Below, piece after piece: positions 1-64,000 of a DNA stretch of 64,000 nt. The translations under genes and the position numbers were made by a program. The notes under the pieces are model-generated. The model searched no databases and was not told the origin of the DNA. It was given only the letters and a program-made list of their open reading frames with translations. This DNA comes from Planctomycetota bacterium (lineage in GTDB: Bacteria; Planctomycetota; UBA1135; UBA2386): positions 2,112,001 through 2,176,000 of the forward strand of contig JBKAGP010000001.1 of assembly GCA_046290465.1 (NCBI GenBank). The letters run 5' to 3'. Each line of letters starts with the position of its first letter. Within the stretch, counting starts at the first letter, position 1.

Positions 1-504
1 CCCGAGCTGCTCGAGGCCAACAACCACAAGGGCGAGGCCTTCGCCAGCGACGCCGTGCGCGTCTGGATCGCGAACGAGGTGCTGGTCGGCGACGACGACG
101 GCGACCAGCCGGCGGGCGACGACGTCAGCGGCGAAGCCCGCAAGCTGGTCGCGCGCGGGCAGCTCGGGGAGGCGATGCGGTTGCTGACGCAGCGCATCGA
201 GATGACCGCCAGCCGCCGCGGCCGCTTCGTGCTGCGTCTGGACCTGGCCCAGATCTGCATCGAGGCCGGCCGCATGGAACTCGCCGTTCCGCAGCTGGAG
301 CAATTGGAACAGGAGGTCGCGCACTTCTCGCTCGAGGAGTGGGAGCCCGACCTCGCCACCAGAGTCGTTCGTTCGCTGTGGCAGTGCGCTTCGGGCAAGA
401 GCCCGGTCGCGTCGCTCGCCGAACGCAGCAAGGACATCTATGCGCGTCTGTGCCGACTGGACCCGGCCGCCGCAGTATCCGCCCCAGGTCCGCAAGGAGA
501 TTGA
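1..504 (+). CDS. tssA: T6SS TssA family protein, C-terminal part (5' truncated by window edge)
   Basis: Frame open from base 1; RGRFVLRLDLAQ...LEEWEP...LCRLDPAAA matches the TssA/VasJ C-terminus; directly precedes tssB. Confidence 0.8.
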   Translation, partial: PELLEANNHKGEAFASDAVRVWIANEVLVGDDDGDQPAGDDVSGEARKLVARGQLGEAMRLLTQRIEMTASRRGRFVLRLDLAQICIEAGRMELAVPQLEQLEQEVAHFSLEEWEPDLATRVVRSLWQCASGKSPVASLAERSKDIYARLCRLDPAAAVSAPGPQGD

Positions 505-506
505 TC

Positions 507-1022
507 ATGGCCAAGGATGGCTCCGTAGCACCTCGCGAGAGGATCAACATCAAGTATCGCCCGGCGACGGGCGACGCGACCGAAGAGAAGGAACTGCCGC
601 TGAAGTTGCTGATGCTCGGCGACTACACGATGCGCAACGACGAGACGCCTCTCGAGGAGCGCAAGCCGGTCCAGATCGACAAGGACAACTACAACGACGT
701 CATGCGGGGGATGAACCTCAAGCTCGACGTCAACGTCAAGGACACCCTGTCCGGCAAGGACGACGAGGAGCTGGCGGCGAACCTGAAGTTCGAGAGCCTG
801 AAGGACTTCGGCCCCGAGTCGATCGCCAACCAGGTGCCCGAACTGCAGCAACTGCTGGCGCTGCGAGAAGCGCTGGTCGCGCTCAAGGGTCCGCTCGGCA
901 ACATGCAGGGCTTCCGCAAGAAGATCCAATCGATCCTGACGGACGACGAGAGCCGCGAGAAGCTGCTCGGCGAGATCCGCAAGGGTGACGACGGCGCCGG
1001 CGACGGCGGCGGTGACAACTGA
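507..1022 (+). CDS. tssB: T6SS contractile sheath small subunit
   Basis: MAKDGSVAPRERINIKY...ELPLKLLMLGDY...DFGPESIANQVPEL; AAGGAG RBS upstream of ATG 507. Confidence 0.95.
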   Translation: MAKDGSVAPRERINIKYRPATGDATEEKELPLKLLMLGDYTMRNDETPLEERKPVQIDKDNYNDVMRGMNLKLDVNVKDTLSGKDDEELAANLKFESLKDFGPESIANQVPELQQLLALREALVALKGPLGNMQGFRKKIQSILTDDESREKLLGEIRKGDDGAGDGGGDN

Positions 1023-1039
1023 TTCTCGGAGACAGCACG

Positions 1040-2527
1040 ATGAGCGAAGAACAGAAGAACGAATCGCAGCAACCCGAAGCTGCCGAAGCCCAGGGCTTCT
1101 CGCTGCTCGACGAGATCATGGAGCAGACCAAGATGTCGCCGGACGACGAGAGCTACGCCGTCGCCCGCCGCGGCGTCGAGGCCTTCATCGGCGAGATGCT
1201 CGCGCCCAAGAGCGCCTACGAGAAGGCCGACAAGACGGCCGTCGACCAGATGATCGCGGAGATCGACCGCAAGCTGAGCGGCCAGATCGACGAGATCCTG
1301 CACCACAAGGACGTGCAGAAGCTCGAGTCCGCCTGGCGCGGTCTCAAGTTCGTGATCGACCGCACCGACTTCCGCGAGGGCAACAAGGTCGAGCTGCTGA
1401 ACATCAGCAAGGAGCAGCTGCTCGAGGACTTCGAGGACAGCCCCGAGGTCGTCCGGTCGGGCCTCTACAAGCTCGCCTACACGGCCGAATACGGCCAGTT
1501 CGGCGGCGAGCCGTACGCCGCGATGATCAGCAACTACGACTTCGGCCCCGGCGCCCAGGACGTCGCGCTGCTGCAGAACTGCGCCAGCGTGGCGTCGATG
1601 GCGCACGCGCCGTTCATCGCCGCCGCCGGCCCGAAGTTCTTCGGGCTCGACGACGACTTCCAGGGCCTCGCCAACCTGAAGGACCTCGACTCGGTGTTCG
1701 AGGGCCCGCAGTACACCAAGTGGAACTCGTTCCGCGAGTCCGAGGACGCGCGCTACGTCGGGCTGACCGCGCCGCGCTTCCTGCTGCGCACCCCCTATGG
1801 AGAAGACAACCCGGTCAAGGCGTTCGACTACAAGGAGAGCGTCGACTCGGGTCACAACAGCTACCTGTGGGGCAACACCGCGTTCGCGTTCGCGACCAAG
1901 CTGACCGAGAGCTTCGCCCAGTACCGCTGGTGCCCGAACATCATCGGTCCGCAGTCGGGTGGCGCGGTCGAGGACCTGCCGCTGCACCAGTACGAGGCCA
2001 ACGGCGCGACCGAGACCAAGATCCCGACCGAGCTGCTGATCTCCGAGCGTCGTGAGTACGAGCTCGCCGAGCAGGGGTTCATCCCGCTGTCGATGCGCAA
2101 GGGCAGCGACAACGCCTGCTTCTTCTCCGCCAACTCGACGCAGAAGGCCAAGTCGTTCGGCACCAGCAAGGAGGGCAAGGAGGCCGAACTCAACTACCGC
2201 CTCGGCACCCAGCTGCCCTACATGTTCGTGATCAACCGACTGGCACACTACATCAAGGTGCTCCAGCGCGAGCAGATCGGCAGCGCCAAGGACCGAAGTG
2301 GCCTCGAGCGCGAACTCAACAGCTGGCTGTCGCAGTACGTCGTCGAGGACGACAACCCGTCGCCGGACGTGCGGGCGCGCCGTCCGCTGCGCGAGGCCAA
2401 GATCCTGGTCGAGGACGTCGAGGGTGAGCCGGGCTGGTACCGGGTGCGCATGCAGGTCCGGCCTCACTTCAAGTACATGGGCGCGATGTTCACGCTGTCC
2501 ATGGTCGGCAAGCTCGACAAGGACTGA
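1040..2527 (+). CDS. tssC: T6SS contractile sheath large subunit
   Basis: LESAWRGL, EYGQFGGEP, HAPFIA, YLWGN, RLAHYIKV, RPHF motifs. Confidence 0.97.
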   Translation: MSEEQKNESQQPEAAEAQGFSLLDEIMEQTKMSPDDESYAVARRGVEAFIGEMLAPKSAYEKADKTAVDQMIAEIDRKLSGQIDEILHHKDVQKLESAWRGLKFVIDRTDFREGNKVELLNISKEQLLEDFEDSPEVVRSGLYKLAYTAEYGQFGGEPYAAMISNYDFGPGAQDVALLQNCASVASMAHAPFIAAAGPKFFGLDDDFQGLANLKDLDSVFEGPQYTKWNSFRESEDARYVGLTAPRFLLRTPYGEDNPVKAFDYKESVDSGHNSYLWGNTAFAFATKLTESFAQYRWCPNIIGPQSGGAVEDLPLHQYEANGATETKIPTELLISERREYELAEQGFIPLSMRKGSDNACFFSANSTQKAKSFGTSKEGKEAELNYRLGTQLPYMFVINRLAHYIKVLQREQIGSAKDRSGLERELNSWLSQYVVEDDNPSPDVRARRPLREAKILVEDVEGEPGWYRVRMQVRPHFKYMGAMFTLSMVGKLDKD

Positions 2528-2544
2528 TGCGGCTGCAACGCGGC

Positions 2545-2593
2545 CGGGACGGGACCGTTACCCCTCGCACCTGCGAGAGGGTCCCGCTCCCGG
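2545..2593 (+). other. Long imperfect GC-rich hairpin between tssC and hcp
   Basis: CCGGGACGGGACC...CTCGCA-cc-TGCGAG...GGTCCCGCTCCCGG; no U-tract. Confidence 0.4.
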
Positions 2594-2687
2594 CGATCGC
2601 GCCGAGCTTCCTCACCCCCACACCAAGACCGAGTCCGTTCCCCAACCAGTGGCGGCCGACGCCGCCTGAGCCCAGGAGAGATCAGTT

Positions 2688-3170
2688 ATGGCAAGTATGA
2701 AGGTATTCATGAAGGTCGAAGGCATCGCCGGCTCCTCGATGGAGAAGGGCCGCGCCGACTGGAGCGACGTGCGTGGCTTCGACCACCTGCTGCAGTACCC
2801 GTTCGACATGCGCGACAACCGCGGCCGCGGCGAGCCCGAGCACGGTGCCTGCACGGTGACCAAGGAGATCGACAAGGCCTCGCCGAAGTTCTACGAGGCG
2901 CTGGCGAAGAAGAAGAAGATCGACTCGATCCTGCTCGAGTTCGAACGCGACAAGCCGGGCGAAGGCTCGACCGAGGCCTACTTCCGCATCGAGCTCGAGG
3001 ACTGCCGCGTGATCACGGCGCGCCCGCACGTCCCGAGCCCGACCGGCGGCGGCGAGAACGCTCCCCCGCACGTCGAAGAGATCGGCTTCGCCTACCGCAA
3101 GATCACGTGGACCTGGGATTCGGGCGGCGCGATCGAGACGACCTTCGACTTCAGCGACCCGCAGGCCTGA
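2688..3170 (+). CDS. hcp: T6SS tube protein Hcp
   Basis: FMKVEGIAGSS, TVTKEIDKASP, EEIGFAYRKITW; 160 aa; locus context. Confidence 0.93.
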   Translation: MASMKVFMKVEGIAGSSMEKGRADWSDVRGFDHLLQYPFDMRDNRGRGEPEHGACTVTKEIDKASPKFYEALAKKKKIDSILLEFERDKPGEGSTEAYFRIELEDCRVITARPHVPSPTGGGENAPPHVEEIGFAYRKITWTWDSGGAIETTFDFSDPQA

Positions 3171-3200
3171 GCTGCCTGCACCTGACGCAGCCGCAAGACC

Positions 3201-3617
3201 ATGCCTCTCTCCGATTCGACGCTGTTCGAACGGCTGCGTGATGACCGCGCGGCCAGGGAACCTTCGATGTCCCTGGACCGCGCCCGCCTGCGACAGTCGA
3301 TCGCCGCCAACCTGGAGCGCATCTTCGGATCGCGCGAGATGCACGCCCCCGCCCAACTCGAGTACGGCATGCCCGACCCGAACACGATCCTCCACGCGCA
3401 GGACGGCGGCGCCGAGCTGCTCCGCAAGCGCCTGAAGGAATGCGTCGAGCGCTACGAACCGCGGCTCCAGAAGGTGCGCGTGCTGCACATCGAATCGGCC
3501 GAGCTCGGCCACCAGATCCAGTTCTCCCTGCACGCGACGCTGCAGAGCAACCCACCCGAGCCGATCACCCTCGACGCGACGATCGCGGCCAACGGCCGCA
3601 TCGCCGTGACCGTCTGA
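3201..3617 (+). CDS. tssE: T6SS baseplate TssE (gp25-like)
   Basis: TLFERL...SIAANLERIFGSR...YGMPD...YEPRL. Confidence 0.9.
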   Translation: MPLSDSTLFERLRDDRAAREPSMSLDRARLRQSIAANLERIFGSREMHAPAQLEYGMPDPNTILHAQDGGAELLRKRLKECVERYEPRLQKVRVLHIESAELGHQIQFSLHATLQSNPPEPITLDATIAANGRIAVTV

Positions 3618-3627
3618 CCTCCTCCCC

Positions 3628-5322
3628 ATGTTCGCGAAGTACTACCAGGACGAGCTCGCGTGGCTGCGCGAGATGGGCGCCGAACTCGCCAACGCGCGCC
3701 CGGAGATGGCCCGCTACCTCGGCGAGCCGGGCGCCGACCCGGACGTCGAGCGCCTGCTCGAGGGCTTCGCGTTCCTGACCGGCCGGATCCGCGAGAAGCT
3801 CGACGACGAGTTCCCCGAGCTGACCCACGGCTTCATGGACATGTTCTGCCCGCACTACCTGCGGCCGATCCCGTCCATGACGATCCTGCAGGTCACGCCG
3901 AAGCCGAACCAGAACGTCGCCGGCGTCACCGTGCCACGCGGCACCCCGATCGACTCGGTGCCGATCGACGGCACCCGCTGCCGCTTCCGGACCACCGCCG
4001 ACTTCCGTCCGGCGCCGTTCGAGCTGCTCGCCCTGACGTTCACGATCGGCCATCCGTCCCGGCTCAACCTGCAGCTGCGTGCGCGCGGCGGCAGCGGCCC
4101 GATTCGCCTGCACCTGACCGGCGACAGCCAGGTCTCTCGAGCGCTCTACGTCGCGCTCTGCCACGGCGTCGCACGGATCCGCGTCAAGGCCGACGGTGCG
4201 ACCACCGAGCGCGCCGACATCCGCATCCGACCTGCCGGCCTCGCCGACGACGAGGCCGCGCTGCCGCTGCCACCGGGCGCGTTCCGCGGCTTCCGGCTGC
4301 TGCAGGAGTACTTCGCGTTCCCGGACCGCTTCCTGTTCGTCGACGTCGACGGCCTCGACAGCATCCGCGGCGACTGCGAACTCGAGTTCGAGTTCGGCGA
4401 ACTGCCGGAGAACATGCCGCCGGTCGCGCTCGCCAACGTCGTGCTCGACTGTGTGCCGGCGATCAACCTGTTCCCGCACGACGCCGACCCGGTGCGCGCG
4501 GAGGCCGGCCGCACCGAGTACCGGATCCGCCCGTCCGGCAAGGACTGGCAGCACTTCGAAGTGCACACCGTGCAGAAGGTGTCCGGCCGGGTTCGCGGCG
4601 GCACCAGGCAGGAGAGCTACGAGCCGTTCTTCTCGTTCCACGGCCGGGACCGCAGCGCGGCGCGCTACTACCAGCTGCGCCGCAACGAGTCGGTGTCGAC
4701 CGAGGGTTCGGACACCTACCTGCGGCTCGGCGCGACCGACCCCGACGCGTGGTCGGAGCTGGACACGATCAGCATCGAGACCACCTGCACCAACCGCAAC
4801 CTGCCGACCCGACTGGGCCCCGGCGACATCGCGACGCCGACCACCGAGACGCCGGGCGCGTTCCAGTTCCGCAACCTCGGATCGCCCTCGGCGCCGATCC
4901 AGCCGCCGCTCGGCGACGAGGTGCACTGGCGGCTGCTGTCGCACATGACCCTCGACCTGCGCCGCCTGGCGGATCGCGACTCGCTGTGCACGGCGCTGGC
5001 CCTCTACGACTTCCGCGCTCGCACCGACCGCCAGGCGCGCCGCCGCCTCGACAACCTGCTCGGCGCGATCGCCGACGTCGGCTCCTGCCGCGGCACCGAG
5101 CTGCTCGACGGCGTGCCGGTGCACGGCACCGAGATGCAGGTCCGGATCGACGAGGAGAAGGCCGGCGGCGAAGGCGAGGTCTACCTGTTCGGCACGGTGC
5201 TCGACGAACTGCTCGCGCAGTACGTGTCCCTCAATTCATTCTCCCGCCTGCGCATCCACTGCACCGGCAACAACGAGGTCTTCCGATGGAACGCGCGGAT
5301 CGGACGCCGGATCACCCTCTGA
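3628..5322 (+). CDS. tssF: T6SS baseplate TssF
   Basis: YYQDELAWLRE, DPDVERLLEGFAFL, LLQEYFAFPDRF, PAINLF, TCTNRNLP, SLNSF. Confidence 0.95.
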   Translation: MFAKYYQDELAWLREMGAELANARPEMARYLGEPGADPDVERLLEGFAFLTGRIREKLDDEFPELTHGFMDMFCPHYLRPIPSMTILQVTPKPNQNVAGVTVPRGTPIDSVPIDGTRCRFRTTADFRPAPFELLALTFTIGHPSRLNLQLRARGGSGPIRLHLTGDSQVSRALYVALCHGVARIRVKADGATTERADIRIRPAGLADDEAALPLPPGAFRGFRLLQEYFAFPDRFLFVDVDGLDSIRGDCELEFEFGELPENMPPVALANVVLDCVPAINLFPHDADPVRAEAGRTEYRIRPSGKDWQHFEVHTVQKVSGRVRGGTRQESYEPFFSFHGRDRSAARYYQLRRNESVSTEGSDTYLRLGATDPDAWSELDTISIETTCTNRNLPTRLGPGDIATPTTETPGAFQFRNLGSPSAPIQPPLGDEVHWRLLSHMTLDLRRLADRDSLCTALALYDFRARTDRQARRRLDNLLGAIADVGSCRGTELLDGVPVHGTEMQVRIDEEKAGGEGEVYLFGTVLDELLAQYVSLNSFSRLRIHCTGNNEVFRWNARIGRRITL

Positions 5323-6305
5323 TCGCGGCGCTGCGGCGGCGCAGCAGCGAGAGCGCGTTCCACGAGCTGGTGCGCGTGATCGAGTCGTTGCCCCGGCGAA
5401 ACGACCAGGTCGCGGTCGGCCACCAGGGGCCGCCGTCGCGCGAGGGCGTGCGATTCGAACCGGCGCTCGACTTCTCGTTCGGACCGAGCGAGGTCGACGC
5501 GCTCGACTACGACGAGCAGCACGACCGCTACCGGCTGGTCAGCCGCTTCTTCGGCCTCTACGGCACGCACTCGCCGCTGCCGGCCCACTACACCGAACAG
5601 CTGCTCTACGAGGATCCCGACGGCCGCCTGCGCGCGTTCCTCGACATCTTCAACCACCGGCTGCTGTCGCTGCGCTACCGCGCCTGGAAGAAGTACCGCC
5701 ACAATGCCCAGTTCGACGGGCGCGGCGCCGATGCGACGTCGATGCGGATGCGGATCCTGGCGCATCTCGAGCGCCTGGGCGAACCGATCGCGATGCTCGG
5801 GTTCGCCGGCCTGCTGCACCAACAGCCCCTGTCCGAGGCCACGCTCGAGCAGATCCTGCAGCACAGCCTCGAGGTCCCGGTCGAGGTGCATTCGTGCCAT
5901 GTGCGATGGGTCGCGGTGCCGCCCCACCAGCGCAACGCGCTCGGCCGCGACAACTGCACGCTCGGCGGCCTCTGCGCCCTCGGCGGCGAGGTGCGCTCGG
6001 CGACCACCGCGTTCCGCGTCGTAGTCGGCCCGCTCGACTACAAGCGCTTCAAGACGTTCCTCCCGGGCGGCCGCCGGCGCGAGGCGCTGGTCGCCCTGAT
6101 CGACCGCCTCAACGGCGACCAGCTCGACTGCGAGATCGCCGTCGAGATCGCCGCGGACGCGATCGAACCGACCTGGCTCGGCGAGAAGCGTCAGGGCCTC
6201 GGATGGAACACCTGGCTCGGCGAGGACGCGTCGGAGCTGGCCCCCACTCTGGGCGACACCGTGTCGCGCACCCTCCACTCTCCCAGCAATCCTCAGCTCG
6301 CCTGA
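5286..6305 (+). CDS. tssG: T6SS baseplate TssG
   Basis: FFGLYGTHSPLPAHYTE, FLDIFNHRL, FLPGG, LGWNTWLG; start placed at ATG 5286 overlapping tssF. Confidence 0.92.
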   Translation: MERADRTPDHPLIAALRRRSSESAFHELVRVIESLPRRNDQVAVGHQGPPSREGVRFEPALDFSFGPSEVDALDYDEQHDRYRLVSRFFGLYGTHSPLPAHYTEQLLYEDPDGRLRAFLDIFNHRLLSLRYRAWKKYRHNAQFDGRGADATSMRMRILAHLERLGEPIAMLGFAGLLHQQPLSEATLEQILQHSLEVPVEVHSCHVRWVAVPPHQRNALGRDNCTLGGLCALGGEVRSATTAFRVVVGPLDYKRFKTFLPGGRRREALVALIDRLNGDQLDCEIAVEIAADAIEPTWLGEKRQGLGWNTWLGEDASELAPTLGDTVSRTLHSPSNPQLA

Positions 6306-8944
6306 TGGTCGACGTCGACATCAAAGCAATCGTCTCCCGGCTCAACCCTTCGTGCACGCGCGCGCTCGAGCGCGCCGCCGGCATGAGCGTCTCGCGGCAG
6401 CACCACGAGATCACCGTCGAGCACATGCTGGCATCGCTGCTGGAGGATCCCTACACCGACGTGCAGAGCATCCTCAAGCACTTCGGCATCGATGTGGGCC
6501 GCCTGCAGAAGGCGCTCAACGGCACGCTCGACCAGCTGCGCACCGGCAACACCGGGCGACCGGTGTTCTCGCCGACGCTCGTCAGCTGGCTCAAGGACTC
6601 GTGGGTCCTCGGCTCGCTCACCCACCGCGACTCGAAGGTGCGCTCGGGCCACCTGGTGCACGCGATGCTCGACGGCGGCATGCGCATCTGCGGCGGCGAC
6701 TACGCGACGCTGCTGGAGCAGATCAAGAAGAGCGAGCTGTCCGAGAAGCTGGACGAGATCACCTCGGACTCGTCCGAGCAGGGCGAGATGCAGGAGGCGA
6801 ACGCGGCTGCCGGCGGCGGCTCACCGGCAGGTGCCGCGCCGACCGGCGACAGCGCGCTCGAGAAGTTCTGCACCAACCTGACGCAGCGCGCCCGCGACGG
6901 CCACATCGACCCGATCTTCGGCCGCGATCGCGAGATCCGGCAGATGGTCGACATCCTGGCGCGACGCCGGAAGAACAACCCGATCATCGTCGGCGAGGCC
7001 GGCGTCGGAAAGACCGCTCTGGTCGAAGGCCTGGCGATCAAGATCGTCGCCGGCGAGGTCTCGGAGCAGCTCAAGGACGTCGACCTGTTGACGCTCGATC
7101 TCGGTCTGCTGCAGGCCGGCGCCAGCGTGAAGGGCGAGTTCGAGAACCGACTCAAGAACGTCATCGACGAGGTCAAGGCCTCGGAGAAGCCGATCATCCT
7201 GTTCATCGACGAGGCCCACACGCTGATCGGCGCCGGCGGCGCCGCGGGCTCCGGCGACGCCGCCAACCTGCTCAAGCCGGCGCTGGCGCGCGGCGAGCTG
7301 CGCACGGTCGCCGCGACCACCTGGTCCGAGTACAAGAAATACTTCGAGAAGGACCCCGCGCTGGCGCGCCGCTTCCAGCCCGTCAAGGTCGACGAGCCCG
7401 ACACCGACACCGCGATCGGCATGCTGCGCGGCCTGCGCGGTCGCTACGAGGACGCCCACGGCGTGGTCATGCAGGACGACGCGGTCGTCGCCGCCGCCGA
7501 GATGGCCAGTCGCTACATCGCCGGCCGCCAGCATCCCGACAAGGGCGTCGACCTGATGGACACGGCGTCGGCACGCGTGCGGATCTCGATGGCGGCCAAG
7601 CCCGGCGTCATCGAGGACCTCGAGGCCCGCATCCAGACCGCCGAACGTGAGAAGGACGCGCGCGAACGCGACCGACAGAACGGCGCCCCCGATCTCGACG
7701 CACGCATCGAAGAGCTCGGGCACGAACTGACCGGGCTCGCCAGCCAGCGCGACGAGCTGACGAGCCAGTGGCAGACCGAGAAGGAGCTCGCGACCAAGGT
7801 GCTGGACCTGCGCGACCAGGTCGTCGAGGCGCGCGCGAGAGACGACGAGGCCAAGGCCACGGATCTGCAGGCGCAGGCCAAGGCGGCGCTCGACGAACTG
7901 CGCAGCAAGCAGGGCAAAGAGGCGCTCGTGCACGTCGAGGTCACGCCCGAGGTCGTCGGCCAGGTGATCGCCGATTGGACCGGCATCCCGGTCGGCAACA
8001 TGATCCGCGACGAGGCCAAGCTGCTGCTCGAACTCGAGCACGAGCTGGTCCAGCGCGTGAAGGGCCAGGATCACGTCATGGGAACGATCGCCGAGGGCAT
8101 CCGCGCCGCCAAGGCCGGACTCAAGGCGCCGGAGGTGCCGATGGGCATCTTCCTGTTCGTCGGTCCGAGCGGCGTCGGCAAGACCGAGACCGCCCTGGCG
8201 GTCGCCGACCTGCTGTTCGGCGGCGAGCGCTTCATGACGACGATCAACATGTCGGAGTTCAAGGAGAAGCACAACATCTCCAAGCTGATCGGCTCACCGC
8301 CGGGCTACGTCGGCTACGGCGAAGGCGGCCAGCTGACCGAAGCGGTGCGGCAACGTCCCTACTCCGTGGTGCTGCTCGACGAGTGCGAGAAGGCCGACGT
8401 CGAGGTCATGGAGGTGTTCTACCAGGTCTTCGACAAGGGCGTGCTCTCGGACGGCGAAGGGCGCGACGTCGACTTCAAGGACACCGTCATCTTCCTGACG
8501 AGCAACCTCGCGACCGACATCCTGACCGAAGCGGGGATGAGCGAGAACCCGCCGGATCCCGAGACGCTCGCGTCGATGATCCGTCCGGCGCTGTCGGCGC
8601 ACTTCAAGCCGGCGCTGCTGGCGCGCATGACGATCGTGCCGTTCTATCCGCTGAAGCCGGAGGTGCTGCAGATGATCACGCGCCTGAAGCTGGGCAAGAT
8701 CGTGAAGCGCCTGAAGGAGACGCACGACATCGACGCGACGTTCTCCGACGCGGTCGTCGACGCAATTGCCGCGCGCTGCACCGAGGTCGAGACCGGCGCC
8801 CGCAACGTCGACCACATCATCCGCGGCAACCTGCTGCCGCGCATGTCGCGGCAGCTGCTCGAGCAGATGAGCGGCGACGAGATGCCGTCGAAGCTCGAGG
8901 TCGTCGTCGACGAGCACGGCCAGTTCGACATGGAGTTCCGCTAG
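6305..8944 (+). CDS. clpV: T6SS AAA+ ATPase ClpV/TssH
   Basis: Two Walker A motifs (GEAGVGKT, GPSGVGKT), ILFIDEAH, PPGYVGYGEGG; TGATG overlap with tssG. Confidence 0.96.
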   Translation: MVDVDIKAIVSRLNPSCTRALERAAGMSVSRQHHEITVEHMLASLLEDPYTDVQSILKHFGIDVGRLQKALNGTLDQLRTGNTGRPVFSPTLVSWLKDSWVLGSLTHRDSKVRSGHLVHAMLDGGMRICGGDYATLLEQIKKSELSEKLDEITSDSSEQGEMQEANAAAGGGSPAGAAPTGDSALEKFCTNLTQRARDGHIDPIFGRDREIRQMVDILARRRKNNPIIVGEAGVGKTALVEGLAIKIVAGEVSEQLKDVDLLTLDLGLLQAGASVKGEFENRLKNVIDEVKASEKPIILFIDEAHTLIGAGGAAGSGDAANLLKPALARGELRTVAATTWSEYKKYFEKDPALARRFQPVKVDEPDTDTAIGMLRGLRGRYEDAHGVVMQDDAVVAAAEMASRYIAGRQHPDKGVDLMDTASARVRISMAAKPGVIEDLEARIQTAEREKDARERDRQNGAPDLDARIEELGHELTGLASQRDELTSQWQTEKELATKVLDLRDQVVEARARDDEAKATDLQAQAKAALDELRSKQGKEALVHVEVTPEVVGQVIADWTGIPVGNMIRDEAKLLLELEHELVQRVKGQDHVMGTIAEGIRAAKAGLKAPEVPMGIFLFVGPSGVGKTETALAVADLLFGGERFMTTINMSEFKEKHNISKLIGSPPGYVGYGEGGQLTEAVRQRPYSVVLLDECEKADVEVMEVFYQVFDKGVLSDGEGRDVDFKDTVIFLTSNLATDILTEAGMSENPPDPETLASMIRPALSAHFKPALLARMTIVPFYPLKPEVLQMITRLKLGKIVKRLKETHDIDATFSDAVVDAIAARCTEVETGARNVDHIIRGNLLPRMSRQLLEQMSGDEMPSKLEVVVDEHGQFDMEFR

Positions 8945-8949
8945 CCCCG

Positions 8950-9618
8950 ATGCCCGTAGCGATCCACGATCAGGCGCTGCCGCGACCGCTGCCGGTCCCG
9001 GACCATGCCCGGCACCGCGGCTACCACCGCCGCTACGAGGTGCACGCGCGTGGCGGACGGTGCCAGCTCCAGCAGGTCCGCGTGCACATCCGCTACCTGT
9101 ACGGCGGCGAGCGCGTCGCCGACTACCGCCAGACCTACAGCGAGTTCTTCCGGTTCGAGCGCGACGACGCGAGCCTGGTCGACACCCACGACTTCGACCT
9201 GGCCCGCGACGGCTGGCGCCAGTCGGTCATCGTCGGCCTGGTTCGGCGCCACCGCGCCGAGGGCACGGCGCTGCCGACCGGCGAGGCCGAGCTCGACGTG
9301 CGCAAGCAGTTCTCGATCGCGCCCGGCGACGTGCGCGGGAACGCCGGCGCCGAGCTGCGACCGGGCGCGACGTTCGGCCTGTTGCGCGATGGCCCCGGGG
9401 GCCCGTCGCGGACCCGCCTGACGATCGCCCGAGGCGACGGCCTCCCCGTCGTGATCGACGACCTGCCCAGCTGCCCGCCCGGGTAGCCGGTCCAGGGGAC
9501 CGGTTCGTTCGCCACATCGCGTGGCGGCCGCGCGTTCGAGCACTACCGCTTCCGCTTCGCCAACCTGACCGGGCGGTTCGCCGACCGCGGCGGCTACCAC
9601 CCCATTCGCATCGCCTGA
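8950..9618 (+). pseudogene. Uncharacterised T6SS-linked gene with in-frame TAG at 9484-9486 (178 aa + 43 further codons)
   Basis: After the TAG the same frame continues with typical codon usage (PVQGTGSF...FEHYRFRFANLTGRFADRGGYHPIRIA) to TGA 9616-9618, 1 nt before the next ATG. Confidence 0.55.
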
Positions 9619-9619
9619 C

Positions 9620-10195
9620 ATGAACCAGCCGACCCGACCCGTGGCGCAGCCAGCCCGTCCGTCGTTCCCGACCGGCGAACCGACCACCTACCTCGGCCCC
9701 GCCCGCGTCCTCGCCAGCGCAGGCGGACCACTGCGCGCCGTTCTCGAGGACGACGCAGCCACCGAGGTCGTGGTGCAGCCGGCGTTGACGTTCCCGTACG
9801 AACCGCACGAAGGCGACGTCCTGCTGGTGCTCGGCCAACCGTCGCAGCACTTCGCCGTCGGGGTGATCGCCGCCAGCAAGCCGCAGGGCCTGACGTTCCC
9901 CGGCGAGACCCGGGTGCACGCCAGCCAGGGCCGCCTGGTGCTGAGCAGCGACCAGGCCGTCGAGCTGCGCGCCCCGCGGGTCTCGGTGCGCACAGGACTG
10001 TTGCGCACGATCGCGACGCGTGTCGTCGAGAAGGCCGGCAGCATGCGCCGCTGGGTGCGCGGCGTGTTCGCCCTGCGCGCCGGCGAGTCCCGTCGGCTCG
10101 TCGACGGCCTCGACAGCACCCGCTGCGAGAACTCCACCACCCTCGCCAAGGACACCGTCAAGATCGACGGCGACCAGCTCCACCTCGGGCACTGA
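9620..10195 (+). CDS. DUF3540-family T6SS accessory protein (TagC-like)
   Basis: YEPHEGDVLLV and C-terminal AKDTVKIDGDQLHLG. Confidence 0.8.
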   Translation: MNQPTRPVAQPARPSFPTGEPTTYLGPARVLASAGGPLRAVLEDDAATEVVVQPALTFPYEPHEGDVLLVLGQPSQHFAVGVIAASKPQGLTFPGETRVHASQGRLVLSSDQAVELRAPRVSVRTGLLRTIATRVVEKAGSMRRWVRGVFALRAGESRRLVDGLDSTRCENSTTLAKDTVKIDGDQLHLGH

Positions 10196-10278
10196 GCCAA
10201 CCAGCGGCACTGAGCCAACCAACGGCACTGGGCCAACCAACGGCACTGGGCCAATCGACGGGCACTGCGCCAACCAAG
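10188..10278 (+). repeat. About 5 x 18-bp tandem repeat GGCACTG(A/G/C)GCCAACCA(A/G)C
   Basis: Directly visible; first unit contains the DUF3540 stop codon; fills the gap before vgrG. Confidence 0.9.
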
Positions 10279-10288
10279 CCGAACCACC

Positions 10289-13174
10289 ATGAAGTTCCAG
10301 AACCAGGTCCTGAGCCTGCACAGCGACGCGCTCGCCGCGGACACGTTGATGGTCCAGAAGCTCTCCGGACGGGAGCAGATGAGCGGGCTGTTCCGCTTCG
10401 ATCTCGACCTGATCTGCAGCGACCCCGAGCTCGACCTCGAAGCCGTGCTGTACGCGCCCGCGAGGCTCGGCATCAAGGTGCAGGTCAAGATCGCCGGCGG
10501 CCAGGTCGGGATGTCGACCCGCGAGATCGCCGGCGTGTTCGAGGAATTCGAGCAGCTCGAGGAGGGGCAGGGCTGGACCAAGTACCGCGCCGTGCTGGTG
10601 CCGAAGCTGTGGAACACGACGCGTTCGTTCCGCAGCCGCATCTTCCAGGAGATGACCATCGAGGACGTCGTCCAGGCGGTGCTCGAGAAGGACGGCCTCG
10701 ATCCACAGCTCGACTTCGAGTTCCAGCTGCAGCGCCACGGCGACGAGGACCCTGAGACCAGGCCGATCTACCCCAAGCGCGAGTACGTCGTGCAATACGA
10801 GGAGAGCGACTGGAACTTCCTGGCGCGCTGGCTCGAGCACGAGGGCATCTACTTCTTCTTCAGCAACGAAGACGGCGAGGAGAAGGTGGTGTTCGCCGAC
10901 ACCGAGTCTGCGTACGCCGACTCGCCGTTCGGCTCGAGCTACCCGTATCGCCCCGAGGCCAAGGGCGAGGGAACGGACTCCGACAAGTTCACCGAAGAGG
11001 AGATCCGGAGCTTCCGGTGCCGGCAGACCCGCCTGCCGACCCAGGTCGCGGTCAACGACTACAACTGGCGCGTGCCGAGCGCGCGCCTGCACTTCACCGA
11101 GGACGTGCGTGAGGCCGGCACCGGCCTGCAGACCGAATACAACGACCACTTCAAGGACGAGGCCCAGGGCAAGGCCATCGCCAAGGTCCGTCGCGAAGAA
11201 CTCGAGTGCCGCGCCAAGGTGTTCTACGGCACCGGCAGCTGCCGCGCGTTCCGCCCTGGCACGACCTTCGCGCTGGAGGAGCACTTCCGCGACGACTTCA
11301 ACCGCAGCTACCTGCTGGTGTCGGTCGAGCACGAAGCCGAGCAGATGATCAGCCTGGAGTCGTCGACGATCACCGGGGTCAAGTACGAGAACACCTTCAC
11401 GGCGATCTCCGACGACCAGCCCTGGCGCCCGGAGCGACGCACCGAGTGGCCGTCGATCAAGGGCGTCATGCACGCCAAGGTCGACGCCGAGGGCGACGGC
11501 ACGTTCGCCGAGCTCGACGAGCACGGCCGCTACAAGCTCAAGATGCCGTTCGACGAGCACTCGGACGAGGCCGACGACGGCAAGGCCTCCCGCTGGGTCC
11601 GGATGGCGCAGCCCTACGCCGGGGTCAACGCGGGCATGCACTTCCCGCTGCTGAAGGGCACCGAGGTCCTGGTCACGCACATCGACGGCGACCCGGATCG
11701 GCCGATCATCAGCGGCGCGGTCCCGAACCCCGAGACCGAGAGCCCGGCGACCAACGCGACGCTGACGCGCAACGCGATGACCACGGCCAGCGGCAACACG
11801 ATGCAGATCGACGATGCGCCGGAGGCGCGCGGCTTCCTGATGGCGGACGCCAGCGGCTCGATCGTCGACGACCGTCGCCGCCACATGCCGCGCGGCTCGG
11901 CCGCGGCCAACGCGTCGTCACCGGGCGGCGGCAACGGCGCCGTGCGGCCCGCTGCCGATGGCGTAGCCCCCACCCCGGCCGCGCACGACGAACGGCCGGG
12001 CTCCGGAGCCGGCATGGCGCGCGGTGACGAGGACTTCGAGAACAAGGTGTCGCAGTGGGACGGCGACGCCCGCAGCGCCTGGCACACGTTCATGAGCGGC
12101 GACGCGCTGCGCGACATCAAGACGCGGGGCTGCTACCAGACGGACTCCGCGCCCGGCGACGGATCCGACGCCAACAGCCTCAGCACGGCCGACTGGTCGA
12201 GCCAGGGCGGCGTGCAGGGGCCGACCGACGACAACAACGCGCTCAACCACGCCGGCTTCAAGGAGATCCTCAAGAACCTGTCGACGGTCGCCGTCAACCT
12301 CGGCTACGAGGGCTTCTCCCGCGGCGGCGACCAGCGCGTCGGCCTGGCCGAGTTCTTCCGCCAGGTGCACAACTTCACCGGCGAGGCCTACGGCTCGCGC
12401 CTGCGCACCTGGGTCGGCGACGACTGGATGATCAAGTGGGGTGACAAGTACACCTACAACGATGTCACCAACGATGTCTCGATCGGCACCGGTGGTTTCG
12501 GCTGGAAGGAGGAGCACGGCGACACCGACGACCACAGCTGGCACTGGGGCACCGCCAAGAGCTACAGCCACCACACCGGAGACGACGTATCGCGCAGCTA
12601 CCGCAAGGGCCGGTGGGCGTCCGATTCGTATACCTACGGTGCGTTCGCCGCGTTCAACCTGCAGTTCGACGCGCACGCGACGTTCTCGTTGACCGGCTCG
12701 ATCCACACCGAAAACAGCATCGACCTCGGCGTCTACAACTCGAACTCGGTCTTCGTCGGGGTGAAGGGCGGCATCGAGGTGACCCTGGCGGCGCTGATCG
12801 ACACGCAGATCGGGCTGACCCGGACGTTCCTCGAGGTCGGCAGCGACAGCCGCCTGAAGATGACCAGGGAGGACGGTGTCTGGCTGACCAAGAGCGAGGC
12901 CGGACTGAAGGACTTCAAGGCGACCTTGAGCAAGACGGACGCCGCGCTGAAGTCCGAGGTCGCCGCGCTCAAGCGGGACATCGCCGCGCTGAGCAAGACG
13001 GACGCCGCCGTCAAGCAGACCGACGCCGCCGTCTCGCAGTCCGCCGCAGCGGTCAAGGACGACAAGGCGGCCGTCAACGCACAGCTCGCAGCGATCATGC
13101 GCAACAGCCTGTCGGCCTCGAGTTCGAGCCAGTCGGCCAGCAGCACCGAACTCAACGCGTTCAAGAGCATGTGA
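10289..13174 (+). CDS. vgrG: T6SS spike VgrG with atypical C-terminal extension
   Basis: GREQMSGLFRFDL, VQYEESDWNFLARWLEHEGI, SRWVRMAQPYAG, GMHFPL...DGDPDRP. Confidence 0.93.
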   Translation: MKFQNQVLSLHSDALAADTLMVQKLSGREQMSGLFRFDLDLICSDPELDLEAVLYAPARLGIKVQVKIAGGQVGMSTREIAGVFEEFEQLEEGQGWTKYRAVLVPKLWNTTRSFRSRIFQEMTIEDVVQAVLEKDGLDPQLDFEFQLQRHGDEDPETRPIYPKREYVVQYEESDWNFLARWLEHEGIYFFFSNEDGEEKVVFADTESAYADSPFGSSYPYRPEAKGEGTDSDKFTEEEIRSFRCRQTRLPTQVAVNDYNWRVPSARLHFTEDVREAGTGLQTEYNDHFKDEAQGKAIAKVRREELECRAKVFYGTGSCRAFRPGTTFALEEHFRDDFNRSYLLVSVEHEAEQMISLESSTITGVKYENTFTAISDDQPWRPERRTEWPSIKGVMHAKVDAEGDGTFAELDEHGRYKLKMPFDEHSDEADDGKASRWVRMAQPYAGVNAGMHFPLLKGTEVLVTHIDGDPDRPIISGAVPNPETESPATNATLTRNAMTTASGNTMQIDDAPEARGFLMADASGSIVDDRRRHMPRGSAAANASSPGGGNGAVRPAADGVAPTPAAHDERPGSGAGMARGDEDFENKVSQWDGDARSAWHTFMSGDALRDIKTRGCYQTDSAPGDGSDANSLSTADWSSQGGVQGPTDDNNALNHAGFKEILKNLSTVAVNLGYEGFSRGGDQRVGLAEFFRQVHNFTGEAYGSRLRTWVGDDWMIKWGDKYTYNDVTNDVSIGTGGFGWKEEHGDTDDHSWHWGTAKSYSHHTGDDVSRSYRKGRWASDSYTYGAFAAFNLQFDAHATFSLTGSIHTENSIDLGVYNSNSVFVGVKGGIEVTLAALIDTQIGLTRTFLEVGSDSRLKMTREDGVWLTKSEAGLKDFKATLSKTDAALKSEVAALKRDIAALSKTDAAVKQTDAAVSQSAAAVKDDKAAVNAQLAAIMRNSLSASSSSQSASSTELNAFKSM

Positions 13175-13178
13175 CGCC

Positions 13179-16100
13179 GTGATCCATCAGAACCTGACAC
13201 CATTCGCGTGGGGACCCGTGGTCACCTCGCGCAAGGACAAGGACGTCGAGCTGGCGGTCTGCGTGCGGGGCACGTACACGCTCGTTCCCGGCGAACCGCC
13301 GGCGCCGATCGAGGACCCGCTCGAGCGCGGCTTCATGAGCGGCGAGACCTTCGCCGACGAGGACATCAACCAGCTCGGCGCGTCGCTGCGCGGCGACGAC
13401 TTCGCCCACTGGAAGCTGCACGGGGAGGCGCTGTTGCGCGGCAGCTTCCACCACGCGGACGGCACCGGTCGCGAGGGGGTCGCGCGGTTCTCGGTCGGAA
13501 CCTGGTCGAAGCAGATCCACGTGACCGGACCGCGCGCCTACAAGAAGGGCATGTTGCTCGGCGGCTCCGCTGGCGAACCGCAGCCGTTTCGGAGCATGCC
13601 GTTGACGTGGGAGAACGCCTATGGCGGCGCCGGCTACGCCAGCAACCCGGTCGGGCGCGGCTTCACCGGCGAGGAGCTGCCGACGCTGTCCTTGCCCGGC
13701 CAGCCGGTCCGCAAGATCGGCCAGCGTGACGTTCCGCCGGCGACGTTCCTGCCGATCAGTTCGCACTGGCCGCAGCGCAGCGGCAAGCGCGGCCGCAACT
13801 ACGGCAAGCAGTGGCAGAAGGCCCGCGCGCCGTTCTTCAGCGACGACTTCGACTGGACCTACTACCAGTCCGCACCACCCGACCAGTGGGTCGAGGGCTA
13901 CTGGCGCGGCGACGAGACGCTGACGTTCGAGAACCTGCACCCGACGCAGGCTCGCTGGCAGACGCAGCTGCCGGCGGTGCGCGTGCGGTCGTTCGTCAAG
14001 ACGACCGACGGCCGCATCCACGAGCCGGACATGCACCTCGACACCGTGTTCGCCGACGTCGACGACGGCAAGCTCTACCTGACCTGGCGGGGCCATGCGC
14101 CGATCCAGCGGATCGACATGACCGACGTCGCCGTCGTGTTGCTGGCACACGAGCCGCTCGCGGACGCGCCGACCGATGCGCAGGTCTACATCGACCAGCT
14201 GAAGGCGTTCGAGGACGACCCGGTCGGGCTGAAGGCTGCGTTCCCCGCGGGCTTCCTGATGTTCGCCGACGCCATCGAAGCCGTCGAGCAGGCGGAACTC
14301 GACGGAACGCCGATGCCCGACCTGCAGAAGGTGCAGGACGAACTGCCGCCCGAGTGCCCGATGCCGCCGTGGTTCCTGGCCGCCGTCGCCGGCGACGAGG
14401 ACCCTCTGGGCATCGAGGACAAGTTTCCGCCGGGCATGTTGGACGGCTCCGCAGCACCGGGGGCGGCCGAGGCCGGCGGGCTCGCCGATCCCGACACGCA
14501 GGCCGGCATGTTCGCCGACCTGGAGAAGCTCGGGGACGATCCGGGCCTCGCCGCCGAACTGCTCGACGGCATCGTCGGCCTGCTTCCGGCCGACAAGCAG
14601 GCCGGCCTCAAGGAGGGCATCCGCGCGCTCGCCGAGACGCTCGACGCGGTCAAGGCGGACGCGGGCGCCGACGTCTTCACCAAGGCGGCCACGGCCGCGA
14701 AGTCGTCACCTCCGGCGAAGCCTGCGGCGGAGAGCTACGGCGACATGATGGCCACCGCCAACGAACAGGTGTCGATCGCCGGCGACGCGGCCGACACCGC
14801 CGAGACCGCAGCCAAGGTCCAGGAGGCCCAGGCCAACCTCGACAAGGCGCCGCAGTCGCTCGACGATGCAGTGGCGCAGGGCCTGAAGCCGCTCGAGGAC
14901 ATCGACATCCCCGACGTCCCCGACCTGCCGGACGGCGACGCCGTGCTCGCGGAGCAGGCCGCGATGATCGATCGCGAAGAGGCGCGCATGCGCGACAAGC
15001 TCGGCGACCATCCGATGCTCGGCATCTTCGCGATGGGTCGCAACCTGATCGAGAACGCGCCGCGCCCCGGACAGCTCGCGCCCGACCTCAGCGCGATCCC
15101 CGCGGGGCTGCAGCGCGCCCAGCAAGCGCTCGCCGCGCAGGGTGTGTCGGCCGCCGCCATGGCGCCGCTTTCCGCGCTGATCGCCAAGGTCCAGACGCTG
15201 GTCGACAACTGCCCCAAACCGGACCCGCTGCCCGAAGGCGAGTTCGTGGCGCAGGACCTGCGTCGCCGTGACTTCTCGGGACAGGATCTGCGCGGGCAAA
15301 CCTTCTGCAAGGCCGACCTGACCGGCGCGCTGTTCTGCTCGGCGGACCTGACCGGCGCCGACTTCACCCAGGCGGACCTGACCAAGGCGGACCTGACCGG
15401 AGCGACGCTGACGGAGGCGACGTTCAAGCGCGCCAACCTGAGCAAGGCGCAGTTCACGAACGTCACGGCTCCGCGCGCTTCGTTCGCCGACGCCGACATC
15501 ACGGCGACGGACTTCGCCAACGCCGACCTGACCGGCGCGAAGTTCACCAACGCCCGCGGCGAGAAGGCCGACTTCGGCTCCGCCACGCTGATCGACGCAG
15601 ACGCGAGGTTCAGCGACCTGTCCAAGGCCGACCTCCGAGCTGCCGACCTCACCCGCGCAAACCTGTCGTTCGCGACCCTGCACCTGGTCAAGGCCGACCG
15701 CGCCGACCTGACCGAAGCCAACCTCGAACTCTGCAAGCTGACCCGCTCGCGACTGCATGACGCCGTGCTGCGGAACAGCCGCTCCACGATGGCCTTCTTC
15801 ACCGCGAGCAACCTGACCGGCGCCGACCTGCGCGGCTGCCGCTACGAGAAGTGCGACTTCTCCAAGGCGACGCTGGACCGCGCCGACCTGCGGGGCTCGG
15901 ACCTGAGCCACACCCTGTTCCGCGACGCCATCGCCACCGCGGCCGACTTCCGTGAGGCGGTGCTGACCGGCTGCTCCACCACCGGCGAAGCCCGCTTCAC
16001 GCAGTGCGACTTCCGGCATGCAGAGGGGCCGCGCAGCGTCTGGATGGATGTCGAGCTGACCGGCTCGACGTTCCGACACGGGGACTTCGGGCACGCCTAC

Positions 16101-16382
16101 TTCGACGGCGCCCGGGGCAGCGACATCGACTTCGTGGCGACGGGCCTGAAGTACGCCAACTTCCGCCGCGTCGAACTGTGCCGGGTGTCGTTCGCGTTCG
16201 CGGACCTCGCCGGGGCCGTGTTCCAGGACGCGACCGTCGACGACGGCGACTTCCAGCGCAGCAACTGCTACGACGCCAAGTTCCTCGGCGCCCGCGCCAC
16301 CCGCTGCCGCTTCTCCGATGCATTCCTGGTCGGCGTGCAGCTCGACGACCCCGACAACGAACCACCCGGAGGTGACCGATGA
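13179..16382 (+). CDS. DUF2169 adaptor fused via an acidic helical region to pentapeptide repeats (TagAB-like)
   Basis: PLTWENAYGG..NPVGRG, YYQSAPPDQW, LDTVFAD; C-terminal A(D/N)LxG repeats. Confidence 0.88.
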   Translation: MIHQNLTPFAWGPVVTSRKDKDVELAVCVRGTYTLVPGEPPAPIEDPLERGFMSGETFADEDINQLGASLRGDDFAHWKLHGEALLRGSFHHADGTGREGVARFSVGTWSKQIHVTGPRAYKKGMLLGGSAGEPQPFRSMPLTWENAYGGAGYASNPVGRGFTGEELPTLSLPGQPVRKIGQRDVPPATFLPISSHWPQRSGKRGRNYGKQWQKARAPFFSDDFDWTYYQSAPPDQWVEGYWRGDETLTFENLHPTQARWQTQLPAVRVRSFVKTTDGRIHEPDMHLDTVFADVDDGKLYLTWRGHAPIQRIDMTDVAVVLLAHEPLADAPTDAQVYIDQLKAFEDDPVGLKAAFPAGFLMFADAIEAVEQAELDGTPMPDLQKVQDELPPECPMPPWFLAAVAGDEDPLGIEDKFPPGMLDGSAAPGAAEAGGLADPDTQAGMFADLEKLGDDPGLAAELLDGIVGLLPADKQAGLKEGIRALAETLDAVKADAGADVFTKAATAAKSSPPAKPAAESYGDMMATANEQVSIAGDAADTAETAAKVQEAQANLDKAPQSLDDAVAQGLKPLEDIDIPDVPDLPDGDAVLAEQAAMIDREEARMRDKLGDHPMLGIFAMGRNLIENAPRPGQLAPDLSAIPAGLQRAQQALAAQGVSAAAMAPLSALIAKVQTLVDNCPKPDPLPEGEFVAQDLRRRDFSGQDLRGQTFCKADLTGALFCSADLTGADFTQADLTKADLTGATLTEATFKRANLSKAQFTNVTAPRASFADADITATDFANADLTGAKFTNARGEKADFGSATLIDADARFSDLSKADLRAADLTRANLSFATLHLVKADRADLTEANLELCKLTRSRLHDAVLRNSRSTMAFFTASNLTGADLRGCRYEKCDFSKATLDRADLRGSDLSHTLFRDAIATAADFREAVLTGCSTTGEARFTQCDFRHAEGPRSVWMDVELTGSTFRHGDFGHAYFDGARGSDIDFVATGLKYANFRRVELCRVSFAFADLAGAVFQDATVDDGDFQRSNCYDAKFLGARATRCRFSDAFLVGVQLDDPDNEPPGGDR

Positions 16383-18517
16383 CCTGGGGATCGCTCGACC
16401 GCGACACGGTCCTGCAGCGCATCGCCGGCGGCGAGCCGCTCGCCGACTGCTCGTTGTCCGACCTCGACCTCGGTGGCCAGTCGCTGCGCGGCGCGAACTT
16501 CGACGGCGCCGTGCTCGAGCGGATCGACCTCCGCGGCTGCGACCTGACCGGCGCCAGCTTCCGCGGGACCACGCTGCTGGACTGCCAGTTCGCCGAAGCG
16601 ACGCTGGCGGGTTCGCAGTGGTCCGGCTGCCATGCCCTGCAATCCGACTTCGCGAACCTCGACTTCGCCGGAGCAGAGGTGATCGGGAGCCAGTTCGTGC
16701 AGTGCCACCTACCGCACGCGAAGTTCGACGAGGTCCGCCTCGACCAGACGACCTTCGCGTCGTGCGCGATGTCGCGAGCGAGCTTTGCCGGGGCCAGCCT
16801 GCGCAGCGCCGTGCTCGCGCAGTGCGAGCTCGACGGCGCGCAGCTGGCCGGAGCCGACCTGACCGAAGCGACGCTCGCGCTGTCGAACCTCGAAGGCGCC
16901 GTGCTGCGCGATTGCAAGCTCGGGTTCGCGTCGCCGGCCAAGGCCAACCTGCAGGGTGCCGACCTGCGCGGCGCCGACCTCAACGAGACGATGCTCGCCG
17001 GCGCCGACCTGCGCCGTGCCGACCTGCGTGAGTGCAAGATGTCGCAGTCGCTGTTCGCCAACGCCGACCTTCGCGGCGCGCTGCTGCCGGCCGGCGAACT
17101 GCAGGGCCTGATGTTCAACAACGCCGACCTGACCGGCTGCGACCTGTCGCAGACCAGCCTGGTCAAGTGCATGCTCAACGGCGCGGTGCTCGACGCGGTG
17201 ACGTTCGGCGACGGGCAGGCGATCCGCGAGTGCCTCGCCAACGGTGCGTCGTTCCAGCACGCCACCTTCGCTCGCCTGCAGCTCGAACAGACCGTGATGG
17301 AGGACGCCGACCTGCGCGGAGCGGACCTGTCGCAGGCGACCGTCGCAACGACGCGCATGCCGCGCAGCGACCTGCGCGGAGCGCGCCTGCCCGAACGGCT
17401 GGTCGACTGCTCGTTCGCGCACGGTCGCCTCGACCCCGACACGTTGCGCGGCAAGGTGCTGACCGGCGCCGACCTCGAGGGCATCGACTTCGCCGGCTAC
17501 TGCTTCGACGGGTGCGACCTGCACCGCGCGTCGTTCCAGGGCTGCAACGTGCAGGGAGCCAGCTTCCGCGGCGCCCGGCTCGAGGCAGCCAACCTGCAGG
17601 AGTGCGACCTCGCCGGCGTCGACTTCACCGATGCGGACCTGCGGCACGCCCGCTTCGGCAAGGCGCGACTCGCCGGTGTCGACCTGTCGGGCCATGACCT
17701 GACCATGACGCAGTTCCGGGAGGCCGACCTGACCGGCGCCGACCTGACCGGCTGCGACCTGTCGATCGCCGACTTCGGCGACGCGAGGCTCGACCGCGCC
17801 AACCTCAGCCGCGTGCGTATGAACGGCGGCAGCCTGGCCCACGCCTCGATCGAGGGCCTCGTGCTCGAGAACGCCGAGCTGCACGGTGATCTCAGCGAAC
17901 TCGACTACGACCACCTGACGTTCCGCGGCCAGACCTTCAGCCGCTGTTCGTTCCGCGGCGCGGACCTCAGCGGACGCGACCTGTCCGGCTGCGACCTGAC
18001 CCAGAGCCTGTTCCACATGGCGAACCTCGCCGGCGCGAAGTTCACCGGCAGCCGCCTGCACCTGGCGAACTTCTGCGAGGCCGACCTCAGCGACGCCGAC
18101 TTCGAAGGCGTGACCGCGACGATCGCGAACTTCGCCAGGGCCACGATGCACGGGACCAGGCTGCGCGGAGCGAACCTGCGCAACGCGATCCTGCCCGAGG
18201 CCGAAGCGCTGCGTTGCGACTTCGGCGGGTGCGATCTGCGCGAGTCCGTCTGGACCCGGGCGGACCTGACCGGCAGCAGCTTCGTCGGGGCCAACCTGAC
18301 GCACGCCGAGATGAGCTACGCCACGCTCGACGGCTGCGATCTCGACATGAGTGATCTGACCTGGGCCAACCTGCACGGCGTGCTCGAGAAGGAGACGCGC
18401 TGGGGCAAGGCGATCCGCAGCAAGGCGCGCAAGACCGACGACGATCGCCTGCATGGCGAACACGGCTTCCGTCGCCCGACGCCCGAAGAACTCGAACGGA
18501 TGGGGATCGACCCATGA
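16379..18517 (+). CDS. Pentapeptide repeat protein (TagB-like)
   Basis: Nearly continuous ADLxG/ANFxx repeats over about 670 aa; ATGA overlap with upstream gene. Confidence 0.92.
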   Translation: MTWGSLDRDTVLQRIAGGEPLADCSLSDLDLGGQSLRGANFDGAVLERIDLRGCDLTGASFRGTTLLDCQFAEATLAGSQWSGCHALQSDFANLDFAGAEVIGSQFVQCHLPHAKFDEVRLDQTTFASCAMSRASFAGASLRSAVLAQCELDGAQLAGADLTEATLALSNLEGAVLRDCKLGFASPAKANLQGADLRGADLNETMLAGADLRRADLRECKMSQSLFANADLRGALLPAGELQGLMFNNADLTGCDLSQTSLVKCMLNGAVLDAVTFGDGQAIRECLANGASFQHATFARLQLEQTVMEDADLRGADLSQATVATTRMPRSDLRGARLPERLVDCSFAHGRLDPDTLRGKVLTGADLEGIDFAGYCFDGCDLHRASFQGCNVQGASFRGARLEAANLQECDLAGVDFTDADLRHARFGKARLAGVDLSGHDLTMTQFREADLTGADLTGCDLSIADFGDARLDRANLSRVRMNGGSLAHASIEGLVLENAELHGDLSELDYDHLTFRGQTFSRCSFRGADLSGRDLSGCDLTQSLFHMANLAGAKFTGSRLHLANFCEADLSDADFEGVTATIANFARATMHGTRLRGANLRNAILPEAEALRCDFGGCDLRESVWTRADLTGSSFVGANLTHAEMSYATLDGCDLDMSDLTWANLHGVLEKETRWGKAIRSKARKTDDDRLHGEHGFRRPTPEELERMGIDP

Positions 18518-19446
18518 TGCCAGCGGCCAACCAGGGGGTCGGGATGAACCTGGGCTTTCCGGACGTCTGCACGACGCCGGCAGCTCCTGCCCCGATCCCG
18601 ATCCCGTATCCGAACATCGGCATGAACGCGATGGCGATGCCGTTCGTGCCCAACGTGCTGGTGTCGTTCGCGCCGGCGCAGAACATGGCGGCCAAACCAC
18701 TGCTGACCAATGGCGACAACGCCGGCGTCGCCCACCCCTTGTTCATGCAGCCGGGCGGGACCACCGTCGGCAAGCCCAACCTGCTGGTCGGCGGCATGCC
18801 GGCAGGCCACCTGACCAACCCGACCTACGGCAACAACTTCAACAACCCGGTCGGCGCCAAGATCGTGCCCAGCATCACCAACGTGCTGATGGGCTACACC
18901 CCGTCGCTGACCCCGTCGCAACGGGCGTTCGGCGCGCGCCTGGTCCGCTCGGAGGGCAGCTCGATGCGCTGCACGGCCGGCCTGCTGCAGCTCCGGATCC
19001 CGTGCATCGGCCTCGGCACCGACCGGTGGCTCGCGCGGGGCCTGTCGCGGCTGCGCGGCGTCGCGATCCGCGCCGTCGCGCTCGACCTGCGTGGCAATCC
19101 CGGAGGCGTGATCACGGTCGCGGCCCGGCTCGCGCTGCTGCTGCTGCGCCTCGATGTGCCGATCGCCGTCGCCATCGACCGCGACACCGCATCCGCCGCC
19201 GAACTGCTCGCCACGGCGCTCGACGCCCGCACGTTCGGAGAGCGCTCCTTCGGCAAGGCCCGGGCGACGACGTTCGACGTGCACGCCGCGGACCTGTCGG
19301 CCCGCGGCGATGCCCCGACGGTGACGTTCGCACGAGCCGGCGGCGAGACCATCGACGGCGTCGGCCTGCCCCCCGACCAGCCGTGCGCACCCGAGCAGGC
19401 CCACGCCGAGTCGATCGCGTGGCTGCAGACCCGCCGAGCGACATGA
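18514..19446 (+). CDS. PAAR-like (DUF4150) domain fused to an S41-family peptidase domain
   Basis: N-terminal GFPDVCTTPAAPAPIPIPYPN; C-terminal LDLRGNPGG, TASAAE, GERSFGK, GVGLPPD. Confidence 0.85.
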   Translation: MMPAANQGVGMNLGFPDVCTTPAAPAPIPIPYPNIGMNAMAMPFVPNVLVSFAPAQNMAAKPLLTNGDNAGVAHPLFMQPGGTTVGKPNLLVGGMPAGHLTNPTYGNNFNNPVGAKIVPSITNVLMGYTPSLTPSQRAFGARLVRSEGSSMRCTAGLLQLRIPCIGLGTDRWLARGLSRLRGVAIRAVALDLRGNPGGVITVAARLALLLLRLDVPIAVAIDRDTASAAELLATALDARTFGERSFGKARATTFDVHAADLSARGDAPTVTFARAGGETIDGVGLPPDQPCAPEQAHAESIAWLQTRRAT

Positions 19447-20201
19447 CGGATCCATCGAACAACACCACCGACTGGCTGCAGGCATTCCTGCCGCTCGGCA
19501 CCGTTCGCAGCGACAGCTGGGAGCCGCGCGGCGGCGGCGTGCTGATCCTCGACCGTCCGGTCGTCTGGCTGGTCACCGGGCGCCAGGTCGTCGACCCGGT
19601 CGGCGACGAGGAGCTGGCCACCTGGATCCCGAACGAACGGGGCGTCGGGTTGCTCAACCTGACGCGCAACCAGCGCCAGACCGGCATGCCGTGGGTCCAC
19701 CACCCGGTCGGACTCAGCGCGGCCATGCTGCCGCTCGACCCGAGCTTCCGCATCAAGGCGTTCGCCGAGACCCAGTGCACGCGCGTTCGCGACCTGCAGC
19801 CGATGCAGCCGGCCGCCTCCGTCGGTCGACTCTACGGCCCCGACATCGCGCCCGACCAGGCCGCGCCGCCGGCGGTGCTCGACGGCATCATCTCGGCCGC
19901 CGACGCGAAGTCCGGCTCGATCTTCACGACCGCGCCGATGCTGCCGCGCAACCTCGGCGCTCCGCTCGTGCTGGCGTCGCCCTACGGTGGCCCGGTCACG
20001 CTCGCCGGCATCCTGCTCGGCAACACGATGGTCAACGAACCCGACCCGCGCATGCTGCCCGTTCGCCTCGGCCGGGCCATCTGCGTCGACGCCGCATGGG
20101 AACTGGTCCGCGGTGCGGAAGCCTCCGAGCAGCGTCGACGGGTCACGGCCAGTGAGGGATCCGACGACGCCGAGCGCAGCGACGAGGAGCCAACCGCATG
20201 A
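19443..20201 (+). CDS. Trypsin-like (PA clan) fold protein, catalytic residues apparently substituted
   Basis: Motif order GGGVLI / WLVTGRQVV / WVHHP / PAVLDGIIS / PRNLGAPLV / LAGIL parallels GTGF / LVTNRHVV / HPxxD / PGNSGGPV; ATGA overlaps on both sides. Confidence 0.6.
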   Translation: MTDPSNNTTDWLQAFLPLGTVRSDSWEPRGGGVLILDRPVVWLVTGRQVVDPVGDEELATWIPNERGVGLLNLTRNQRQTGMPWVHHPVGLSAAMLPLDPSFRIKAFAETQCTRVRDLQPMQPAASVGRLYGPDIAPDQAAPPAVLDGIISAADAKSGSIFTTAPMLPRNLGAPLVLASPYGGPVTLAGILLGNTMVNEPDPRMLPVRLGRAICVDAAWELVRGAEASEQRRRVTASEGSDDAERSDEEPTA

Positions 20202-20716
20202 GTGCGGCGGTCTACGTCGGTCCCGCCCGCGTGCTGCGCATGGACGGCGAACGCCCCCACGTCCAGGTGCTCGGCGGAGGCTGCGAGACGGCGACGGCGG
20301 ACTGGGCACTGCCGTTCCGCTACGAGCCGGCGACGGGCGACCTGCTGCTGGTGATCGGACAGAGCGGCCGCTACTGGGTGACCGGCATCGTGCACGGGGC
20401 CGGACGATCGCAGCTCGCGTTTGCTGGCCACACCGAGCTGAACGCGGCCGGCGGACCGCTGCACCTGTCCGCCGACGGCGGCGTTCGCATCCAGTCGCCA
20501 GCGGTCGGCGTCGAGGCCGATGTGTTCGAGACCGAGACGAACGCCACACACCAGCGGCTCGACCAGTGCGACAGCGAGGTCTCCGGCACCCTCGACGAGC
20601 GATCCGGGGAGAGCATGCGCGACATCGACGGCGAGGACGCGGTCACGGCTGCGCAGACCTCGACGGTGGCGGCGAGGGTCGCGAAGATCGACGGCGGCCT
20701 GCTGCGCCTCAGCTAG
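20198..20716 (+). CDS. Second DUF3540-family protein
   Basis: YVGPARVL, YEPATGDLLLV, AKIDGGLLRL; paralog of 9620-10195. Confidence 0.75.
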   Translation: MSAAVYVGPARVLRMDGERPHVQVLGGGCETATADWALPFRYEPATGDLLLVIGQSGRYWVTGIVHGAGRSQLAFAGHTELNAAGGPLHLSADGGVRIQSPAVGVEADVFETETNATHQRLDQCDSEVSGTLDERSGESMRDIDGEDAVTAAQTSTVAARVAKIDGGLLRLS

Positions 20717-20860
20717 GGCCGTGGGCCGCAGCGGCGACGCGCTTGTGACCGGTACGCGCACCATGGGCGGATGCGCGCACGGCCCGCGCGGCGCTCGCCG
20801 CGCCTCGGTCTCGCTCGCCCTCTGGCCTGAGCTGCACCGCCTCGGTACGTTGACCCACCG

Positions 20861-21730
20861 ATGACGCAAGGTCACGACAACCAGGCACCCGACGGCGCGA
20901 TCGACGTCTCGTTCGATACGCTCGCCCGGCTGCTCGGCGGCGCGCGCGCGGCCGAGGCCCTTGCCGACCATGCCGACGCCGCACCGCACATCGCGGCGCT
21001 CGACGGTCCCGCCGCATGGCTGACGCCCGGCACCGACGCCACGACACCGAGCGCCGGCACCATCCGCCAGCTCGCGCTCGAGGTGCTGTCGCTCAAGCTT
21101 CGCACGTTCGCGGCGATCGTCGACCAGGTGCCGCCGCAGCTGCCGTCGCTGCCGCCCGAGCACGTTCGGGTGCAGCTGCTCGACGGCACCGGCCTGCCCG
21201 GCGCAAGGCGCTGGAACGTGCATGTGTCGCTCGTCGCCGGTGGCGGTGCGCCCGCCGACCGCGCCGCCGGTGCCGACGCCGGCCTGCGCACGTCGCTGGG
21301 TCGGCTGCTGGCGCGCCTGCTGTTCGAGAGCGACCGACGCCGTGGCGATGAGGCGCAGCAGCACGGCGTCGGCCTGGCCAGCACGTTCGCCACCGGCTCT
21401 GGCACGTCGCCCGCCGAGAACGCCGAACGCCTGTTCGCCAACGGTCCGGGCGGAGACAGCTCCGTGGTGCTGTTCTCGTCGGGGCATCGCGACCTGCTCG
21501 CGGGCAAGGCCCTGCCGGCAGGGCTGTGGGCGCAGGTCGGTGGACTGCTGCTACGTCTGCTGACGGACGTCTCCGAGTTCTCGCTGCCCGACCCTCCGAT
21601 CGACGCGTTGCGTCCGCGGCTTGCGCAGCTGATCCGACGACTCGACATCGCGACGTTCGGCGCCATCGCGCGGCGCGACGAGATCAGCGACCTGCTGCGC
21701 CAGAACCTGGCGCGCCTGAAGCAGGACTGA
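20861..21730 (+). CDS. Hypothetical protein at the end of the T6SS locus
   Basis: 289-aa ORF with genome-typical codon usage, co-oriented with the T6SS genes. Confidence 0.65.
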   Translation: MTQGHDNQAPDGAIDVSFDTLARLLGGARAAEALADHADAAPHIAALDGPAAWLTPGTDATTPSAGTIRQLALEVLSLKLRTFAAIVDQVPPQLPSLPPEHVRVQLLDGTGLPGARRWNVHVSLVAGGGAPADRAAGADAGLRTSLGRLLARLLFESDRRRGDEAQQHGVGLASTFATGSGTSPAENAERLFANGPGGDSSVVLFSSGHRDLLAGKALPAGLWAQVGGLLLRLLTDVSEFSLPDPPIDALRPRLAQLIRRLDIATFGAIARRDEISDLLRQNLARLKQD

Positions 21731-21833
21731 GGCGGCCCAGGATCAAGGAGGAACGGCATCGGGTCGATGCCCGGGACGCGCAAGCGGGTCGACACGGCCG
21801 CGATGGTCGAGGCCGTGCCGGTGCGGACGCGTG

Positions 21834-23693
21834 CTACTTCGCGAACGCCTCGACCTCGCAGAGACGGCTGAACGACGGGAACGTCAACCCGTGGCAGCCC
21901 TGCGTGACGATGCGCACGTAGCGCACCGTCCGCGGCTCGAAGCGGTGCTCGACGAAGCTCTGTTCGCCGCGCGTGCCCTTGCCCGACGTGCCGACCTGCT
22001 GCCACGCCGATCCGTCGACGGAGACGTGCAGGTCGTAGATCTCGTGGCTCTGGCCGACCGCGCGTTCGTGCACGACCACGCGCCCGACCGTCGCCGGGAC
22101 GCGCAGCTCGAGCGTGATCTCGAGCGGCTGTGGCTGCGTCGGGTAGCCGAGGAAGTGGTCGAACCGGTCCGGGATGCCGTTGGTCAGACGGTCCGGACCG
22201 AACACCGGCTGGCTCGTGCCGGCCGACGCGGTCACCCTGGCGCGGTATGCGTAGTTGTCGCGCTGCGTCGCAGGATCCGCAAACGCGGTGCGGCCCAGAT
22301 CGGTGCGAGCAACCGCCGCGCAGCGCGGCAGCAGACGCCGCTGCCGCTCCTGGAACCCGTCGAAGTCGCGTTCGCCGTCGGGGTTCCACGCCCTCGCGGC
22401 CACCGCCGCGAAGCGCGGCACGCACAGCTTGGCGACGTTCTCCTGGCGGCCCTCCCACCACGGCATCATGAAGCCGACGATGCCGTCCCGGGTGCGCGTG
22501 CGGTGCGGCTCCGCGAACGTCGGCATGCCGTGGTTGACGTGCTTGAACTCCTGCAGGTCCCACTGGTAGCACCGCTTGACCGGCACCGCGGTGAACATCG
22601 TGCGCGGGTAGTGGTCGACGATGTACATCGGATCCCACGCCGCGTTGACGACCTGGTAGCCGGCGTCGAGCATCTGCTGGGCCGGGAAGTCGACGGTGCG
22701 CCAGTTGACGTGCAGCACGTCGGTGTCGACCTTGTGCTTGCCCTCGCCGAGGCGCGGCCCCTCCCACGCCATCGGCCGCCGCCCGCGCTGCTTGACGAAC
22801 AACGCCAGCCGGCTGACGAAGTCGCGCTGGTCGTCCTCCGGCACGCCGTAGGCCTCGTCGCCGCCGATGTGCACGTAGGGCGACGACGCGAACACCTGCA
22901 TCAACTCCGCCAGCAGCGCCTTCATGCCCTCGGTCGCCGACGGCAGTGTGGCGAGGTCCTTGGGCGACTTGCCGAACACCTCCGGGTAACGCTGGCGCAG
23001 GATCGTCGAGTGCGCCGGCACGTCGATCTCCGGGATGATCGCGACGCCGCGCGCCCGGGCGTACTGCTCCAGATCGACGAAGTCCTGCCACGACCACCCC
23101 GACCGTTCGTCGAACAGCTTCGGATAGACGCGCGACGGCCAGCTGAACAGCTGGTCGTCGCTCAGGTGCAGCTGCAGGTAGTTGACCTTGTAAAACCAGC
23201 ACGCGTCGACGATCTGCCGCAGCACGGCGGGGCCGTGCGGATTGCGCCCCATGTCGACCATGAAGCAGCGGAACGGCATCGCCGGCTCGTCGGTGATCGT
23301 GACCCGCGGGAACGTCGCCACGCCGTCGACGATCTCGGCCAGCTGCAGCAGCGTCGCGGCCGCGCGCGCAGCACCCTGCGGCGCCGCCGCGGTCACCACC
23401 AGGCCGGCCTCGTCGGGCGCGATCCGGTACCACTCCGCGCCCCCGGCGTCGGCCTGGTAGCGGAACGACACGCGCCCGGGAGCGCTCGACTTCTGCTGCA
23501 GCCGCGCGCCGGCGAGCTGCAGCGCGCTCGCGAACGCGCTGCCCTGCGACGACGTCTCGATGCTGCCACCAGTGACCCGGCCGATCGCGACCGCGCCGTC
23601 CGCGCGCACGACCTGGCGCGGCTGCGGCACGACCGGCAACTGCGCCGCCACCGTGCCGGCGAGCGCGAGGCACGCCGTCATCGTGCGCATCAT
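21834..23693 (-). CDS. Secreted GH20 beta-N-acetylhexosaminidase with C-terminal F5/8-like domain
   Basis: Signal peptide, ITDEPAMPFR, LQLHLSDDQ, IPEIDVPAH, HIGGDEA catalytic motif. Confidence 0.88.
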   Translation of the reverse strand: MMRTMTACLALAGTVAAQLPVVPQPRQVVRADGAVAIGRVTGGSIETSSQGSAFASALQLAGARLQQKSSAPGRVSFRYQADAGGAEWYRIAPDEAGLVVTAAAPQGAARAAATLLQLAEIVDGVATFPRVTITDEPAMPFRCFMVDMGRNPHGPAVLRQIVDACWFYKVNYLQLHLSDDQLFSWPSRVYPKLFDERSGWSWQDFVDLEQYARARGVAIIPEIDVPAHSTILRQRYPEVFGKSPKDLATLPSATEGMKALLAELMQVFASSPYVHIGGDEAYGVPEDDQRDFVSRLALFVKQRGRRPMAWEGPRLGEGKHKVDTDVLHVNWRTVDFPAQQMLDAGYQVVNAAWDPMYIVDHYPRTMFTAVPVKRCYQWDLQEFKHVNHGMPTFAEPHRTRTRDGIVGFMMPWWEGRQENVAKLCVPRFAAVAARAWNPDGERDFDGFQERQRRLLPRCAAVARTDLGRTAFADPATQRDNYAYRARVTASAGTSQPVFGPDRLTNGIPDRFDHFLGYPTQPQPLEITLELRVPATVGRVVVHERAVGQSHEIYDLHVSVDGSAWQQVGTSGKGTRGEQSFVEHRFEPRTVRYVRIVTQGCHGLTFPSFSRLCEVEAFAK

Positions 23694-24154
23694 GCGTCTT
23701 CCTCTTCCCAGAGGTCGTCGTCGGCCGCCCACTCGTGCAGCGTCTCGGCGCGGCTGATCAGCATCGGCACCAGCTCGGCGTCGTCGGCGATGCCCTCGAT
23801 CTCGATCGCGTCGCTGACCTTGCCGTCGCGCACGTCCTGCGCGTAGGCGAGCCAGCGGTCGGCGATGGCGTGCATCGCGTCGCGCGGATGCGGGTGATCG
23901 TCCGCCGACGCCAGGTCCATCGGGACGTCGCCGGAGATCACCCACGCCCCCACCGTCTCGGGACGCCGCTTGCTCTCGATCGCCCACAGCGCCACGTAGG
24001 GCGCCACGAACCACGCCGGCTCCTCGCCGATGCGGCCGTGCTCGACCTTCTCGTCGCGCAGGTAGGTCTCGACATGGCCGCGCACTTCCGCGCACCAGCG
24101 GTCCTGGACCGCGGGATCGTCCCAATCGGGCTCTCGATGGTCTGCTTCGCTCAT
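23690..24154 (-). CDS. DUF4826-like protein
   Basis: PYVALWAIES...WVISGDVPMD...RDAMHAIADRW. Confidence 0.7.
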   Translation of the reverse strand: MSEADHREPDWDDPAVQDRWCAEVRGHVETYLRDEKVEHGRIGEEPAWFVAPYVALWAIESKRRPETVGAWVISGDVPMDLASADDHPHPRDAMHAIADRWLAYAQDVRDGKVSDAIEIEGIADDAELVPMLISRAETLHEWAADDDLWEEEDA

Positions 24155-25143
24155 GGCTGCTGGTCGACCTTCGTGGTCGCTTGCTCCTCGGACCGCCCGT
24201 TGCCGGACGGCTTGTGGTGGTTGGATGGCTCGCCCCCGGCCGCACCGTTGCCGGAGCCCGAACCCGATGGCGTCGCCTCCTTCGCGGGCCCCTTCTTCGG
24301 TTGGCCCTTCTTCGGTTGGCCCGTCTTCGGTTGGCCCGTCTTCGGTTGGCCCGTCTTCGGTTGGCCCGCCTCAGGTTGGGCCTGCTTTGGTAGGGGCTTC
24401 TTCGCGAGTTCCTTCATCGCCGCGTGCGTCGGCGGCTGCTTCAGTCGCTGGTGCACGCCCTTCATGCCCTCGGTGCGCAGCACGTGCAGGAAGTAGTTGC
24501 GGCCGCGCACGTAGCTCGGGTCCAGGCCGACTGCGAGGCCGCCGTACGGCCCCGTCAGCATGAAGTCCTCGAGCCCGAGTTCGCGTTCGGCGATCAGCTC
24601 CTCGACGAGCACCGCGTGCCCCTCGATCAGCCATTTGTAGCGCAGGATCTCGTCGATCTCCGTCGCGGCCTCGAGCTTCGACGGCAGGCCGAAGTGCACC
24701 TCCTGCAGCGCGTGCACGATCTCGTGCGCGATGGTCGCCTTCTGGTGCGCGACCGCCTTGCGCGTATGCCGCGGCGCGTCGTCGTCGAGATCCTTGATCA
24801 GCGGCGCGACCACCAGCGGCGACAGCACGATCTCCTTCGAGCTCGCCAGGTAGACGCCCAGCGTCGACACGCTCATCTGGAACAGCTCGCGCCCGCCCTC
24901 GATCTCGAACTCGCGCTGGATCAGTTCGCGCCATTCCTTGTGCTTGGCGGCGCGGACCGTGGGCGGCGTCTCGAACTTCAGCTGCGCATACTTCTCGACG
25001 ATCCGAACCATCTCGTCGACGGCCTTCTGCAGCCGCAGGTCGCGCTTGCTCGGCGGCTTCTTCTCGAGCGGGTCCTGCTGCGCCGAAGCACCGACGGACA
25101 GCGCCAACGCGACGCACAGGGCCGAGGTGATCGGAGAACGCAT
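24151..25143 (-). CDS. Secreted zincin-like metallopeptidase with C-terminal (GQPKT) repeats
   Basis: Signal peptide; AHEIVHALQE plus downstream LIEGHA. Confidence 0.7.
   Translation of the reverse strand: MRSPITSALCVALALSVGASAQQDPLEKKPPSKRDLRLQKAVDEMVRIVEKYAQLKFETPPTVRAAKHKEWRELIQREFEIEGGRELFQMSVSTLGVYLASSKEIVLSPLVVAPLIKDLDDDAPRHTRKAVAHQKATIAHEIVHALQEVHFGLPSKLEAATEIDEILRYKWLIEGHAVLVEELIAERELGLEDFMLTGPYGGLAVGLDPSYVRGRNYFLHVLRTEGMKGVHQRLKQPPTHAAMKELAKKPLPKQAQPEAGQPKTGQPKTGQPKTGQPKKGQPKKGPAKEATPSGSGSGNGAAGGEPSNHHKPSGNGRSEEQATTKVDQQP
24291..24380 (-). repeat. 15-bp coding tandem repeat (GQPKT/GQPKK, about 6 units)
   Basis: cttcggttggccc units directly visible. Confidence 0.9.
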
Positions 25144-25343
25144 CGCGGCACGATAGCAGCGCCGCGCCTGCTATCCGGCCAGAATCGCGGCGGCGCGTGG
25201 ACGCCGCGGACGACGGCATCGATGCCGTTGCCGGTCGCCTGCCCGAACGGGTCGCGCAGCCGTCGGCAACGGCACAGGCAACAGCGCCAATGGTCCCGGC
25301 AGGTCCGCGCCGGCCTGATCCGCTCCGCCGCGCGCCGCGCCCC

Positions 25344-25667
25344 CTACTCCGGCTCCGACCGACCGCGGCCTTGCAATGGCTGGCCGTTTGCGACTGCCCG
25401 ACGCCGCGCCACCACGTGCGCGATCAGCACCGCCACCGCCACGTAGCACGCCCAGCTGATCGCAACCGCCGCCGGCAGGTCCCGGTTGCCCAGCGGCCCA
25501 CCGGCCGCCCGCAGGATCCCGGTGCCCGGCGCGAAGAACGCCGCCTGCACATTGCCCACCGGCGAAAGCCCCGAACTCCCGTCCTCCGCCCCGAGGTAGG
25601 CCACCGAGAACCCACCCCACAACGTCACGACCCCCACCCCGACTCCATACACACCAAGCCGTCGCAT
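25344..25667 (-). CDS. Small membrane protein
   Basis: Two hydrophobic segments, 107 aa. Confidence 0.5.
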   Translation of the reverse strand: MRRLGVYGVGVGVVTLWGGFSVAYLGAEDGSSGLSPVGNVQAAFFAPGTGILRAAGGPLGNRDLPAAVAISWACYVAVAVLIAHVVARRRAVANGQPLQGRGRSEPE

Positions 25668-25704
25668 CCCCCCGTTCTACCCCATCCCCCCAATCCCAAT
25701 CCCA

Positions 25705-25771
25705 CCGCATACCGAACCGGGTTCATCCTGCGCCGCTTCGCGGCGCAGGATGAACCCGGTTCGGTATGCGG
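25705..25771. repeat. Perfect 32-bp-stem palindrome (REP-like), copy 1
   Basis: CCGCATACCGAACCGGGTTCATCCTGCGCCGC-TTC-exact reverse complement. Confidence 0.9.
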
Positions 25772-25868
25772 CACTTCAGCATGTGCGTCACCCTTTCGGG
25801 CCGATCGCCACGGCAGCGCGGACGCACGCACGGAGCCAGCCCTCACGCCCAGGGCCGCGGCTCGAGCA

Positions 25869-26297
25869 CTACCGCTGCCACAGACCGTGCTGCACGCCGC
25901 CCTGCAGGTAGATCGCGAACCTGCCGTGCCCCGGAATCTCCATCGGCGGCACCGCGAGTTCGCAGCCCGCGTCCACCGCCGCGGCGACCGCACCCTCGAG
26001 GTCGTCGACGAGCCAGTATGGCCGCACCACCGGATCCTCGTCGTCGCGCATCGGCGCCCGCACGCCGACCAGGCTGCCATCGGGCATCGCCGCCGTGCGC
26101 GCGTTGCCGAGGCCGACGTCCGGCTCGCCGAACGGCACGCCATTGGCGGCGGCGTAGACGGCGCACACGGCGTCGACGTCCTTGGTGACGATCTCGAGGT
26201 AGCGGATCTGCATGGTATCGATCTCCGGGGTCTGGCTGCCGGTCGGCCCGACACAGCCGTGGCACAGCAGCAACCACGCGAACAGTGCGGCTCTCAT
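25869..26297 (-). CDS. VOC/glyoxalase family protein (alternative start 26213)
   Basis: MQIRYLEIVT...RPYWLVDDLE...PPMEIPGHGRFAIY..GGVQHGLWQ. Confidence 0.8.
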   Translation of the reverse strand: MRAALFAWLLLCHGCVGPTGSQTPEIDTMQIRYLEIVTKDVDAVCAVYAAANGVPFGEPDVGLGNARTAAMPDGSLVGVRAPMRDDEDPVVRPYWLVDDLEGAVAAAVDAGCELAVPPMEIPGHGRFAIYLQGGVQHGLWQR

Positions 26298-26370
26298 CGC
26301 TGCAGCAGACTACGCGGGCTCCCCGCTCGCAAGCTTCGCTGCCGGGCCGCGCCCTCGGCGCCCGACGCGC

Positions 26371-27156
26371 TCACCCCTGCTCGATCGCGAAGCACACCCC
26401 GACCGGATCCCGGATCACCGCGCGCGTCGCCTTGCCGCTGTCATCGGCCACGGACCGAACGATCTCCCCGCCGCCCGCCTCGACCTGCGCCAGGCTGGCC
26501 GCCAGATCACCGACCGGCAGGTGCATCAGCCAGACCGCTTCGACCTCGCGCTCGACGCCGCGCGCCTGCCGGATCGTGGCCACCGCCACGCCGCGTTCGC
26601 CGGTCAACTCGTAGTCGACGCCCCCGTCGGCACCCGGGACCTCCCGAACCGACCAACCGATCACGTCGCGGTAGAAGTCGCGCGCCGCGCCGGCGTCGGC
26701 GACCACCAGTTCGAACGAGGCGATCCGCCCAGCGGGCCGCGCTGCCGACCGCCCATCCTCCGCGTGCGCCGCAGCGTCCTCCGCCGACACGACCGGGATC
26801 ATCCCGAACGCGGCCCCGCCCGGATCGACGAGCACCGCACCCTGGCTGCGCCCGGCGTCGTCGCGGCCGTGCCACAGCTCCGTCGCCCCCATCGCGAGCC
26901 CGCGCGCAACGCTGGCCGCGACGTCGGCGACCTGGATGTGCGTCATCCACTGCAGCGGCAGGCTCTCGTATTCGGGCACGCGCTCGCCGAGGCCGATGAC
27001 CGGCGTGCCGTGGGCATTCATCAGGTCGTCACGCCAGAAAGGCGCGTCACCGGTGGTCAGGACCCGCGCGTAGAACGCCAGCTCGCAGTCGTGCTGCGGG
27101 ACGGCGATGTCAGCGCTCGGGATCTCACCGACGCCGGGAACGAGAGGACGGGTCAT
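26371..27156 (-). CDS. Two-domain VOC family protein
   Basis: WMTHIQVADV, DPGGAAFG, ARDFYRDVIGW, IRDPVG. Confidence 0.82.
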   Translation of the reverse strand: MTRPLVPGVGEIPSADIAVPQHDCELAFYARVLTTGDAPFWRDDLMNAHGTPVIGLGERVPEYESLPLQWMTHIQVADVAASVARGLAMGATELWHGRDDAGRSQGAVLVDPGGAAFGMIPVVSAEDAAAHAEDGRSAARPAGRIASFELVVADAGAARDFYRDVIGWSVREVPGADGGVDYELTGERGVAVATIRQARGVEREVEAVWLMHLPVGDLAASLAQVEAGGGEIVRSVADDSGKATRAVIRDPVGVCFAIEQG

Positions 27157-27290
27157 GGGCTTGCTGGATGCGGGTTCGACGCGAACGGCCATCATCGCCG
27201 ATGCGCGTGCGCACCGTCGACGACAACCGGTCGACAGCCCGTCCAGGTGACGTGAACCCGGATCCGACCGCAGGTCCGCGTCACGGGCGT

Positions 27291-27839
27291 TCACGGCTCC
27301 CATCGATCGTGCTCCGAGACCTGCCGCGCGACGTAGCCACCGCGCACGAGGTAGCGTCGCAGCGCGTCGGCGCGCTCTTCGCTCGACAACTCGACGCAGA
27401 ACGCACGTCCCGCGGCGACGCCGTCGAGCCCCCACTTCGCACGAACGACGGACACCCCGAACTCGGAGTAGAGGTGCCTGGCGACGGCCAGCGGATCGGG
27501 CTCGCCCGCAACCGATTCGACCACCACCACACGCCCCGGCTGCAGGTGTGGATCACCGGTCGCCTCGTAGCGACGCAGGTAGGTCTCGTGCGCATGTGCC
27601 GAGCCCGTCTCGAGGATCCTGCCGGTATCGCGTTCGACGATCAGCGGACCACCGCCGCCGTAGAACCTCGCGTGCTTGCGCGGCACGACGAAGAACATCC
27701 AGCCCCACGGCCGTTCGATCGTCAGCTCGTCCGCGACGACGAACTCGATGTCGTTGCGCGGCCCGGTGTAGTAGGGCTTCGGCTCCGGGTCGTTCCGCCA
27801 GCGGAGCGCCAGGTCACGGGCTTGCTCGAACGTGATCAT
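27291..27839 (-). CDS. YrhB/Imm35-like domain protein with extra C-terminal domain
   Basis: MITFEQA...TIERPWGWMFF...GGGPLIVERDTG...YLRRY resembles YrhB/Imm35. Confidence 0.6.
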   Translation of the reverse strand: MITFEQARDLALRWRNDPEPKPYYTGPRNDIEFVVADELTIERPWGWMFFVVPRKHARFYGGGGPLIVERDTGRILETGSAHAHETYLRRYEATGDPHLQPGRVVVVESVAGEPDPLAVARHLYSEFGVSVVRAKWGLDGVAAGRAFCVELSSEERADALRRYLVRGGYVARQVSEHDRWEP

Positions 27840-28242
27840 GGTATCGCTCGCCCATCACCGAAAGCCGCCCCCTCGCCGCGGACGAACGCTCGCCAACCAT
27901 CGGACTCCGCCAGCTGCTGGATCGCGACCATGCGACGCTCCAAGAACCGACGCATGTGCCGCGCAACCACCACTGCGTCCGCGATGCGGCCGAGCACGCG
28001 GCCATCAAGGCAACTGGAACGCCAAGGACCCGAATCGGTCGCGGCAACCGTCGCCAAGTGAGCGAGAGAAGAATCAACGCACCAAGTCCGAGCCCTGCTG
28101 CAACCACGAGAGCGCCCGACTCCGTTTCCGGCACGTAGGTCGTGATGCTGGCCAACGCTGAAATCGGCGACATCAGCAAGGCTGCGTTGAAGCCGAGGAC
28201 CACGAGACCCGGCGTCCGAGGAGGCTTCTTGCTATCCGGCAT
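27814..28242 (-). CDS. Integron cassette 6: membrane protein, possibly frameshifted
   Basis: ATG just after the GTTGGGC core of attC5; hydrophobic N-terminal half; no downstream attC seen. Confidence 0.5.
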   Translation of the reverse strand: MPDSKKPPRTPGLVVLGFNAALLMSPISALASITTYVPETESGALVVAAGLGLGALILLSLTWRRLPRPIRVLGVPVALMAACSAASRTQWWLRGTCVGSWSVAWSRSSSWRSPMVGERSSAARGRLSVMGERYHDHVRASP

Positions 28243-28251
28243 GCCCTGTCT

Positions 28252-28314
28252 GCCCAACGTCTGTCACGATCAGCTGCGAGGCGAAGCCTCGCCAGCTGCA
28301 TTGTGTCGTTGGGC
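28252..28314 (-). other. attC site 5 (63 bp)
   Basis: + strand GCCCAAC gtctgt CACGAT CAGCTG CGAGGC gaa GCCTCG c CAGCTG c ATTGTG tc GTTGGGC. Confidence 0.88.
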
Positions 28315-28333
28315 AGCATCCTACCACGCTTTG

Positions 28334-29023
28334 CTAGCGAGCACTCAGCCAAACAGAGTATCCCCAGACCGTGAGCAGGATCGTCAGGTTGCATGTCACA
28401 TGCGCGATGATTGGCACCACAACCCCACCCGTCCGCAGCCGCAGCGCGCCCATCATCACGGCGAACACTCCATAGCCGGCCGCGATCCCGATGCTGCTTG
28501 GATGGTGCGGGAGCACGAACAGGACTGATGTCAGGATCAGCGGCAACCATGAACTGCGGGCCAAGCTCTCGGCTGCAACCCACTCGAGCCCTCGACTTGT
28601 GAACTCCTCGGTCACCGGACCGAGAAGCCCAATCACGAGCCACACTACCCAAACAGTGGGATACGAATCCTCCGGACCGGCAGTCGCCATGGTCTGCCCC
28701 ATGAGGAACATGCATCCGTAACCCGCTAGGCCGACCAAGAAGCCGAGCAAGCAATCCCGCTTGCTCGGCTGCCTCCCCCAACTCATGCGGAGCCCAACTC
28801 GCCCGAACAAGGGGTAGGCCGCCAAGAGCAAGATGAAGGGCTGAAGGCGCAGGAACAACTCTCCCAGAGCAGAGGCTGGGTATTCACTCCATCCCCAGTC
28901 CGGAACAATCGTGTGCCAAGCAACAATCGCGACGGCCCACACAAGGACTGCAAGCCAACGCCAGCGGGCAGGCCCATCACCGGAGTTGCAATGACGAACA
29001 CTTGTTGGCGATGCCGCTACCAT
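28334..29023 (-). CDS. Integron cassette 5: CPBP (CAAX protease-like/Abi) intramembrane metalloprotease
   Basis: EEFTSRG, FVLPH, AHVTCN motifs; multiple TM segments. Confidence 0.85.
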   Translation of the reverse strand: MVAASPTSVRHCNSGDGPARWRWLAVLVWAVAIVAWHTIVPDWGWSEYPASALGELFLRLQPFILLLAAYPLFGRVGLRMSWGRQPSKRDCLLGFLVGLAGYGCMFLMGQTMATAGPEDSYPTVWVVWLVIGLLGPVTEEFTSRGLEWVAAESLARSSWLPLILTSVLFVLPHHPSSIGIAAGYGVFAVMMGALRLRTGGVVVPIIAHVTCNLTILLTVWGYSVWLSAR

Positions 29024-29027
29024 GCCT

Positions 29028-29091
29028 GCCCAACGTCTCAGGACGCTCACCTGCGGCGCGAAGCGCCGTCAGGTGCTGCGTCGAGTTGGGC
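29028..29091 (-). other. attC site 4 (64 bp)
   Basis: GCCCAAC gtctcag GACGC t CACCTG CGGCGC gaa GCGCCG t CAGGTG ct GCGTC ga GTTGGGC. Confidence 0.9.
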
Positions 29092-29107
29092 AGCCTACCA
29101 ACAACCG

Positions 29108-29326
29108 CTACTCGCTGCTGCCGTCTCTGCCGGGATCGCTGGCCCTCACGAACAGGCCGACCAACCAAAGAACGGCGCCGAGGGACGCGCCGACCGCCGC
29201 GAGGACGACCAAGCCGCAGGGGTTGCTGTCTTCTGTCCAACCGAGCGCATCCGTCAGACATACCAGCAAGAAGGGTAGGAGCGATGCGGCGATGATGATC
29301 AAGCCAACGATGCTCAGCCTGGACAT
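29108..29326 (-). CDS. Integron cassette 4: 72-aa two-TM protein
   Basis: ORF fits between attC3 and attC4. Confidence 0.65.
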   Translation of the reverse strand: MSRLSIVGLIIIAASLLPFLLVCLTDALGWTEDSNPCGLVVLAAVGASLGAVLWLVGLFVRASDPGRDGSSE

Positions 29327-29347
29327 GGAGTGCGCGCGCAGGGGCCT

Positions 29348-29411
29348 GCCCAACGTCTTTGGTCTCTCAGCTGCGAGCCGCAGGCTCGTCTGCTGCTGAG
29401 ACTAGTTAGAC
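29348..29411 (-). other. attC site 3 (64 bp)
   Basis: GCCCAAC...GTTAGAC hairpin; the cassette stop TAA lies within R''. Confidence 0.9.
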
Positions 29412-29723
29412 ACCGCTCGTGCCCGCTTGGTCAACCCGGCAACGGAACGCGAGGGTGTGAATGTCGGCGAGATTGATCGACTCCCAGTCATCTGACGTGT
29501 GCACGCCGACCCGCAATGCGCCGGCATACACGTGTGTGCCATCTCGAGTGCACTCAAGCTCGACAGGCGATGCAGGCTCCGCGAAGCGTGTCTTGATCGT
29601 CCACGCGTGCCCGCCATGCCCCGTGATCTCGCTCGTCGCATCGCGACCAGCACAGGTCACGCACCCCCGCGCCAGCAACTGATCACCAGCAAAAAACCCA
29701 AGCTCGATGTGCATCGTTGGCAT
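29406..29723 (-). CDS. Integron cassette 3: 105-aa hypothetical, identical to cassette 2
   Basis: Identical translation at a 387-bp offset. Confidence 0.75.
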   Translation of the reverse strand: MPTMHIELGFFAGDQLLARGCVTCAGRDATSEITGHGGHAWTIKTRFAEPASPVELECTRDGTHVYAGALRVGVHTSDDWESINLADIHTLAFRCRVDQAGTSGV

Positions 29724-29734
29724 CGGTCGCGCGT

Positions 29735-29798
29735 GTCTAACGTCTTTGGTCTCTCAGCTGCGAGCCGCAGGCTCGTCTGCTGCTGAGACTAGTTAGAC
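29735..29798 (-). other. attC site 2 (64 bp)
   Basis: GTCTAAC...GTTAGAC; interior identical to attC3. Confidence 0.9.
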
Positions 29799-30110
29799 AC
29801 CGCTCGTGCCCGCTTGGTCAACCCGGCAACGGAACGCGAGGGTGTGAATGTCGGCGAGATTGATCGACTCCCAGTCATCTGACGTGTGCACGCCGACCCG
29901 CAATGCGCCGGCATACACGTGTGTGCCATCTCGAGTGCACTCAAGCTCGACAGGCGATGCAGGCTCCGCGAAGCGTGTCTTGATCGTCCACGCGTGCCCG
30001 CCATGCCCCGTGATCTCGCTCGTCGCATCGCGACCAGCACAGGTCACGCACCCCCGCGCCAGCAACTGATCACCAGCAAAAAACCCAAGCTCGATGTGCA
30101 TCGTTGGCAT
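29793..30110 (-). CDS. Integron cassette 2: 105-aa hypothetical
   Basis: ATG 11 nt after the core site; stop within R'' of attC2. Confidence 0.75.
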   Translation of the reverse strand: MPTMHIELGFFAGDQLLARGCVTCAGRDATSEITGHGGHAWTIKTRFAEPASPVELECTRDGTHVYAGALRVGVHTSDDWESINLADIHTLAFRCRVDQAGTSGV

Positions 30111-30121
30111 CGGTCGCGCGT

Positions 30122-30185
30122 GTCTAACGTCTCAGGACGCTGAGCTGCGGCCCGAAGGGCCGTCAGCTCCTGCGTCGAGTTGGGC
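30122..30185 (-). other. attC site 1 (64 bp)
   Basis: GTCTAAC gtctcag GACGC t GAGCTG CGGCCC gaa GGGCCG t CAGCTC ct GCGTC ga GTTGGGC. Confidence 0.9.
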
Positions 30186-30479
30186 AGGCTTGCGCCAAGC
30201 GCGAATGAGAAGCGCGAGCAGGCCTGAAAGCACGGAGGGAAAGCAGACGACTACGACACCGAACCAAAACGTCGACCAATTGCCCTGGGGGTAGATTAGA
30301 AGGCAAGACGGAGCCACGAGCCCGGCAGCGATCGCACCGCGACTCAACGCGATGGAACTTCTCGATCTTGTCCAGGCAAGGACAACCGCTGCTATTCCGC
30401 AGGTGCAACCGATTCCGGCTACGGCAAGCAGGCAGAAGCCCGCCAGCACCAACTCGCCATCCGGAAGCTCTGCAGCCAT
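30132..30479 (-). CDS. Integron cassette 1: three-TM membrane protein reading through most of its attC
   Basis: ATG after GCAGGTG; hydrophobic segments; stop lies inside attC1. Confidence 0.65.
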   Translation of the reverse strand: MAAELPDGELVLAGFCLLAVAGIGCTCGIAAVVLAWTRSRSSIALSRGAIAAGLVAPSCLLIYPQGNWSTFWFGVVVVCFPSVLSGLLALLIRAWRKPAQLDAGADGPSGRSSAS

Positions 30480-30491
30480 TTCACCTGCTCT

Positions 30492-30549
30492 GCCCAACTA
30501 GTCTTAGGCAGCGAACCGAATCCCGCCACCACCGCCGGACATGCTAACC
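30492..30549 (-). other. Putative attI site
   Basis: Minus strand TGCCTAAG-ACTA-GTTGGGCA (inverted L/R pair) with an upstream GTTAGCA; no attC hairpin; lies between intI and cassette 1. Confidence 0.7.
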
Positions 30550-30587
30550 CGCACCCCCATCGCCGCAACCCGCGCCAACAACTCCAC

Positions 30588-31613
30588 CTACCGATCCCAA
30601 TCCTCGGCAGGAGGTTCGACAGGTCTGTCTAATCCCGGGTCGTCTTCGACGACGCGGTCCAGGGGGCTTCGGACACCCAGGGGGCCGCGACCGAGGATGT
30701 GGGTGTAGATCATCGTCGTCCGAACGTCCTTGTGGCCCAGGAGGGTCTGGATGGTGCGGATGTCGTAGCCGTCTTCGAGGAGGTGGGTCGCAAAGCTGTG
30801 GCGGAGGGTGTGCGGGGTGACGCGCTTGGTCAGGCCGGCTTCGCGCGTGGCGCGGGTGAAGTCGCGTTGCACGACGGTCTCGTGGAGATGGTGGCGGCGG
30901 AGCTGGCCAGATCCTTGGTGCTGGTAGGTGCGCGTCGCAGGGAAGACCCACTGCCAGGGCCAGGAACGGTCGGCGCCGCGCAGTTTGGTGGCCAGGGCGT
31001 TCGGCAATTCGACGTGGCCCGCGCCTCGATCGAGATCGCGCTCCCACTGCAGACGCACAAAGGTCAGATGCCGGCGCAGCGGCTCGTGCACGGGATCCGG
31101 CAACAGGGTCTGGCGGTCCTTGTCCCCCTTGCCTTGGCGCACGACGAGCACCTTGCGGTGCCAGTCGAGGTCCTTGACGCGCAATCGCAACGCCTCGAGC
31201 AGGCGCAGTCCAGAGCCGTAGAGCAGGCGGCCGATGAGGTCGGATGGATGCGCGAGGCGACCGAGAAGGGTTCGGACCTCCGGCCGGGCGAGCACCGTCG
31301 GCAGGCGCTTGGGGCGACGAGCGCGCTCGAGTCCATCGAGCCACGGGAGCTCGATCCGGAGCACGCGCCGGTAGAGATAGAGCAGCGCACTCAGAGCCTG
31401 ATTCTGGGTCGCGGCGGCGACCTCCATGGTGACGGCGAGGTGATTCAGGAAGCGCTCGACGTCGGGGGCGCCCAGCTCCCGCGGGTGGCGCATGCTCGAG
31501 AAGCGGATGAACCGCTCGATCCAATCGCAGTAGGCGCGCTCGGTGCGCACGCTCTTGTGCTCTCGCCGCATCGCGATGCGAGCCTGTTCGAGCAGTCGCG
31601 GTTCGTCACCCAT
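30588..31613 (-). CDS. intI: Integron integrase
   Basis: TERAYCDW, ATQNQALSA, LLYGSGLRLLE, VRQGKGDKDR, IntI-specific insert (VELPNAL...WPWQWVFPA...RHHLHE), HTLRHSFATH, LGH...TMIYTH. Confidence 0.97.
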   Translation of the reverse strand: MGDEPRLLEQARIAMRREHKSVRTERAYCDWIERFIRFSSMRHPRELGAPDVERFLNHLAVTMEVAAATQNQALSALLYLYRRVLRIELPWLDGLERARRPKRLPTVLARPEVRTLLGRLAHPSDLIGRLLYGSGLRLLEALRLRVKDLDWHRKVLVVRQGKGDKDRQTLLPDPVHEPLRRHLTFVRLQWERDLDRGAGHVELPNALATKLRGADRSWPWQWVFPATRTYQHQGSGQLRRHHLHETVVQRDFTRATREAGLTKRVTPHTLRHSFATHLLEDGYDIRTIQTLLGHKDVRTTMIYTHILGRGPLGVRSPLDRVVEDDPGLDRPVEPPAEDWDR

Positions 31614-31707
31614 GCCGTGACAGGGGCCCGGACGCGTCAACGGTGGCGAACTTTTTTCGGGAAGCCGGCGGAGGCCAGTGCCTGCGTCGTGGTCGCCGGG
31701 GAGCCCG

Positions 31708-31947
31708 TCAGGCGCTCGCCGCCGGCTCCAGCTCCGCGCGCTTGTCCTGCAGCGCAGCCACGACCAACTCGTGCATGCCGTCGCCGCCGGCCTCGTCGAA
31801 GCGGGCCAGCAGCTCGCGGCGCATGCGCGGCTCCCAGAACTTCTTGATGTGGCCCGCGGTGCCGGCGATGGCCTCGGCGCGGTCGGGTTCGCTCTGGAAG
31901 TAGGAGGCGATCTGGTTCGCCATCGTGATCAGCTTGTCGGCGTTCAT
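31708..31947 (-). CDS. fdsD: NAD-dependent formate dehydrogenase delta subunit
   Basis: LITMANQIA...HIKKFWEPRMR. Confidence 0.92.
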   Translation of the reverse strand: MNADKLITMANQIASYFQSEPDRAEAIAGTAGHIKKFWEPRMRRELLARFDEAGGDGMHELVVAALQDKRAELEPAASA

Positions 31948-34808
31948 CCGTTCTGCTCCTCGCCGTCGGTAGCGAACGCCTCGCGGGCGAGCTTCTCCTG
32001 CTCCTGCGAGAAGGTCTCGAAGCGCTGCTGCCACTCGCTCTTGTCGGCGACGACGCGGGCGACCTGCACGGCGGTGACCTTGTACTCGGGGCAGTTGGTC
32101 GCCCAGTCGCTGTTCTCGGTGGTGACGACGTTGGCGCCGCTCTCCGGATGGTGGAACGTCGTGTAGACGACGCCGGGCTGCATGCGGTCGCTGACGATCG
32201 CGCGCATCGTGGTCTCGCCCTTTCGACTCTGCATCGACACCAGGTCGCCGTGCTCGATGCCGCGGGTCTCGGCGTCGTGCGCGTGGATCTCGAGCACGTC
32301 CTCGTCGTGCCACTCCTGGTTGTGCGTGCGCCGCGTCTGCGCGCCGACGTTGTATTGGCTCAGGATGCGGCCGGTGGTCAGGATCAGCGGGAACTTCTTG
32401 TTGGTGCGCTCCGGCGTCGCCAGGAACTCCGTCAGGAAGAACTTGCCCTTGCCGCGCACGAACTCCTTCTCGTGCATGTAGGGCGTGCCCTCGGGCGCCT
32501 TGTCGTTGCACGGCCACTGGATGCTGCCGTGCTTGTCGAGCTTGCCGTAGCTGACGCCGGTGAACGTCGGGGTCAGCGCCGCGATCTCGTCCATGATCTG
32601 GCTCGGGTGGTCGTAGCGCATCTCGAAGCCGAGCGCCTCGGCGAAGCGCACGGTGACCTCCCAGTCGGCCAGACCCGCCAGCGGCGGCATCACCTTGCGC
32701 ACGCGGCTGATGCGCCGCTCGGCGTTGGTGAACGTGCCGTCTTTCTCCAAGAACGAGCTGCCCGGAAAGATCACGTGCGCGTACTTGGCGGTCTCGTTCA
32801 AGAAGATGTCCTGCACGATCAGGCACTCGAGCGATTCCAGCGCCTGCTGCACGTGCTGCGTGTCCGGGTCGGACTGCGCGATGTCCTCGCCCTGCACGTA
32901 CATCGCCTTGAACGAACCGTCGACCGCGGCATCGAACATGTTGGGGATGCGCAGGCCCGGCTCGGGCTGAATCTCGACCCCCCACCTGGCTTCGAACAGC
33001 GCGCGCACGTCCGGGTCCGACACGTGGCGGTAGCCCGGCAGTTCGTGCGGGAAGCTGCCCATGTCGCACGAGCCCTGCACGTTGTTCTGGCCGCGCAGCG
33101 GGTTCACGCCGACGCCGGGGCGGCCGATGTTGCCGGTGACCATCGCGAGGTTGGCGATGGTCATCACGCCGGTCGAGCCCTGGTGGTGCTCGGTGACGCC
33201 GAGGCCGTAGTAGATCGCGCCGTTGCGCGCCTTGGCGAACAGGCGCGCCGCACCGCGGATCTGCTCCGGCGGCACGCCGGTGTGCTCCTCGAGCGCCTCG
33301 GGCGAGTTGCGCTGGTCGCCGACGAAGGCCTTCCACTTCTGGTAGGCCTCCGGCTCGCAGCGCTCGGCGATGTAGTCCTTGGCCTCGAGGCCCTCGGTCA
33401 CGACCACGTGCGCGATCGCGTTCATCACCGCGACGTTGGCGCCGGGGCGCAGCTGCAGGTGGTAGTCGGCCTCGACGTGCGGCGTGCGCACCAGGTCGAT
33501 GCGGCGGGGGTCGATGACGATCAGGCCGGCACCTTCGCGCAGGCGCTGCTTCATGCGCGACGCGAACACCGGGTGGCCGTCGGTCGGGTTGGCGCCGATG
33601 ACGATCACGCAGTCGGTGTGCTCGACGCTGTCGAAGTCCTGCGTGCCGGCCGACTCGCCCAGCGTCGACTTGAGGCCGTAACCGGTCGGCGAGTGGCAGA
33701 CGCGCGCGCAGGTGTCGACGTTGTTGTTGCCGAAGCCGCCGCGGATCAGCTTCTGCACCAGGAAGGTCTCCTCGTTGGTGCAGCGCGAGCTGGTGATGCC
33801 GCCGACCGAGCCCTTGCCGTACTTGGCCTGGATCCGCTGGATCTCGCTGGCGGCGTATTCGAACGCCTCCTCCCAGCTGACCTCGCGCCATGGATCCTGG
33901 ATCGACTTGCGGATCATCGGCTGCTTGACGCGATCCGGGTGCGTCGCGTAGCCCCACGCGAAGCGCCCCTTGACGCAGCTGTGGCCGTGGTTCGCCTTGC
34001 CGTCCTTGTGCGGCACCATGCGCACGACCTCGCTACCCTGCATCTCGGCGCGGAACGAGCAGCCGACGCCGCAGTAGGCGCAGGTCGTGGTCACGGCGTG
34101 GTCGGGCTGGCCGGCGTCGACGATCGACTTCTCCATCAGCGTCGACGTCGGGCAGGCCTGCACGCAGGCGCCGCACGACACGCACTCGGAGTTCATGAAG
34201 TCGGTCGGGCCCGACGCGATCTTGCTGTCGAAGCCGCGGCCCTCGACGGTCAGCGCGAACGTGCCCTGGATCTCGTCGCAGGCGCGCACGCAGCGCGAGC
34301 AGACGATGCACTTGGTCGGATCGAAGGTGAAGTACGGGTTCGACTCGTCCTTGTCCTGGACCAGGTGGTTCTCGCCCTGGTAGCCGTAGCGCACGTCGCG
34401 CAGGCCGACCGCGCCGGCCATGTCCTGCAGTTCGCAGTTGCCGTTGGCCGGACAGGTCAGGCAGTCGAGCGGGTGGTCGCTGATGTAGAGCTCCATCACA
34501 CCGCGGCGCAGGTCGGCGAGCTTCTTGCTCTGCGTCGTGACCTGCATGCCGTCCTCGCACGGCGTCGTGCACGACGCCGGCGTGCCGCGCCGACCGTCGA
34601 TCTCGACCAGGCACAAACGGCAGCTCCCGAACGACTCGAGCGAGTCCGTCGCACACAGCTTGGGAACGTTGACGCCGGCCTCGGTGGCGGCGCGCATCAC
34701 CGACGTGCCGGCGGGCACGCAGACGGGCTTGCCGTCGATGTGGACGGTGACGGTTTGCTCGGACTGCCGCTTGGGAGTCCCGTAGTCGACGACCTTGTTG
34801 GAGTACAT
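31944..34808 (-). CDS. fdsA: NAD-dependent formate dehydrogenase alpha subunit
   Basis: Fe-S motifs, CAYCGVGC, DTCARVCH (Cys ligand), PLRGQNNVQG, CPEYKVTAV. Confidence 0.96.
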   Translation of the reverse strand: MYSNKVVDYGTPKRQSEQTVTVHIDGKPVCVPAGTSVMRAATEAGVNVPKLCATDSLESFGSCRLCLVEIDGRRGTPASCTTPCEDGMQVTTQSKKLADLRRGVMELYISDHPLDCLTCPANGNCELQDMAGAVGLRDVRYGYQGENHLVQDKDESNPYFTFDPTKCIVCSRCVRACDEIQGTFALTVEGRGFDSKIASGPTDFMNSECVSCGACVQACPTSTLMEKSIVDAGQPDHAVTTTCAYCGVGCSFRAEMQGSEVVRMVPHKDGKANHGHSCVKGRFAWGYATHPDRVKQPMIRKSIQDPWREVSWEEAFEYAASEIQRIQAKYGKGSVGGITSSRCTNEETFLVQKLIRGGFGNNNVDTCARVCHSPTGYGLKSTLGESAGTQDFDSVEHTDCVIVIGANPTDGHPVFASRMKQRLREGAGLIVIDPRRIDLVRTPHVEADYHLQLRPGANVAVMNAIAHVVVTEGLEAKDYIAERCEPEAYQKWKAFVGDQRNSPEALEEHTGVPPEQIRGAARLFAKARNGAIYYGLGVTEHHQGSTGVMTIANLAMVTGNIGRPGVGVNPLRGQNNVQGSCDMGSFPHELPGYRHVSDPDVRALFEARWGVEIQPEPGLRIPNMFDAAVDGSFKAMYVQGEDIAQSDPDTQHVQQALESLECLIVQDIFLNETAKYAHVIFPGSSFLEKDGTFTNAERRISRVRKVMPPLAGLADWEVTVRFAEALGFEMRYDHPSQIMDEIAALTPTFTGVSYGKLDKHGSIQWPCNDKAPEGTPYMHEKEFVRGKGKFFLTEFLATPERTNKKFPLILTTGRILSQYNVGAQTRRTHNQEWHDEDVLEIHAHDAETRGIEHGDLVSMQSRKGETTMRAIVSDRMQPGVVYTTFHHPESGANVVTTENSDWATNCPEYKVTAVQVARVVADKSEWQQRFETFSQEQEKLAREAFATDGEEQNG

Positions 34809-34881
34809 GGTGTGGGGTCCCGCGCCGCGCGCGGGCCTACCAGTGCATCCAGGTTGGCCATGCCCGTCAAGTCGCGACGGG

Positions 34882-37536
34882 TCAGTTCCCGACGCGGAGC
34901 GAGAGCAGGTTGCTCTGGGTGTATTGCGCCGGCGCCGCCGGGTCCGGAACGAACGCCTGCAGGTGGAACGTCCAGCCGGCCGTGCCGGGGAAGATCGGCA
35001 GCGTCGCGGTCGCCATCGCGGCGGCACGCCCCTGGCCGTTCTGCGTGATCGGCAGCGCGCCGACCAGCATCCAGTTGGGATCGAGGTAGAGCGTCAGCCC
35101 CGGCAGCGGCGCGTCGACCAGGAACGCGTCGCCGATCGAGATGCCGAGCAACGCGACGGTCGGACCGGGCACGCCGGTCAGGTGGATCGCGTGCGAGCCG
35201 CCGGCGCGGTACGGGCCGGTGCCGCCGAGCACCGGCGCGGCGCCGCCCTCGCCGACGACCGCGTCGTGGCGCTGGGTGCGGCGGCCGCCGTCGACGCGCG
35301 CCACCGTGCGGTTGCGGATCGCGTTGGTGCCGAGCAGGTCGACGTCGCCATCCCCGTCGAGATCGGCCGCGTAGCCGTCGCGGATCGCGAACCGCCGTTC
35401 GTGGTAGAGGTGCACGTTGGGGTCACTGCCGTCGCGCAGCAGCACCGCGTAGACGTTGGGCTGGCCGACCAGGCGCGACAGGCCGAAGTCGAGGTCGCCG
35501 TCGCCGTCGAAGTCGGCGCAGGTGACCTTGGGGCGTTCGGCGGTCGTCACGCCGTACGACAGCCACAGCGGCGTCGACGGCAGCACCTGCACGACGAACG
35601 CGAGCGCGCCGTTGGGCGGGGTCTGGTTGATCAGCAGCCGCAGCTTGCCGTCGGCGTGCGGGCACACCACGTCGTCGCGGCCGTCGCCGTTGACGTCCGT
35701 CACCAGCGACGCGCTCGGCTCGAACGGCAGCACCTGCGCAAACGTCTGGCTCCACCCCGGCACGAACGCCGCGCCCGGCTGGCCGGTGCCGAGCAGGATC
35801 TTCTGCTCGATGCCCGACGACATCGCGATGTCGGGCAGGCCGTCGCCGTCGAAGTCGCCCACTCCCTGCAGGTAGCCGGCCGGCAGCGGCTCGGGAGTCG
35901 TCGCGAAGGTGCCGCTCTGGTTCCAGAACAGTTCGCCGGTGTTGTGCACCGCGAGGTCCTCGTCGCCGTCGCCGTCGAAGTCGGCGACGAACCAGGTGTC
36001 GAGCGTGATCTGCGAGGCCGAACCGAGGAACACGCCCGCCTGGGCACACAGGCCGGCGTGCTCGAAGTGGCCGCCGCCATTGTTGCGATGCCAGACCATG
36101 CCGACGTCCTGGCCCGACTGCATGCGCACCCGGTCGCGCGCGCCGTCACCGTCGACGTCGCACCAGATCGGGTAGCCCGAGTAGTAGTTGTTGGCCGTCG
36201 CCAGCGGCTCGGTCGGTGCCGGAGCGAAGTTGCCGTCGCCGTCGTTGACGACGTCGCGATAGTCCGGATCGCCGTCCCGGTCGACGTCGTGCAGGTCGCG
36301 CGGGCGGGCGAGCCCCCACGCGGACGCGCCAGCGGCCACGGGCATCGGCGCCTCGGCCCACGGGCCTTCGCCGTAGAAGATGCAGCGGCCGGCAACCAGT
36401 TCGAGGTCGCCGTCGCCGTCGAGGTCGGCCGCGCCGGCCAGGCTCTCGGAGCCGGCACCGGGGAACTGCCACGCGGTCGCAAACGCGCCGGTGCCGTCGT
36501 TGGGTGCGATCTCGAACGTCGACGCGAAGTCGAGTTCGGGCCATTGGTAGTTGGGGCCGCCGCCACCGCCACCGCAGCAGACGCCGTCGAGGTCGCCGTC
36601 GCCGTCGACGTCCTGCAGGTATTCGGCGGGGCCGCCGACCGCCTGCGCCTCGGGCGAGAACGCCGCCGGGCCGACCCGCCGGAACACCTCGTACTTGGCC
36701 TGCTGCGAGCTCGTGTAGGCCGGCTTGAACACGACCAGGTCGTCGTCGCCGTCGCCGTCGACGTCGCCGCCGGTCCACAGCCACGGCGTCGGGCTGACCA
36801 GCGTCAGCGTGCTGAAGAACTGCTGCTGGTGCGCGAGCTGGCCGCCGACGACGTGGTAGGCGTTGGCCGCGGCGCTGGCGTGCTCGAACAGCAGCAGGTC
36901 GTCGCCGGGCTGGCCGTCGAGGTCCTGCACCAGCAGGCGCACGGCCGACTGCGCCGACTGCGGCGCGGCCACCACCGTGCTGGTCCACGCGCCCGTTGCG
37001 AAGAACACGTAGAGCTGGTCGACCCCGTTGCTCGGCGCCGCCACCGCCAGGTCGACCAGGCCGTCGGCGTCGAAGTCGCCGGCGGCGGCTGCGCGGCTGC
37101 CGGGCTGCGCGCCGACCAGCCACAGCGGCTGCACCGTGAACTGCAGGTTGGGCTGCGCGAGGTAGCGGTCGACGCGGTCGCGCATCGCTACGGCGAAGTC
37201 GTCGAGCCCGTCGCCGTTGAAGTCGGCGACCACCACCGCCAGGCTGCGGGTGCCGTAGGCCTGGCCGGCTCCCTGGAACGTCGACGTGACCAGCACCGGC
37301 GTCAGCACACCGCCGTCGTTGCGCCAGACGTAGACCTGCCCGCTGGTGCCACTCTGGTGCTGCCGCGTGCCGACCACGTCGAGGTCGCCGTCCCCGTCGA
37401 AGTCACCGAGCTTCTGGAACGGCGCCGAGTCGACCGGCAGCACCACGCGCGGCGCGTGGAAGAGCGACTCCGACTCCTGGGCAGGTGCGGTGGACGCGAC
37501 GACGAGACAAGCGAGGGCGGTGGCGCGGACGTTCAT
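34882..37536 (-). CDS. Secreted FG-GAP/VCBS repeat protein
   Basis: Signal peptide; more than 10 D(F/L/V)DGDGDxD repeats. Confidence 0.88.
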   Translation of the reverse strand: MNVRATALACLVVASTAPAQESESLFHAPRVVLPVDSAPFQKLGDFDGDGDLDVVGTRQHQSGTSGQVYVWRNDGGVLTPVLVTSTFQGAGQAYGTRSLAVVVADFNGDGLDDFAVAMRDRVDRYLAQPNLQFTVQPLWLVGAQPGSRAAAAGDFDADGLVDLAVAAPSNGVDQLYVFFATGAWTSTVVAAPQSAQSAVRLLVQDLDGQPGDDLLLFEHASAAANAYHVVGGQLAHQQQFFSTLTLVSPTPWLWTGGDVDGDGDDDLVVFKPAYTSSQQAKYEVFRRVGPAAFSPEAQAVGGPAEYLQDVDGDGDLDGVCCGGGGGGPNYQWPELDFASTFEIAPNDGTGAFATAWQFPGAGSESLAGAADLDGDGDLELVAGRCIFYGEGPWAEAPMPVAAGASAWGLARPRDLHDVDRDGDPDYRDVVNDGDGNFAPAPTEPLATANNYYSGYPIWCDVDGDGARDRVRMQSGQDVGMVWHRNNGGGHFEHAGLCAQAGVFLGSASQITLDTWFVADFDGDGDEDLAVHNTGELFWNQSGTFATTPEPLPAGYLQGVGDFDGDGLPDIAMSSGIEQKILLGTGQPGAAFVPGWSQTFAQVLPFEPSASLVTDVNGDGRDDVVCPHADGKLRLLINQTPPNGALAFVVQVLPSTPLWLSYGVTTAERPKVTCADFDGDGDLDFGLSRLVGQPNVYAVLLRDGSDPNVHLYHERRFAIRDGYAADLDGDGDVDLLGTNAIRNRTVARVDGGRRTQRHDAVVGEGGAAPVLGGTGPYRAGGSHAIHLTGVPGPTVALLGISIGDAFLVDAPLPGLTLYLDPNWMLVGALPITQNGQGRAAAMATATLPIFPGTAGWTFHLQAFVPDPAAPAQYTQSNLLSLRVGN

Positions 37537-37740
37537 GGACAGACTCCTCCGGGACGAGATCGTAGCGCCCCGCCCGTGCAACTGCCGGACCACATCGCTC
37601 CCCCCGCAGAAACCCCAGAACCCGAGCACCGACCGCCGGCCCGCCGACAGCCGCCATCGGCCACCCGTTACCCAGCCCCACCCCCGAGGCCGCAAGCCCG
37701 ATTCCGCAAGTCCGGTTCCGGAACCAGACTCGCGGACCGG

Positions 37741-39270
37741 TCAGGCGAAGTCCTGGGGCCAGTGGTCGATCGCGCTGAGCACGGGGAGCGGGGTCAGGCC
37801 GCCCATGGCGCAGAGCGACGCGCTCGTCATCGTGCTGCAGAGGTCACGCAGCAGCTGTTCCTGCTTTGTGCGGTCGTCGCCGGCGGTCAGGCGGTCGAGG
37901 ACCTCGACGCCGCGGGTGCTGCCGATGCGGCACGGGGTGCACTTGCCGCACGACTCGATCGCGCAGAACTCCATCGCGTAGCGCGCCAGCTTGCTCATGT
38001 CGGCCGTATCGTCGAAGACCACGATGCCGCCGTGGCCGAGCAGGCCACCGGCACCGGCCAGCGCCTCGTAGTCGGCCGGCGTGTCGAACTTGCTCTCGGG
38101 CAGGTAGGCGCCGAGCGGGCCGCCGACCTGGATCGCCTTGATCGGACGACCGCTCGCCGAGCCACCGCCGAACTCGTAGAGCAGTTCGCGGATGGTCACG
38201 CCGAACGGCACCTCGACCAGCCCGCCCTGCTTGATGTTGCCGGCCAGCTGGAACGGCAGCGTGCCCTTGCTGCGACCGACCCCGTGGGCCGCGTAGGCCG
38301 CACCGCCGTGGTCGAGGATCCACGGGACCGCCGCCAGCGTCATCACGTTGTTGACGACCGTCGGCTTGCCCCACAGCCCCTCGAGCGCCGGCAGCGGCGG
38401 CTTGGCGCGCACGATGCCGCGCTTGCCCTCGAGGCTCTCGAGCATCGCGGTCTCCTCGCCGCACACGTAGCTGCCGGCACCGAGGCGAACGTGCAGCTCG
38501 AACGCCTTGCCACTGCCGAACACGTCGCCGCCGAGCATGCCGGCCGCGCGCGCCCGTTCGATCGCGGTCGTCAGCACGACGCGCGCGTCCGGATACTCGC
38601 TGCGCAGGTAGACGTAGCCCTCGGTCGCGCCGACCGCCAGGCCGGCGATCACCATGCCCTCGATCAGCAGGTAGGGATCGCCCTCCATGATCATGCGATC
38701 GGAGAACGTGCCGCTGTCGCCCTCGTCGGCGTTGCAGGCGATGTACTTCTGGTCGGCTTCGGCGCCGTGCACCGTCTGCCACTTGATGCCCGCCGGGAAG
38801 CCCGCGCCACCGCGGCCGCGCAGACCCGAGTCGACCACCTGCTGCACGATCGCCGCGCCGTCCATCGCCAGCGCCTTCTTCAGCCCGCGGGTGCCGCCGT
38901 GCTCGACGTAGGCGTCGTAGTCGAGCGGGTCGGTGATGCCGACGCGCTCGAACGTCAACCGCGTCTGCTTCTGCATCCACGGCAGCTCGTCGGTCCTGCC
39001 CAGCGCCAGCGCGTGGGAGCCGCCGCTCGCGAACGACGCGTCGAACAGGCCCGGCACGTCGGCCGCGGTGACCGGCCCGTAGGCAACCCGGCCGGCATCG
39101 GTGGCGACCTCGACCAGCGTCTCGAGCCACAGCATGCCGCGGGAGCCGTTGCGAACCAGCTGCACGTCGACGCCGCGGCTGCCCGCCTCGCGCACGATCG
39201 CGTCGGCGACCTCGTCGGCGCCCAGCGACAACGCCGCGCTGTCGCGCGGCACGAACACCTGGACGCTCAC
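37741..39270 (-). CDS. fdsB: Formate dehydrogenase beta subunit (NuoF-like)
   Basis: GLRGRGGAGFP, CNADEGD, YVCGEET, ESCGKCTPCR; GTG start overlapping the fdsG stop. Confidence 0.95.
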   Translation of the reverse strand: MSVQVFVPRDSAALSLGADEVADAIVREAGSRGVDVQLVRNGSRGMLWLETLVEVATDAGRVAYGPVTAADVPGLFDASFASGGSHALALGRTDELPWMQKQTRLTFERVGITDPLDYDAYVEHGGTRGLKKALAMDGAAIVQQVVDSGLRGRGGAGFPAGIKWQTVHGAEADQKYIACNADEGDSGTFSDRMIMEGDPYLLIEGMVIAGLAVGATEGYVYLRSEYPDARVVLTTAIERARAAGMLGGDVFGSGKAFELHVRLGAGSYVCGEETAMLESLEGKRGIVRAKPPLPALEGLWGKPTVVNNVMTLAAVPWILDHGGAAYAAHGVGRSKGTLPFQLAGNIKQGGLVEVPFGVTIRELLYEFGGGSASGRPIKAIQVGGPLGAYLPESKFDTPADYEALAGAGGLLGHGGIVVFDDTADMSKLARYAMEFCAIESCGKCTPCRIGSTRGVEVLDRLTAGDDRTKQEQLLRDLCSTMTSASLCAMGGLTPLPVLSAIDHWPQDFA

Positions 39271-39770
39271 CGGCCCGTCTCCTTCGCCTGCTGCAGCAAC
39301 GCGTCGAGGCGGGCGACCGAGACGCGGCCGTGCACCTTGTCGTCGATCATCACCGCCGGCGACAGCGCGCAGTTGCCGAGGCAGTAGACCGGCTCGACCG
39401 TGACCGCGCCGTCGGCAGTGGTCTCGCCCATCGCGACGCCGTGCCGTTCGAGCAGGTGGTCCTCGAGCTGCTCGCACCCCATCGCCTGGCACGACTCGGC
39501 GCGACAGACCTTGAGCACGTGGCGGCCCGGCTTGCTGGTGCGGAAGTCGTGGTAGTAGGTCAGCACACCGTGCACGTCGGCGCGCGACAGGTTCAGCGCG
39601 TCGGCGATCCGCTGGATCGCCTCGTGCGGCACGAAGCCGAGCTCTTCCTGGATCGCGTGCAGCATCGGCAGGCACGCGCCGCGCATGGTGGCGAGGCGGG
39701 AGATCGCCGCGTCGACCGCGGCGAGTTGTTCGGGCGTGGCAGGCTCGGCTGCCGAAGAGCTGGATTGCAT
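39267..39770 (-). CDS. fdsG: Formate dehydrogenase gamma subunit (NuoE-like)
   Basis: LNLSRADVHGV, CRAESC, CLGNC. Confidence 0.93.
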   Translation of the reverse strand: MQSSSSAAEPATPEQLAAVDAAISRLATMRGACLPMLHAIQEELGFVPHEAIQRIADALNLSRADVHGVLTYYHDFRTSKPGRHVLKVCRAESCQAMGCEQLEDHLLERHGVAMGETTADGAVTVEPVYCLGNCALSPAVMIDDKVHGRVSVARLDALLQQAKETGR

Positions 39771-39858
39771 GCGAGGGTCTGGAGGAACGTCGCGAAGTTT
39801 GTAGCAGAAACCGGCTATTGCACGCCACGGCCGGCCGGGCTTCCGCCATGCTGCGTAG

Positions 39859-40656
39859 ATGGACGCGCGGGCGCAACGCAAGGCACGCAAGGAGGCGGTC
39901 GACAAGATGTCCGCCGACCGGGAAGCCCGCGGTCGCAACAAGAAGCACGTCTCCGCGTTCCGCAAGTTCCGCCGCAAGGTCGGCGCTGCGCTGATCGAAT
40001 CGCTGGCGCCGCTGGTGCTGCGGGCGATCGCGCGCACCTGGCGGGTCGAGCGCACCGGCGAATCCGGCCAGGAGCTGATGAAGAGCGACCGGCCGTGGAT
40101 CTGCACGATGTGGCACGGGCGCATGCTGACGATGATGCCGATCCGGCTGCACTGCCGACGCGGGCTGTCGGTGCTGGTGTCCCCGAGCGACGACGGCGGC
40201 CTCGCCAAGCGGGCGCTCGACAAGTTCGGCTACCGGGTCGTGCGCGGCTCGCTGAGCAAGCGCGGCGCCCGCGCGATGCGCGAGATGCACGAGGTGCTCG
40301 AGCAGGGCGGCCAGCTGGTGATCACGCCGGACGGACCGCGCGGCCCGCGCCACAGCATCAACAGCGGCGCCGCGTGGCTGGCGCGCGCGACCGGCGCGCC
40401 GATCCTGCCGTGCTCGGTCGCGATGAGCCGGGCGTGGCGGTTCAACAGCTGGGACCGCATGACCATCCCCAAGCCGTTTGCGCGGGTGGTCGTGCACTAC
40501 GGCGACCCGGTGCACGTCGACCAGGGCTGCACCGACGAGCAGCTCGAGGAGCTGTCGGCGAAGCTGCGCGACGGCATGATCCGCGCCGAACAGGACGCGT
40601 TCGCGCAGCTCGAGGTCGGCTGCGACCTCGGCGAGCACGCCCGCCAGCAGGCGTGA
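39859..40656 (+). CDS. DUF374 / lysophospholipid acyltransferase-like protein
   Basis: WHGRM, SPSDDG, VRGS, ITPDGPRGP, SWDRMTIPKPF. Confidence 0.85.
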   Translation: MDARAQRKARKEAVDKMSADREARGRNKKHVSAFRKFRRKVGAALIESLAPLVLRAIARTWRVERTGESGQELMKSDRPWICTMWHGRMLTMMPIRLHCRRGLSVLVSPSDDGGLAKRALDKFGYRVVRGSLSKRGARAMREMHEVLEQGGQLVITPDGPRGPRHSINSGAAWLARATGAPILPCSVAMSRAWRFNSWDRMTIPKPFARVVVHYGDPVHVDQGCTDEQLEELSAKLRDGMIRAEQDAFAQLEVGCDLGEHARQQA

Positions 40657-40875
40657 GTCGCGGGTCGGCCCGAGAGTCGGTCCGACGCGGCCGAAACCGG
40701 CCCTGAGGGGCTCCGCAGGGCATTCCGCGAGGGCACTTCGCGCGGGCACTTCGCGCGGCCCGGAACGAACGCGACCCGAACACTCCAGGGGAGCATCCGG
40801 GTCGTCGGCGAGCCAGCTGACCGAGGGGCGCGGAGGCATCCGCTCCCCCACCGGCTCGTAGGTGGTGCGTCCCTG

Positions 40876-40945
40876 GGACTGCGAGGTCCGGGACCAGATG
40901 TCCAGGACTGCAGGTCGGGACGAGAGGTCCTGGACTAGAGGTCCT
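40876..40945 (-). repeat. About 5 x 14-bp degenerate tandem repeat overlapping the histone stop codon
   Basis: GGACnnnAnGTCC units on the + strand; the last unit contains the stop (cta 40935). Confidence 0.7.
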
Positions 40946-41159
40946 GGGGACGGAGCGTCTTGCGACCGTTGGCCATCGCGCGGCTCTCGGCCTCGGCGAT
41001 CTTCTGACGGACGGCCTTGTCGAGAGCACCGTAGAACTCCGACGAGACGTTCGACTTCTTGACCGCGGCCTTGGTGCGCGACTTCGAGATGATCAGCTCC
41101 ACCGGGCCGGCGGCGCGGGCCTTCGAGGCCTTCTTCTTGGTCTTCTTCTTGGCAGCCAT
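40935..41159 (-). CDS. Prokaryotic histone-fold protein (DUF1931/face-to-face type) with Lys-rich N-terminal tail
   Basis: ELIISKSRTKAAVK-NVSSEFYGALD...AESRAMANGRKTLRPQDL; RKTxxxxD L2/alpha3 signature. Confidence 0.85.
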   Translation of the reverse strand: MAAKKKTKKKASKARAAGPVELIISKSRTKAAVKKSNVSSEFYGALDKAVRQKIAEAESRAMANGRKTLRPQDL

Positions 41160-41234
41160 TGGATTCTCTGCTGTTAGAGGTTCTTCGTTCGCCCGGCCAC
41201 GACACAGTTGTCGTGCCCCCCGCGAACGGCGCGC

Positions 41235-41262
41235 AGTTTGACCGGGTCGCGAGATCTGTCAA
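41235..41262 (-). promoter_or_regulatory. Possible sigma70 promoter for the histone gene
   Basis: Minus strand TTGACA-16 nt-CAAACT, preceded by an AT-rich tract. Confidence 0.45.
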
Positions 41263-41331
41263 CAACAAAAACTGGACGGAAACCCCACCTGCGCGCCCGT
41301 TCTCGGCATTTGCGAACCGACACGGCTGCGC

Positions 41332-41347
41332 TGGCACAGCATTCGCT
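41332..41347 (+). promoter_or_regulatory. Possible sigma54 -24/-12 site
   Basis: TGGCACAGCATTCGCT versus consensus TGGCACGNNNNTTGCW. Confidence 0.3.
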
Positions 41348-41505
41348 GACACGGCGCGCCGCCGCCAAACGGCCGAATTCGAGGGGCTAGCAGGGGTTTC
41401 GCGGCGGTTCTGCCAAACCCCTCCGAAACGGCGTTAAACGGCCGAATTCAAGGGTTTCGGGATCCGTGCAGTCGGTGTGCGCGGGAACGGTTCGCATCGG
41501 ATAGA

Positions 41506-44500
41506 GTGCGCAGCCGCATGAGCTGGCGCCGCATCCTGCTGTTGTCGATCGCGCTCGTTTCCGTGTTGGCCGTGGCCACATGGGCGTTGCTACAAAACTC
41601 CGACGTCGCGACGGAATTCGTGCGCCGCGAGGTGCAGAACGTGTTCGCGACGCGTGCCGAGGTCGCTTCGACGGCGATCGGACTCGAAGCCGGTCGGCTG
41701 CAGATCGAGGGCTTCGAGCTCGCCGATCCGACGCAGCCCGAGCGCGCCCTGGTGCGCATCGCCAAGGGCCGGCTCGATGCCCAGCTCGACCCGTTCGGCG
41801 CCGGCATCGCGCCGCGCCACGTGGTCGTCGAGGGCCTCGAGATCGAGGCCGGCCCGACGTTCCCGACCGCTGCGCAGCTGCTGAAGCCGCGCGAAGCGAG
41901 CACCGATGGCGGCGTCGACCTGGACCTGCCGGTGGTCGAGGTGCGCTCGGGCAAGGCCACCCTGCACCTGTGCGAGGACGAACGGCCGCTGGTGCTCGAC
42001 GGCCTCGACGTCACCGTCGTGCCCCACCACACCGATCGTCGCAAGCTGCAGATCACCGGCTCGCTCGCCCTGACCGAGCCCGCCGCGGCGCTGCAGCTGC
42101 GCGGCGAGGTCGACCTGGAGTCGGGTGCAGCCAGGCTGAGCATCTCGACCGAGGCGGTGACCTGCAGCCAGCAGGTGGTCGCCTACCTGGCGCGGCTGGC
42201 GCAGGTCGACCAGCAGGCGCTCGACGTCGGCGGCGAGATCGAGTCGCTGCGCGTGACCTGCCTGATTCCGCCTCACACCGCGGCCGTGCGCACGCCGACC
42301 TTCGAGGTCGAGGCCCGCTGCAGCGACGTGCACGTCAACGCGCCGGACCTGCCGGCGATCGTGCGGCACGCCGACGTGCAGCTGCTGGTCAGCACCGCGC
42401 AGGGCGGCGTCGTGCAGGCGACGATCTCGCAGCACAACGAGACCGGCGCCATCGACGTGCGCGCGCGGATCACCGAGCTGGACGCCAGCGGCGACGACCT
42501 GCCCAAGCTCGAGCTCGACGCCAAGGGCCGCGACGTCGTCGTCGATGGCAACGTGCTCGCCGCCCTGCGCACGTTCCCGATCGGCAAGCGGGTGGTCGAA
42601 GCGCTGCGGCCGACCGCCGGCCGTGCCGACATCGACCTCTACCTCCACAATCCGCACATCCCGGGCGGCGACGCCGAGATCGACCTGCAGCTGCGCGACG
42701 TCGCGATGTCGTTCCACGGCTTCGGGGACGGCGAGCAGCGCATCGGCTTCCCGATGCCGCTCGAGCACGCCAGCGGCCGCGTGCGCCTGCGCAACGACAT
42801 CCTGCTGCTGCGCGACATGAAGGCGTCGATCCCGGCGAGCGCCGGCGGCGGCGAGGTGACGCTGCGCGGCCGCATCGAGGTCCGCCGAGGCCGCGGGGAC
42901 GACACCAGCCTCGACATCGAGGGCACCGGGGTGGCGTTCCGCGACGACCTGCGCACGGCGCTGGCCACGCTGCTGCGCGACGACGGCGAACTCTACGACC
43001 GCCTGGCGCCCGAGGGGCGCGCCGACGTGCACGTCGTGGTGCGGCCGCGCAGCGAACTGGCCGGCGGCTTCGGCGTCGAGGTCACTCCGCAGGGTGCGTC
43101 GATGCGCTGGGCGGGCTTTCCGTACGAGCTGAAGGACCTGCGCGGCAGCATCCGCGTGCGCATGGCCGATGCGCGCTTCGACCTGACCGGTCGGCACGGC
43201 GACGGCGGCCTGACGATGCGCGGCCGCATCCCGCTCGACAAGCAGCACGGCCCCGAGGACGGCTTCGAGGCGGTGATCGACCTCGACCAGCTGGCCGTCG
43301 ACGACGACCTGCGCCAGGGCGTCGCGGTGGTCGTGCGCGAACTCGACGCCCAGTGGCAGAAGGCGATGCCGAGCGGCCGGCTGTCCGGCAAGGTCAAGGT
43401 CTGGCGGCCGCTGCACGACGACCCGTTGTTCCACGACGTGCGCCTGCAGCTCGACGACGTCGATCTCGATCTGCCGCTGGCCCCGTGGCGCGCGACCGGC
43501 CTGCGCGGCCAGGTGCTGGTGCAGGGGTCCGGCCCGACCGCGCGCATCGACTTCGACGCGCTGCGCGGCAGCCTCACCAACGGCGTCGCCGAACCGGCCC
43601 GACTGGCCCTGCTCGGCCACCTCGAGTCGGGCCCCGACGTGGTGCGCGACCTCGCGTTCGTGGTGCGGGACCTGGAGCTGTGCGAACAGCTCGGCAAGAG
43701 CCTCGACGACCTCGGCGCGCTCGGCTTCGAGACCTGGGACTCGCTGCAGCCGTCCGGACGCGTCGACCTGGTCGTGCGCGAACGCTTGCAGCCCGAGTCC
43801 GACCCGGACCTGCAGGTCGTCGTGCAGCTGGTCGACGTGCGTTCCGACGCGCGCATGCTGCCCAAGCCGGCCGAGCACATGACCGGCGAACTGCACATCG
43901 AGGGCGGTGAGCTGACGTTCCGCGACGTGCGCGGCGAACTCGGCGGCGCCACCGTGCGCTGCTACAACGGCCGCGTGCGGCAGGTCGGCGCCGACGACGA
44001 CCGCACCGAGATCGCGTTCGACGTGCACGCCAAGGACTTCCCGGTCGACGACGGCCTCGCCAACCTGTTCACCGGCCCGCTGCGCAAGGCGGTGCTCGAC
44101 CGGCACCTGCGCGGCAAGGCCGACGTCGACGGCCTGCGGCTGCGGTTCCGCGTGCCGGGCCCCGACAGCGGCAAGCCGTTCACGACCACGATCGGCGGCG
44201 CGATCGGGCTCGACGGCGTCGACATGCAGCTCGGCACCGGCCGCGACGGCATCCGCGTGCTCAACCTGCACGGCATGGTGTCGCTCGCCGACAGCACCGT
44301 CACCGAGACCGGCGGCCAGCTGGTCGGCACGCTGTCGCGCGGCTCGCTGTCGCTGTTCGGACACCCGTTCGAGGCGGTCGAGACGACCTTCACGGCGGAC
44401 GCCAGGAAGTTGACGATCCACACCCTCAAGACCCGCATCCACGACGGCGAGCTGCGCCACGCCAAGACCGACGCGCCGGCGCTCAGCTACCTGCTGCCGG

Positions 44501-45108
44501 CGGCGAACGTGCCGGAGGGCCGGCTGTCGGCGGACCTGCAGTTCGACCGGGTCGACGTGTTCACGCTGCTGTCGACGTCGGGCTGGCGCAACCCGCCCTA
44601 CACCGGCCTGGCCAGCGGTCGCATGACGCTGAGCCGACTCGACGGCAACAACGTGGTCGGCGCCGAGGCGGCCGGCACGCTGCAGATCGAACGCGCCGAC
44701 CTCGGCAAGGTGCCGCTGTTCACCGCGATCTACGCGCAGCTGCCGCCGGCCAACCAGCCGCGCTTCAACCAGCTCGACATGACGTTCCGGCTGACGGACC
44801 ACCTGATGAGCTTCGACCGCCTCGAGGTGCGCTCGGAGATCCTCGCGGCCAAGGGCAGCGGCAAGCTCAACCTCGACGGCTACCTCGACGTCGAGATGGA
44901 GCTCGACAACCTGCTCGGCCAGTCGGCGGATCCGCTGGTCATGCCGCTGATCGACTACCTCGCCAAGAACCTGGTCAGCTTCCGCCTCTACGGCCACCTG
45001 CGCGACCTGCATGCGTCGACCGAGTTCCTCGGTTCGCGCACGCCGGATCGGCCGCCGGTGCTGCCGATGCCGCCGAAGCGGCCGAAGAGCAGTTCGCCCG
45101 GATATTGA
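41506..45108 (+). CDS. Large AsmA-like protein
   Basis: N-terminal TM anchor, repetitive beta-rich body, AsmA-like C-terminus. Confidence 0.75.
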   Translation: MRSRMSWRRILLLSIALVSVLAVATWALLQNSDVATEFVRREVQNVFATRAEVASTAIGLEAGRLQIEGFELADPTQPERALVRIAKGRLDAQLDPFGAGIAPRHVVVEGLEIEAGPTFPTAAQLLKPREASTDGGVDLDLPVVEVRSGKATLHLCEDERPLVLDGLDVTVVPHHTDRRKLQITGSLALTEPAAALQLRGEVDLESGAARLSISTEAVTCSQQVVAYLARLAQVDQQALDVGGEIESLRVTCLIPPHTAAVRTPTFEVEARCSDVHVNAPDLPAIVRHADVQLLVSTAQGGVVQATISQHNETGAIDVRARITELDASGDDLPKLELDAKGRDVVVDGNVLAALRTFPIGKRVVEALRPTAGRADIDLYLHNPHIPGGDAEIDLQLRDVAMSFHGFGDGEQRIGFPMPLEHASGRVRLRNDILLLRDMKASIPASAGGGEVTLRGRIEVRRGRGDDTSLDIEGTGVAFRDDLRTALATLLRDDGELYDRLAPEGRADVHVVVRPRSELAGGFGVEVTPQGASMRWAGFPYELKDLRGSIRVRMADARFDLTGRHGDGGLTMRGRIPLDKQHGPEDGFEAVIDLDQLAVDDDLRQGVAVVVRELDAQWQKAMPSGRLSGKVKVWRPLHDDPLFHDVRLQLDDVDLDLPLAPWRATGLRGQVLVQGSGPTARIDFDALRGSLTNGVAEPARLALLGHLESGPDVVRDLAFVVRDLELCEQLGKSLDDLGALGFETWDSLQPSGRVDLVVRERLQPESDPDLQVVVQLVDVRSDARMLPKPAEHMTGELHIEGGELTFRDVRGELGGATVRCYNGRVRQVGADDDRTEIAFDVHAKDFPVDDGLANLFTGPLRKAVLDRHLRGKADVDGLRLRFRVPGPDSGKPFTTTIGGAIGLDGVDMQLGTGRDGIRVLNLHGMVSLADSTVTETGGQLVGTLSRGSLSLFGHPFEAVETTFTADARKLTIHTLKTRIHDGELRHAKTDAPALSYLLPAANVPEGRLSADLQFDRVDVFTLLSTSGWRNPPYTGLASGRMTLSRLDGNNVVGAEAAGTLQIERADLGKVPLFTAIYAQLPPANQPRFNQLDMTFRLTDHLMSFDRLEVRSEILAAKGSGKLNLDGYLDVEMELDNLLGQSADPLVMPLIDYLAKNLVSFRLYGHLRDLHASTEFLGSRTPDRPPVLPMPPKRPKSSSPGY

Positions 45109-45139
45109 GCCGGCGCGCCGCTGGCCCGATGCTCTGGCG

Positions 45140-46228
45140 ATGGCATCGGTGCACGCAGTGATCATGGCCGGCGGATCCGGCACGCGGTTCTGGCCGGCGA
45201 GCCGGCAGGTCCGGCCCAAGCAGCTGCTGCCGCTCAGCGGCGGCAAGCCGATGATCCGCGCCGCCGTCGAACGCGTCGCGACGACCTGCCCGCCCGAGCG
45301 GATCTGGATCGTCACCAACGGTGCGCAGAGGGACGCGATCCTGGCCCTGATGCCGGACTTCGCGCCCGAGCAGGTGATCGTCGAACCCGCGGCGCGCGAC
45401 ACCGCGCCGTGCGTCGGCCTGGCGGTCGCGACGATCGCCGCGCGCGACCCGGACGCGACCGTGGTGATCCTGCCCGCCGACCAGACGATCGAGCCGGTCG
45501 CCGAGTTCGAGCGCATGCTCGCCCGCGGCACCGGGCTGGCGGCCGACGGCGAGACGCTGGTGACGTTCGGCATCCCGCCGAGCTACCCCGCGACCGGCTA
45601 CGGCTACATCGCGCTGGGCAGGCCGCGCGATGAGGCCCAGCCGCGCGCGTTCGTCGCCGACGGCTTCCGCGAGAAGCCGGACCTCGCGACCGCACGGCGG
45701 TTCGTCGACGAAGGTCGGTTCTGGTGGAACAGCGGCATCGTCGCGTTCGCGGTGCGCGCGATGCGCACGCAGATGCAGCGGCACTGCGAGCCGCTCGCGG
45801 CGGCGACCGACGCGATGCAGGCCGCCCGCGAGGCCGGCGACGACGCGGCGCTGCGGCGCGCGTTCACGTCGGCGCCACAGACGTCGATCGACTTCGCCGT
45901 GATGGAGAAGGCCGACGAGCTGACCGTGGTCGAGTGCACCGCGACCTGGGACGACGTCGGCAGCTTCCCGGCGCTGGCGCGCGTGCTCGACGGCGATGCG
46001 CACGACAACCACGCCTCGCTGCACGACGGCGCCGACGCGCTGCTGCTCGACAGCAAGGACAACGTCGTCTACGCCGAAGGCACGCGCACCGTCGCGATGT
46101 TCGGCGTCGAGGGCCTGGTGGTCGCCGCGGTCGGCGACGCCGTGCTGGTCTGCCCAAAGGACCGCGCCGACGAACTCAAGAAGGTCGTCGCCGAACTGAA
46201 GGCCCGCGGCCGCGAGGACCTGCTGTGA
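45140..46228 (+). CDS. manC: Mannose-1-phosphate guanylyltransferase
   Basis: IMAGGSGTRFWPASR..PKQ, EPAARDTAP, TGYGYI, FREKP, WDDVGS. Confidence 0.93.
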   Translation: MASVHAVIMAGGSGTRFWPASRQVRPKQLLPLSGGKPMIRAAVERVATTCPPERIWIVTNGAQRDAILALMPDFAPEQVIVEPAARDTAPCVGLAVATIAARDPDATVVILPADQTIEPVAEFERMLARGTGLAADGETLVTFGIPPSYPATGYGYIALGRPRDEAQPRAFVADGFREKPDLATARRFVDEGRFWWNSGIVAFAVRAMRTQMQRHCEPLAAATDAMQAAREAGDDAALRRAFTSAPQTSIDFAVMEKADELTVVECTATWDDVGSFPALARVLDGDAHDNHASLHDGADALLLDSKDNVVYAEGTRTVAMFGVEGLVVAAVGDAVLVCPKDRADELKKVVAELKARGREDLL

Positions 46229-46659
46229 GCCTGACGCCGAAGTCCCGCATCCTCGCCGTCGACTACGGCGACTCGCGCACCGGTCTGGCTGCGACCGACT
46301 GGACCGGCTCGATCGTCGTGCCGCTGCCGCGCATCGACAGCCGCGACCAGAAGGACGTCGTGCGGCAGGTCGTCGAACTGTGCGCCGAGCGCGACACGCA
46401 GGGCCTGGTGGTCGGCATGCCGCTGACGCTCGACGGCACCCCCGGCGAACGCGCCCAGCGCACCGACGAGTTCGTGAAGCTGCTGCAGGCGGCGACGCCG
46501 CTGCCGGTGGCGACGATCGACGAGAGCCACACCACCGACGAGGCCCACGAGCGCCTCAAGATGGGCGGCATGAAGGCCAAGAAGCGCAAGGAGTTCGCCG
46601 ACAGCGTCGCGGCGCTGGTGATCCTCGAGCGCTACCGCCACCAGCTCGCTCGCCCCTGA
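46225..46659 (+). CDS. ruvX: RuvX/YqgF nuclease
   Basis: ILAVDYGDSRTGLA, VVGMP, DESHTT, DSVAA. Confidence 0.92.
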   Translation: MSLTPKSRILAVDYGDSRTGLAATDWTGSIVVPLPRIDSRDQKDVVRQVVELCAERDTQGLVVGMPLTLDGTPGERAQRTDEFVKLLQAATPLPVATIDESHTTDEAHERLKMGGMKAKKRKEFADSVAALVILERYRHQLARP

Positions 46660-46703
46660 GGCGAGGCGGCCGGCGGCCCGGCCGGCAACCGCCGGGGAAA
46701 GAT

Positions 46704-47077
46704 GTGCCTGGTCCCCGTAAGCCGGGTTCTGGTGCCGCCCGAAGGCGGTGACGGCCATTTCTCTAGGGCCAGCCTCGCGGCTGGTCGCCAACGACCTACC
46801 CGAGGACCTGAGCGCGGGCCGCGCGATCCTCCTACTCGGTCTTCCTCCAGGTGGGGTTTGCCGTGCCACCCCGCTCGTGCGGGGCGCGGTGGGCTCTTAC
46901 CCCACCGTTTCACCCTTGCCGTCCCTCCGAGGAATCCCGAAGGCGTCCGGCGGTCTGATCTCTGTGGCACTTTCCCTGTTCTTGCGAACGGTGGGCGTTA
47001 CCCACCACCTTGCCCTGAGGAGCCCGGACTTTCCTCCCGCGGCAAGCGCCGCCGGCGGCCGTCCAGGGACCAGGCGC
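46704..47077 (-). ncRNA. rnpB: RNase P RNA (bacterial type A)
   Basis: Minus strand GAGGAAAGTCCGGGCTCC, AAAGTGCCACAGA, GGCAAACCCC, CAGAACCCGGCTTA; P1 helix GCCTGGTCCC/GGGACCAGGC. Confidence 0.97.
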
Positions 47078-47082
47078 GGCGC

Positions 47083-47111
47083 ACCTTACGGGCGCTTGAA
47101 CTCGACCGCAA
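47083..47111 (-). promoter_or_regulatory. Likely sigma70 promoter of rnpB
   Basis: TTGCGG-17 nt-TAAGGT ending about 5 nt before the P1 5' end. Confidence 0.6.
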
Positions 47112-47256
47112 ACGGCCAGAATAGGATCTGGCAAAATCGATGGCCGCAGCTTGTCGGATGCGCGTAGCGAGCTAGCCTTGATGGGACTCGCCGGGCGGTC
47201 CCTCTCTCCCGCCCTTCGCCTCGACACCTCGGTCCTGCAACCTGTGAGGTCGCATC

Positions 47257-47565
47257 GTGCGACTCGCCACCAGCCTCGCCTCCATCCTGCTCTGTCTGGC
47301 GCCCTGCCTGGGCCAGACGCACTCGCCCGACGGCAGCCATCCGGCATCCCGGAACGAGTCCGCCCGCGCGCGCACCGGGACCGCCGTCTCCCTGCGTGCC
47401 GACCGGCCGAACGGCCCGTCGCCTTCGACGCCGTCGAACCCGGAGCCCGATTCGGCCCAACCGGTCCCCGAGCCCAGCACGTTCCTGCTGGTCGGCACCG
47501 GCCTGGTCGGCGTCGCACTGACGGCCCGCCGCCGTCGCCGCCGGGAGTCGCCGTCGCCTTCCTGA
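47257..47565 (+). CDS. Small PEP-CTERM sorting-domain protein
   Basis: Signal peptide; VPEPSTFLLVGTGLVGVALT followed by RRRRRR. Confidence 0.85.
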   Translation: MRLATSLASILLCLAPCLGQTHSPDGSHPASRNESARARTGTAVSLRADRPNGPSPSTPSNPEPDSAQPVPEPSTFLLVGTGLVGVALTARRRRRRESPSPS

Positions 47566-47601
47566 TCGGATCGCCTTCCTGATCGGATCGCCTTCCTGAT
47601 C
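47554..47601 (+). repeat. About 3 x 17-bp tandem repeat TCGCCTTCCTGATCGGA
   Basis: Directly visible; first unit contains the PEP-CTERM stop. Confidence 0.9.
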
Positions 47602-47646
47602 TGTCCGCCTCCGTCCGGATCGGCCGTTCCGCCCGGCGCGATCCCG

Positions 47647-48381
47647 CTAGCCGAAGCGAGGACGATGCCCCTCGATGCGCGCGACCTTGCGCGCCACCGC
47701 CGCGAACAGCGCGCGACGCTCGCCCACCGACAGCCCCCCCGCGTAGCCACGCAGGAACCGCGCCCGGATCGACACCGGCACCGGCACCGGAGACGACGCG
47801 AGCAGCGACGCCAGCTCCTTGACGACCCAGCGGCGCCACCGCCACCGCGGCCGGAACATGCGCTCGACGTCGATCACCGCCGGGCGGCCGCCCTCGCGCG
47901 GGTCCCGCGCGAACAGGTGCGCCAGATTGAGATCGCGGTGGATCCAGCGGCGGTCGTGCAAGCGGCGGGCCAACGGCGCGACTTCTCGCACGCAATACGC
48001 GAACCACCGATCCAGCCAGCCTTCGTCGGCTGCGGTCACCGCCCACGCATCGAGCGAACGCCCGGGCACCGCCCCGAACACGACCATGCTGCCGCGCCGC
48101 GAACGGACCCGCGCGACCGGTTCGGCCGCGACCTCGCCGGCCTGCCGCAGCCGGTGCAGCCACCGCCACTCGGCGTCGGCGCCGCCGGCCGCGCGGTAGC
48201 GCTTGGCGTACAGCCAGCTGCCGCCGTCCGCGGCCATCAGCGTACGGCGGGACGGCACGCACCGAACCGTGCGACCGAGGCTGCCGCGCCACAGCTCCCG
48301 GACCGCCGCGGCGTGCCGTTCGACAACTATCGTCAGATCGTCGCCATCTGCTGTCGCAGCTTGGTTGCCGTCGTGGTTCAC
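47647..48381 (-). CDS. Lipopolysaccharide kinase (WaaP/Kdo-kinase/InaA family); start uncertain
   Basis: YAKRY, AEW, HRDLNLAHLF, VIDVE. Confidence 0.75.
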   Translation of the reverse strand: MNHDGNQAATADGDDLTIVVERHAAAVRELWRGSLGRTVRCVPSRRTLMAADGGSWLYAKRYRAAGGADAEWRWLHRLRQAGEVAAEPVARVRSRRGSMVVFGAVPGRSLDAWAVTAADEGWLDRWFAYCVREVAPLARRLHDRRWIHRDLNLAHLFARDPREGGRPAVIDVERMFRPRWRWRRWVVKELASLLASSPVPVPVSIRARFLRGYAGGLSVGERRALFAAVARKVARIEGHRPRFG

Positions 48382-48432
48382 TACGTCTACGGTCCTCCAC
48401 GTCGCATTGCCAAGCAAGCGCCCTCTCACGGC

Positions 48433-49698
<1,266 letters not shown>

Positions 49699-49756
49699 CG
49701 CGGGCGGCGTCGCCGCAACCGCGGGCTGCCGGACCTGGCCGGTGCCGGTTGCCCAC

Positions 49757-49807
49757 CAGGCCTGTTTGCCCAGCAGGCCTACTTGCGCAGCAGGCCTACT
49801 TCCTCAG
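49757..49807 (-). repeat. 3 x 17-bp tandem repeat CAGGCCTnnTTnnnCAG
   Basis: Directly visible; one unit contains the DinB-family stop (cta 49796). Confidence 0.8.
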
Positions 49808-50344
49808 GGCCTCCACCACCTCGCGCGCCTGCTCGGTGTGCCTTCGTTCGTGGAAGCCGGCGAAGGCGACCCACTGGTAGAAGGTGAGTTCACCGAAGAC
49901 GAAGTGGCGTTCGCGGATCGCGGCGACGTCCTTGCCGTCCGCGGCGAGCACGACCTGCTGCAGGCGCTGGCGGGCGCGGTCGAGCTGCGACCTGGCCTCG
50001 GCGAACGGCATCGCAAGGTCCGGCGCGGCGAAGTCCGGAGCCTCGATGCGCTGGCTGCGGTCGAGCACGGTCGCGGCGTCGAAGCTCGCGACTGCCGACG
50101 CCGCGCCGGGCGGCAGCTCCGGCAGGTCGCCGTCCGACAGCGCCTGCCGCAGGCGCCGCTGCAAGAACGCGCCGATCTGCCCCTCGGTGCGCGCCAGGTG
50201 CGACAGCAGGTTGGCGAGCGACCAGCGTCCGGCGGCGGGTGCGCGGGCACGGTCGCTCTCGGGCACCGCGTCGACGACGGCGAGCAGGTCGGTGCGTCCG
50301 TCGTCCAGGTGCGCGAGCAGTTCGGTCGTCTGGGCGTGCATCAC
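49796..50344 (-). CDS. DinB family protein
   Basis: WSLANLLSHL, HFVFGELT..QW, HERRH. Confidence 0.85.
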   Translation of the reverse strand: MMHAQTTELLAHLDDGRTDLLAVVDAVPESDRARAPAAGRWSLANLLSHLARTEGQIGAFLQRRLRQALSDGDLPELPPGAASAVASFDAATVLDRSQRIEAPDFAAPDLAMPFAEARSQLDRARQRLQQVVLAADGKDVAAIRERHFVFGELTFYQWVAFAGFHERRHTEQAREVVEALRK

Positions 50345-50381
50345 CGACCAGGATAGGCCGCGCGAGCCGGCTCCAAAGACG

Positions 50382-50819
50382 TCAGTCGTGATCGGGCCGC
50401 GAACGTCGGGACTTCTTCAAGTCACCGCGACGTTTCTTCGCGTCGAGGCGACGGCGCTGGCTGCCGCGCGTCGGCCTGGTCGCGATGCGCCGCTTCTGCC
50501 GCACCAGGGCCTGCGCGATCCACGCGGCCATGCGCTCCTGCGCGGCCCGGTAGTTCATGAACTGGCTCTTGTGCTCGCTCGAGATCGCGACGAGCCGGCC
50601 GTCGGCGTCGAGGCGGTTCTGCAGCGCGGTGCGGATGCGCGCGACGTCGCGATCGCCGAGCACCTCGCGCGCCGCCTCGAGGTCGAGGCGGAGGTCGACC
50701 TTGGTCTCGGTCTTGTTGACGTGCTGGCCGCCCGCGCCGCCGCTGCGGGAGAACGACACGGCGAAGCACTCCTTCGGGACGACGCGGCCGTCCTTGAGCA
50801 CCAGGTCAGAGCGCGACAT
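50382..50819 (-). CDS. arfB: Alternative ribosome rescue factor ArfB
   Basis: SRSGGAGGQHVNKTETKV, SQFMN, basic tail RIATRPT. Confidence 0.93.
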   Translation of the reverse strand: MSRSDLVLKDGRVVPKECFAVSFSRSGGAGGQHVNKTETKVDLRLDLEAAREVLGDRDVARIRTALQNRLDADGRLVAISSEHKSQFMNYRAAQERMAAWIAQALVRQKRRIATRPTRGSQRRRLDAKKRRGDLKKSRRSRPDHD

Positions 50820-51744
50820 CGTCCACCCACTGCTGCTGGGGTCGTTGCCCCGCGTGCCAGCCGGCCGCGAGCCAGGCGGCGCCGACAGCCGCATCGTCGG
50901 GGCCGACGCGATGCGCGTCGACCTCGTGGCCGAACGCCGCCTGCATCACCCGCACGAGGCCATCGCGCAGCAGGTCCGAGTGCATCACGCCGCCGCCGAG
51001 CGCGACGTGCTGGCCTTCGCTCGGCGGCAGTTGGACGCGGCGCAGCGCCGCCTCGCCGAGTTCGACCAGCTGCCGCATGCCGACCATCAGCACGTCGGCC
51101 GCCAGCCAGTCGTCCTGCTCGAACGCGTCGAGCACGACCGGCAGGCGGGCGGCGACTTCACCTGGCGACAGCCGCTGCGCGACCGCGCCGAGCCGTTCGG
51201 GCGACGGTGCGTCGAAGGCGCGGGTCAAGGCGTCGGTCAGCGCCGTCGTGCGGCCGCGACCGTCGACCGCGCGCAGCACCGCGACGATCGCGCGGCGGAC
51301 AAGATCGTAGCCGCTGCCCTCGTCGCCAAAGGCGTAGCCGCGACCGCCGACGCGCGCGAGCCGGCCGTCCGGGCCGCGCGCGACCGCGAACGAACCGGTG
51401 CCGGACCACAGCAGCAGCCCGGGACCTTCGCGCAAGCCAGCCGCCGCGGCGGCAAGCACGTCGCCGACGACGGCGACCGGAATGCCGGTCCGGGCCCGCA
51501 GCGATGTCGCGATCGCAGCCGCGATCGCCGCATCGCCACCGCCGGCGACCGCGCAGACCACGGCCTCGGGGCGCCGGTGCGCCGCGACCGCCCGTTCGAT
51601 CGCAACCGCGAGCGCTGCCGAAGCCGCGTCGACGCCGTCGACGGCCGGCTGCGACGTCGGCGCGTCGCCACCCGGCGCCGAGCCGCGCGGCCACCACTCG
51701 AAGCGGCACTTGCTGCCGCCGACGTCCAGGCCGAGGAAGCTCAT
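50806..51744 (-). CDS. BadF/BadG-type N-acetylglucosamine kinase-like protein
   Basis: GLDVGGSK, SGTGS, GGRGYAFGDEGSG. Confidence 0.85.
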   Translation of the reverse strand: MSFLGLDVGGSKCRFEWWPRGSAPGGDAPTSQPAVDGVDAASAALAVAIERAVAAHRRPEAVVCAVAGGGDAAIAAAIATSLRARTGIPVAVVGDVLAAAAAGLREGPGLLLWSGTGSFAVARGPDGRLARVGGRGYAFGDEGSGYDLVRRAIVAVLRAVDGRGRTTALTDALTRAFDAPSPERLGAVAQRLSPGEVAARLPVVLDAFEQDDWLAADVLMVGMRQLVELGEAALRRVQLPPSEGQHVALGGGVMHSDLLRDGLVRVMQAAFGHEVDAHRVGPDDAAVGAAWLAAGWHAGQRPQQQWVDDVAL

Positions 51745-51809
51745 GTCACCGCCCGCCGTGATCGCCTACCCTCGGGGCGACGACCGTTTCGCCGAAGAAG
51801 GAGGAAGGC

Positions 51810-52913
51810 ATGCTGTTGGTCACGAATCGCAGCGTCCCAGAGGACGCGAACGAGCACAAGGGCGGGCCCGGCCTGCTCGGCAAGCACCCGAACCACAACG
51901 GCCCGAACGAGCTGCGGCTCGTCGAGGCCACCAAACGCGCCGGCAGGTGGACGCTCGAGGTCCTGCCCGACGAGGTCACGCCGGCGATGAAGCGCGCGGT
52001 CGGCCGCCGCGCCGACGCGCCGCTCAGCGTGGTCGACTGGGCCGCCGAGAAGATCCTGAAGGCGATCCAGCCGCGGCCGCGGCCGAGCGGCGGCAAGACC
52101 AAGGGCAAGAACGTGCTGCTCTACGTGCACGGCTACAACAACGACGTCGAGGACGTGCTTGAGCGTTCGCTGGTGATGTCGCGCAAGTTCGGCGTCGAGG
52201 TGATGCCGTTCACGTGGCCGGCCAACGGCGGCGGCATCGTCGGCGGCACGCTGAGCTACAAGAGCGACAAGCGCGACGCCAAGGTTTCGATCGGCGCGTT
52301 CGACCGCACGTTGGCGTTCGTCGGCGACCAGCTGCGGCGCGTCAACGAGCTGCGCATCGAGCAGATCCGGCGCAAGGCTGCCGAACGGCACCCCGACAAC
52401 CTCGAGTCGCAGCGGCGGCTGGTGTCGGAGCTGCTCGACAAGCAGTGCCCGTTCTCGATCAACCTGCTGCTGCACAGCATGGGCAACTACCTCTACAAGC
52501 ACCTGCTGCTGTCGTCGGCGTCGGAGGGCACCGGGCTGGTGTTCGACAACGTGGTGCTGTGTGCCGCCGACGCCAACAACAAGGACCACGCGCGCTGGGT
52601 CGACCGGATCCGCTGCCGCCACCGCGTCTATGTGACGATCAACGAGGACGACATCGCCCTGCGCGCCTCGCGGCTCAAGTCGGGCAGCGACCAGCTGGCA
52701 CGGCTCGGGCACTACCCGTTCAACCTGACTTCGGAGCACGCCGCCTACGTGCAGTTCACCAGCGCCCGCCACGTCGGCCGCAGCCACGCCTACTTCGCCG
52801 ACGACGCACTGAAGAACGCCAGCATCCGCACGTTCTTCCGCAAGGTCCTCAACGGCGAACGCGCCGACCAGCAACTCGACTACGACCCCGGCTCCAACAC
52901 CTACCGCTTCTGA
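51810..52913 (+). CDS. Alpha/beta hydrolase (DUF900-like)
   Basis: YVHGYNN, FTWP, LHSMGN, AAD. Confidence 0.85.
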   Translation: MLLVTNRSVPEDANEHKGGPGLLGKHPNHNGPNELRLVEATKRAGRWTLEVLPDEVTPAMKRAVGRRADAPLSVVDWAAEKILKAIQPRPRPSGGKTKGKNVLLYVHGYNNDVEDVLERSLVMSRKFGVEVMPFTWPANGGGIVGGTLSYKSDKRDAKVSIGAFDRTLAFVGDQLRRVNELRIEQIRRKAAERHPDNLESQRRLVSELLDKQCPFSINLLLHSMGNYLYKHLLLSSASEGTGLVFDNVVLCAADANNKDHARWVDRIRCRHRVYVTINEDDIALRASRLKSGSDQLARLGHYPFNLTSEHAAYVQFTSARHVGRSHAYFADDALKNASIRTFFRKVLNGERADQQLDYDPGSNTYRF

Positions 52914-52924
52914 CCATTACCGCA

Positions 52925-52981
52925 CCGCACGACCGAACCGCGGTCAGCCTGCGCGCAGGATGAACCCGGTTCGGTATGCGG
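52925..52981. repeat. REP-like palindrome, copy 2 (left arm degenerate)
   Basis: GCGCAGGATGAACCCGGTTCGGTATGCGG identical to the right arm of copy 1. Confidence 0.85.
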
Positions 52982-52988
52982 TGTCTGG

Positions 52989-54119
52989 TCAGGATAGCCA
53001 GTGCTGTACCGCTTCGAAGACCGTGCGGGGCTCGATGGCGGCCTGGCAGTGCGGCACCTTGTCGCATCTGGGCAGGTAGCAGCACAGGCAGTCGAAGCCC
53101 GGCGGGGTGATCTTGGTGCCGCGGCCGTAGAGCTCGATCTCGGCCGACGACGTCGGACCGAACAGGACCACCGCCGGCTTCTTGCGCGCAGCGGTGCAGT
53201 GCACGGCGAGCGAGTCGCTGGTGACGACAACGTCGCAGCGATCGATCAGCGCCGCGAAGCGACCGTAGGAGTTGCGGTTGCCGCCGTCGAACACCTGCAT
53301 GCCCGCAGCGAACCCGAGCAGTTCGCGGTGGCGCTGCACCTCCTCGGGCCCGCCCAGCAACAGCACCGCGATCCCGTGGTCGTGGCAGAGCTGCAAGAAC
53401 GTGCGCTGGTGCTCGTGGGTCCACTGCTTGTAGAGCCAGCGGCCACCGGCACCGGTGTTGAGGCCGACCAGCCGCGTGCCGGCGTCGAGGCCGAGGCCGT
53501 CGACGAACGCATCGGCGTCGGCCCGTTCCTCCGCCGACGGCTCGAGGATCGGCTCGCGCACGGCGTCCGGCGCGAATCCGAGCACCTGCGCGACCAGGCT
53601 CTGGTAGGTCTCGGTGTTGGCCTTCTTGTTGTCGTCGCTGAGGCCCATCTGCAGCCACCGCTGCGCGCCCTCGCCAAGCGCCACGATCCGCCCCTGTTCG
53701 TCGCGAACGTAGCCGCGCCGCTCCGTGCCGCGCGCCATCGCCGCCAGCACGGCGGCGTCCGGATCGGCGTCGGGACACAGCACCACGTCGAACTGCTCGG
53801 TCTGCAGGCGCGCCGCGGTGACCGCGTCGTCGGTGACCAGCACGTCGTGCACCAGCGGGTTGTGGTCGAACAGCCCCTTCGCCGACGGCCGCGTCAGCCA
53901 GGTGACGCGCGCGCCCGGCCAGGTCGCGTGGATCGCCGCCAGGAACGAGGTCGTGCGCAGCACGTCGCCGGTGGCCGCCAGCTTGACCATCAGGATGCGA
54001 TGCTGCACCGGCTCGTACTCGTCGCAGCTCTGGCACACCTTGCCACGGACCTTGTGGGGCCGGCACGGGCGATCCCAGTGCACGTGGCGGCAGTCGGTCT
54101 TCAGCTCGAATTCGGTCAC
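52989..54119 (-). CDS. GT9 heptosyltransferase-like glycosyltransferase
   Basis: KLAATGDVL, LLGGPEE, VTSDSLAVH, LFGPT. Confidence 0.88.
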   Translation of the reverse strand: MTEFELKTDCRHVHWDRPCRPHKVRGKVCQSCDEYEPVQHRILMVKLAATGDVLRTTSFLAAIHATWPGARVTWLTRPSAKGLFDHNPLVHDVLVTDDAVTAARLQTEQFDVVLCPDADPDAAVLAAMARGTERRGYVRDEQGRIVALGEGAQRWLQMGLSDDNKKANTETYQSLVAQVLGFAPDAVREPILEPSAEERADADAFVDGLGLDAGTRLVGLNTGAGGRWLYKQWTHEHQRTFLQLCHDHGIAVLLLGGPEEVQRHRELLGFAAGMQVFDGGNRNSYGRFAALIDRCDVVVTSDSLAVHCTAARKKPAVVLFGPTSSAEIELYGRGTKITPPGFDCLCCYLPRCDKVPHCQAAIEPRTVFEAVQHWLS

Positions 54120-54202
54120 TTCAGGGCACTATCGGCACGCAGGGCACCCCCGCGACAGCCGGAACGCTACCGATCCCAGGCCCGCGAGACTACCTTTCGC
54201 TG

Positions 54203-54769
54203 ATGACCACGCTCGCCATGCTGTGGCTGCCGATCCTGCTGTCGGCGGTGTTCGTGTTCGTCGCCTCCTCGATCGTGCACATGGTCCTGCCGATCCATGC
54301 CGGCGACTACAAGAAGATGCCGGACGAGGACCGGGTCCGTCAGGCGCTGCGCGACGCGAAGGTCCCGCCGGGCCAGTACATGTATCCCGGCTGCGACTCG
54401 ATGAAGGAATACGGCTCCGAGGAGCTGCAGAAGAAGTTCGCCGAGGGCCCCGTCGGCGTGATGGTCGTGCGCCCGGACGGCATGCCCAACATGGGCAAGT
54501 CGCTGCTGCAATGGTTCGCCCTGTGCCTGCTGATCAGCGCGCTGGTCGCCCACCTGACCGGCTTCTCGCTGGCACCCGGCGCCGACGGCGGCAAGGTGTT
54601 CCACCTGTCGGCGCTGCTGGCGCTGCTCGGCTACGCGTTCAGCAGCGTCCACGACTCGATCTGGAAGGGCGTCAGCTGGACCGTGACGTGCAAGTTCGTG
54701 TTCGACGGCGTGCTCTACGCAGCGGTGACGGGCGCGACCTTCCTGTGGCTGTGGCCGGCGGCGGCGTGA
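54203..54769 (+). CDS. Conserved-looking membrane protein
   Basis: Four hydrophobic segments; typical codon usage. Confidence 0.75.
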   Translation: MTTLAMLWLPILLSAVFVFVASSIVHMVLPIHAGDYKKMPDEDRVRQALRDAKVPPGQYMYPGCDSMKEYGSEELQKKFAEGPVGVMVVRPDGMPNMGKSLLQWFALCLLISALVAHLTGFSLAPGADGGKVFHLSALLALLGYAFSSVHDSIWKGVSWTVTCKFVFDGVLYAAVTGATFLWLWPAAA

Positions 54770-54951
54770 TCCGCACGCGCGCCCGCTCGCGAACGCGCCG
54801 ATCGTGACCACCGGCGCGTTGCTCGACGGCAGCGCGACGATGCGCCGTCGGGTGCCCCAGTTTGCACGGTTGGGTCCGTCAGGTTCGCTCCGGGGGCAGA
54901 GGCCGTGGATCGCGCCGGATCGGTGTGGTCCGCAGGAGCGGAGCGGAAGGA

Positions 54952-55539
54952 TCAGGTTCCGTGCGGACCGCGCCAACACAGCTGCGACGGACACTCGGGG
55001 CACCACGCGTACTCCGCGCCATCGACGACGTCGAACACCTCGCGGCACGCCGGGCACTGCCAGGTGACCTCGTCGAGCAAGTCGGCGGCGACGGCGGTCG
55101 GCGACGGCACCTCGGCGCCGAAGCGAGCGCGCGCACCGGTCCACTCCGGGCGCTCGGCGACGAACAACCGGCAACAGGCGATGCAGTCACGGTCGATCTC
55201 GACCGTGATCCGCCGCTCCTCCGACGTCGACTTGAACGGTTCGACCCGGATCTCGCCGCTCCAGCTCGTGTCGTCGAACGCGTAGGCGTCCTGGTCGTCG
55301 CGACGCAGTTCGACCGACAGCACGCCGACGCAGAGCAGCTCGCACGCGACCAGGTCCCACTGGCTCTGCACCAACACGCGCAGGTCGCGCCCCGGCGTGC
55401 TGAGCATCGACCGATCGCCGTCGATGCGCGAACGCGTGACGTAGTGCAGCTCCTTGACGAGCGCGTCGTGGAAGCCGGCCATGCGCCTGGTGAACGCGTC
55501 GGCCTGCTGCTGGTCGACGATCTCGCCGTAGCCGTTCAT
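54952..55539 (-). CDS. Hypothetical protein with C-terminal zinc ribbon
   Basis: GFHDA motif; CPAC...CPEC; ATGA overlap with the GT4 gene. Confidence 0.7.
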   Translation of the reverse strand: MNGYGEIVDQQQADAFTRRMAGFHDALVKELHYVTRSRIDGDRSMLSTPGRDLRVLVQSQWDLVACELLCVGVLSVELRRDDQDAYAFDDTSWSGEIRVEPFKSTSEERRITVEIDRDCIACCRLFVAERPEWTGARARFGAEVPSPTAVAADLLDEVTWQCPACREVFDVVDGAEYAWCPECPSQLCWRGPHGT

Positions 55540-56630
55540 GGCGCGAGCAGCTTGTCGACGACCGCCTGCACCTCGGGACCGAGATGCGCGTCGGTGAACA
55601 TCTGCATGCTGCGCGCGAAGCCCGCCTTGCCGTGCGCGACCGCCATCGCCGGATCCTCGAGGTAGCGACGCAGCGCCGCGGCCAGCGCGTTGGCGTCGCC
55701 CTTCGGCACGACGAACCCGGTCTCGCCGTCGACCACGATCTCGCCGTTGCCGCCGGCCGTGCTGACGACCTGCGGCAGCTCGGCGAAGCTCGCTTCGAGG
55801 CACGCGTTGCACAGCCCCTCGTGGAACGACGGCATCGTGAACACGTCCGAAGCCGCGTAGACGTCGTGCACGGGACTGATGCGCCCTGGCAGCCGCACGC
55901 GATCCTCGAGCGCGAGGCGCTGCACCTGCTGCCGCAGCTGGTCCATCTCGCTGCCGTCGCCGGCCAGCAACAGCAGGGCATGCGGGAACTCGGCGGCAAG
56001 TTGCGCGAAGGCATCGATCAGCACGTGCTGGCCCTTGCGCGGGCGCAGCACGCCGGCGAGCGAGATCACGAACGCGTCGGGCGCGATGCCGAGCCGTTCG
56101 CGCGCCGCGTCGCGCCCCGTCCGCAGCCCCGTCCACGGCGTCGGATCGAGGCCGTCGTAGACCAGCGTGATGCGGTCGTCGGGCACATCGGCCGCCAGCA
56201 GCCGCTGCCGGATCGCGTCGCAGATCGCGATCGTGTGGTCGACCAGCCGCGTGTAGCGGAAGCCCCCCATCAGCCCCTTGCGGATCGGGTAGTCGATCCG
56301 GCGGATGGTGAACTTCTTGCTGCGGTGGCCGCGCGCGGCGAGGCCGGCCAGGTAGTGCGAACGCCCGTCGGCGAACTGGATCACGTCCGGGTCGAACTCG
56401 CGGTAGGCGCGGCGGATCTTCGGCCGCAGGTCCGGCCGCCACCAGCGTCGCATCGGCGCCTCCCACACCGGCAGCCCGAGTTCTTCGGCGGCGGTGCGGA
56501 ACTTCGCGCCCGGCGTCAGCAGGACGCCCTGCTGGTAGCCGTTCTGCGCGAAGTGTTCGATCAGCATGCGCAGCTGCACCTCACCACCGGAATAACCCTT
56601 CTCGGCGAGGCAGTGCAGCAGGCGAGGCAT
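55536..56630 (-). CDS. GT4 glycosyltransferase
   Basis: GGE, RKG, PSFHEGLCNACLEA, GETG. Confidence 0.9.
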   Translation of the reverse strand: MPRLLHCLAEKGYSGGEVQLRMLIEHFAQNGYQQGVLLTPGAKFRTAAEELGLPVWEAPMRRWWRPDLRPKIRRAYREFDPDVIQFADGRSHYLAGLAARGHRSKKFTIRRIDYPIRKGLMGGFRYTRLVDHTIAICDAIRQRLLAADVPDDRITLVYDGLDPTPWTGLRTGRDAARERLGIAPDAFVISLAGVLRPRKGQHVLIDAFAQLAAEFPHALLLLAGDGSEMDQLRQQVQRLALEDRVRLPGRISPVHDVYAASDVFTMPSFHEGLCNACLEASFAELPQVVSTAGGNGEIVVDGETGFVVPKGDANALAAALRRYLEDPAMAVAHGKAGFARSMQMFTDAHLGPEVQAVVDKLLAP

Positions 56631-56810
56631 CGCGGAGTTCTAACGTTCGGGCAGGCCGATGTCATCCCGGCGGCGTGGCGCGCCATCCCACCGCTGGCGC
56701 CGGGCTCGCGAAGCGAACTTGCCCGGCCTGTCGAGGATCGTGTTGCGGACGCCGAGCTTGTCGAGGCTGCGGGCGCCGCCGCCGAGCGGCGCGACAGGAT
56801 CGCACGGCGC

Positions 56811-57980
56811 CTACATGATCGCGTCGAGGCCCGTCAGCTGACGGCCGATGATCAGCGTGTGGATGTCGTGCGTGCCTTCGTAGGTGATCACCGACTCCAG
56901 GTTGCACATGTGGCGCATCATCTGGTACTCGTCGGTGATGCCGTTGGCGCCGAGCACGTCGCGGCCGAGGCGGCAGCACTCGAGCGCCATCCAGCACGAG
57001 TTGCGCTTGGCCATCGACACGTGGTAGTGCTGCATGGTGCCTGCCTCCTTCATCTTGCCGAGCTTCCAGCACATCAGCTGCGCCTTGGTGATCTCGTTCG
57101 CCATCCAGACCAGCTTGTTCTGCACCAGCTGGTAGCGGCCGATCGGCTTGTCGAACATGATCCGCATCTGGCTGTAGCGGGTCGCCTCGTCGTAGGCCGC
57201 CTGCGCCGCGCCGACCGCGCCGAACGCGATGCCGTAGCGCGCCTGCGTCAGGCAGCTGAGCGGGCCCTTGAGGCCTTCGACGCCGGGCAGCAGGTTGGAC
57301 TTCGGGATGCGCACGTCCTCGAGCACCAGCTCCGACGTGTCGGAGGCGCGCAGCGAAAACTTGTTCTTGATGCCCTTGCCGGTGAAGCCGGGCGTGTCGG
57401 TGTCGACCAGGAAGCCGCGCACGACGCCGTCGAGCTTGGCCCAGACGATCGCGACGTGCGCCTGGCTGCCGTTGGTGATCCAGTACTTGCTGCCGTTGAG
57501 CACGTAGTGGTCGCCGTCCTCGACCGCCTTGGTCAGCATGCCGCCCGGGTTGCTGCCGAAGTCGGCCTCGGTCAGACCGAAGCAGCCGATCAGCTCACCG
57601 GTCGCCATCTTCGGCAGGTACTTCTGCTTCTGCTCCTCGGTGCCGAACGCGTGGATCGGATACATGCAGAGCGAGCCCTGCACGGACACGAACGAACGCA
57701 GGCCCGAGTCGCCGCGCTCCAGCTCCTGGCAGATCAGGCCGCTGGCGACCGGCGACAGGCCGGCGCAGCCGTAGCCTTCGAGGCTGGCGCCGTAGACGCC
57801 GAGCTCGCCGAGCTCCGGGATCAGCTCGGTCGGGAACGTGCCGGCGCGGTTGTGCTCCTCGATCACCGGCATGAACCGGTCGGAGACCCATGACCGGACC
57901 GTGTCGCGGATCATGCGTTCCTCTTCGGAGTAGAGTTCGTCTACGTTGTAGAAGTCGAGGGCCTTGTACGGATCACTCAT
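56811..57980 (-). CDS. Acyl-CoA dehydrogenase (glutaryl-CoA dehydrogenase-like)
   Basis: ELERGDSG, GCFGLTE..GSNP, GSKYWITN, TYEGTHDIH. Confidence 0.92.
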   Translation of the reverse strand: MSDPYKALDFYNVDELYSEEERMIRDTVRSWVSDRFMPVIEEHNRAGTFPTELIPELGELGVYGASLEGYGCAGLSPVASGLICQELERGDSGLRSFVSVQGSLCMYPIHAFGTEEQKQKYLPKMATGELIGCFGLTEADFGSNPGGMLTKAVEDGDHYVLNGSKYWITNGSQAHVAIVWAKLDGVVRGFLVDTDTPGFTGKGIKNKFSLRASDTSELVLEDVRIPKSNLLPGVEGLKGPLSCLTQARYGIAFGAVGAAQAAYDEATRYSQMRIMFDKPIGRYQLVQNKLVWMANEITKAQLMCWKLGKMKEAGTMQHYHVSMAKRNSCWMALECCRLGRDVLGANGITDEYQMMRHMCNLESVITYEGTHDIHTLIIGRQLTGLDAIM

Positions 57981-58034
57981 GTCGGGTGCGTTCGGAGGGG
58001 CGAGCAGAATAGAGGCAGCGAGCCGCCGAAGAAA

Positions 58035-58907
58035 GTGAGCACGACCGACTCCGACGGAATGTGTCCGGTGTGCGGCTACGCCCGCCCGACCGCACCGTGC
58101 GCCGTCTGCGCCGGCGAGGGCGTCATGCTCGGCAAGCGCAACGAACTGGTCGTCGGCGCGCGCAACCCGGTGCTCGACGGCCTGCGCGGCATCGACGACG
58201 TGCGGCGCGCCGTGTTCGCGCTGCTGTTCGAACGCGAGTTCGTCGGCGTGCTGCGCGGACCGATCGCGGCCAACGTGTTGGCCACCGCCGTGCTGGTGGT
58301 GGTCGGCTGGATGTGGCTGCTGCCGGCGTTCGAACAGCACTTCCGGAGCCAGGGCGAGACCGGCGCGCACCTGTGGCTGTTCGCCATCTGGCTGGGCGCC
58401 GGGCCGTCGCTGCTCGACCTCATGGCGGGCTGGGCGCAGGACCCGATCCGCCGCGCGACCGAACAGCACATGCTCGGCGCCACGCCGACCCACCCCGCCC
58501 GCGTGCGGCCGAGCCTGGTCGACACCGTGCAGATGCTGATGCTCGCGGTCGTCGCGGTGCTGCTGATGCTCGGCCTGGTGCTGATCCCCTGGGTCGGCCT
58601 GCCGCTGTGCTTCCTGCTCGGCGCGGTCGTCGCCGCGATCGTGTTCGCGCAGACGCCGCTGGCGGTGCGCGGAAGGACGTTGAAGCAGCGCATGCAGGCG
58701 CTGCGTCGACAACCGTGGCGCGTGCTCGGCGTGGGCTTCGGCATCCAGCTGGCGGCGGCGGTGCCGTTCCTCAACGTGATCGCGCTGCTGCCGGTCGCGA
58801 CGATCGCCGCGACCAGCACCTACCTGCACACGCAGAAGGGCACGACGCGGGCGGGCGGAGCCGCGCCGACGGCTGCGGGCGAGCCCGACGTCAGGGCTGG
58901 ATCGTGA
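58035..58907 (+). CDS. EI24/CysZ-like membrane protein with N-terminal CxxC pair
   Basis: LIPWVG, VPFLN motifs; TM segments. Confidence 0.6.
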   Translation: MSTTDSDGMCPVCGYARPTAPCAVCAGEGVMLGKRNELVVGARNPVLDGLRGIDDVRRAVFALLFEREFVGVLRGPIAANVLATAVLVVVGWMWLLPAFEQHFRSQGETGAHLWLFAIWLGAGPSLLDLMAGWAQDPIRRATEQHMLGATPTHPARVRPSLVDTVQMLMLAVVAVLLMLGLVLIPWVGLPLCFLLGAVVAAIVFAQTPLAVRGRTLKQRMQALRRQPWRVLGVGFGIQLAAAVPFLNVIALLPVATIAATSTYLHTQKGTTRAGGAAPTAAGEPDVRAGS

Positions 58908-60504
58908 ACGACAGGCCGGCCGACGACGACCAGCCGATCGCCGACGGCGTGCACTGCGCCGGGCTCCAGCCCCAGATGGCCTGGGCGTGCAGTTGCATGC
59001 CCGCCAGCGCCGCGGTCGGCGGGATCGGCAGCGCGTAGCGACCGACGCCGCCGGCGCCCGATGCCATCGCCTCGATCACGAAGAAGCCGGCGAACGGATC
59101 CACGTGCACCAGCAGGCCGACGCCGAGCAGGTCGCTGCCGGCGACGTCGGCGCCGTTGGCGAAGGCCAGCAGACCGAGCGCCGACGGCGGCGCGTTGCTG
59201 CTGCGCAGGCCGAAGGCCAGATCGCCGACCACCGGCGTGCAGTCCGCGGCCAGCGCGTGCGGCCCGTTGCAGCCCGACGTGCCGACGCCGAACGGCGTGA
59301 CCCCGACCAGCGTCGGCGTCGCCGGCACGATCCGGAACACCTGCCCGCTCAGGTTGCAGATGTACAGCTCGCCGCGCCCGTCCTCGCCGAACCCGCACGG
59401 CGAGTCGAGCGACCACGGCTGCGGCGCGGTCAGTTCGGCGGTCCGGTCGAGCACCTGCGTGACCGTCTGGCCGTTGTGCTGCAGCGACCAGACGTTGCCG
59501 AACACGTAGTCCGCGAACAGGTAGCTGCCGCGCAGGTCCGGCACCGCGCAGCCGCGGTAGACGTAGCCGCCGATGATCGCGCGGCCGCCGGACGGCGGAA
59601 AGTACTCGTGCAGCGGTGCGGTCAGGTCGACGCCGTTGCACACGCAGTTGCCGTTGCCGTTGCAGAACGTGCCGGACATGCACGACCAGCCGTAGTTGCG
59701 GCCGCCGAGAGAGCCCGCGGGCTCGAAGTCCACCTCCTCCCGCCGGCCGCCGACGTCGGCGATCCAGTAGTCGCCGGTCAGGCGGTCGAACGTGCAGCGA
59801 TACGGGTTGCGCAGCCCGAAGTCCCAGATCTCGTCGTGCCAGTTGGCGACGCCGACGAACGGGTTGCCGGGCGGGATGCCGTAGGCGTTGCCGTTCTGCG
59901 GGTTGTCGACGTCGAGACGCAGGATCTTGCCGAGGAACGAGTCGCCGCGCTGCGCGTGGTTGAACGGGTCGGTCGGCCACAGCGGACCAGTGCTGCCGCC
60001 ATCCCCGATGGGCACGTAGAGGTAGCCGTCCGGGCCGAACGCGATGCCGCCGGCGTTGTGGTTGCCGAACACCATCGACGTCGTGAAGACCTCGACGCGC
60101 GACGCCGGGTCACAGACGTCAGGGTTGCCCGCGGACACCGTGTAGCGCTCGACCGCGACCTGGATCGACGGCTGCCGACAGCAGTAGACGAACAGCTGGC
60201 CGTTCTGGTCGAACTGTGGGTGGAACGCGAGGCCGAGCAGGCCGCACTCGCCGTTCTGCAAGAACCCGGGGCCCGGCGTCTGGGTCGCGTCGAGGAACGG
60301 CTGCGGCAGCAGCTGGCCGTCGCGCACGATCCGGATCTGGCCCGTCTGCTGCACGACGAACAGCCGGTCGAGGTCGCCGGGCGGTGCAGCGACCTGCACC
60401 GGTCGCGGCAGGCCGGTGACAACGACCTCGAGTGCGAGCGGCGTCTGGGCGGACGAGGTCGGCGCGAGGCCGGCAGCGGCGACGAGGAGGGCGAGCATGC
60501 GCAT
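58891..60504 (-). CDS. Secreted PQQ-dependent sugar dehydrogenase family protein with extra C-terminal domain
   Basis: GLLGLAFHP, NHNAG..FGPDGYLY..GDGG, GLRNP, NYGW. Confidence 0.88.
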   Translation of the reverse strand: MRMLALLVAAAGLAPTSSAQTPLALEVVVTGLPRPVQVAAPPGDLDRLFVVQQTGQIRIVRDGQLLPQPFLDATQTPGPGFLQNGECGLLGLAFHPQFDQNGQLFVYCCRQPSIQVAVERYTVSAGNPDVCDPASRVEVFTTSMVFGNHNAGGIAFGPDGYLYVPIGDGGSTGPLWPTDPFNHAQRGDSFLGKILRLDVDNPQNGNAYGIPPGNPFVGVANWHDEIWDFGLRNPYRCTFDRLTGDYWIADVGGRREEVDFEPAGSLGGRNYGWSCMSGTFCNGNGNCVCNGVDLTAPLHEYFPPSGGRAIIGGYVYRGCAVPDLRGSYLFADYVFGNVWSLQHNGQTVTQVLDRTAELTAPQPWSLDSPCGFGEDGRGELYICNLSGQVFRIVPATPTLVGVTPFGVGTSGCNGPHALAADCTPVVGDLAFGLRSSNAPPSALGLLAFANGADVAGSDLLGVGLLVHVDPFAGFFVIEAMASGAGGVGRYALPIPPTAALAGMQLHAQAIWGWSPAQCTPSAIGWSSSAGLSFTIQP

Positions 60505-60622
60505 GGGTGTGCATGGTAACGCGGCCACCGCCGGCTTGCCCGACGCCCGGTGCCGCGCTTACAACCGGCAGCGCCCCATCCACTTGCGCACGACTTGAGC
60601 GGCTACAACCAGCAAACACGAC

Positions 60623-61288
60623 GTGCTGTTCGTGCACGTTCCGAAGACCGCCGGCTCGAGCATCGAGCACGCGCCGTTCGTCAGCGGCATGGGTCACGAG
60701 CCGTACTGGGCGCTGCCGCAAGAGCATCGCGAACGCGCCGGGTTCTCGTTCGCGTTCGTGCGCAACCCCTACAGCCGCTTCGTGTCGATCGTGACCGAAG
60801 GCTTCTACACGGTGATGCGGCAGCAGGGCGACGAGCCGAAGACGCCCGCCGACGAGCGGCGGGTTTTCGAGCGCGCGCAGCAGCTGGTGCTCTACGCCGC
60901 GTCGCAGGCCCCCGCAGAAGGGCCGCTCGAGCTCGGCACGACCGAGCGCTGGCACATCCTCGGCAAGCAGGACGACCCGCTGCCGCACCTCGAGGGCTTT
61001 GCGTGGCCGATCCACTACGTGCCGCAGCACTACTTCGTGTCGGAGCCGGGCATGACCGGGATCGGGGTCGCGTTCGTCGGCCGCTTCGAGCGACTGCAGC
61101 AGGACTGGCAGCAGGTCTGCGACCGGGTCGGGGTGCCGTTCGCGCTGCCGCACGAGCGCAACGCGCAGAAGCACCGGCGGCGCCACTACTCGGAGTTCTA
61201 CACGCCCGAGATCCAGGACGTGGTCCGGCGCTGCTACCGGCGCGACTTCGAGGTGTTCGGCTACGATCCGGACGATCTGGGGGCCTGA
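60623..61288 (+). CDS. Sulfotransferase family 2 protein
   Basis: [37 protein letters not shown]. Confidence 0.88.
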
Positions 61289-61349
61289 GCCGGCCCGGAG
61301 CCGGCCGAAGGTGGAACGCCGGCGGCGGACGGGTACACCAGTTCGCCCA

Positions 61350-63347
61350 ATGACGCGCCAGATCCTGGTCACCAGCGCCCTCCCCTACGCCAACGGGCAC
61401 ATCCACCTCGGCCACCTGGTCGAGTACATCCAGACGGACATCTTCGTCCGGTTCCAGCGCCTGCGCGGTCACCGGGTCGCCTACATGTGCGCCGACGACA
61501 CCCACGGCACGGCGATCATGATCCGGGCCGAGAAGGAAGGTCGCACGCCGGAGCAGCTGATCGCCGAGATGTCGGAGGCGCACCAGCGCGACTTCGCCGC
61601 GTTCGGGATCTCGTTCGACCACTACGGCTCGACCAACAGCGAGGCGAACCGGCAGGTGGCGAACGGCATCTGGGCGGAACTGCGGAAGCAGAACCTGGTC
61701 GTCGAGCGGTCGGTTCCGCGGCTGTTCGACGAGCAGAAGCAGATGTTCCTCGCCGACCGCTTCGTCAAGGGCACCTGCCCGAAGTGCAAGACGCCCGACC
61801 AGTATGGCGACGCCTGCGAGTCGTGCGGCAGCACCTATGCAGCGACCGAACTGATCGAGCCGAAGTCGGCGTTCACCGGCTCGACGCCGGTGCTCAAGGA
61901 CTCGCAGCAGTCGTTCGTCACGCTCGAGCCGCTGCAGGACACGCTGACCGAGTGGACGCAGAACAGCGGCGCGCTCCAGGAAGAGGTCGCCAACTACCTG
62001 CAGGGACACTTCCTCAACAAGCCGCTGCAGGACTGGGACGTCTCGCGCCCGGCGCCGTACTTCGGCTTCGAGATCCCCGGCCAGCCCGGCAACTACTGGT
62101 ACGTCTGGTTCGACGCGCCGATCGGCTACATCGCCAGCACCGTCGAGTGGTGCAACCAGAACGGCGGCAACGCCGACGACTGGTGGCGCAACGACGACGC
62201 CGAGATCGTGCACTTCCTCGGCAAGGACATCACCTACTTCCACACGCTGTTCTGGCCGGCGATGCTGCACTCGGCCGGCTACAACCTGCCGAAGCGCGTG
62301 CACATCCACGGCTTCCTGAAGGTCAACGGCGAGAAGATGTCGAAGTCGCGCGGCACGTTCGTGAACGCGTCGCGATACCTCGAGTTCTTGGAGCCGGGCT
62401 GGCTGCGCTACTACTACGCGTCGAAGCTCGGCCCGAAGATCGACGACCTCGACTTCCAGTCCGACGAGTTCGTCGGCAAGGTCAACAGCGACCTGGTCGG
62501 CCGCGTCGTCAACCTCGCGAGCCGCTCGGCGAAGTTCGTGCAGGACGTCGGCCTGTCGGCGGAGTACCCGGACGACGGCGGCCTGTTCACGAAGGCCGCG
62601 GCGATGTCCGACGAGATCGCCGCCGCCTACGAGGCCTGTGACTACCGTGAAGCGACGCGGTTGATCATGACCCTGGCGGACGCGGCCAACGAGTTCGTCG
62701 AACAGGCGGCGCCCTGGAAGCTCAGGAAGGATCCGGACAAGGCGCAGGAGCTGCAGGACTGCTGCACCGTCGTGCTCAACCTGTTCCACCAGATCATGGT
62801 CTACCTGACGCCGGTGCTGCCCGAGCTGAGCGCGAAGGCCGGCGCGCTGCTCGGCAGCGCGATGGACCAGTGGTCGCTCGCGCAGACGCCGCTGGTCGGT
62901 CGCGGCATCGAGACGTTCACGCACATGATGGCGCGCGTCGAAGCGGCCAAGGTCGAAGAGATGTTCACGCCCGAACAGCCCGAACCGCAGAGCCCCACCC
63001 TCGACAAGGAACCGCTCGCCGACGAGATCACGATCGACGACTTCCTGAAGGTCGACCTGCGGGTCGCCGAAGTGCTCGCAGCCAACCACGTCGAGGGCGC
63101 GCAGAAGCTGCTGCAGCTGACGCTCGGCCTCGGCGGCGACGTGCGGCGCAACGTGTTCGCTGGCATCAAGAGCAAGTACGAGCCGGACCAACTGGTCGGC
63201 CGCCTCGTGCTCTACGTCGCCAACCTCAAGCCCCGCAAGATGAAGTTCGGCGTCAGCGAGGGCATGGTCGCCGCCGCCGGCACCGACGGCGAGATCTACC
63301 TGATGTCGCCCGACAGCGGCGCCCAGGCCGGCCAACGCCTGCACTGA
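61350..63347 (+). CDS. metG: Methionine--tRNA ligase
   Basis: [19 protein letters not shown]-terminal tRNA-binding domain. Confidence 0.97.
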
Positions 63348-63472
63348 TCGCCCGGTCTCAGAGGTCGGTTCGGTCGGAGAGGTTGGTTCCGGGAGCAGAA
63401 CCTGCGGACCCGTTGGACGTGGGCGCTCGGGCAGGCTGCGCACGGCCGAACCGGTCGACCGTACATGAAACA

Positions 63473-63494
63473 GGGTCCGACGATCGTCGGACCC
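63473..63494 (-). terminator. Probable intrinsic terminator of the H1-like gene
   Basis: GGGTCCGACG-at-CGTCGGACCC followed by TGTTTCAT on the minus strand. Confidence 0.6.
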
Positions 63495-63549
63495 CGCTTC
63501 CTGCTAGCGGAGCGTTGCTACCAGGCAGTAGCGACGCCCCTCAAGAAGA

Positions 63550-63702
63550 TCACTTCTTGGCGGCCTTCTTGGCCGGCGCCTTCTTGGCCTTCTTCTTGGT
63601 GGCCTTCTTCTTCGTGGCCTTCTTCTTGGTGGCCTTCTTCTTCGCGGTCTTCTTGGCGGTCTTCTTGACCGTCTTCTTCTTAGCCTTCTTCTTGGCAGCC
63701 AT
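63550..63702 (-). CDS. Histone H1-like Lys/Ala-rich protein (50 aa, 28 Lys)
   Basis: MAAKKKAKKKTVKKTAKK...; AAGGA RBS upstream. Confidence 0.8.
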   Translation of the reverse strand: MAAKKKAKKKTVKKTAKKTAKKKATKKKATKKKATKKKAKKAPAKKAAKK

Positions 63703-64000
63703 TGCTTGGTCCTTGTTAGGGTTTTGTGGGGGAGACCGGCACGAGGCCCGCGGTTGCGAACCCACCAAACTCCGGCCGGAGGTAGTGATCGGCAAACGGC
63801 GAATCGGAATTCACCGGAACTCCCCATGCCACCAAGAGATAGTGACAAAACGGCGCGGCGAATCCATTTGCGAAGAAGTAGGAATCGCCACAAAAGTGGC
63901 CGCGCGTCGCAGCTTTAACCTGCTTGGAGGCATTCTTGCCGGGCCGCGTTTTTTTCTGATTTTGGTTGCGCGCCGGGCCCCCCGAACAGCGGCAAGACCC

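Follow-up and report, generated by a model that had tools for sequence, protein, structure and literature searches.

A PAAR-like tip fused to a CtpA-fold S41 peptidase, with a catalytically dead trypsin-like neighbour, in a Planctomycetota T6SS cassette

C-terminal extensions of PAAR proteins are commonly effectors, and S41/CtpA enzymes are C-terminal processing proteases. To our knowledge, few T6SS protease effectors have been characterised, and we found no tested S41 T6SS effector in the literature. Fusions of DUF4150 with an S41 domain have nevertheless been catalogued, as PAAR_E1 + Peptidase_S41_CPP in six rows of Data Set S2 of PMC8651086 and in seven rows of Table S2 of PMC7714669. The supplements of these two surveys class PAAR-S41 as a peptidase toxin, as a prediction only, and their entries from Sorangium cellulosum So ce56 and Chondromyces apiculatus stand there without discussion or tests. 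In Serratia marcescens, the Class III Tvp system (TvpAB, TvpB, TvpC, Paar1; PMC13373197) corresponds to synteny type C (PMC11883445), and Class III PAARs are reported as tending to be small and without effector domains (PMC13373197).

Here we analyse a 64,000-nucleotide stretch of Planctomycetota DNA (the window), in which the locus under study is a Class III Tvp cassette belonging to a complete T6SS (Table 1). The T6SS gene set is complete in this one-contig genome, the genes for FHA, TssJ, K, L, M and TagF lying just upstream of the window, and the components of a Class III Tvp cassette are all present: DUF2169-pentapeptide, stand-alone pentapeptide, DUF3540, DUF4150 and VgrG. The VgrG (10289–13174), the sole one found in the genome, carries a variable insertion ahead of the beta-prism. 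The PAAR-S41 gene, which the initial annotation had noted as the only DUF4150 gene, is likewise the sole one of the genome, being the single match in a genome search with PF13665. Gene X, a conserved gene of these cassettes, has no Pfam, PDB-sequence or Atlas match and is interrupted by an in-frame stop at 9484–9486 in this assembly only, the codon being a sense codon in four other runs. The conserved 289-aa gene at 20861–21730, which follows the cassette, has no Pfam or NCBIfam match and finds counterparts at 32–36% identity in all six same-class loci with enough flanking sequence.

Table 1. Features of the cassette and its surroundings (positions in the window)
Feature	Position	Strand	Details
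T6SS core: TssA end, TssB, TssC, Hcp, TssE, TssF, TssG, ClpV	55..8944	+	
Gene X, conserved protein of these cassettes	8950..9618	+	homologues in related loci
DUF3540-like (TvpC-type), first copy	9620..10195	+	35% identity to 20198–20716 product, E 5e-22
VgrG, 961 aa	10289..13174	+	TIGR03361 above cut-off; single match in genome
DUF2169 + pentapeptide repeats (TvpAB-type PAAR chaperone)	13179..16382	+	Pfam PF09937 E 1.4e-68, PF00805
Pentapeptide-repeat protein (TvpB-type)	16379..18517	+	Pfam PF00805 E 1e-103
PAAR-S41	18514..19446	+	310 aa; DUF4150/PIPY PAAR-like tip + S41 peptidase; PF13665 + PF03572
Ser227 codon, predicted nucleophile (TAS*AAE)	19192..19194	+	aligned with TASASE of solved CtpA
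Lys248 codon, predicted general base (FGK)	19255..19257	+	aligned with FGK of solved CtpA
Dead trypsin/HtrA-fold protein	19443..20201	+	252 aa; structural match, triad columns Q48/G90/L171
DUF3540 (TvpC-type), second copy	20198..20716	+	Pfam PF12059 E 2.2e-08, above cut-off
Conserved 289-aa gene, 3' of cassette	20861..21730	+	32–36% identity matches in same-class loci

The ORF at 18514–19446 encodes a PAAR of the DUF4150/PIPY kind joined to an S41 peptidase with the CtpA fold. PF13665 (Tox-PAAR-like) matches residues 10–112 (E 3.3e-24, 85.5 bits against a cut-off of 31), the PIPIPY motif occupies residues 27–32, and PF03572 (Peptidase_S41) is matched with E 7.6e-11 (42.3 bits against a cut-off of 24). 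In the AF2 model the C-terminal domain has a pLDDT of 87–98 and its S41 domain superposes on H. pylori CtpA (Z 20.0, rmsd 2.4 Å, 175 residues). Long stretches of residues 1–129 are modelled at pLDDT <50 and, because this half is poor, it is the Pfam match and PIPIPY that support the PAAR assignment. In alignments with CtpA proteins of solved structure, TAS227AAE falls on TASASE and FGK248 on FGK; Pfam matches, motif alignment and fold thus bear out the C-terminal S41 domain originally proposed. Pfam also finds no PDZ, and the S41 domain has no signal peptide, N-terminal domain or beta-hairpin insertion of ~26 residues. All NCBIfam Ctp models score far under their cut-offs, which are set for full-length equivalogs. 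The missing PDZ does not establish that the protease is "ungated", as had been suggested, since loss of the PDZ activates CtpA/B yet disables Prc (PMC6686036). The residue at Lys+4 is Thr, so that the Gln completing the Ser-Lys-Gln triad of CtpB, whose function is abolished by Q338E (PMC3808539), is absent. Ser and Lys are spaced 21 residues apart in this protein, a spacing seen in one of 115 homologues that corresponds to a 4-residue deletion unique to this copy.

Among 120 PAAR-S41 homologues recovered as database matches, 115 have both the catalytic Ser and Lys; one or the other is missing or unaligned in the remaining five, three of which are fragments. Gly197, Gly198, Ser227, Glu230 and Lys248 are invariant in 73 aligned homologues with a mean column identity of ~41%. 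Identity to same-class orthologues is 36–45% for the S41 domain and 77–83% for the PAAR. The triad Gln occurs in 40 of the 115 and a PDZ-sized linker in 28. In a FastTree analysis of 70 fused domains, chosen from the 120 by dropping 8 rows that were fragments or broken and every other row of both no-PDZ groups, one branch with a support of 99 parts the PAAR-fused S41 domains from 16 housekeeping CtpA domains; the tree does not resolve whether the PDZ is ancestral. Frameshifts in the S41 region of one locus (L185) may be assembly errors. The PAAR is stand-alone in 69 of the 80 PAAR loci fetched.

Structure searches gave both proteins a protease fold, in line with the initial annotation: CtpA for the S41 domain and trypsin/HtrA for the neighbouring product (19443–20201), which, judged from its triad columns, is catalytically dead. 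The AF2 model of the latter (pLDDT 90) retrieved trypsin/HtrA proteases with Foldseek, the best match being MamO (E 6.8e-9), and was compared with AlgW (VIA Z 19.4, rmsd 3.4 Å, 185 residues). A Pfam profile search of the protein itself gave no match and PDB sequence searches with the protein and its alignment gave nothing significant, so that the fold assignment came from structure search only. A profile match links the protein to active relatives (E 4e-69), and Q48, G90 and L171 occupy their His, Asp and Ser columns, all three catalytic residues being lost. His and Ser are absent in 23/23 close homologues and, in a quick tree of the trypsin family, the 39 members without them form one clade (support 99), whose active relatives are found in toxin-antitoxin-like operons. 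Many positions are invariant across two Planctomycetota classes, which argues that the protein is under selection for function. No signal-peptide-like segment was seen at its N-terminus. His87 of an HH motif, which might conceivably form a metal site like that of MamO, is kept in 30 of the 39 members of the dead clade.

In the class of the source organism, the dead trypsin lies directly downstream of PAAR-S41 in 8/8 genomes carrying the fusion (among 339) and is found in 0/17 genomes with an S41-less DUF4150, two of which have TvpB-TvpC-PAAR cassettes. In a second Planctomycetota class it adjoins PAAR-S41 in three of seven loci and is apart in four: gene X stands between the two genes in two of these, and in the other two the dead trypsin follows TvpB/TvpC, with PAAR-S41 ~8.7 kb away or off the contig. 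The detached copies adjoin gene X. Every one of the 15 genome loci of the dead trypsin is within a Tvp/PAAR-S41 cassette, 11 of them directly downstream of PAAR-S41. In Polyangiaceae, where 30 of 141 genomes searched have PAAR-S41 matches, the dead trypsin family is present in none of the 30. Ser and Lys could be parsed in 29 of these 30 loci, and all 30 are of Class III type (DUF3540 directly upstream in 26, a pentapeptide gene in 4), with up to 9 cassettes bearing the same S41 domain in one genome. No conserved co-oriented downstream gene was found across the 30 loci; the only recurrent candidate is a COMMD-like gene in 12 of them, in either orientation. The co-occurrence first proposed therefore holds as synteny in Planctomycetota and does not extend throughout the effector family. 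Since this co-travel is limited to one phylum, the dead trypsin probably serves as a helper and not as an antidote for the whole family. As for the novelty claimed for the pair, the PAAR-S41 fusion had already been catalogued, but we found no account of its pairing with a dead trypsin, nor a published description of the dead-trypsin family or of gene X.

Our preferred reading, to which we would give a probability of roughly 40%, is that PAAR-S41 is a spike-delivered protease effector with the dead trypsin as a lineage-specific cytoplasmic accessory. The DUF2169, pentapeptide and DUF3540 proteins (Class III Tvp) would chaperone the PIPY domain which, by analogy with loading in the Tvp literature, would cap the genome's single VgrG; each firing would then carry a CtpA-derived Ser/Lys protease expected to cut proteins of the target cell. 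Tethering to PAAR would have taken over from the signal peptide and N-terminal domain, and many lineages would have lost the PDZ. The dead trypsin would be a non-secreted cytoplasmic pseudo-protease, recruited once in Planctomycetota from toxin-antitoxin-linked proteases and forming with gene X a cassette accessory that may bind and hold the tip or cargo before firing. This accessory role is assigned by elimination, although 11/15 loci do place the gene directly downstream. An effector is supported by the invariance of the active-site residues in an S41 domain that diverges far more than the PAAR. Several observations count against it. An antibacterial toxin is expected to need immunity and the Polyangiaceae loci show no conserved downstream candidate; their multiple cassettes share one S41 domain, unlike polymorphic toxins; and the triad Gln, kept in a minority of homologues, is absent here.

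The effector/immunity pair envisaged in the initial annotation would have a cytoplasm-toxic S41 domain bound and inhibited by the dead trypsin, for example through a loop or tail acting as an uncleavable decoy, with other inhibitors in other lineages. The strict association in the source class (8/8 against 0/17), adjacency in three second-class loci, the predicted cytoplasmic location of the dead trypsin and the toxin-antitoxin-like operons of its active relatives all speak for such a pair. However, the loci concerned descend from a single cassette lineage and are not independent, the 30 Polyangiaceae genomes lack the gene, and four of the seven second-class loci have it apart, behind gene X or after TvpB/TvpC. 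The dead trypsin (54–64% same-class identity) is also more conserved than its supposed S41 target (36–45%) and similar in this to DUF2169 (61–63%). The ATGA overlap of the two genes, noted in the initial annotation, is present but is common to four consecutive junctions; being operon-wide, it was rejected as pairing evidence. We consider such a pair unlikely, its synteny standing within Planctomycetota and cognate immunity failing across the family.

A maturation role, also raised at the outset, is of similarly low probability. The tethered S41 domain would remove TvpC, clip the domain inserted in VgrG or free cargo, the dead trypsin timing or restraining the step. By binding C-terminal beta-strands, either of TvpC in the pre-complex or of VgrG, PAAR would stand in for the PDZ as C-terminus-recognition module and set the S41 domain against its own machinery. 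This would suit the C-terminal processing typical of S41/CtpA enzymes, the Class III character of all 30 Polyangiaceae loci, the repeated use of one domain, in as many as 9 cassettes of a genome and with no immunity gene conserved beside it, and the variable insertion in VgrG. It would also suit the TvpC-to-VgrG exchange and proposed VgrG1 cleavage, for which the Discussion of PMC13373197 gives no known mechanism. Against it, stand-alone PAARs prevail (69/80) and Serratia Class III works with a small PAAR without other domains (PMC13373197), so that such systems can in general do without a protease on the tip; the rapid divergence of the S41 domain is, moreover, more effector-like. We regard as rather unlikely the fuller version in which a tip-built S41 protease with PAAR in place of PDZ acts on the TvpC pre-complex or VgrG, as a proteolytic route to the TvpC-to-VgrG exchange or to the freeing of cargo, and is controlled in Planctomycetota by gene X and a pseudo-protease of an unrelated clan, derived from toxin-antitoxin-linked trypsins. 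That the S41 domain of this clade is weak or non-catalytic, a peptide-binding, cavity-filling or decaying module with a merely co-inherited pseudo-protease, is very unlikely: loss of PDZ, beta-hairpin and Gln, the deletion peculiar to this copy, the five homologues with Ser or Lys missing or unaligned and the L185 frameshifts would fit, but all 73 aligned homologues share the Ser, the Lys, the Glu and the GG oxyanion motif, the domain is confidently modelled with a CtpA fold, and the many invariant positions of the dead trypsin speak for a selected function.

PAAR-S41 proteins form a large family found in two phyla, some of its members being culturable, and they run counter to the reported rule that the tips of Class III Tvp systems are without enzyme. 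If an effector, PAAR-S41 would introduce injected Ser/Lys proteases as a new class, seemingly managing without a conserved immunity gene; if a maturation factor, it would be a spike-borne processing enzyme bearing on the resolution of the TvpC pre-complex. The clade of dead trypsins would be an accessory family new to the T6SS, and a pseudo-enzyme with a traceable origin from toxin-antitoxin-linked proteases.

Among characterised proteins, CtpA, CtpB and Prc (S41A) share with PAAR-S41 the core fold (Z 20, rmsd 2.4 Å), the DLRGNPGG motif and the catalytic Ser and Lys; PAAR-S41 differs from them in its fusion to PAAR, in the Thr that replaces the triad Gln and in having no signal peptide, N-terminal domain, PDZ or beta-hairpin insertion. 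MamO resembles the dead trypsin in its trypsin/HtrA fold and degenerate active site and acts non-catalytically on a partner protease (PMC4794232), but it is a membrane-bound magnetosome protein of separate origin (16% identity) whose partner is an HtrA and not an S41 protease. The Cpe1-Cpi1 pair (PMC12136450) likewise combines a T6SS-delivered protease with a downstream partner; Cpe1, however, is a papain-like Cys protease, and Cpi1, which always occurs with its toxin, lacks both an enzyme fold and any structural homologue. The Sorangium and Chondromyces entries have the same DUF4150-S41 architecture three genes downstream of DUF2169. Theirs are 327–378 aa, and the Planctomycetota form is shorter, without PDZ and beta-hairpin, and is accompanied by the dead trypsin and gene X, neither of which occurs in Polyangiaceae. 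With Serratia Class III, the locus shares the grouping of VgrG, DUF2169-pentapeptide, pentapeptide, DUF3540 and DUF4150 genes; unlike Class III as described, it has a PAAR of 310 aa bearing an enzyme, two DUF3540 copies and two extra conserved genes.

The ORFs for PAAR-S41, a PAAR protein fused to an S41 peptidase, and for the dead trypsin that follows it belong to a single T6SS locus. The window includes its TssB, TssC, Hcp, TssE, F, G, ClpV, VgrG, DUF2169-pentapeptide, pentapeptide and DUF3540 genes, while FHA, TssJ, K, L, M, TagF and TssA lie just upstream. The cassette belongs to the Class III Tvp systems. Its PAAR-like gene is indeed the only one of the DUF4150 type, since a profile search of the one-contig genome gave a single PF13665 match; there is also a single VgrG. 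An assembly artefact is ruled out for this arrangement, since a separate study produced a 21-kb contig that spans 8800-20716 in one piece. The ATGA overlap between the two genes, noted in the initial annotation, is present but not peculiar to them: it occurs at four consecutive junctions (16379, 18514, 19443 and 20198) and is therefore a mark of the operon rather than of the pair.

Features of the window and their positions
Feature	Position	Strand	Remarks
Gene X	8950-9618	+	
DUF3540/TvpC, first paralogue	9620-10195		
VgrG	10289-13174		
PAAR-S41	18514-19446	+	ORF, 310 aa
Dead trypsin	19443-20201	+	ORF, 252 aa; ATGA overlap with PAAR-S41 gene
DUF3540/TvpC, second paralogue	20198-20716		
289-aa gene	20861-21730		follows the cassette
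2,467-base insertion	near 21742-21754		in two other runs; just downstream of 289-aa gene
Run of short ORFs	about 25300-29400		followed by the next ORF
ORF	30588-31640	-	start presumably resembles an integron integrase

The two TvpC paralogues are 35% identical and share one cassette, as in several relatives. The 289-aa gene recurs in same-class loci, sometimes behind an ECF sigma factor or within a longer ORF. Between its OB-fold region and beta-prism (residues about 510-720), VgrG carries a low-complexity linker together with a variable insertion, which has no Pfam match and may either be a domain for cargo or be cut itself.

PAAR-S41 has Pfam matches above cut-off to Tox-PAAR-like (residues 10-112) and Peptidase_S41, and the S41 motifs align with those of solved CtpA proteins. 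In an AF2 model built on 73 sequences, residues 141-310 reach pLDDT 87-98 and the S41 domain resembles H. pylori CtpA (Z 20.0, rmsd 2.4 A); model quality is poor over the PAAR half. Among the best 120 of 279 database matches, 115 retain both Ser and Lys. The lengths of linker and insertion divide these 115 into 28 with a PDZ-sized linker, 55 that lack PDZ but keep a beta-hairpin behind the GG helix, and 32 with neither, the window copy among them. The lack of PDZ is borne out, but the proposed "ungated" protease does not follow from it, because PDZ is reported to be inhibitory in CtpA/B and stimulatory in Prc (PMC6686036).

The catalytic competence of this domain can be argued both ways. Gln at Lys+4, described as essential in CtpB (PMC3808539), occurs in 40 of the same 115 homologues and is Thr in the window copy, which alone among them has a Ser-Lys spacing of 21; both features count against full activity. 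However, G197, G198, S227, E230 and K248 are invariant across 73 homologues in a domain only 36-45% identical to same-class orthologues (PAAR, 77-83%), which counts for activity. A weak or non-catalytic S41 domain is improbable.

Sequence searches of Pfam, NCBIfam and PDB gave no match for dead trypsin itself, but 6 of 25 family members match Trypsin_2. Its identification as a trypsin-like protein with lost catalytic residues holds: the model (pLDDT 90; Atlas concordant) has a trypsin/HtrA fold, and the His/Asp/Ser columns hold Q48, G90 and L171. Its profile matches 22 relatives with intact triad motifs (E 4e-69). His and Ser are missing in all 23 close homologues, and a quick ML tree of 87 rows places the protein in a single clade of 39 without either residue (support 99), 14 of which retain Asp; other parts of the family have lost triad residues too. 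A simple hydrophobicity check revealed no signal-peptide-like or lipobox N-terminus in this clade. The identity of dead trypsin (54-64%) is near that of the chaperone DUF2169 (61-63%), unlike S41 (36-45%), a chaperone-like conservation that weakly hints at a conserved binding partner.

The active relatives have a different setting. T6SS queries gave no match at any of 23 metagenome loci that carry them, many of them short. A CopG antitoxin or HTH_3 gene lies directly upstream in 7 of 8 loci tested, once preceded by DUF6932. These proteases (L099-L118, e.g. L101:9154-10777, L106:503-2373) are the last genes of small toxin-antitoxin-like operons, possibly a three-gene TA-protease module; a literature search found nothing on toxin-antitoxin-trypsin operons. 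Nothing in the present reading depends on the gene names BrnT/BrnA and TagAB/B/C/D.

The pairing of PAAR-S41 with dead trypsin is real but limited to Planctomycetota, where it stems from one cassette lineage and is accompanied by a third gene, X. Among 339 genomes of the window's class, eight have a strong dead trypsin match, and the same eight carry full-length PAAR-S41 directly upstream; in a ninth, a contig end truncates a PAAR of this type. Eight more have only weak dead trypsin matches (E 1e-4, short stretch). PF13665 occurs in 23 of 286 sampled genomes, and dead trypsin is absent from all 17 with S41-less forms only, including two with TvpB-TvpC-PAAR cassettes. A second class (18 genomes) has seven dead trypsin loci in five genomes: three directly follow PAAR-S41, two have gene X in between, and in two dead trypsin lies after TvpB/TvpC and before X, with PAAR-S41 about 8.7 kb away or PAAR off the contig. 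Two second-class loci carry a 266-aa gene between VgrG and TvpC (e.g. L184:3613-4413), with a homologue near the cassette of another locus, L005, at a contig end. No further lineage with dead trypsin appeared in a phylum sample of 401 genomes.

Gene X has homologues in Planctomycetota PAAR-S41 cassettes and often adjoins dead trypsin. Of five genomes probed, only the trypsin-positive one has it; it was not found in two Polyangiaceae and two S41-less Planctomycetota. Its in-frame stop in the window assembly (9484-9486) is absent from all four other runs.

The Polyangiaceae, the family of Sorangium, set the limit of the pairing. PAAR-S41 occurs in 30 of 141 genomes (72 matches, up to nine per genome, 71 spanning both domains), none of which has the trypsin family; the two genomes that do lie outside these 30. 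The linkage seen in the window's class of Planctomycetota (8/8 genomes adjacent) is thus not general to PAAR-S41. At 30 of these loci, drawn from 29 genomes after a partial match was set aside, the gene directly upstream is DUF3540 (26) or a pentapeptide gene (4), and no co-oriented gene was seen to be conserved downstream. A COMMD-like gene flanks 12 of the 30 in either orientation (L208-L233, e.g. L223:830-1438, L212:2635-3300); a search of the window's genome gave none. A COMMD link to VgrG/PAAR/DUF2169 clusters has been reported (PMC13392464).

In Class III Tvp systems, DUF2169 is described as shielding the PIPY tip; a pre-complex with TvpC is assembled, and VgrG then takes the place of TvpC (PMC13373197, PMC11883445). 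PAAR-S41 would tip the genome's sole spike, so its protease would be fired each time the spike is. The reading we favour, at a probability of about 0.4, is that the protease is delivered as an effector, with dead trypsin and X serving the cassette as cytoplasmic accessories, since PAAR extensions usually act as effectors and catalytic residues are kept in a fast-changing domain. Two things weaken it: Polyangiaceae show no conserved immunity gene, and the same domain recurs on many cassettes. The effector-immunity pair first proposed agrees with the folds and the Planctomycetota synteny, but its family-wide form fails on the Polyangiaceae, and we consider it unlikely. A maturation protease tethered to the tip would account for both the missing immunity gene and the repeated domain, and TvpC exchange and the proposed VgrG1 cleavage are left unexplained in the Tvp paper (PMC13373197); with stand-alone PAAR in 69 of 80 fetched PAAR loci, this too is doubtful.

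Full-text searches of the accessible literature found no study of the PAAR-S41 fusion or of a dead-trypsin partner, although the supplements of the Tvp, PIPY and COMMD papers may list such loci. PAAR-S41 is a catalogued family whose activity is only predicted, and the window holds a pared-down version of it at the tip of a Class III Tvp system; the two Planctomycetota-specific candidate accessory genes are apparently undescribed. Precedents are described for each side of the pair: MamO, a pseudo-protease with a trypsin fold, acts on a protease partner (PMC4794232), and Cpe1-Cpi1 is a T6SS protease with its immunity protein (PMC12136450).
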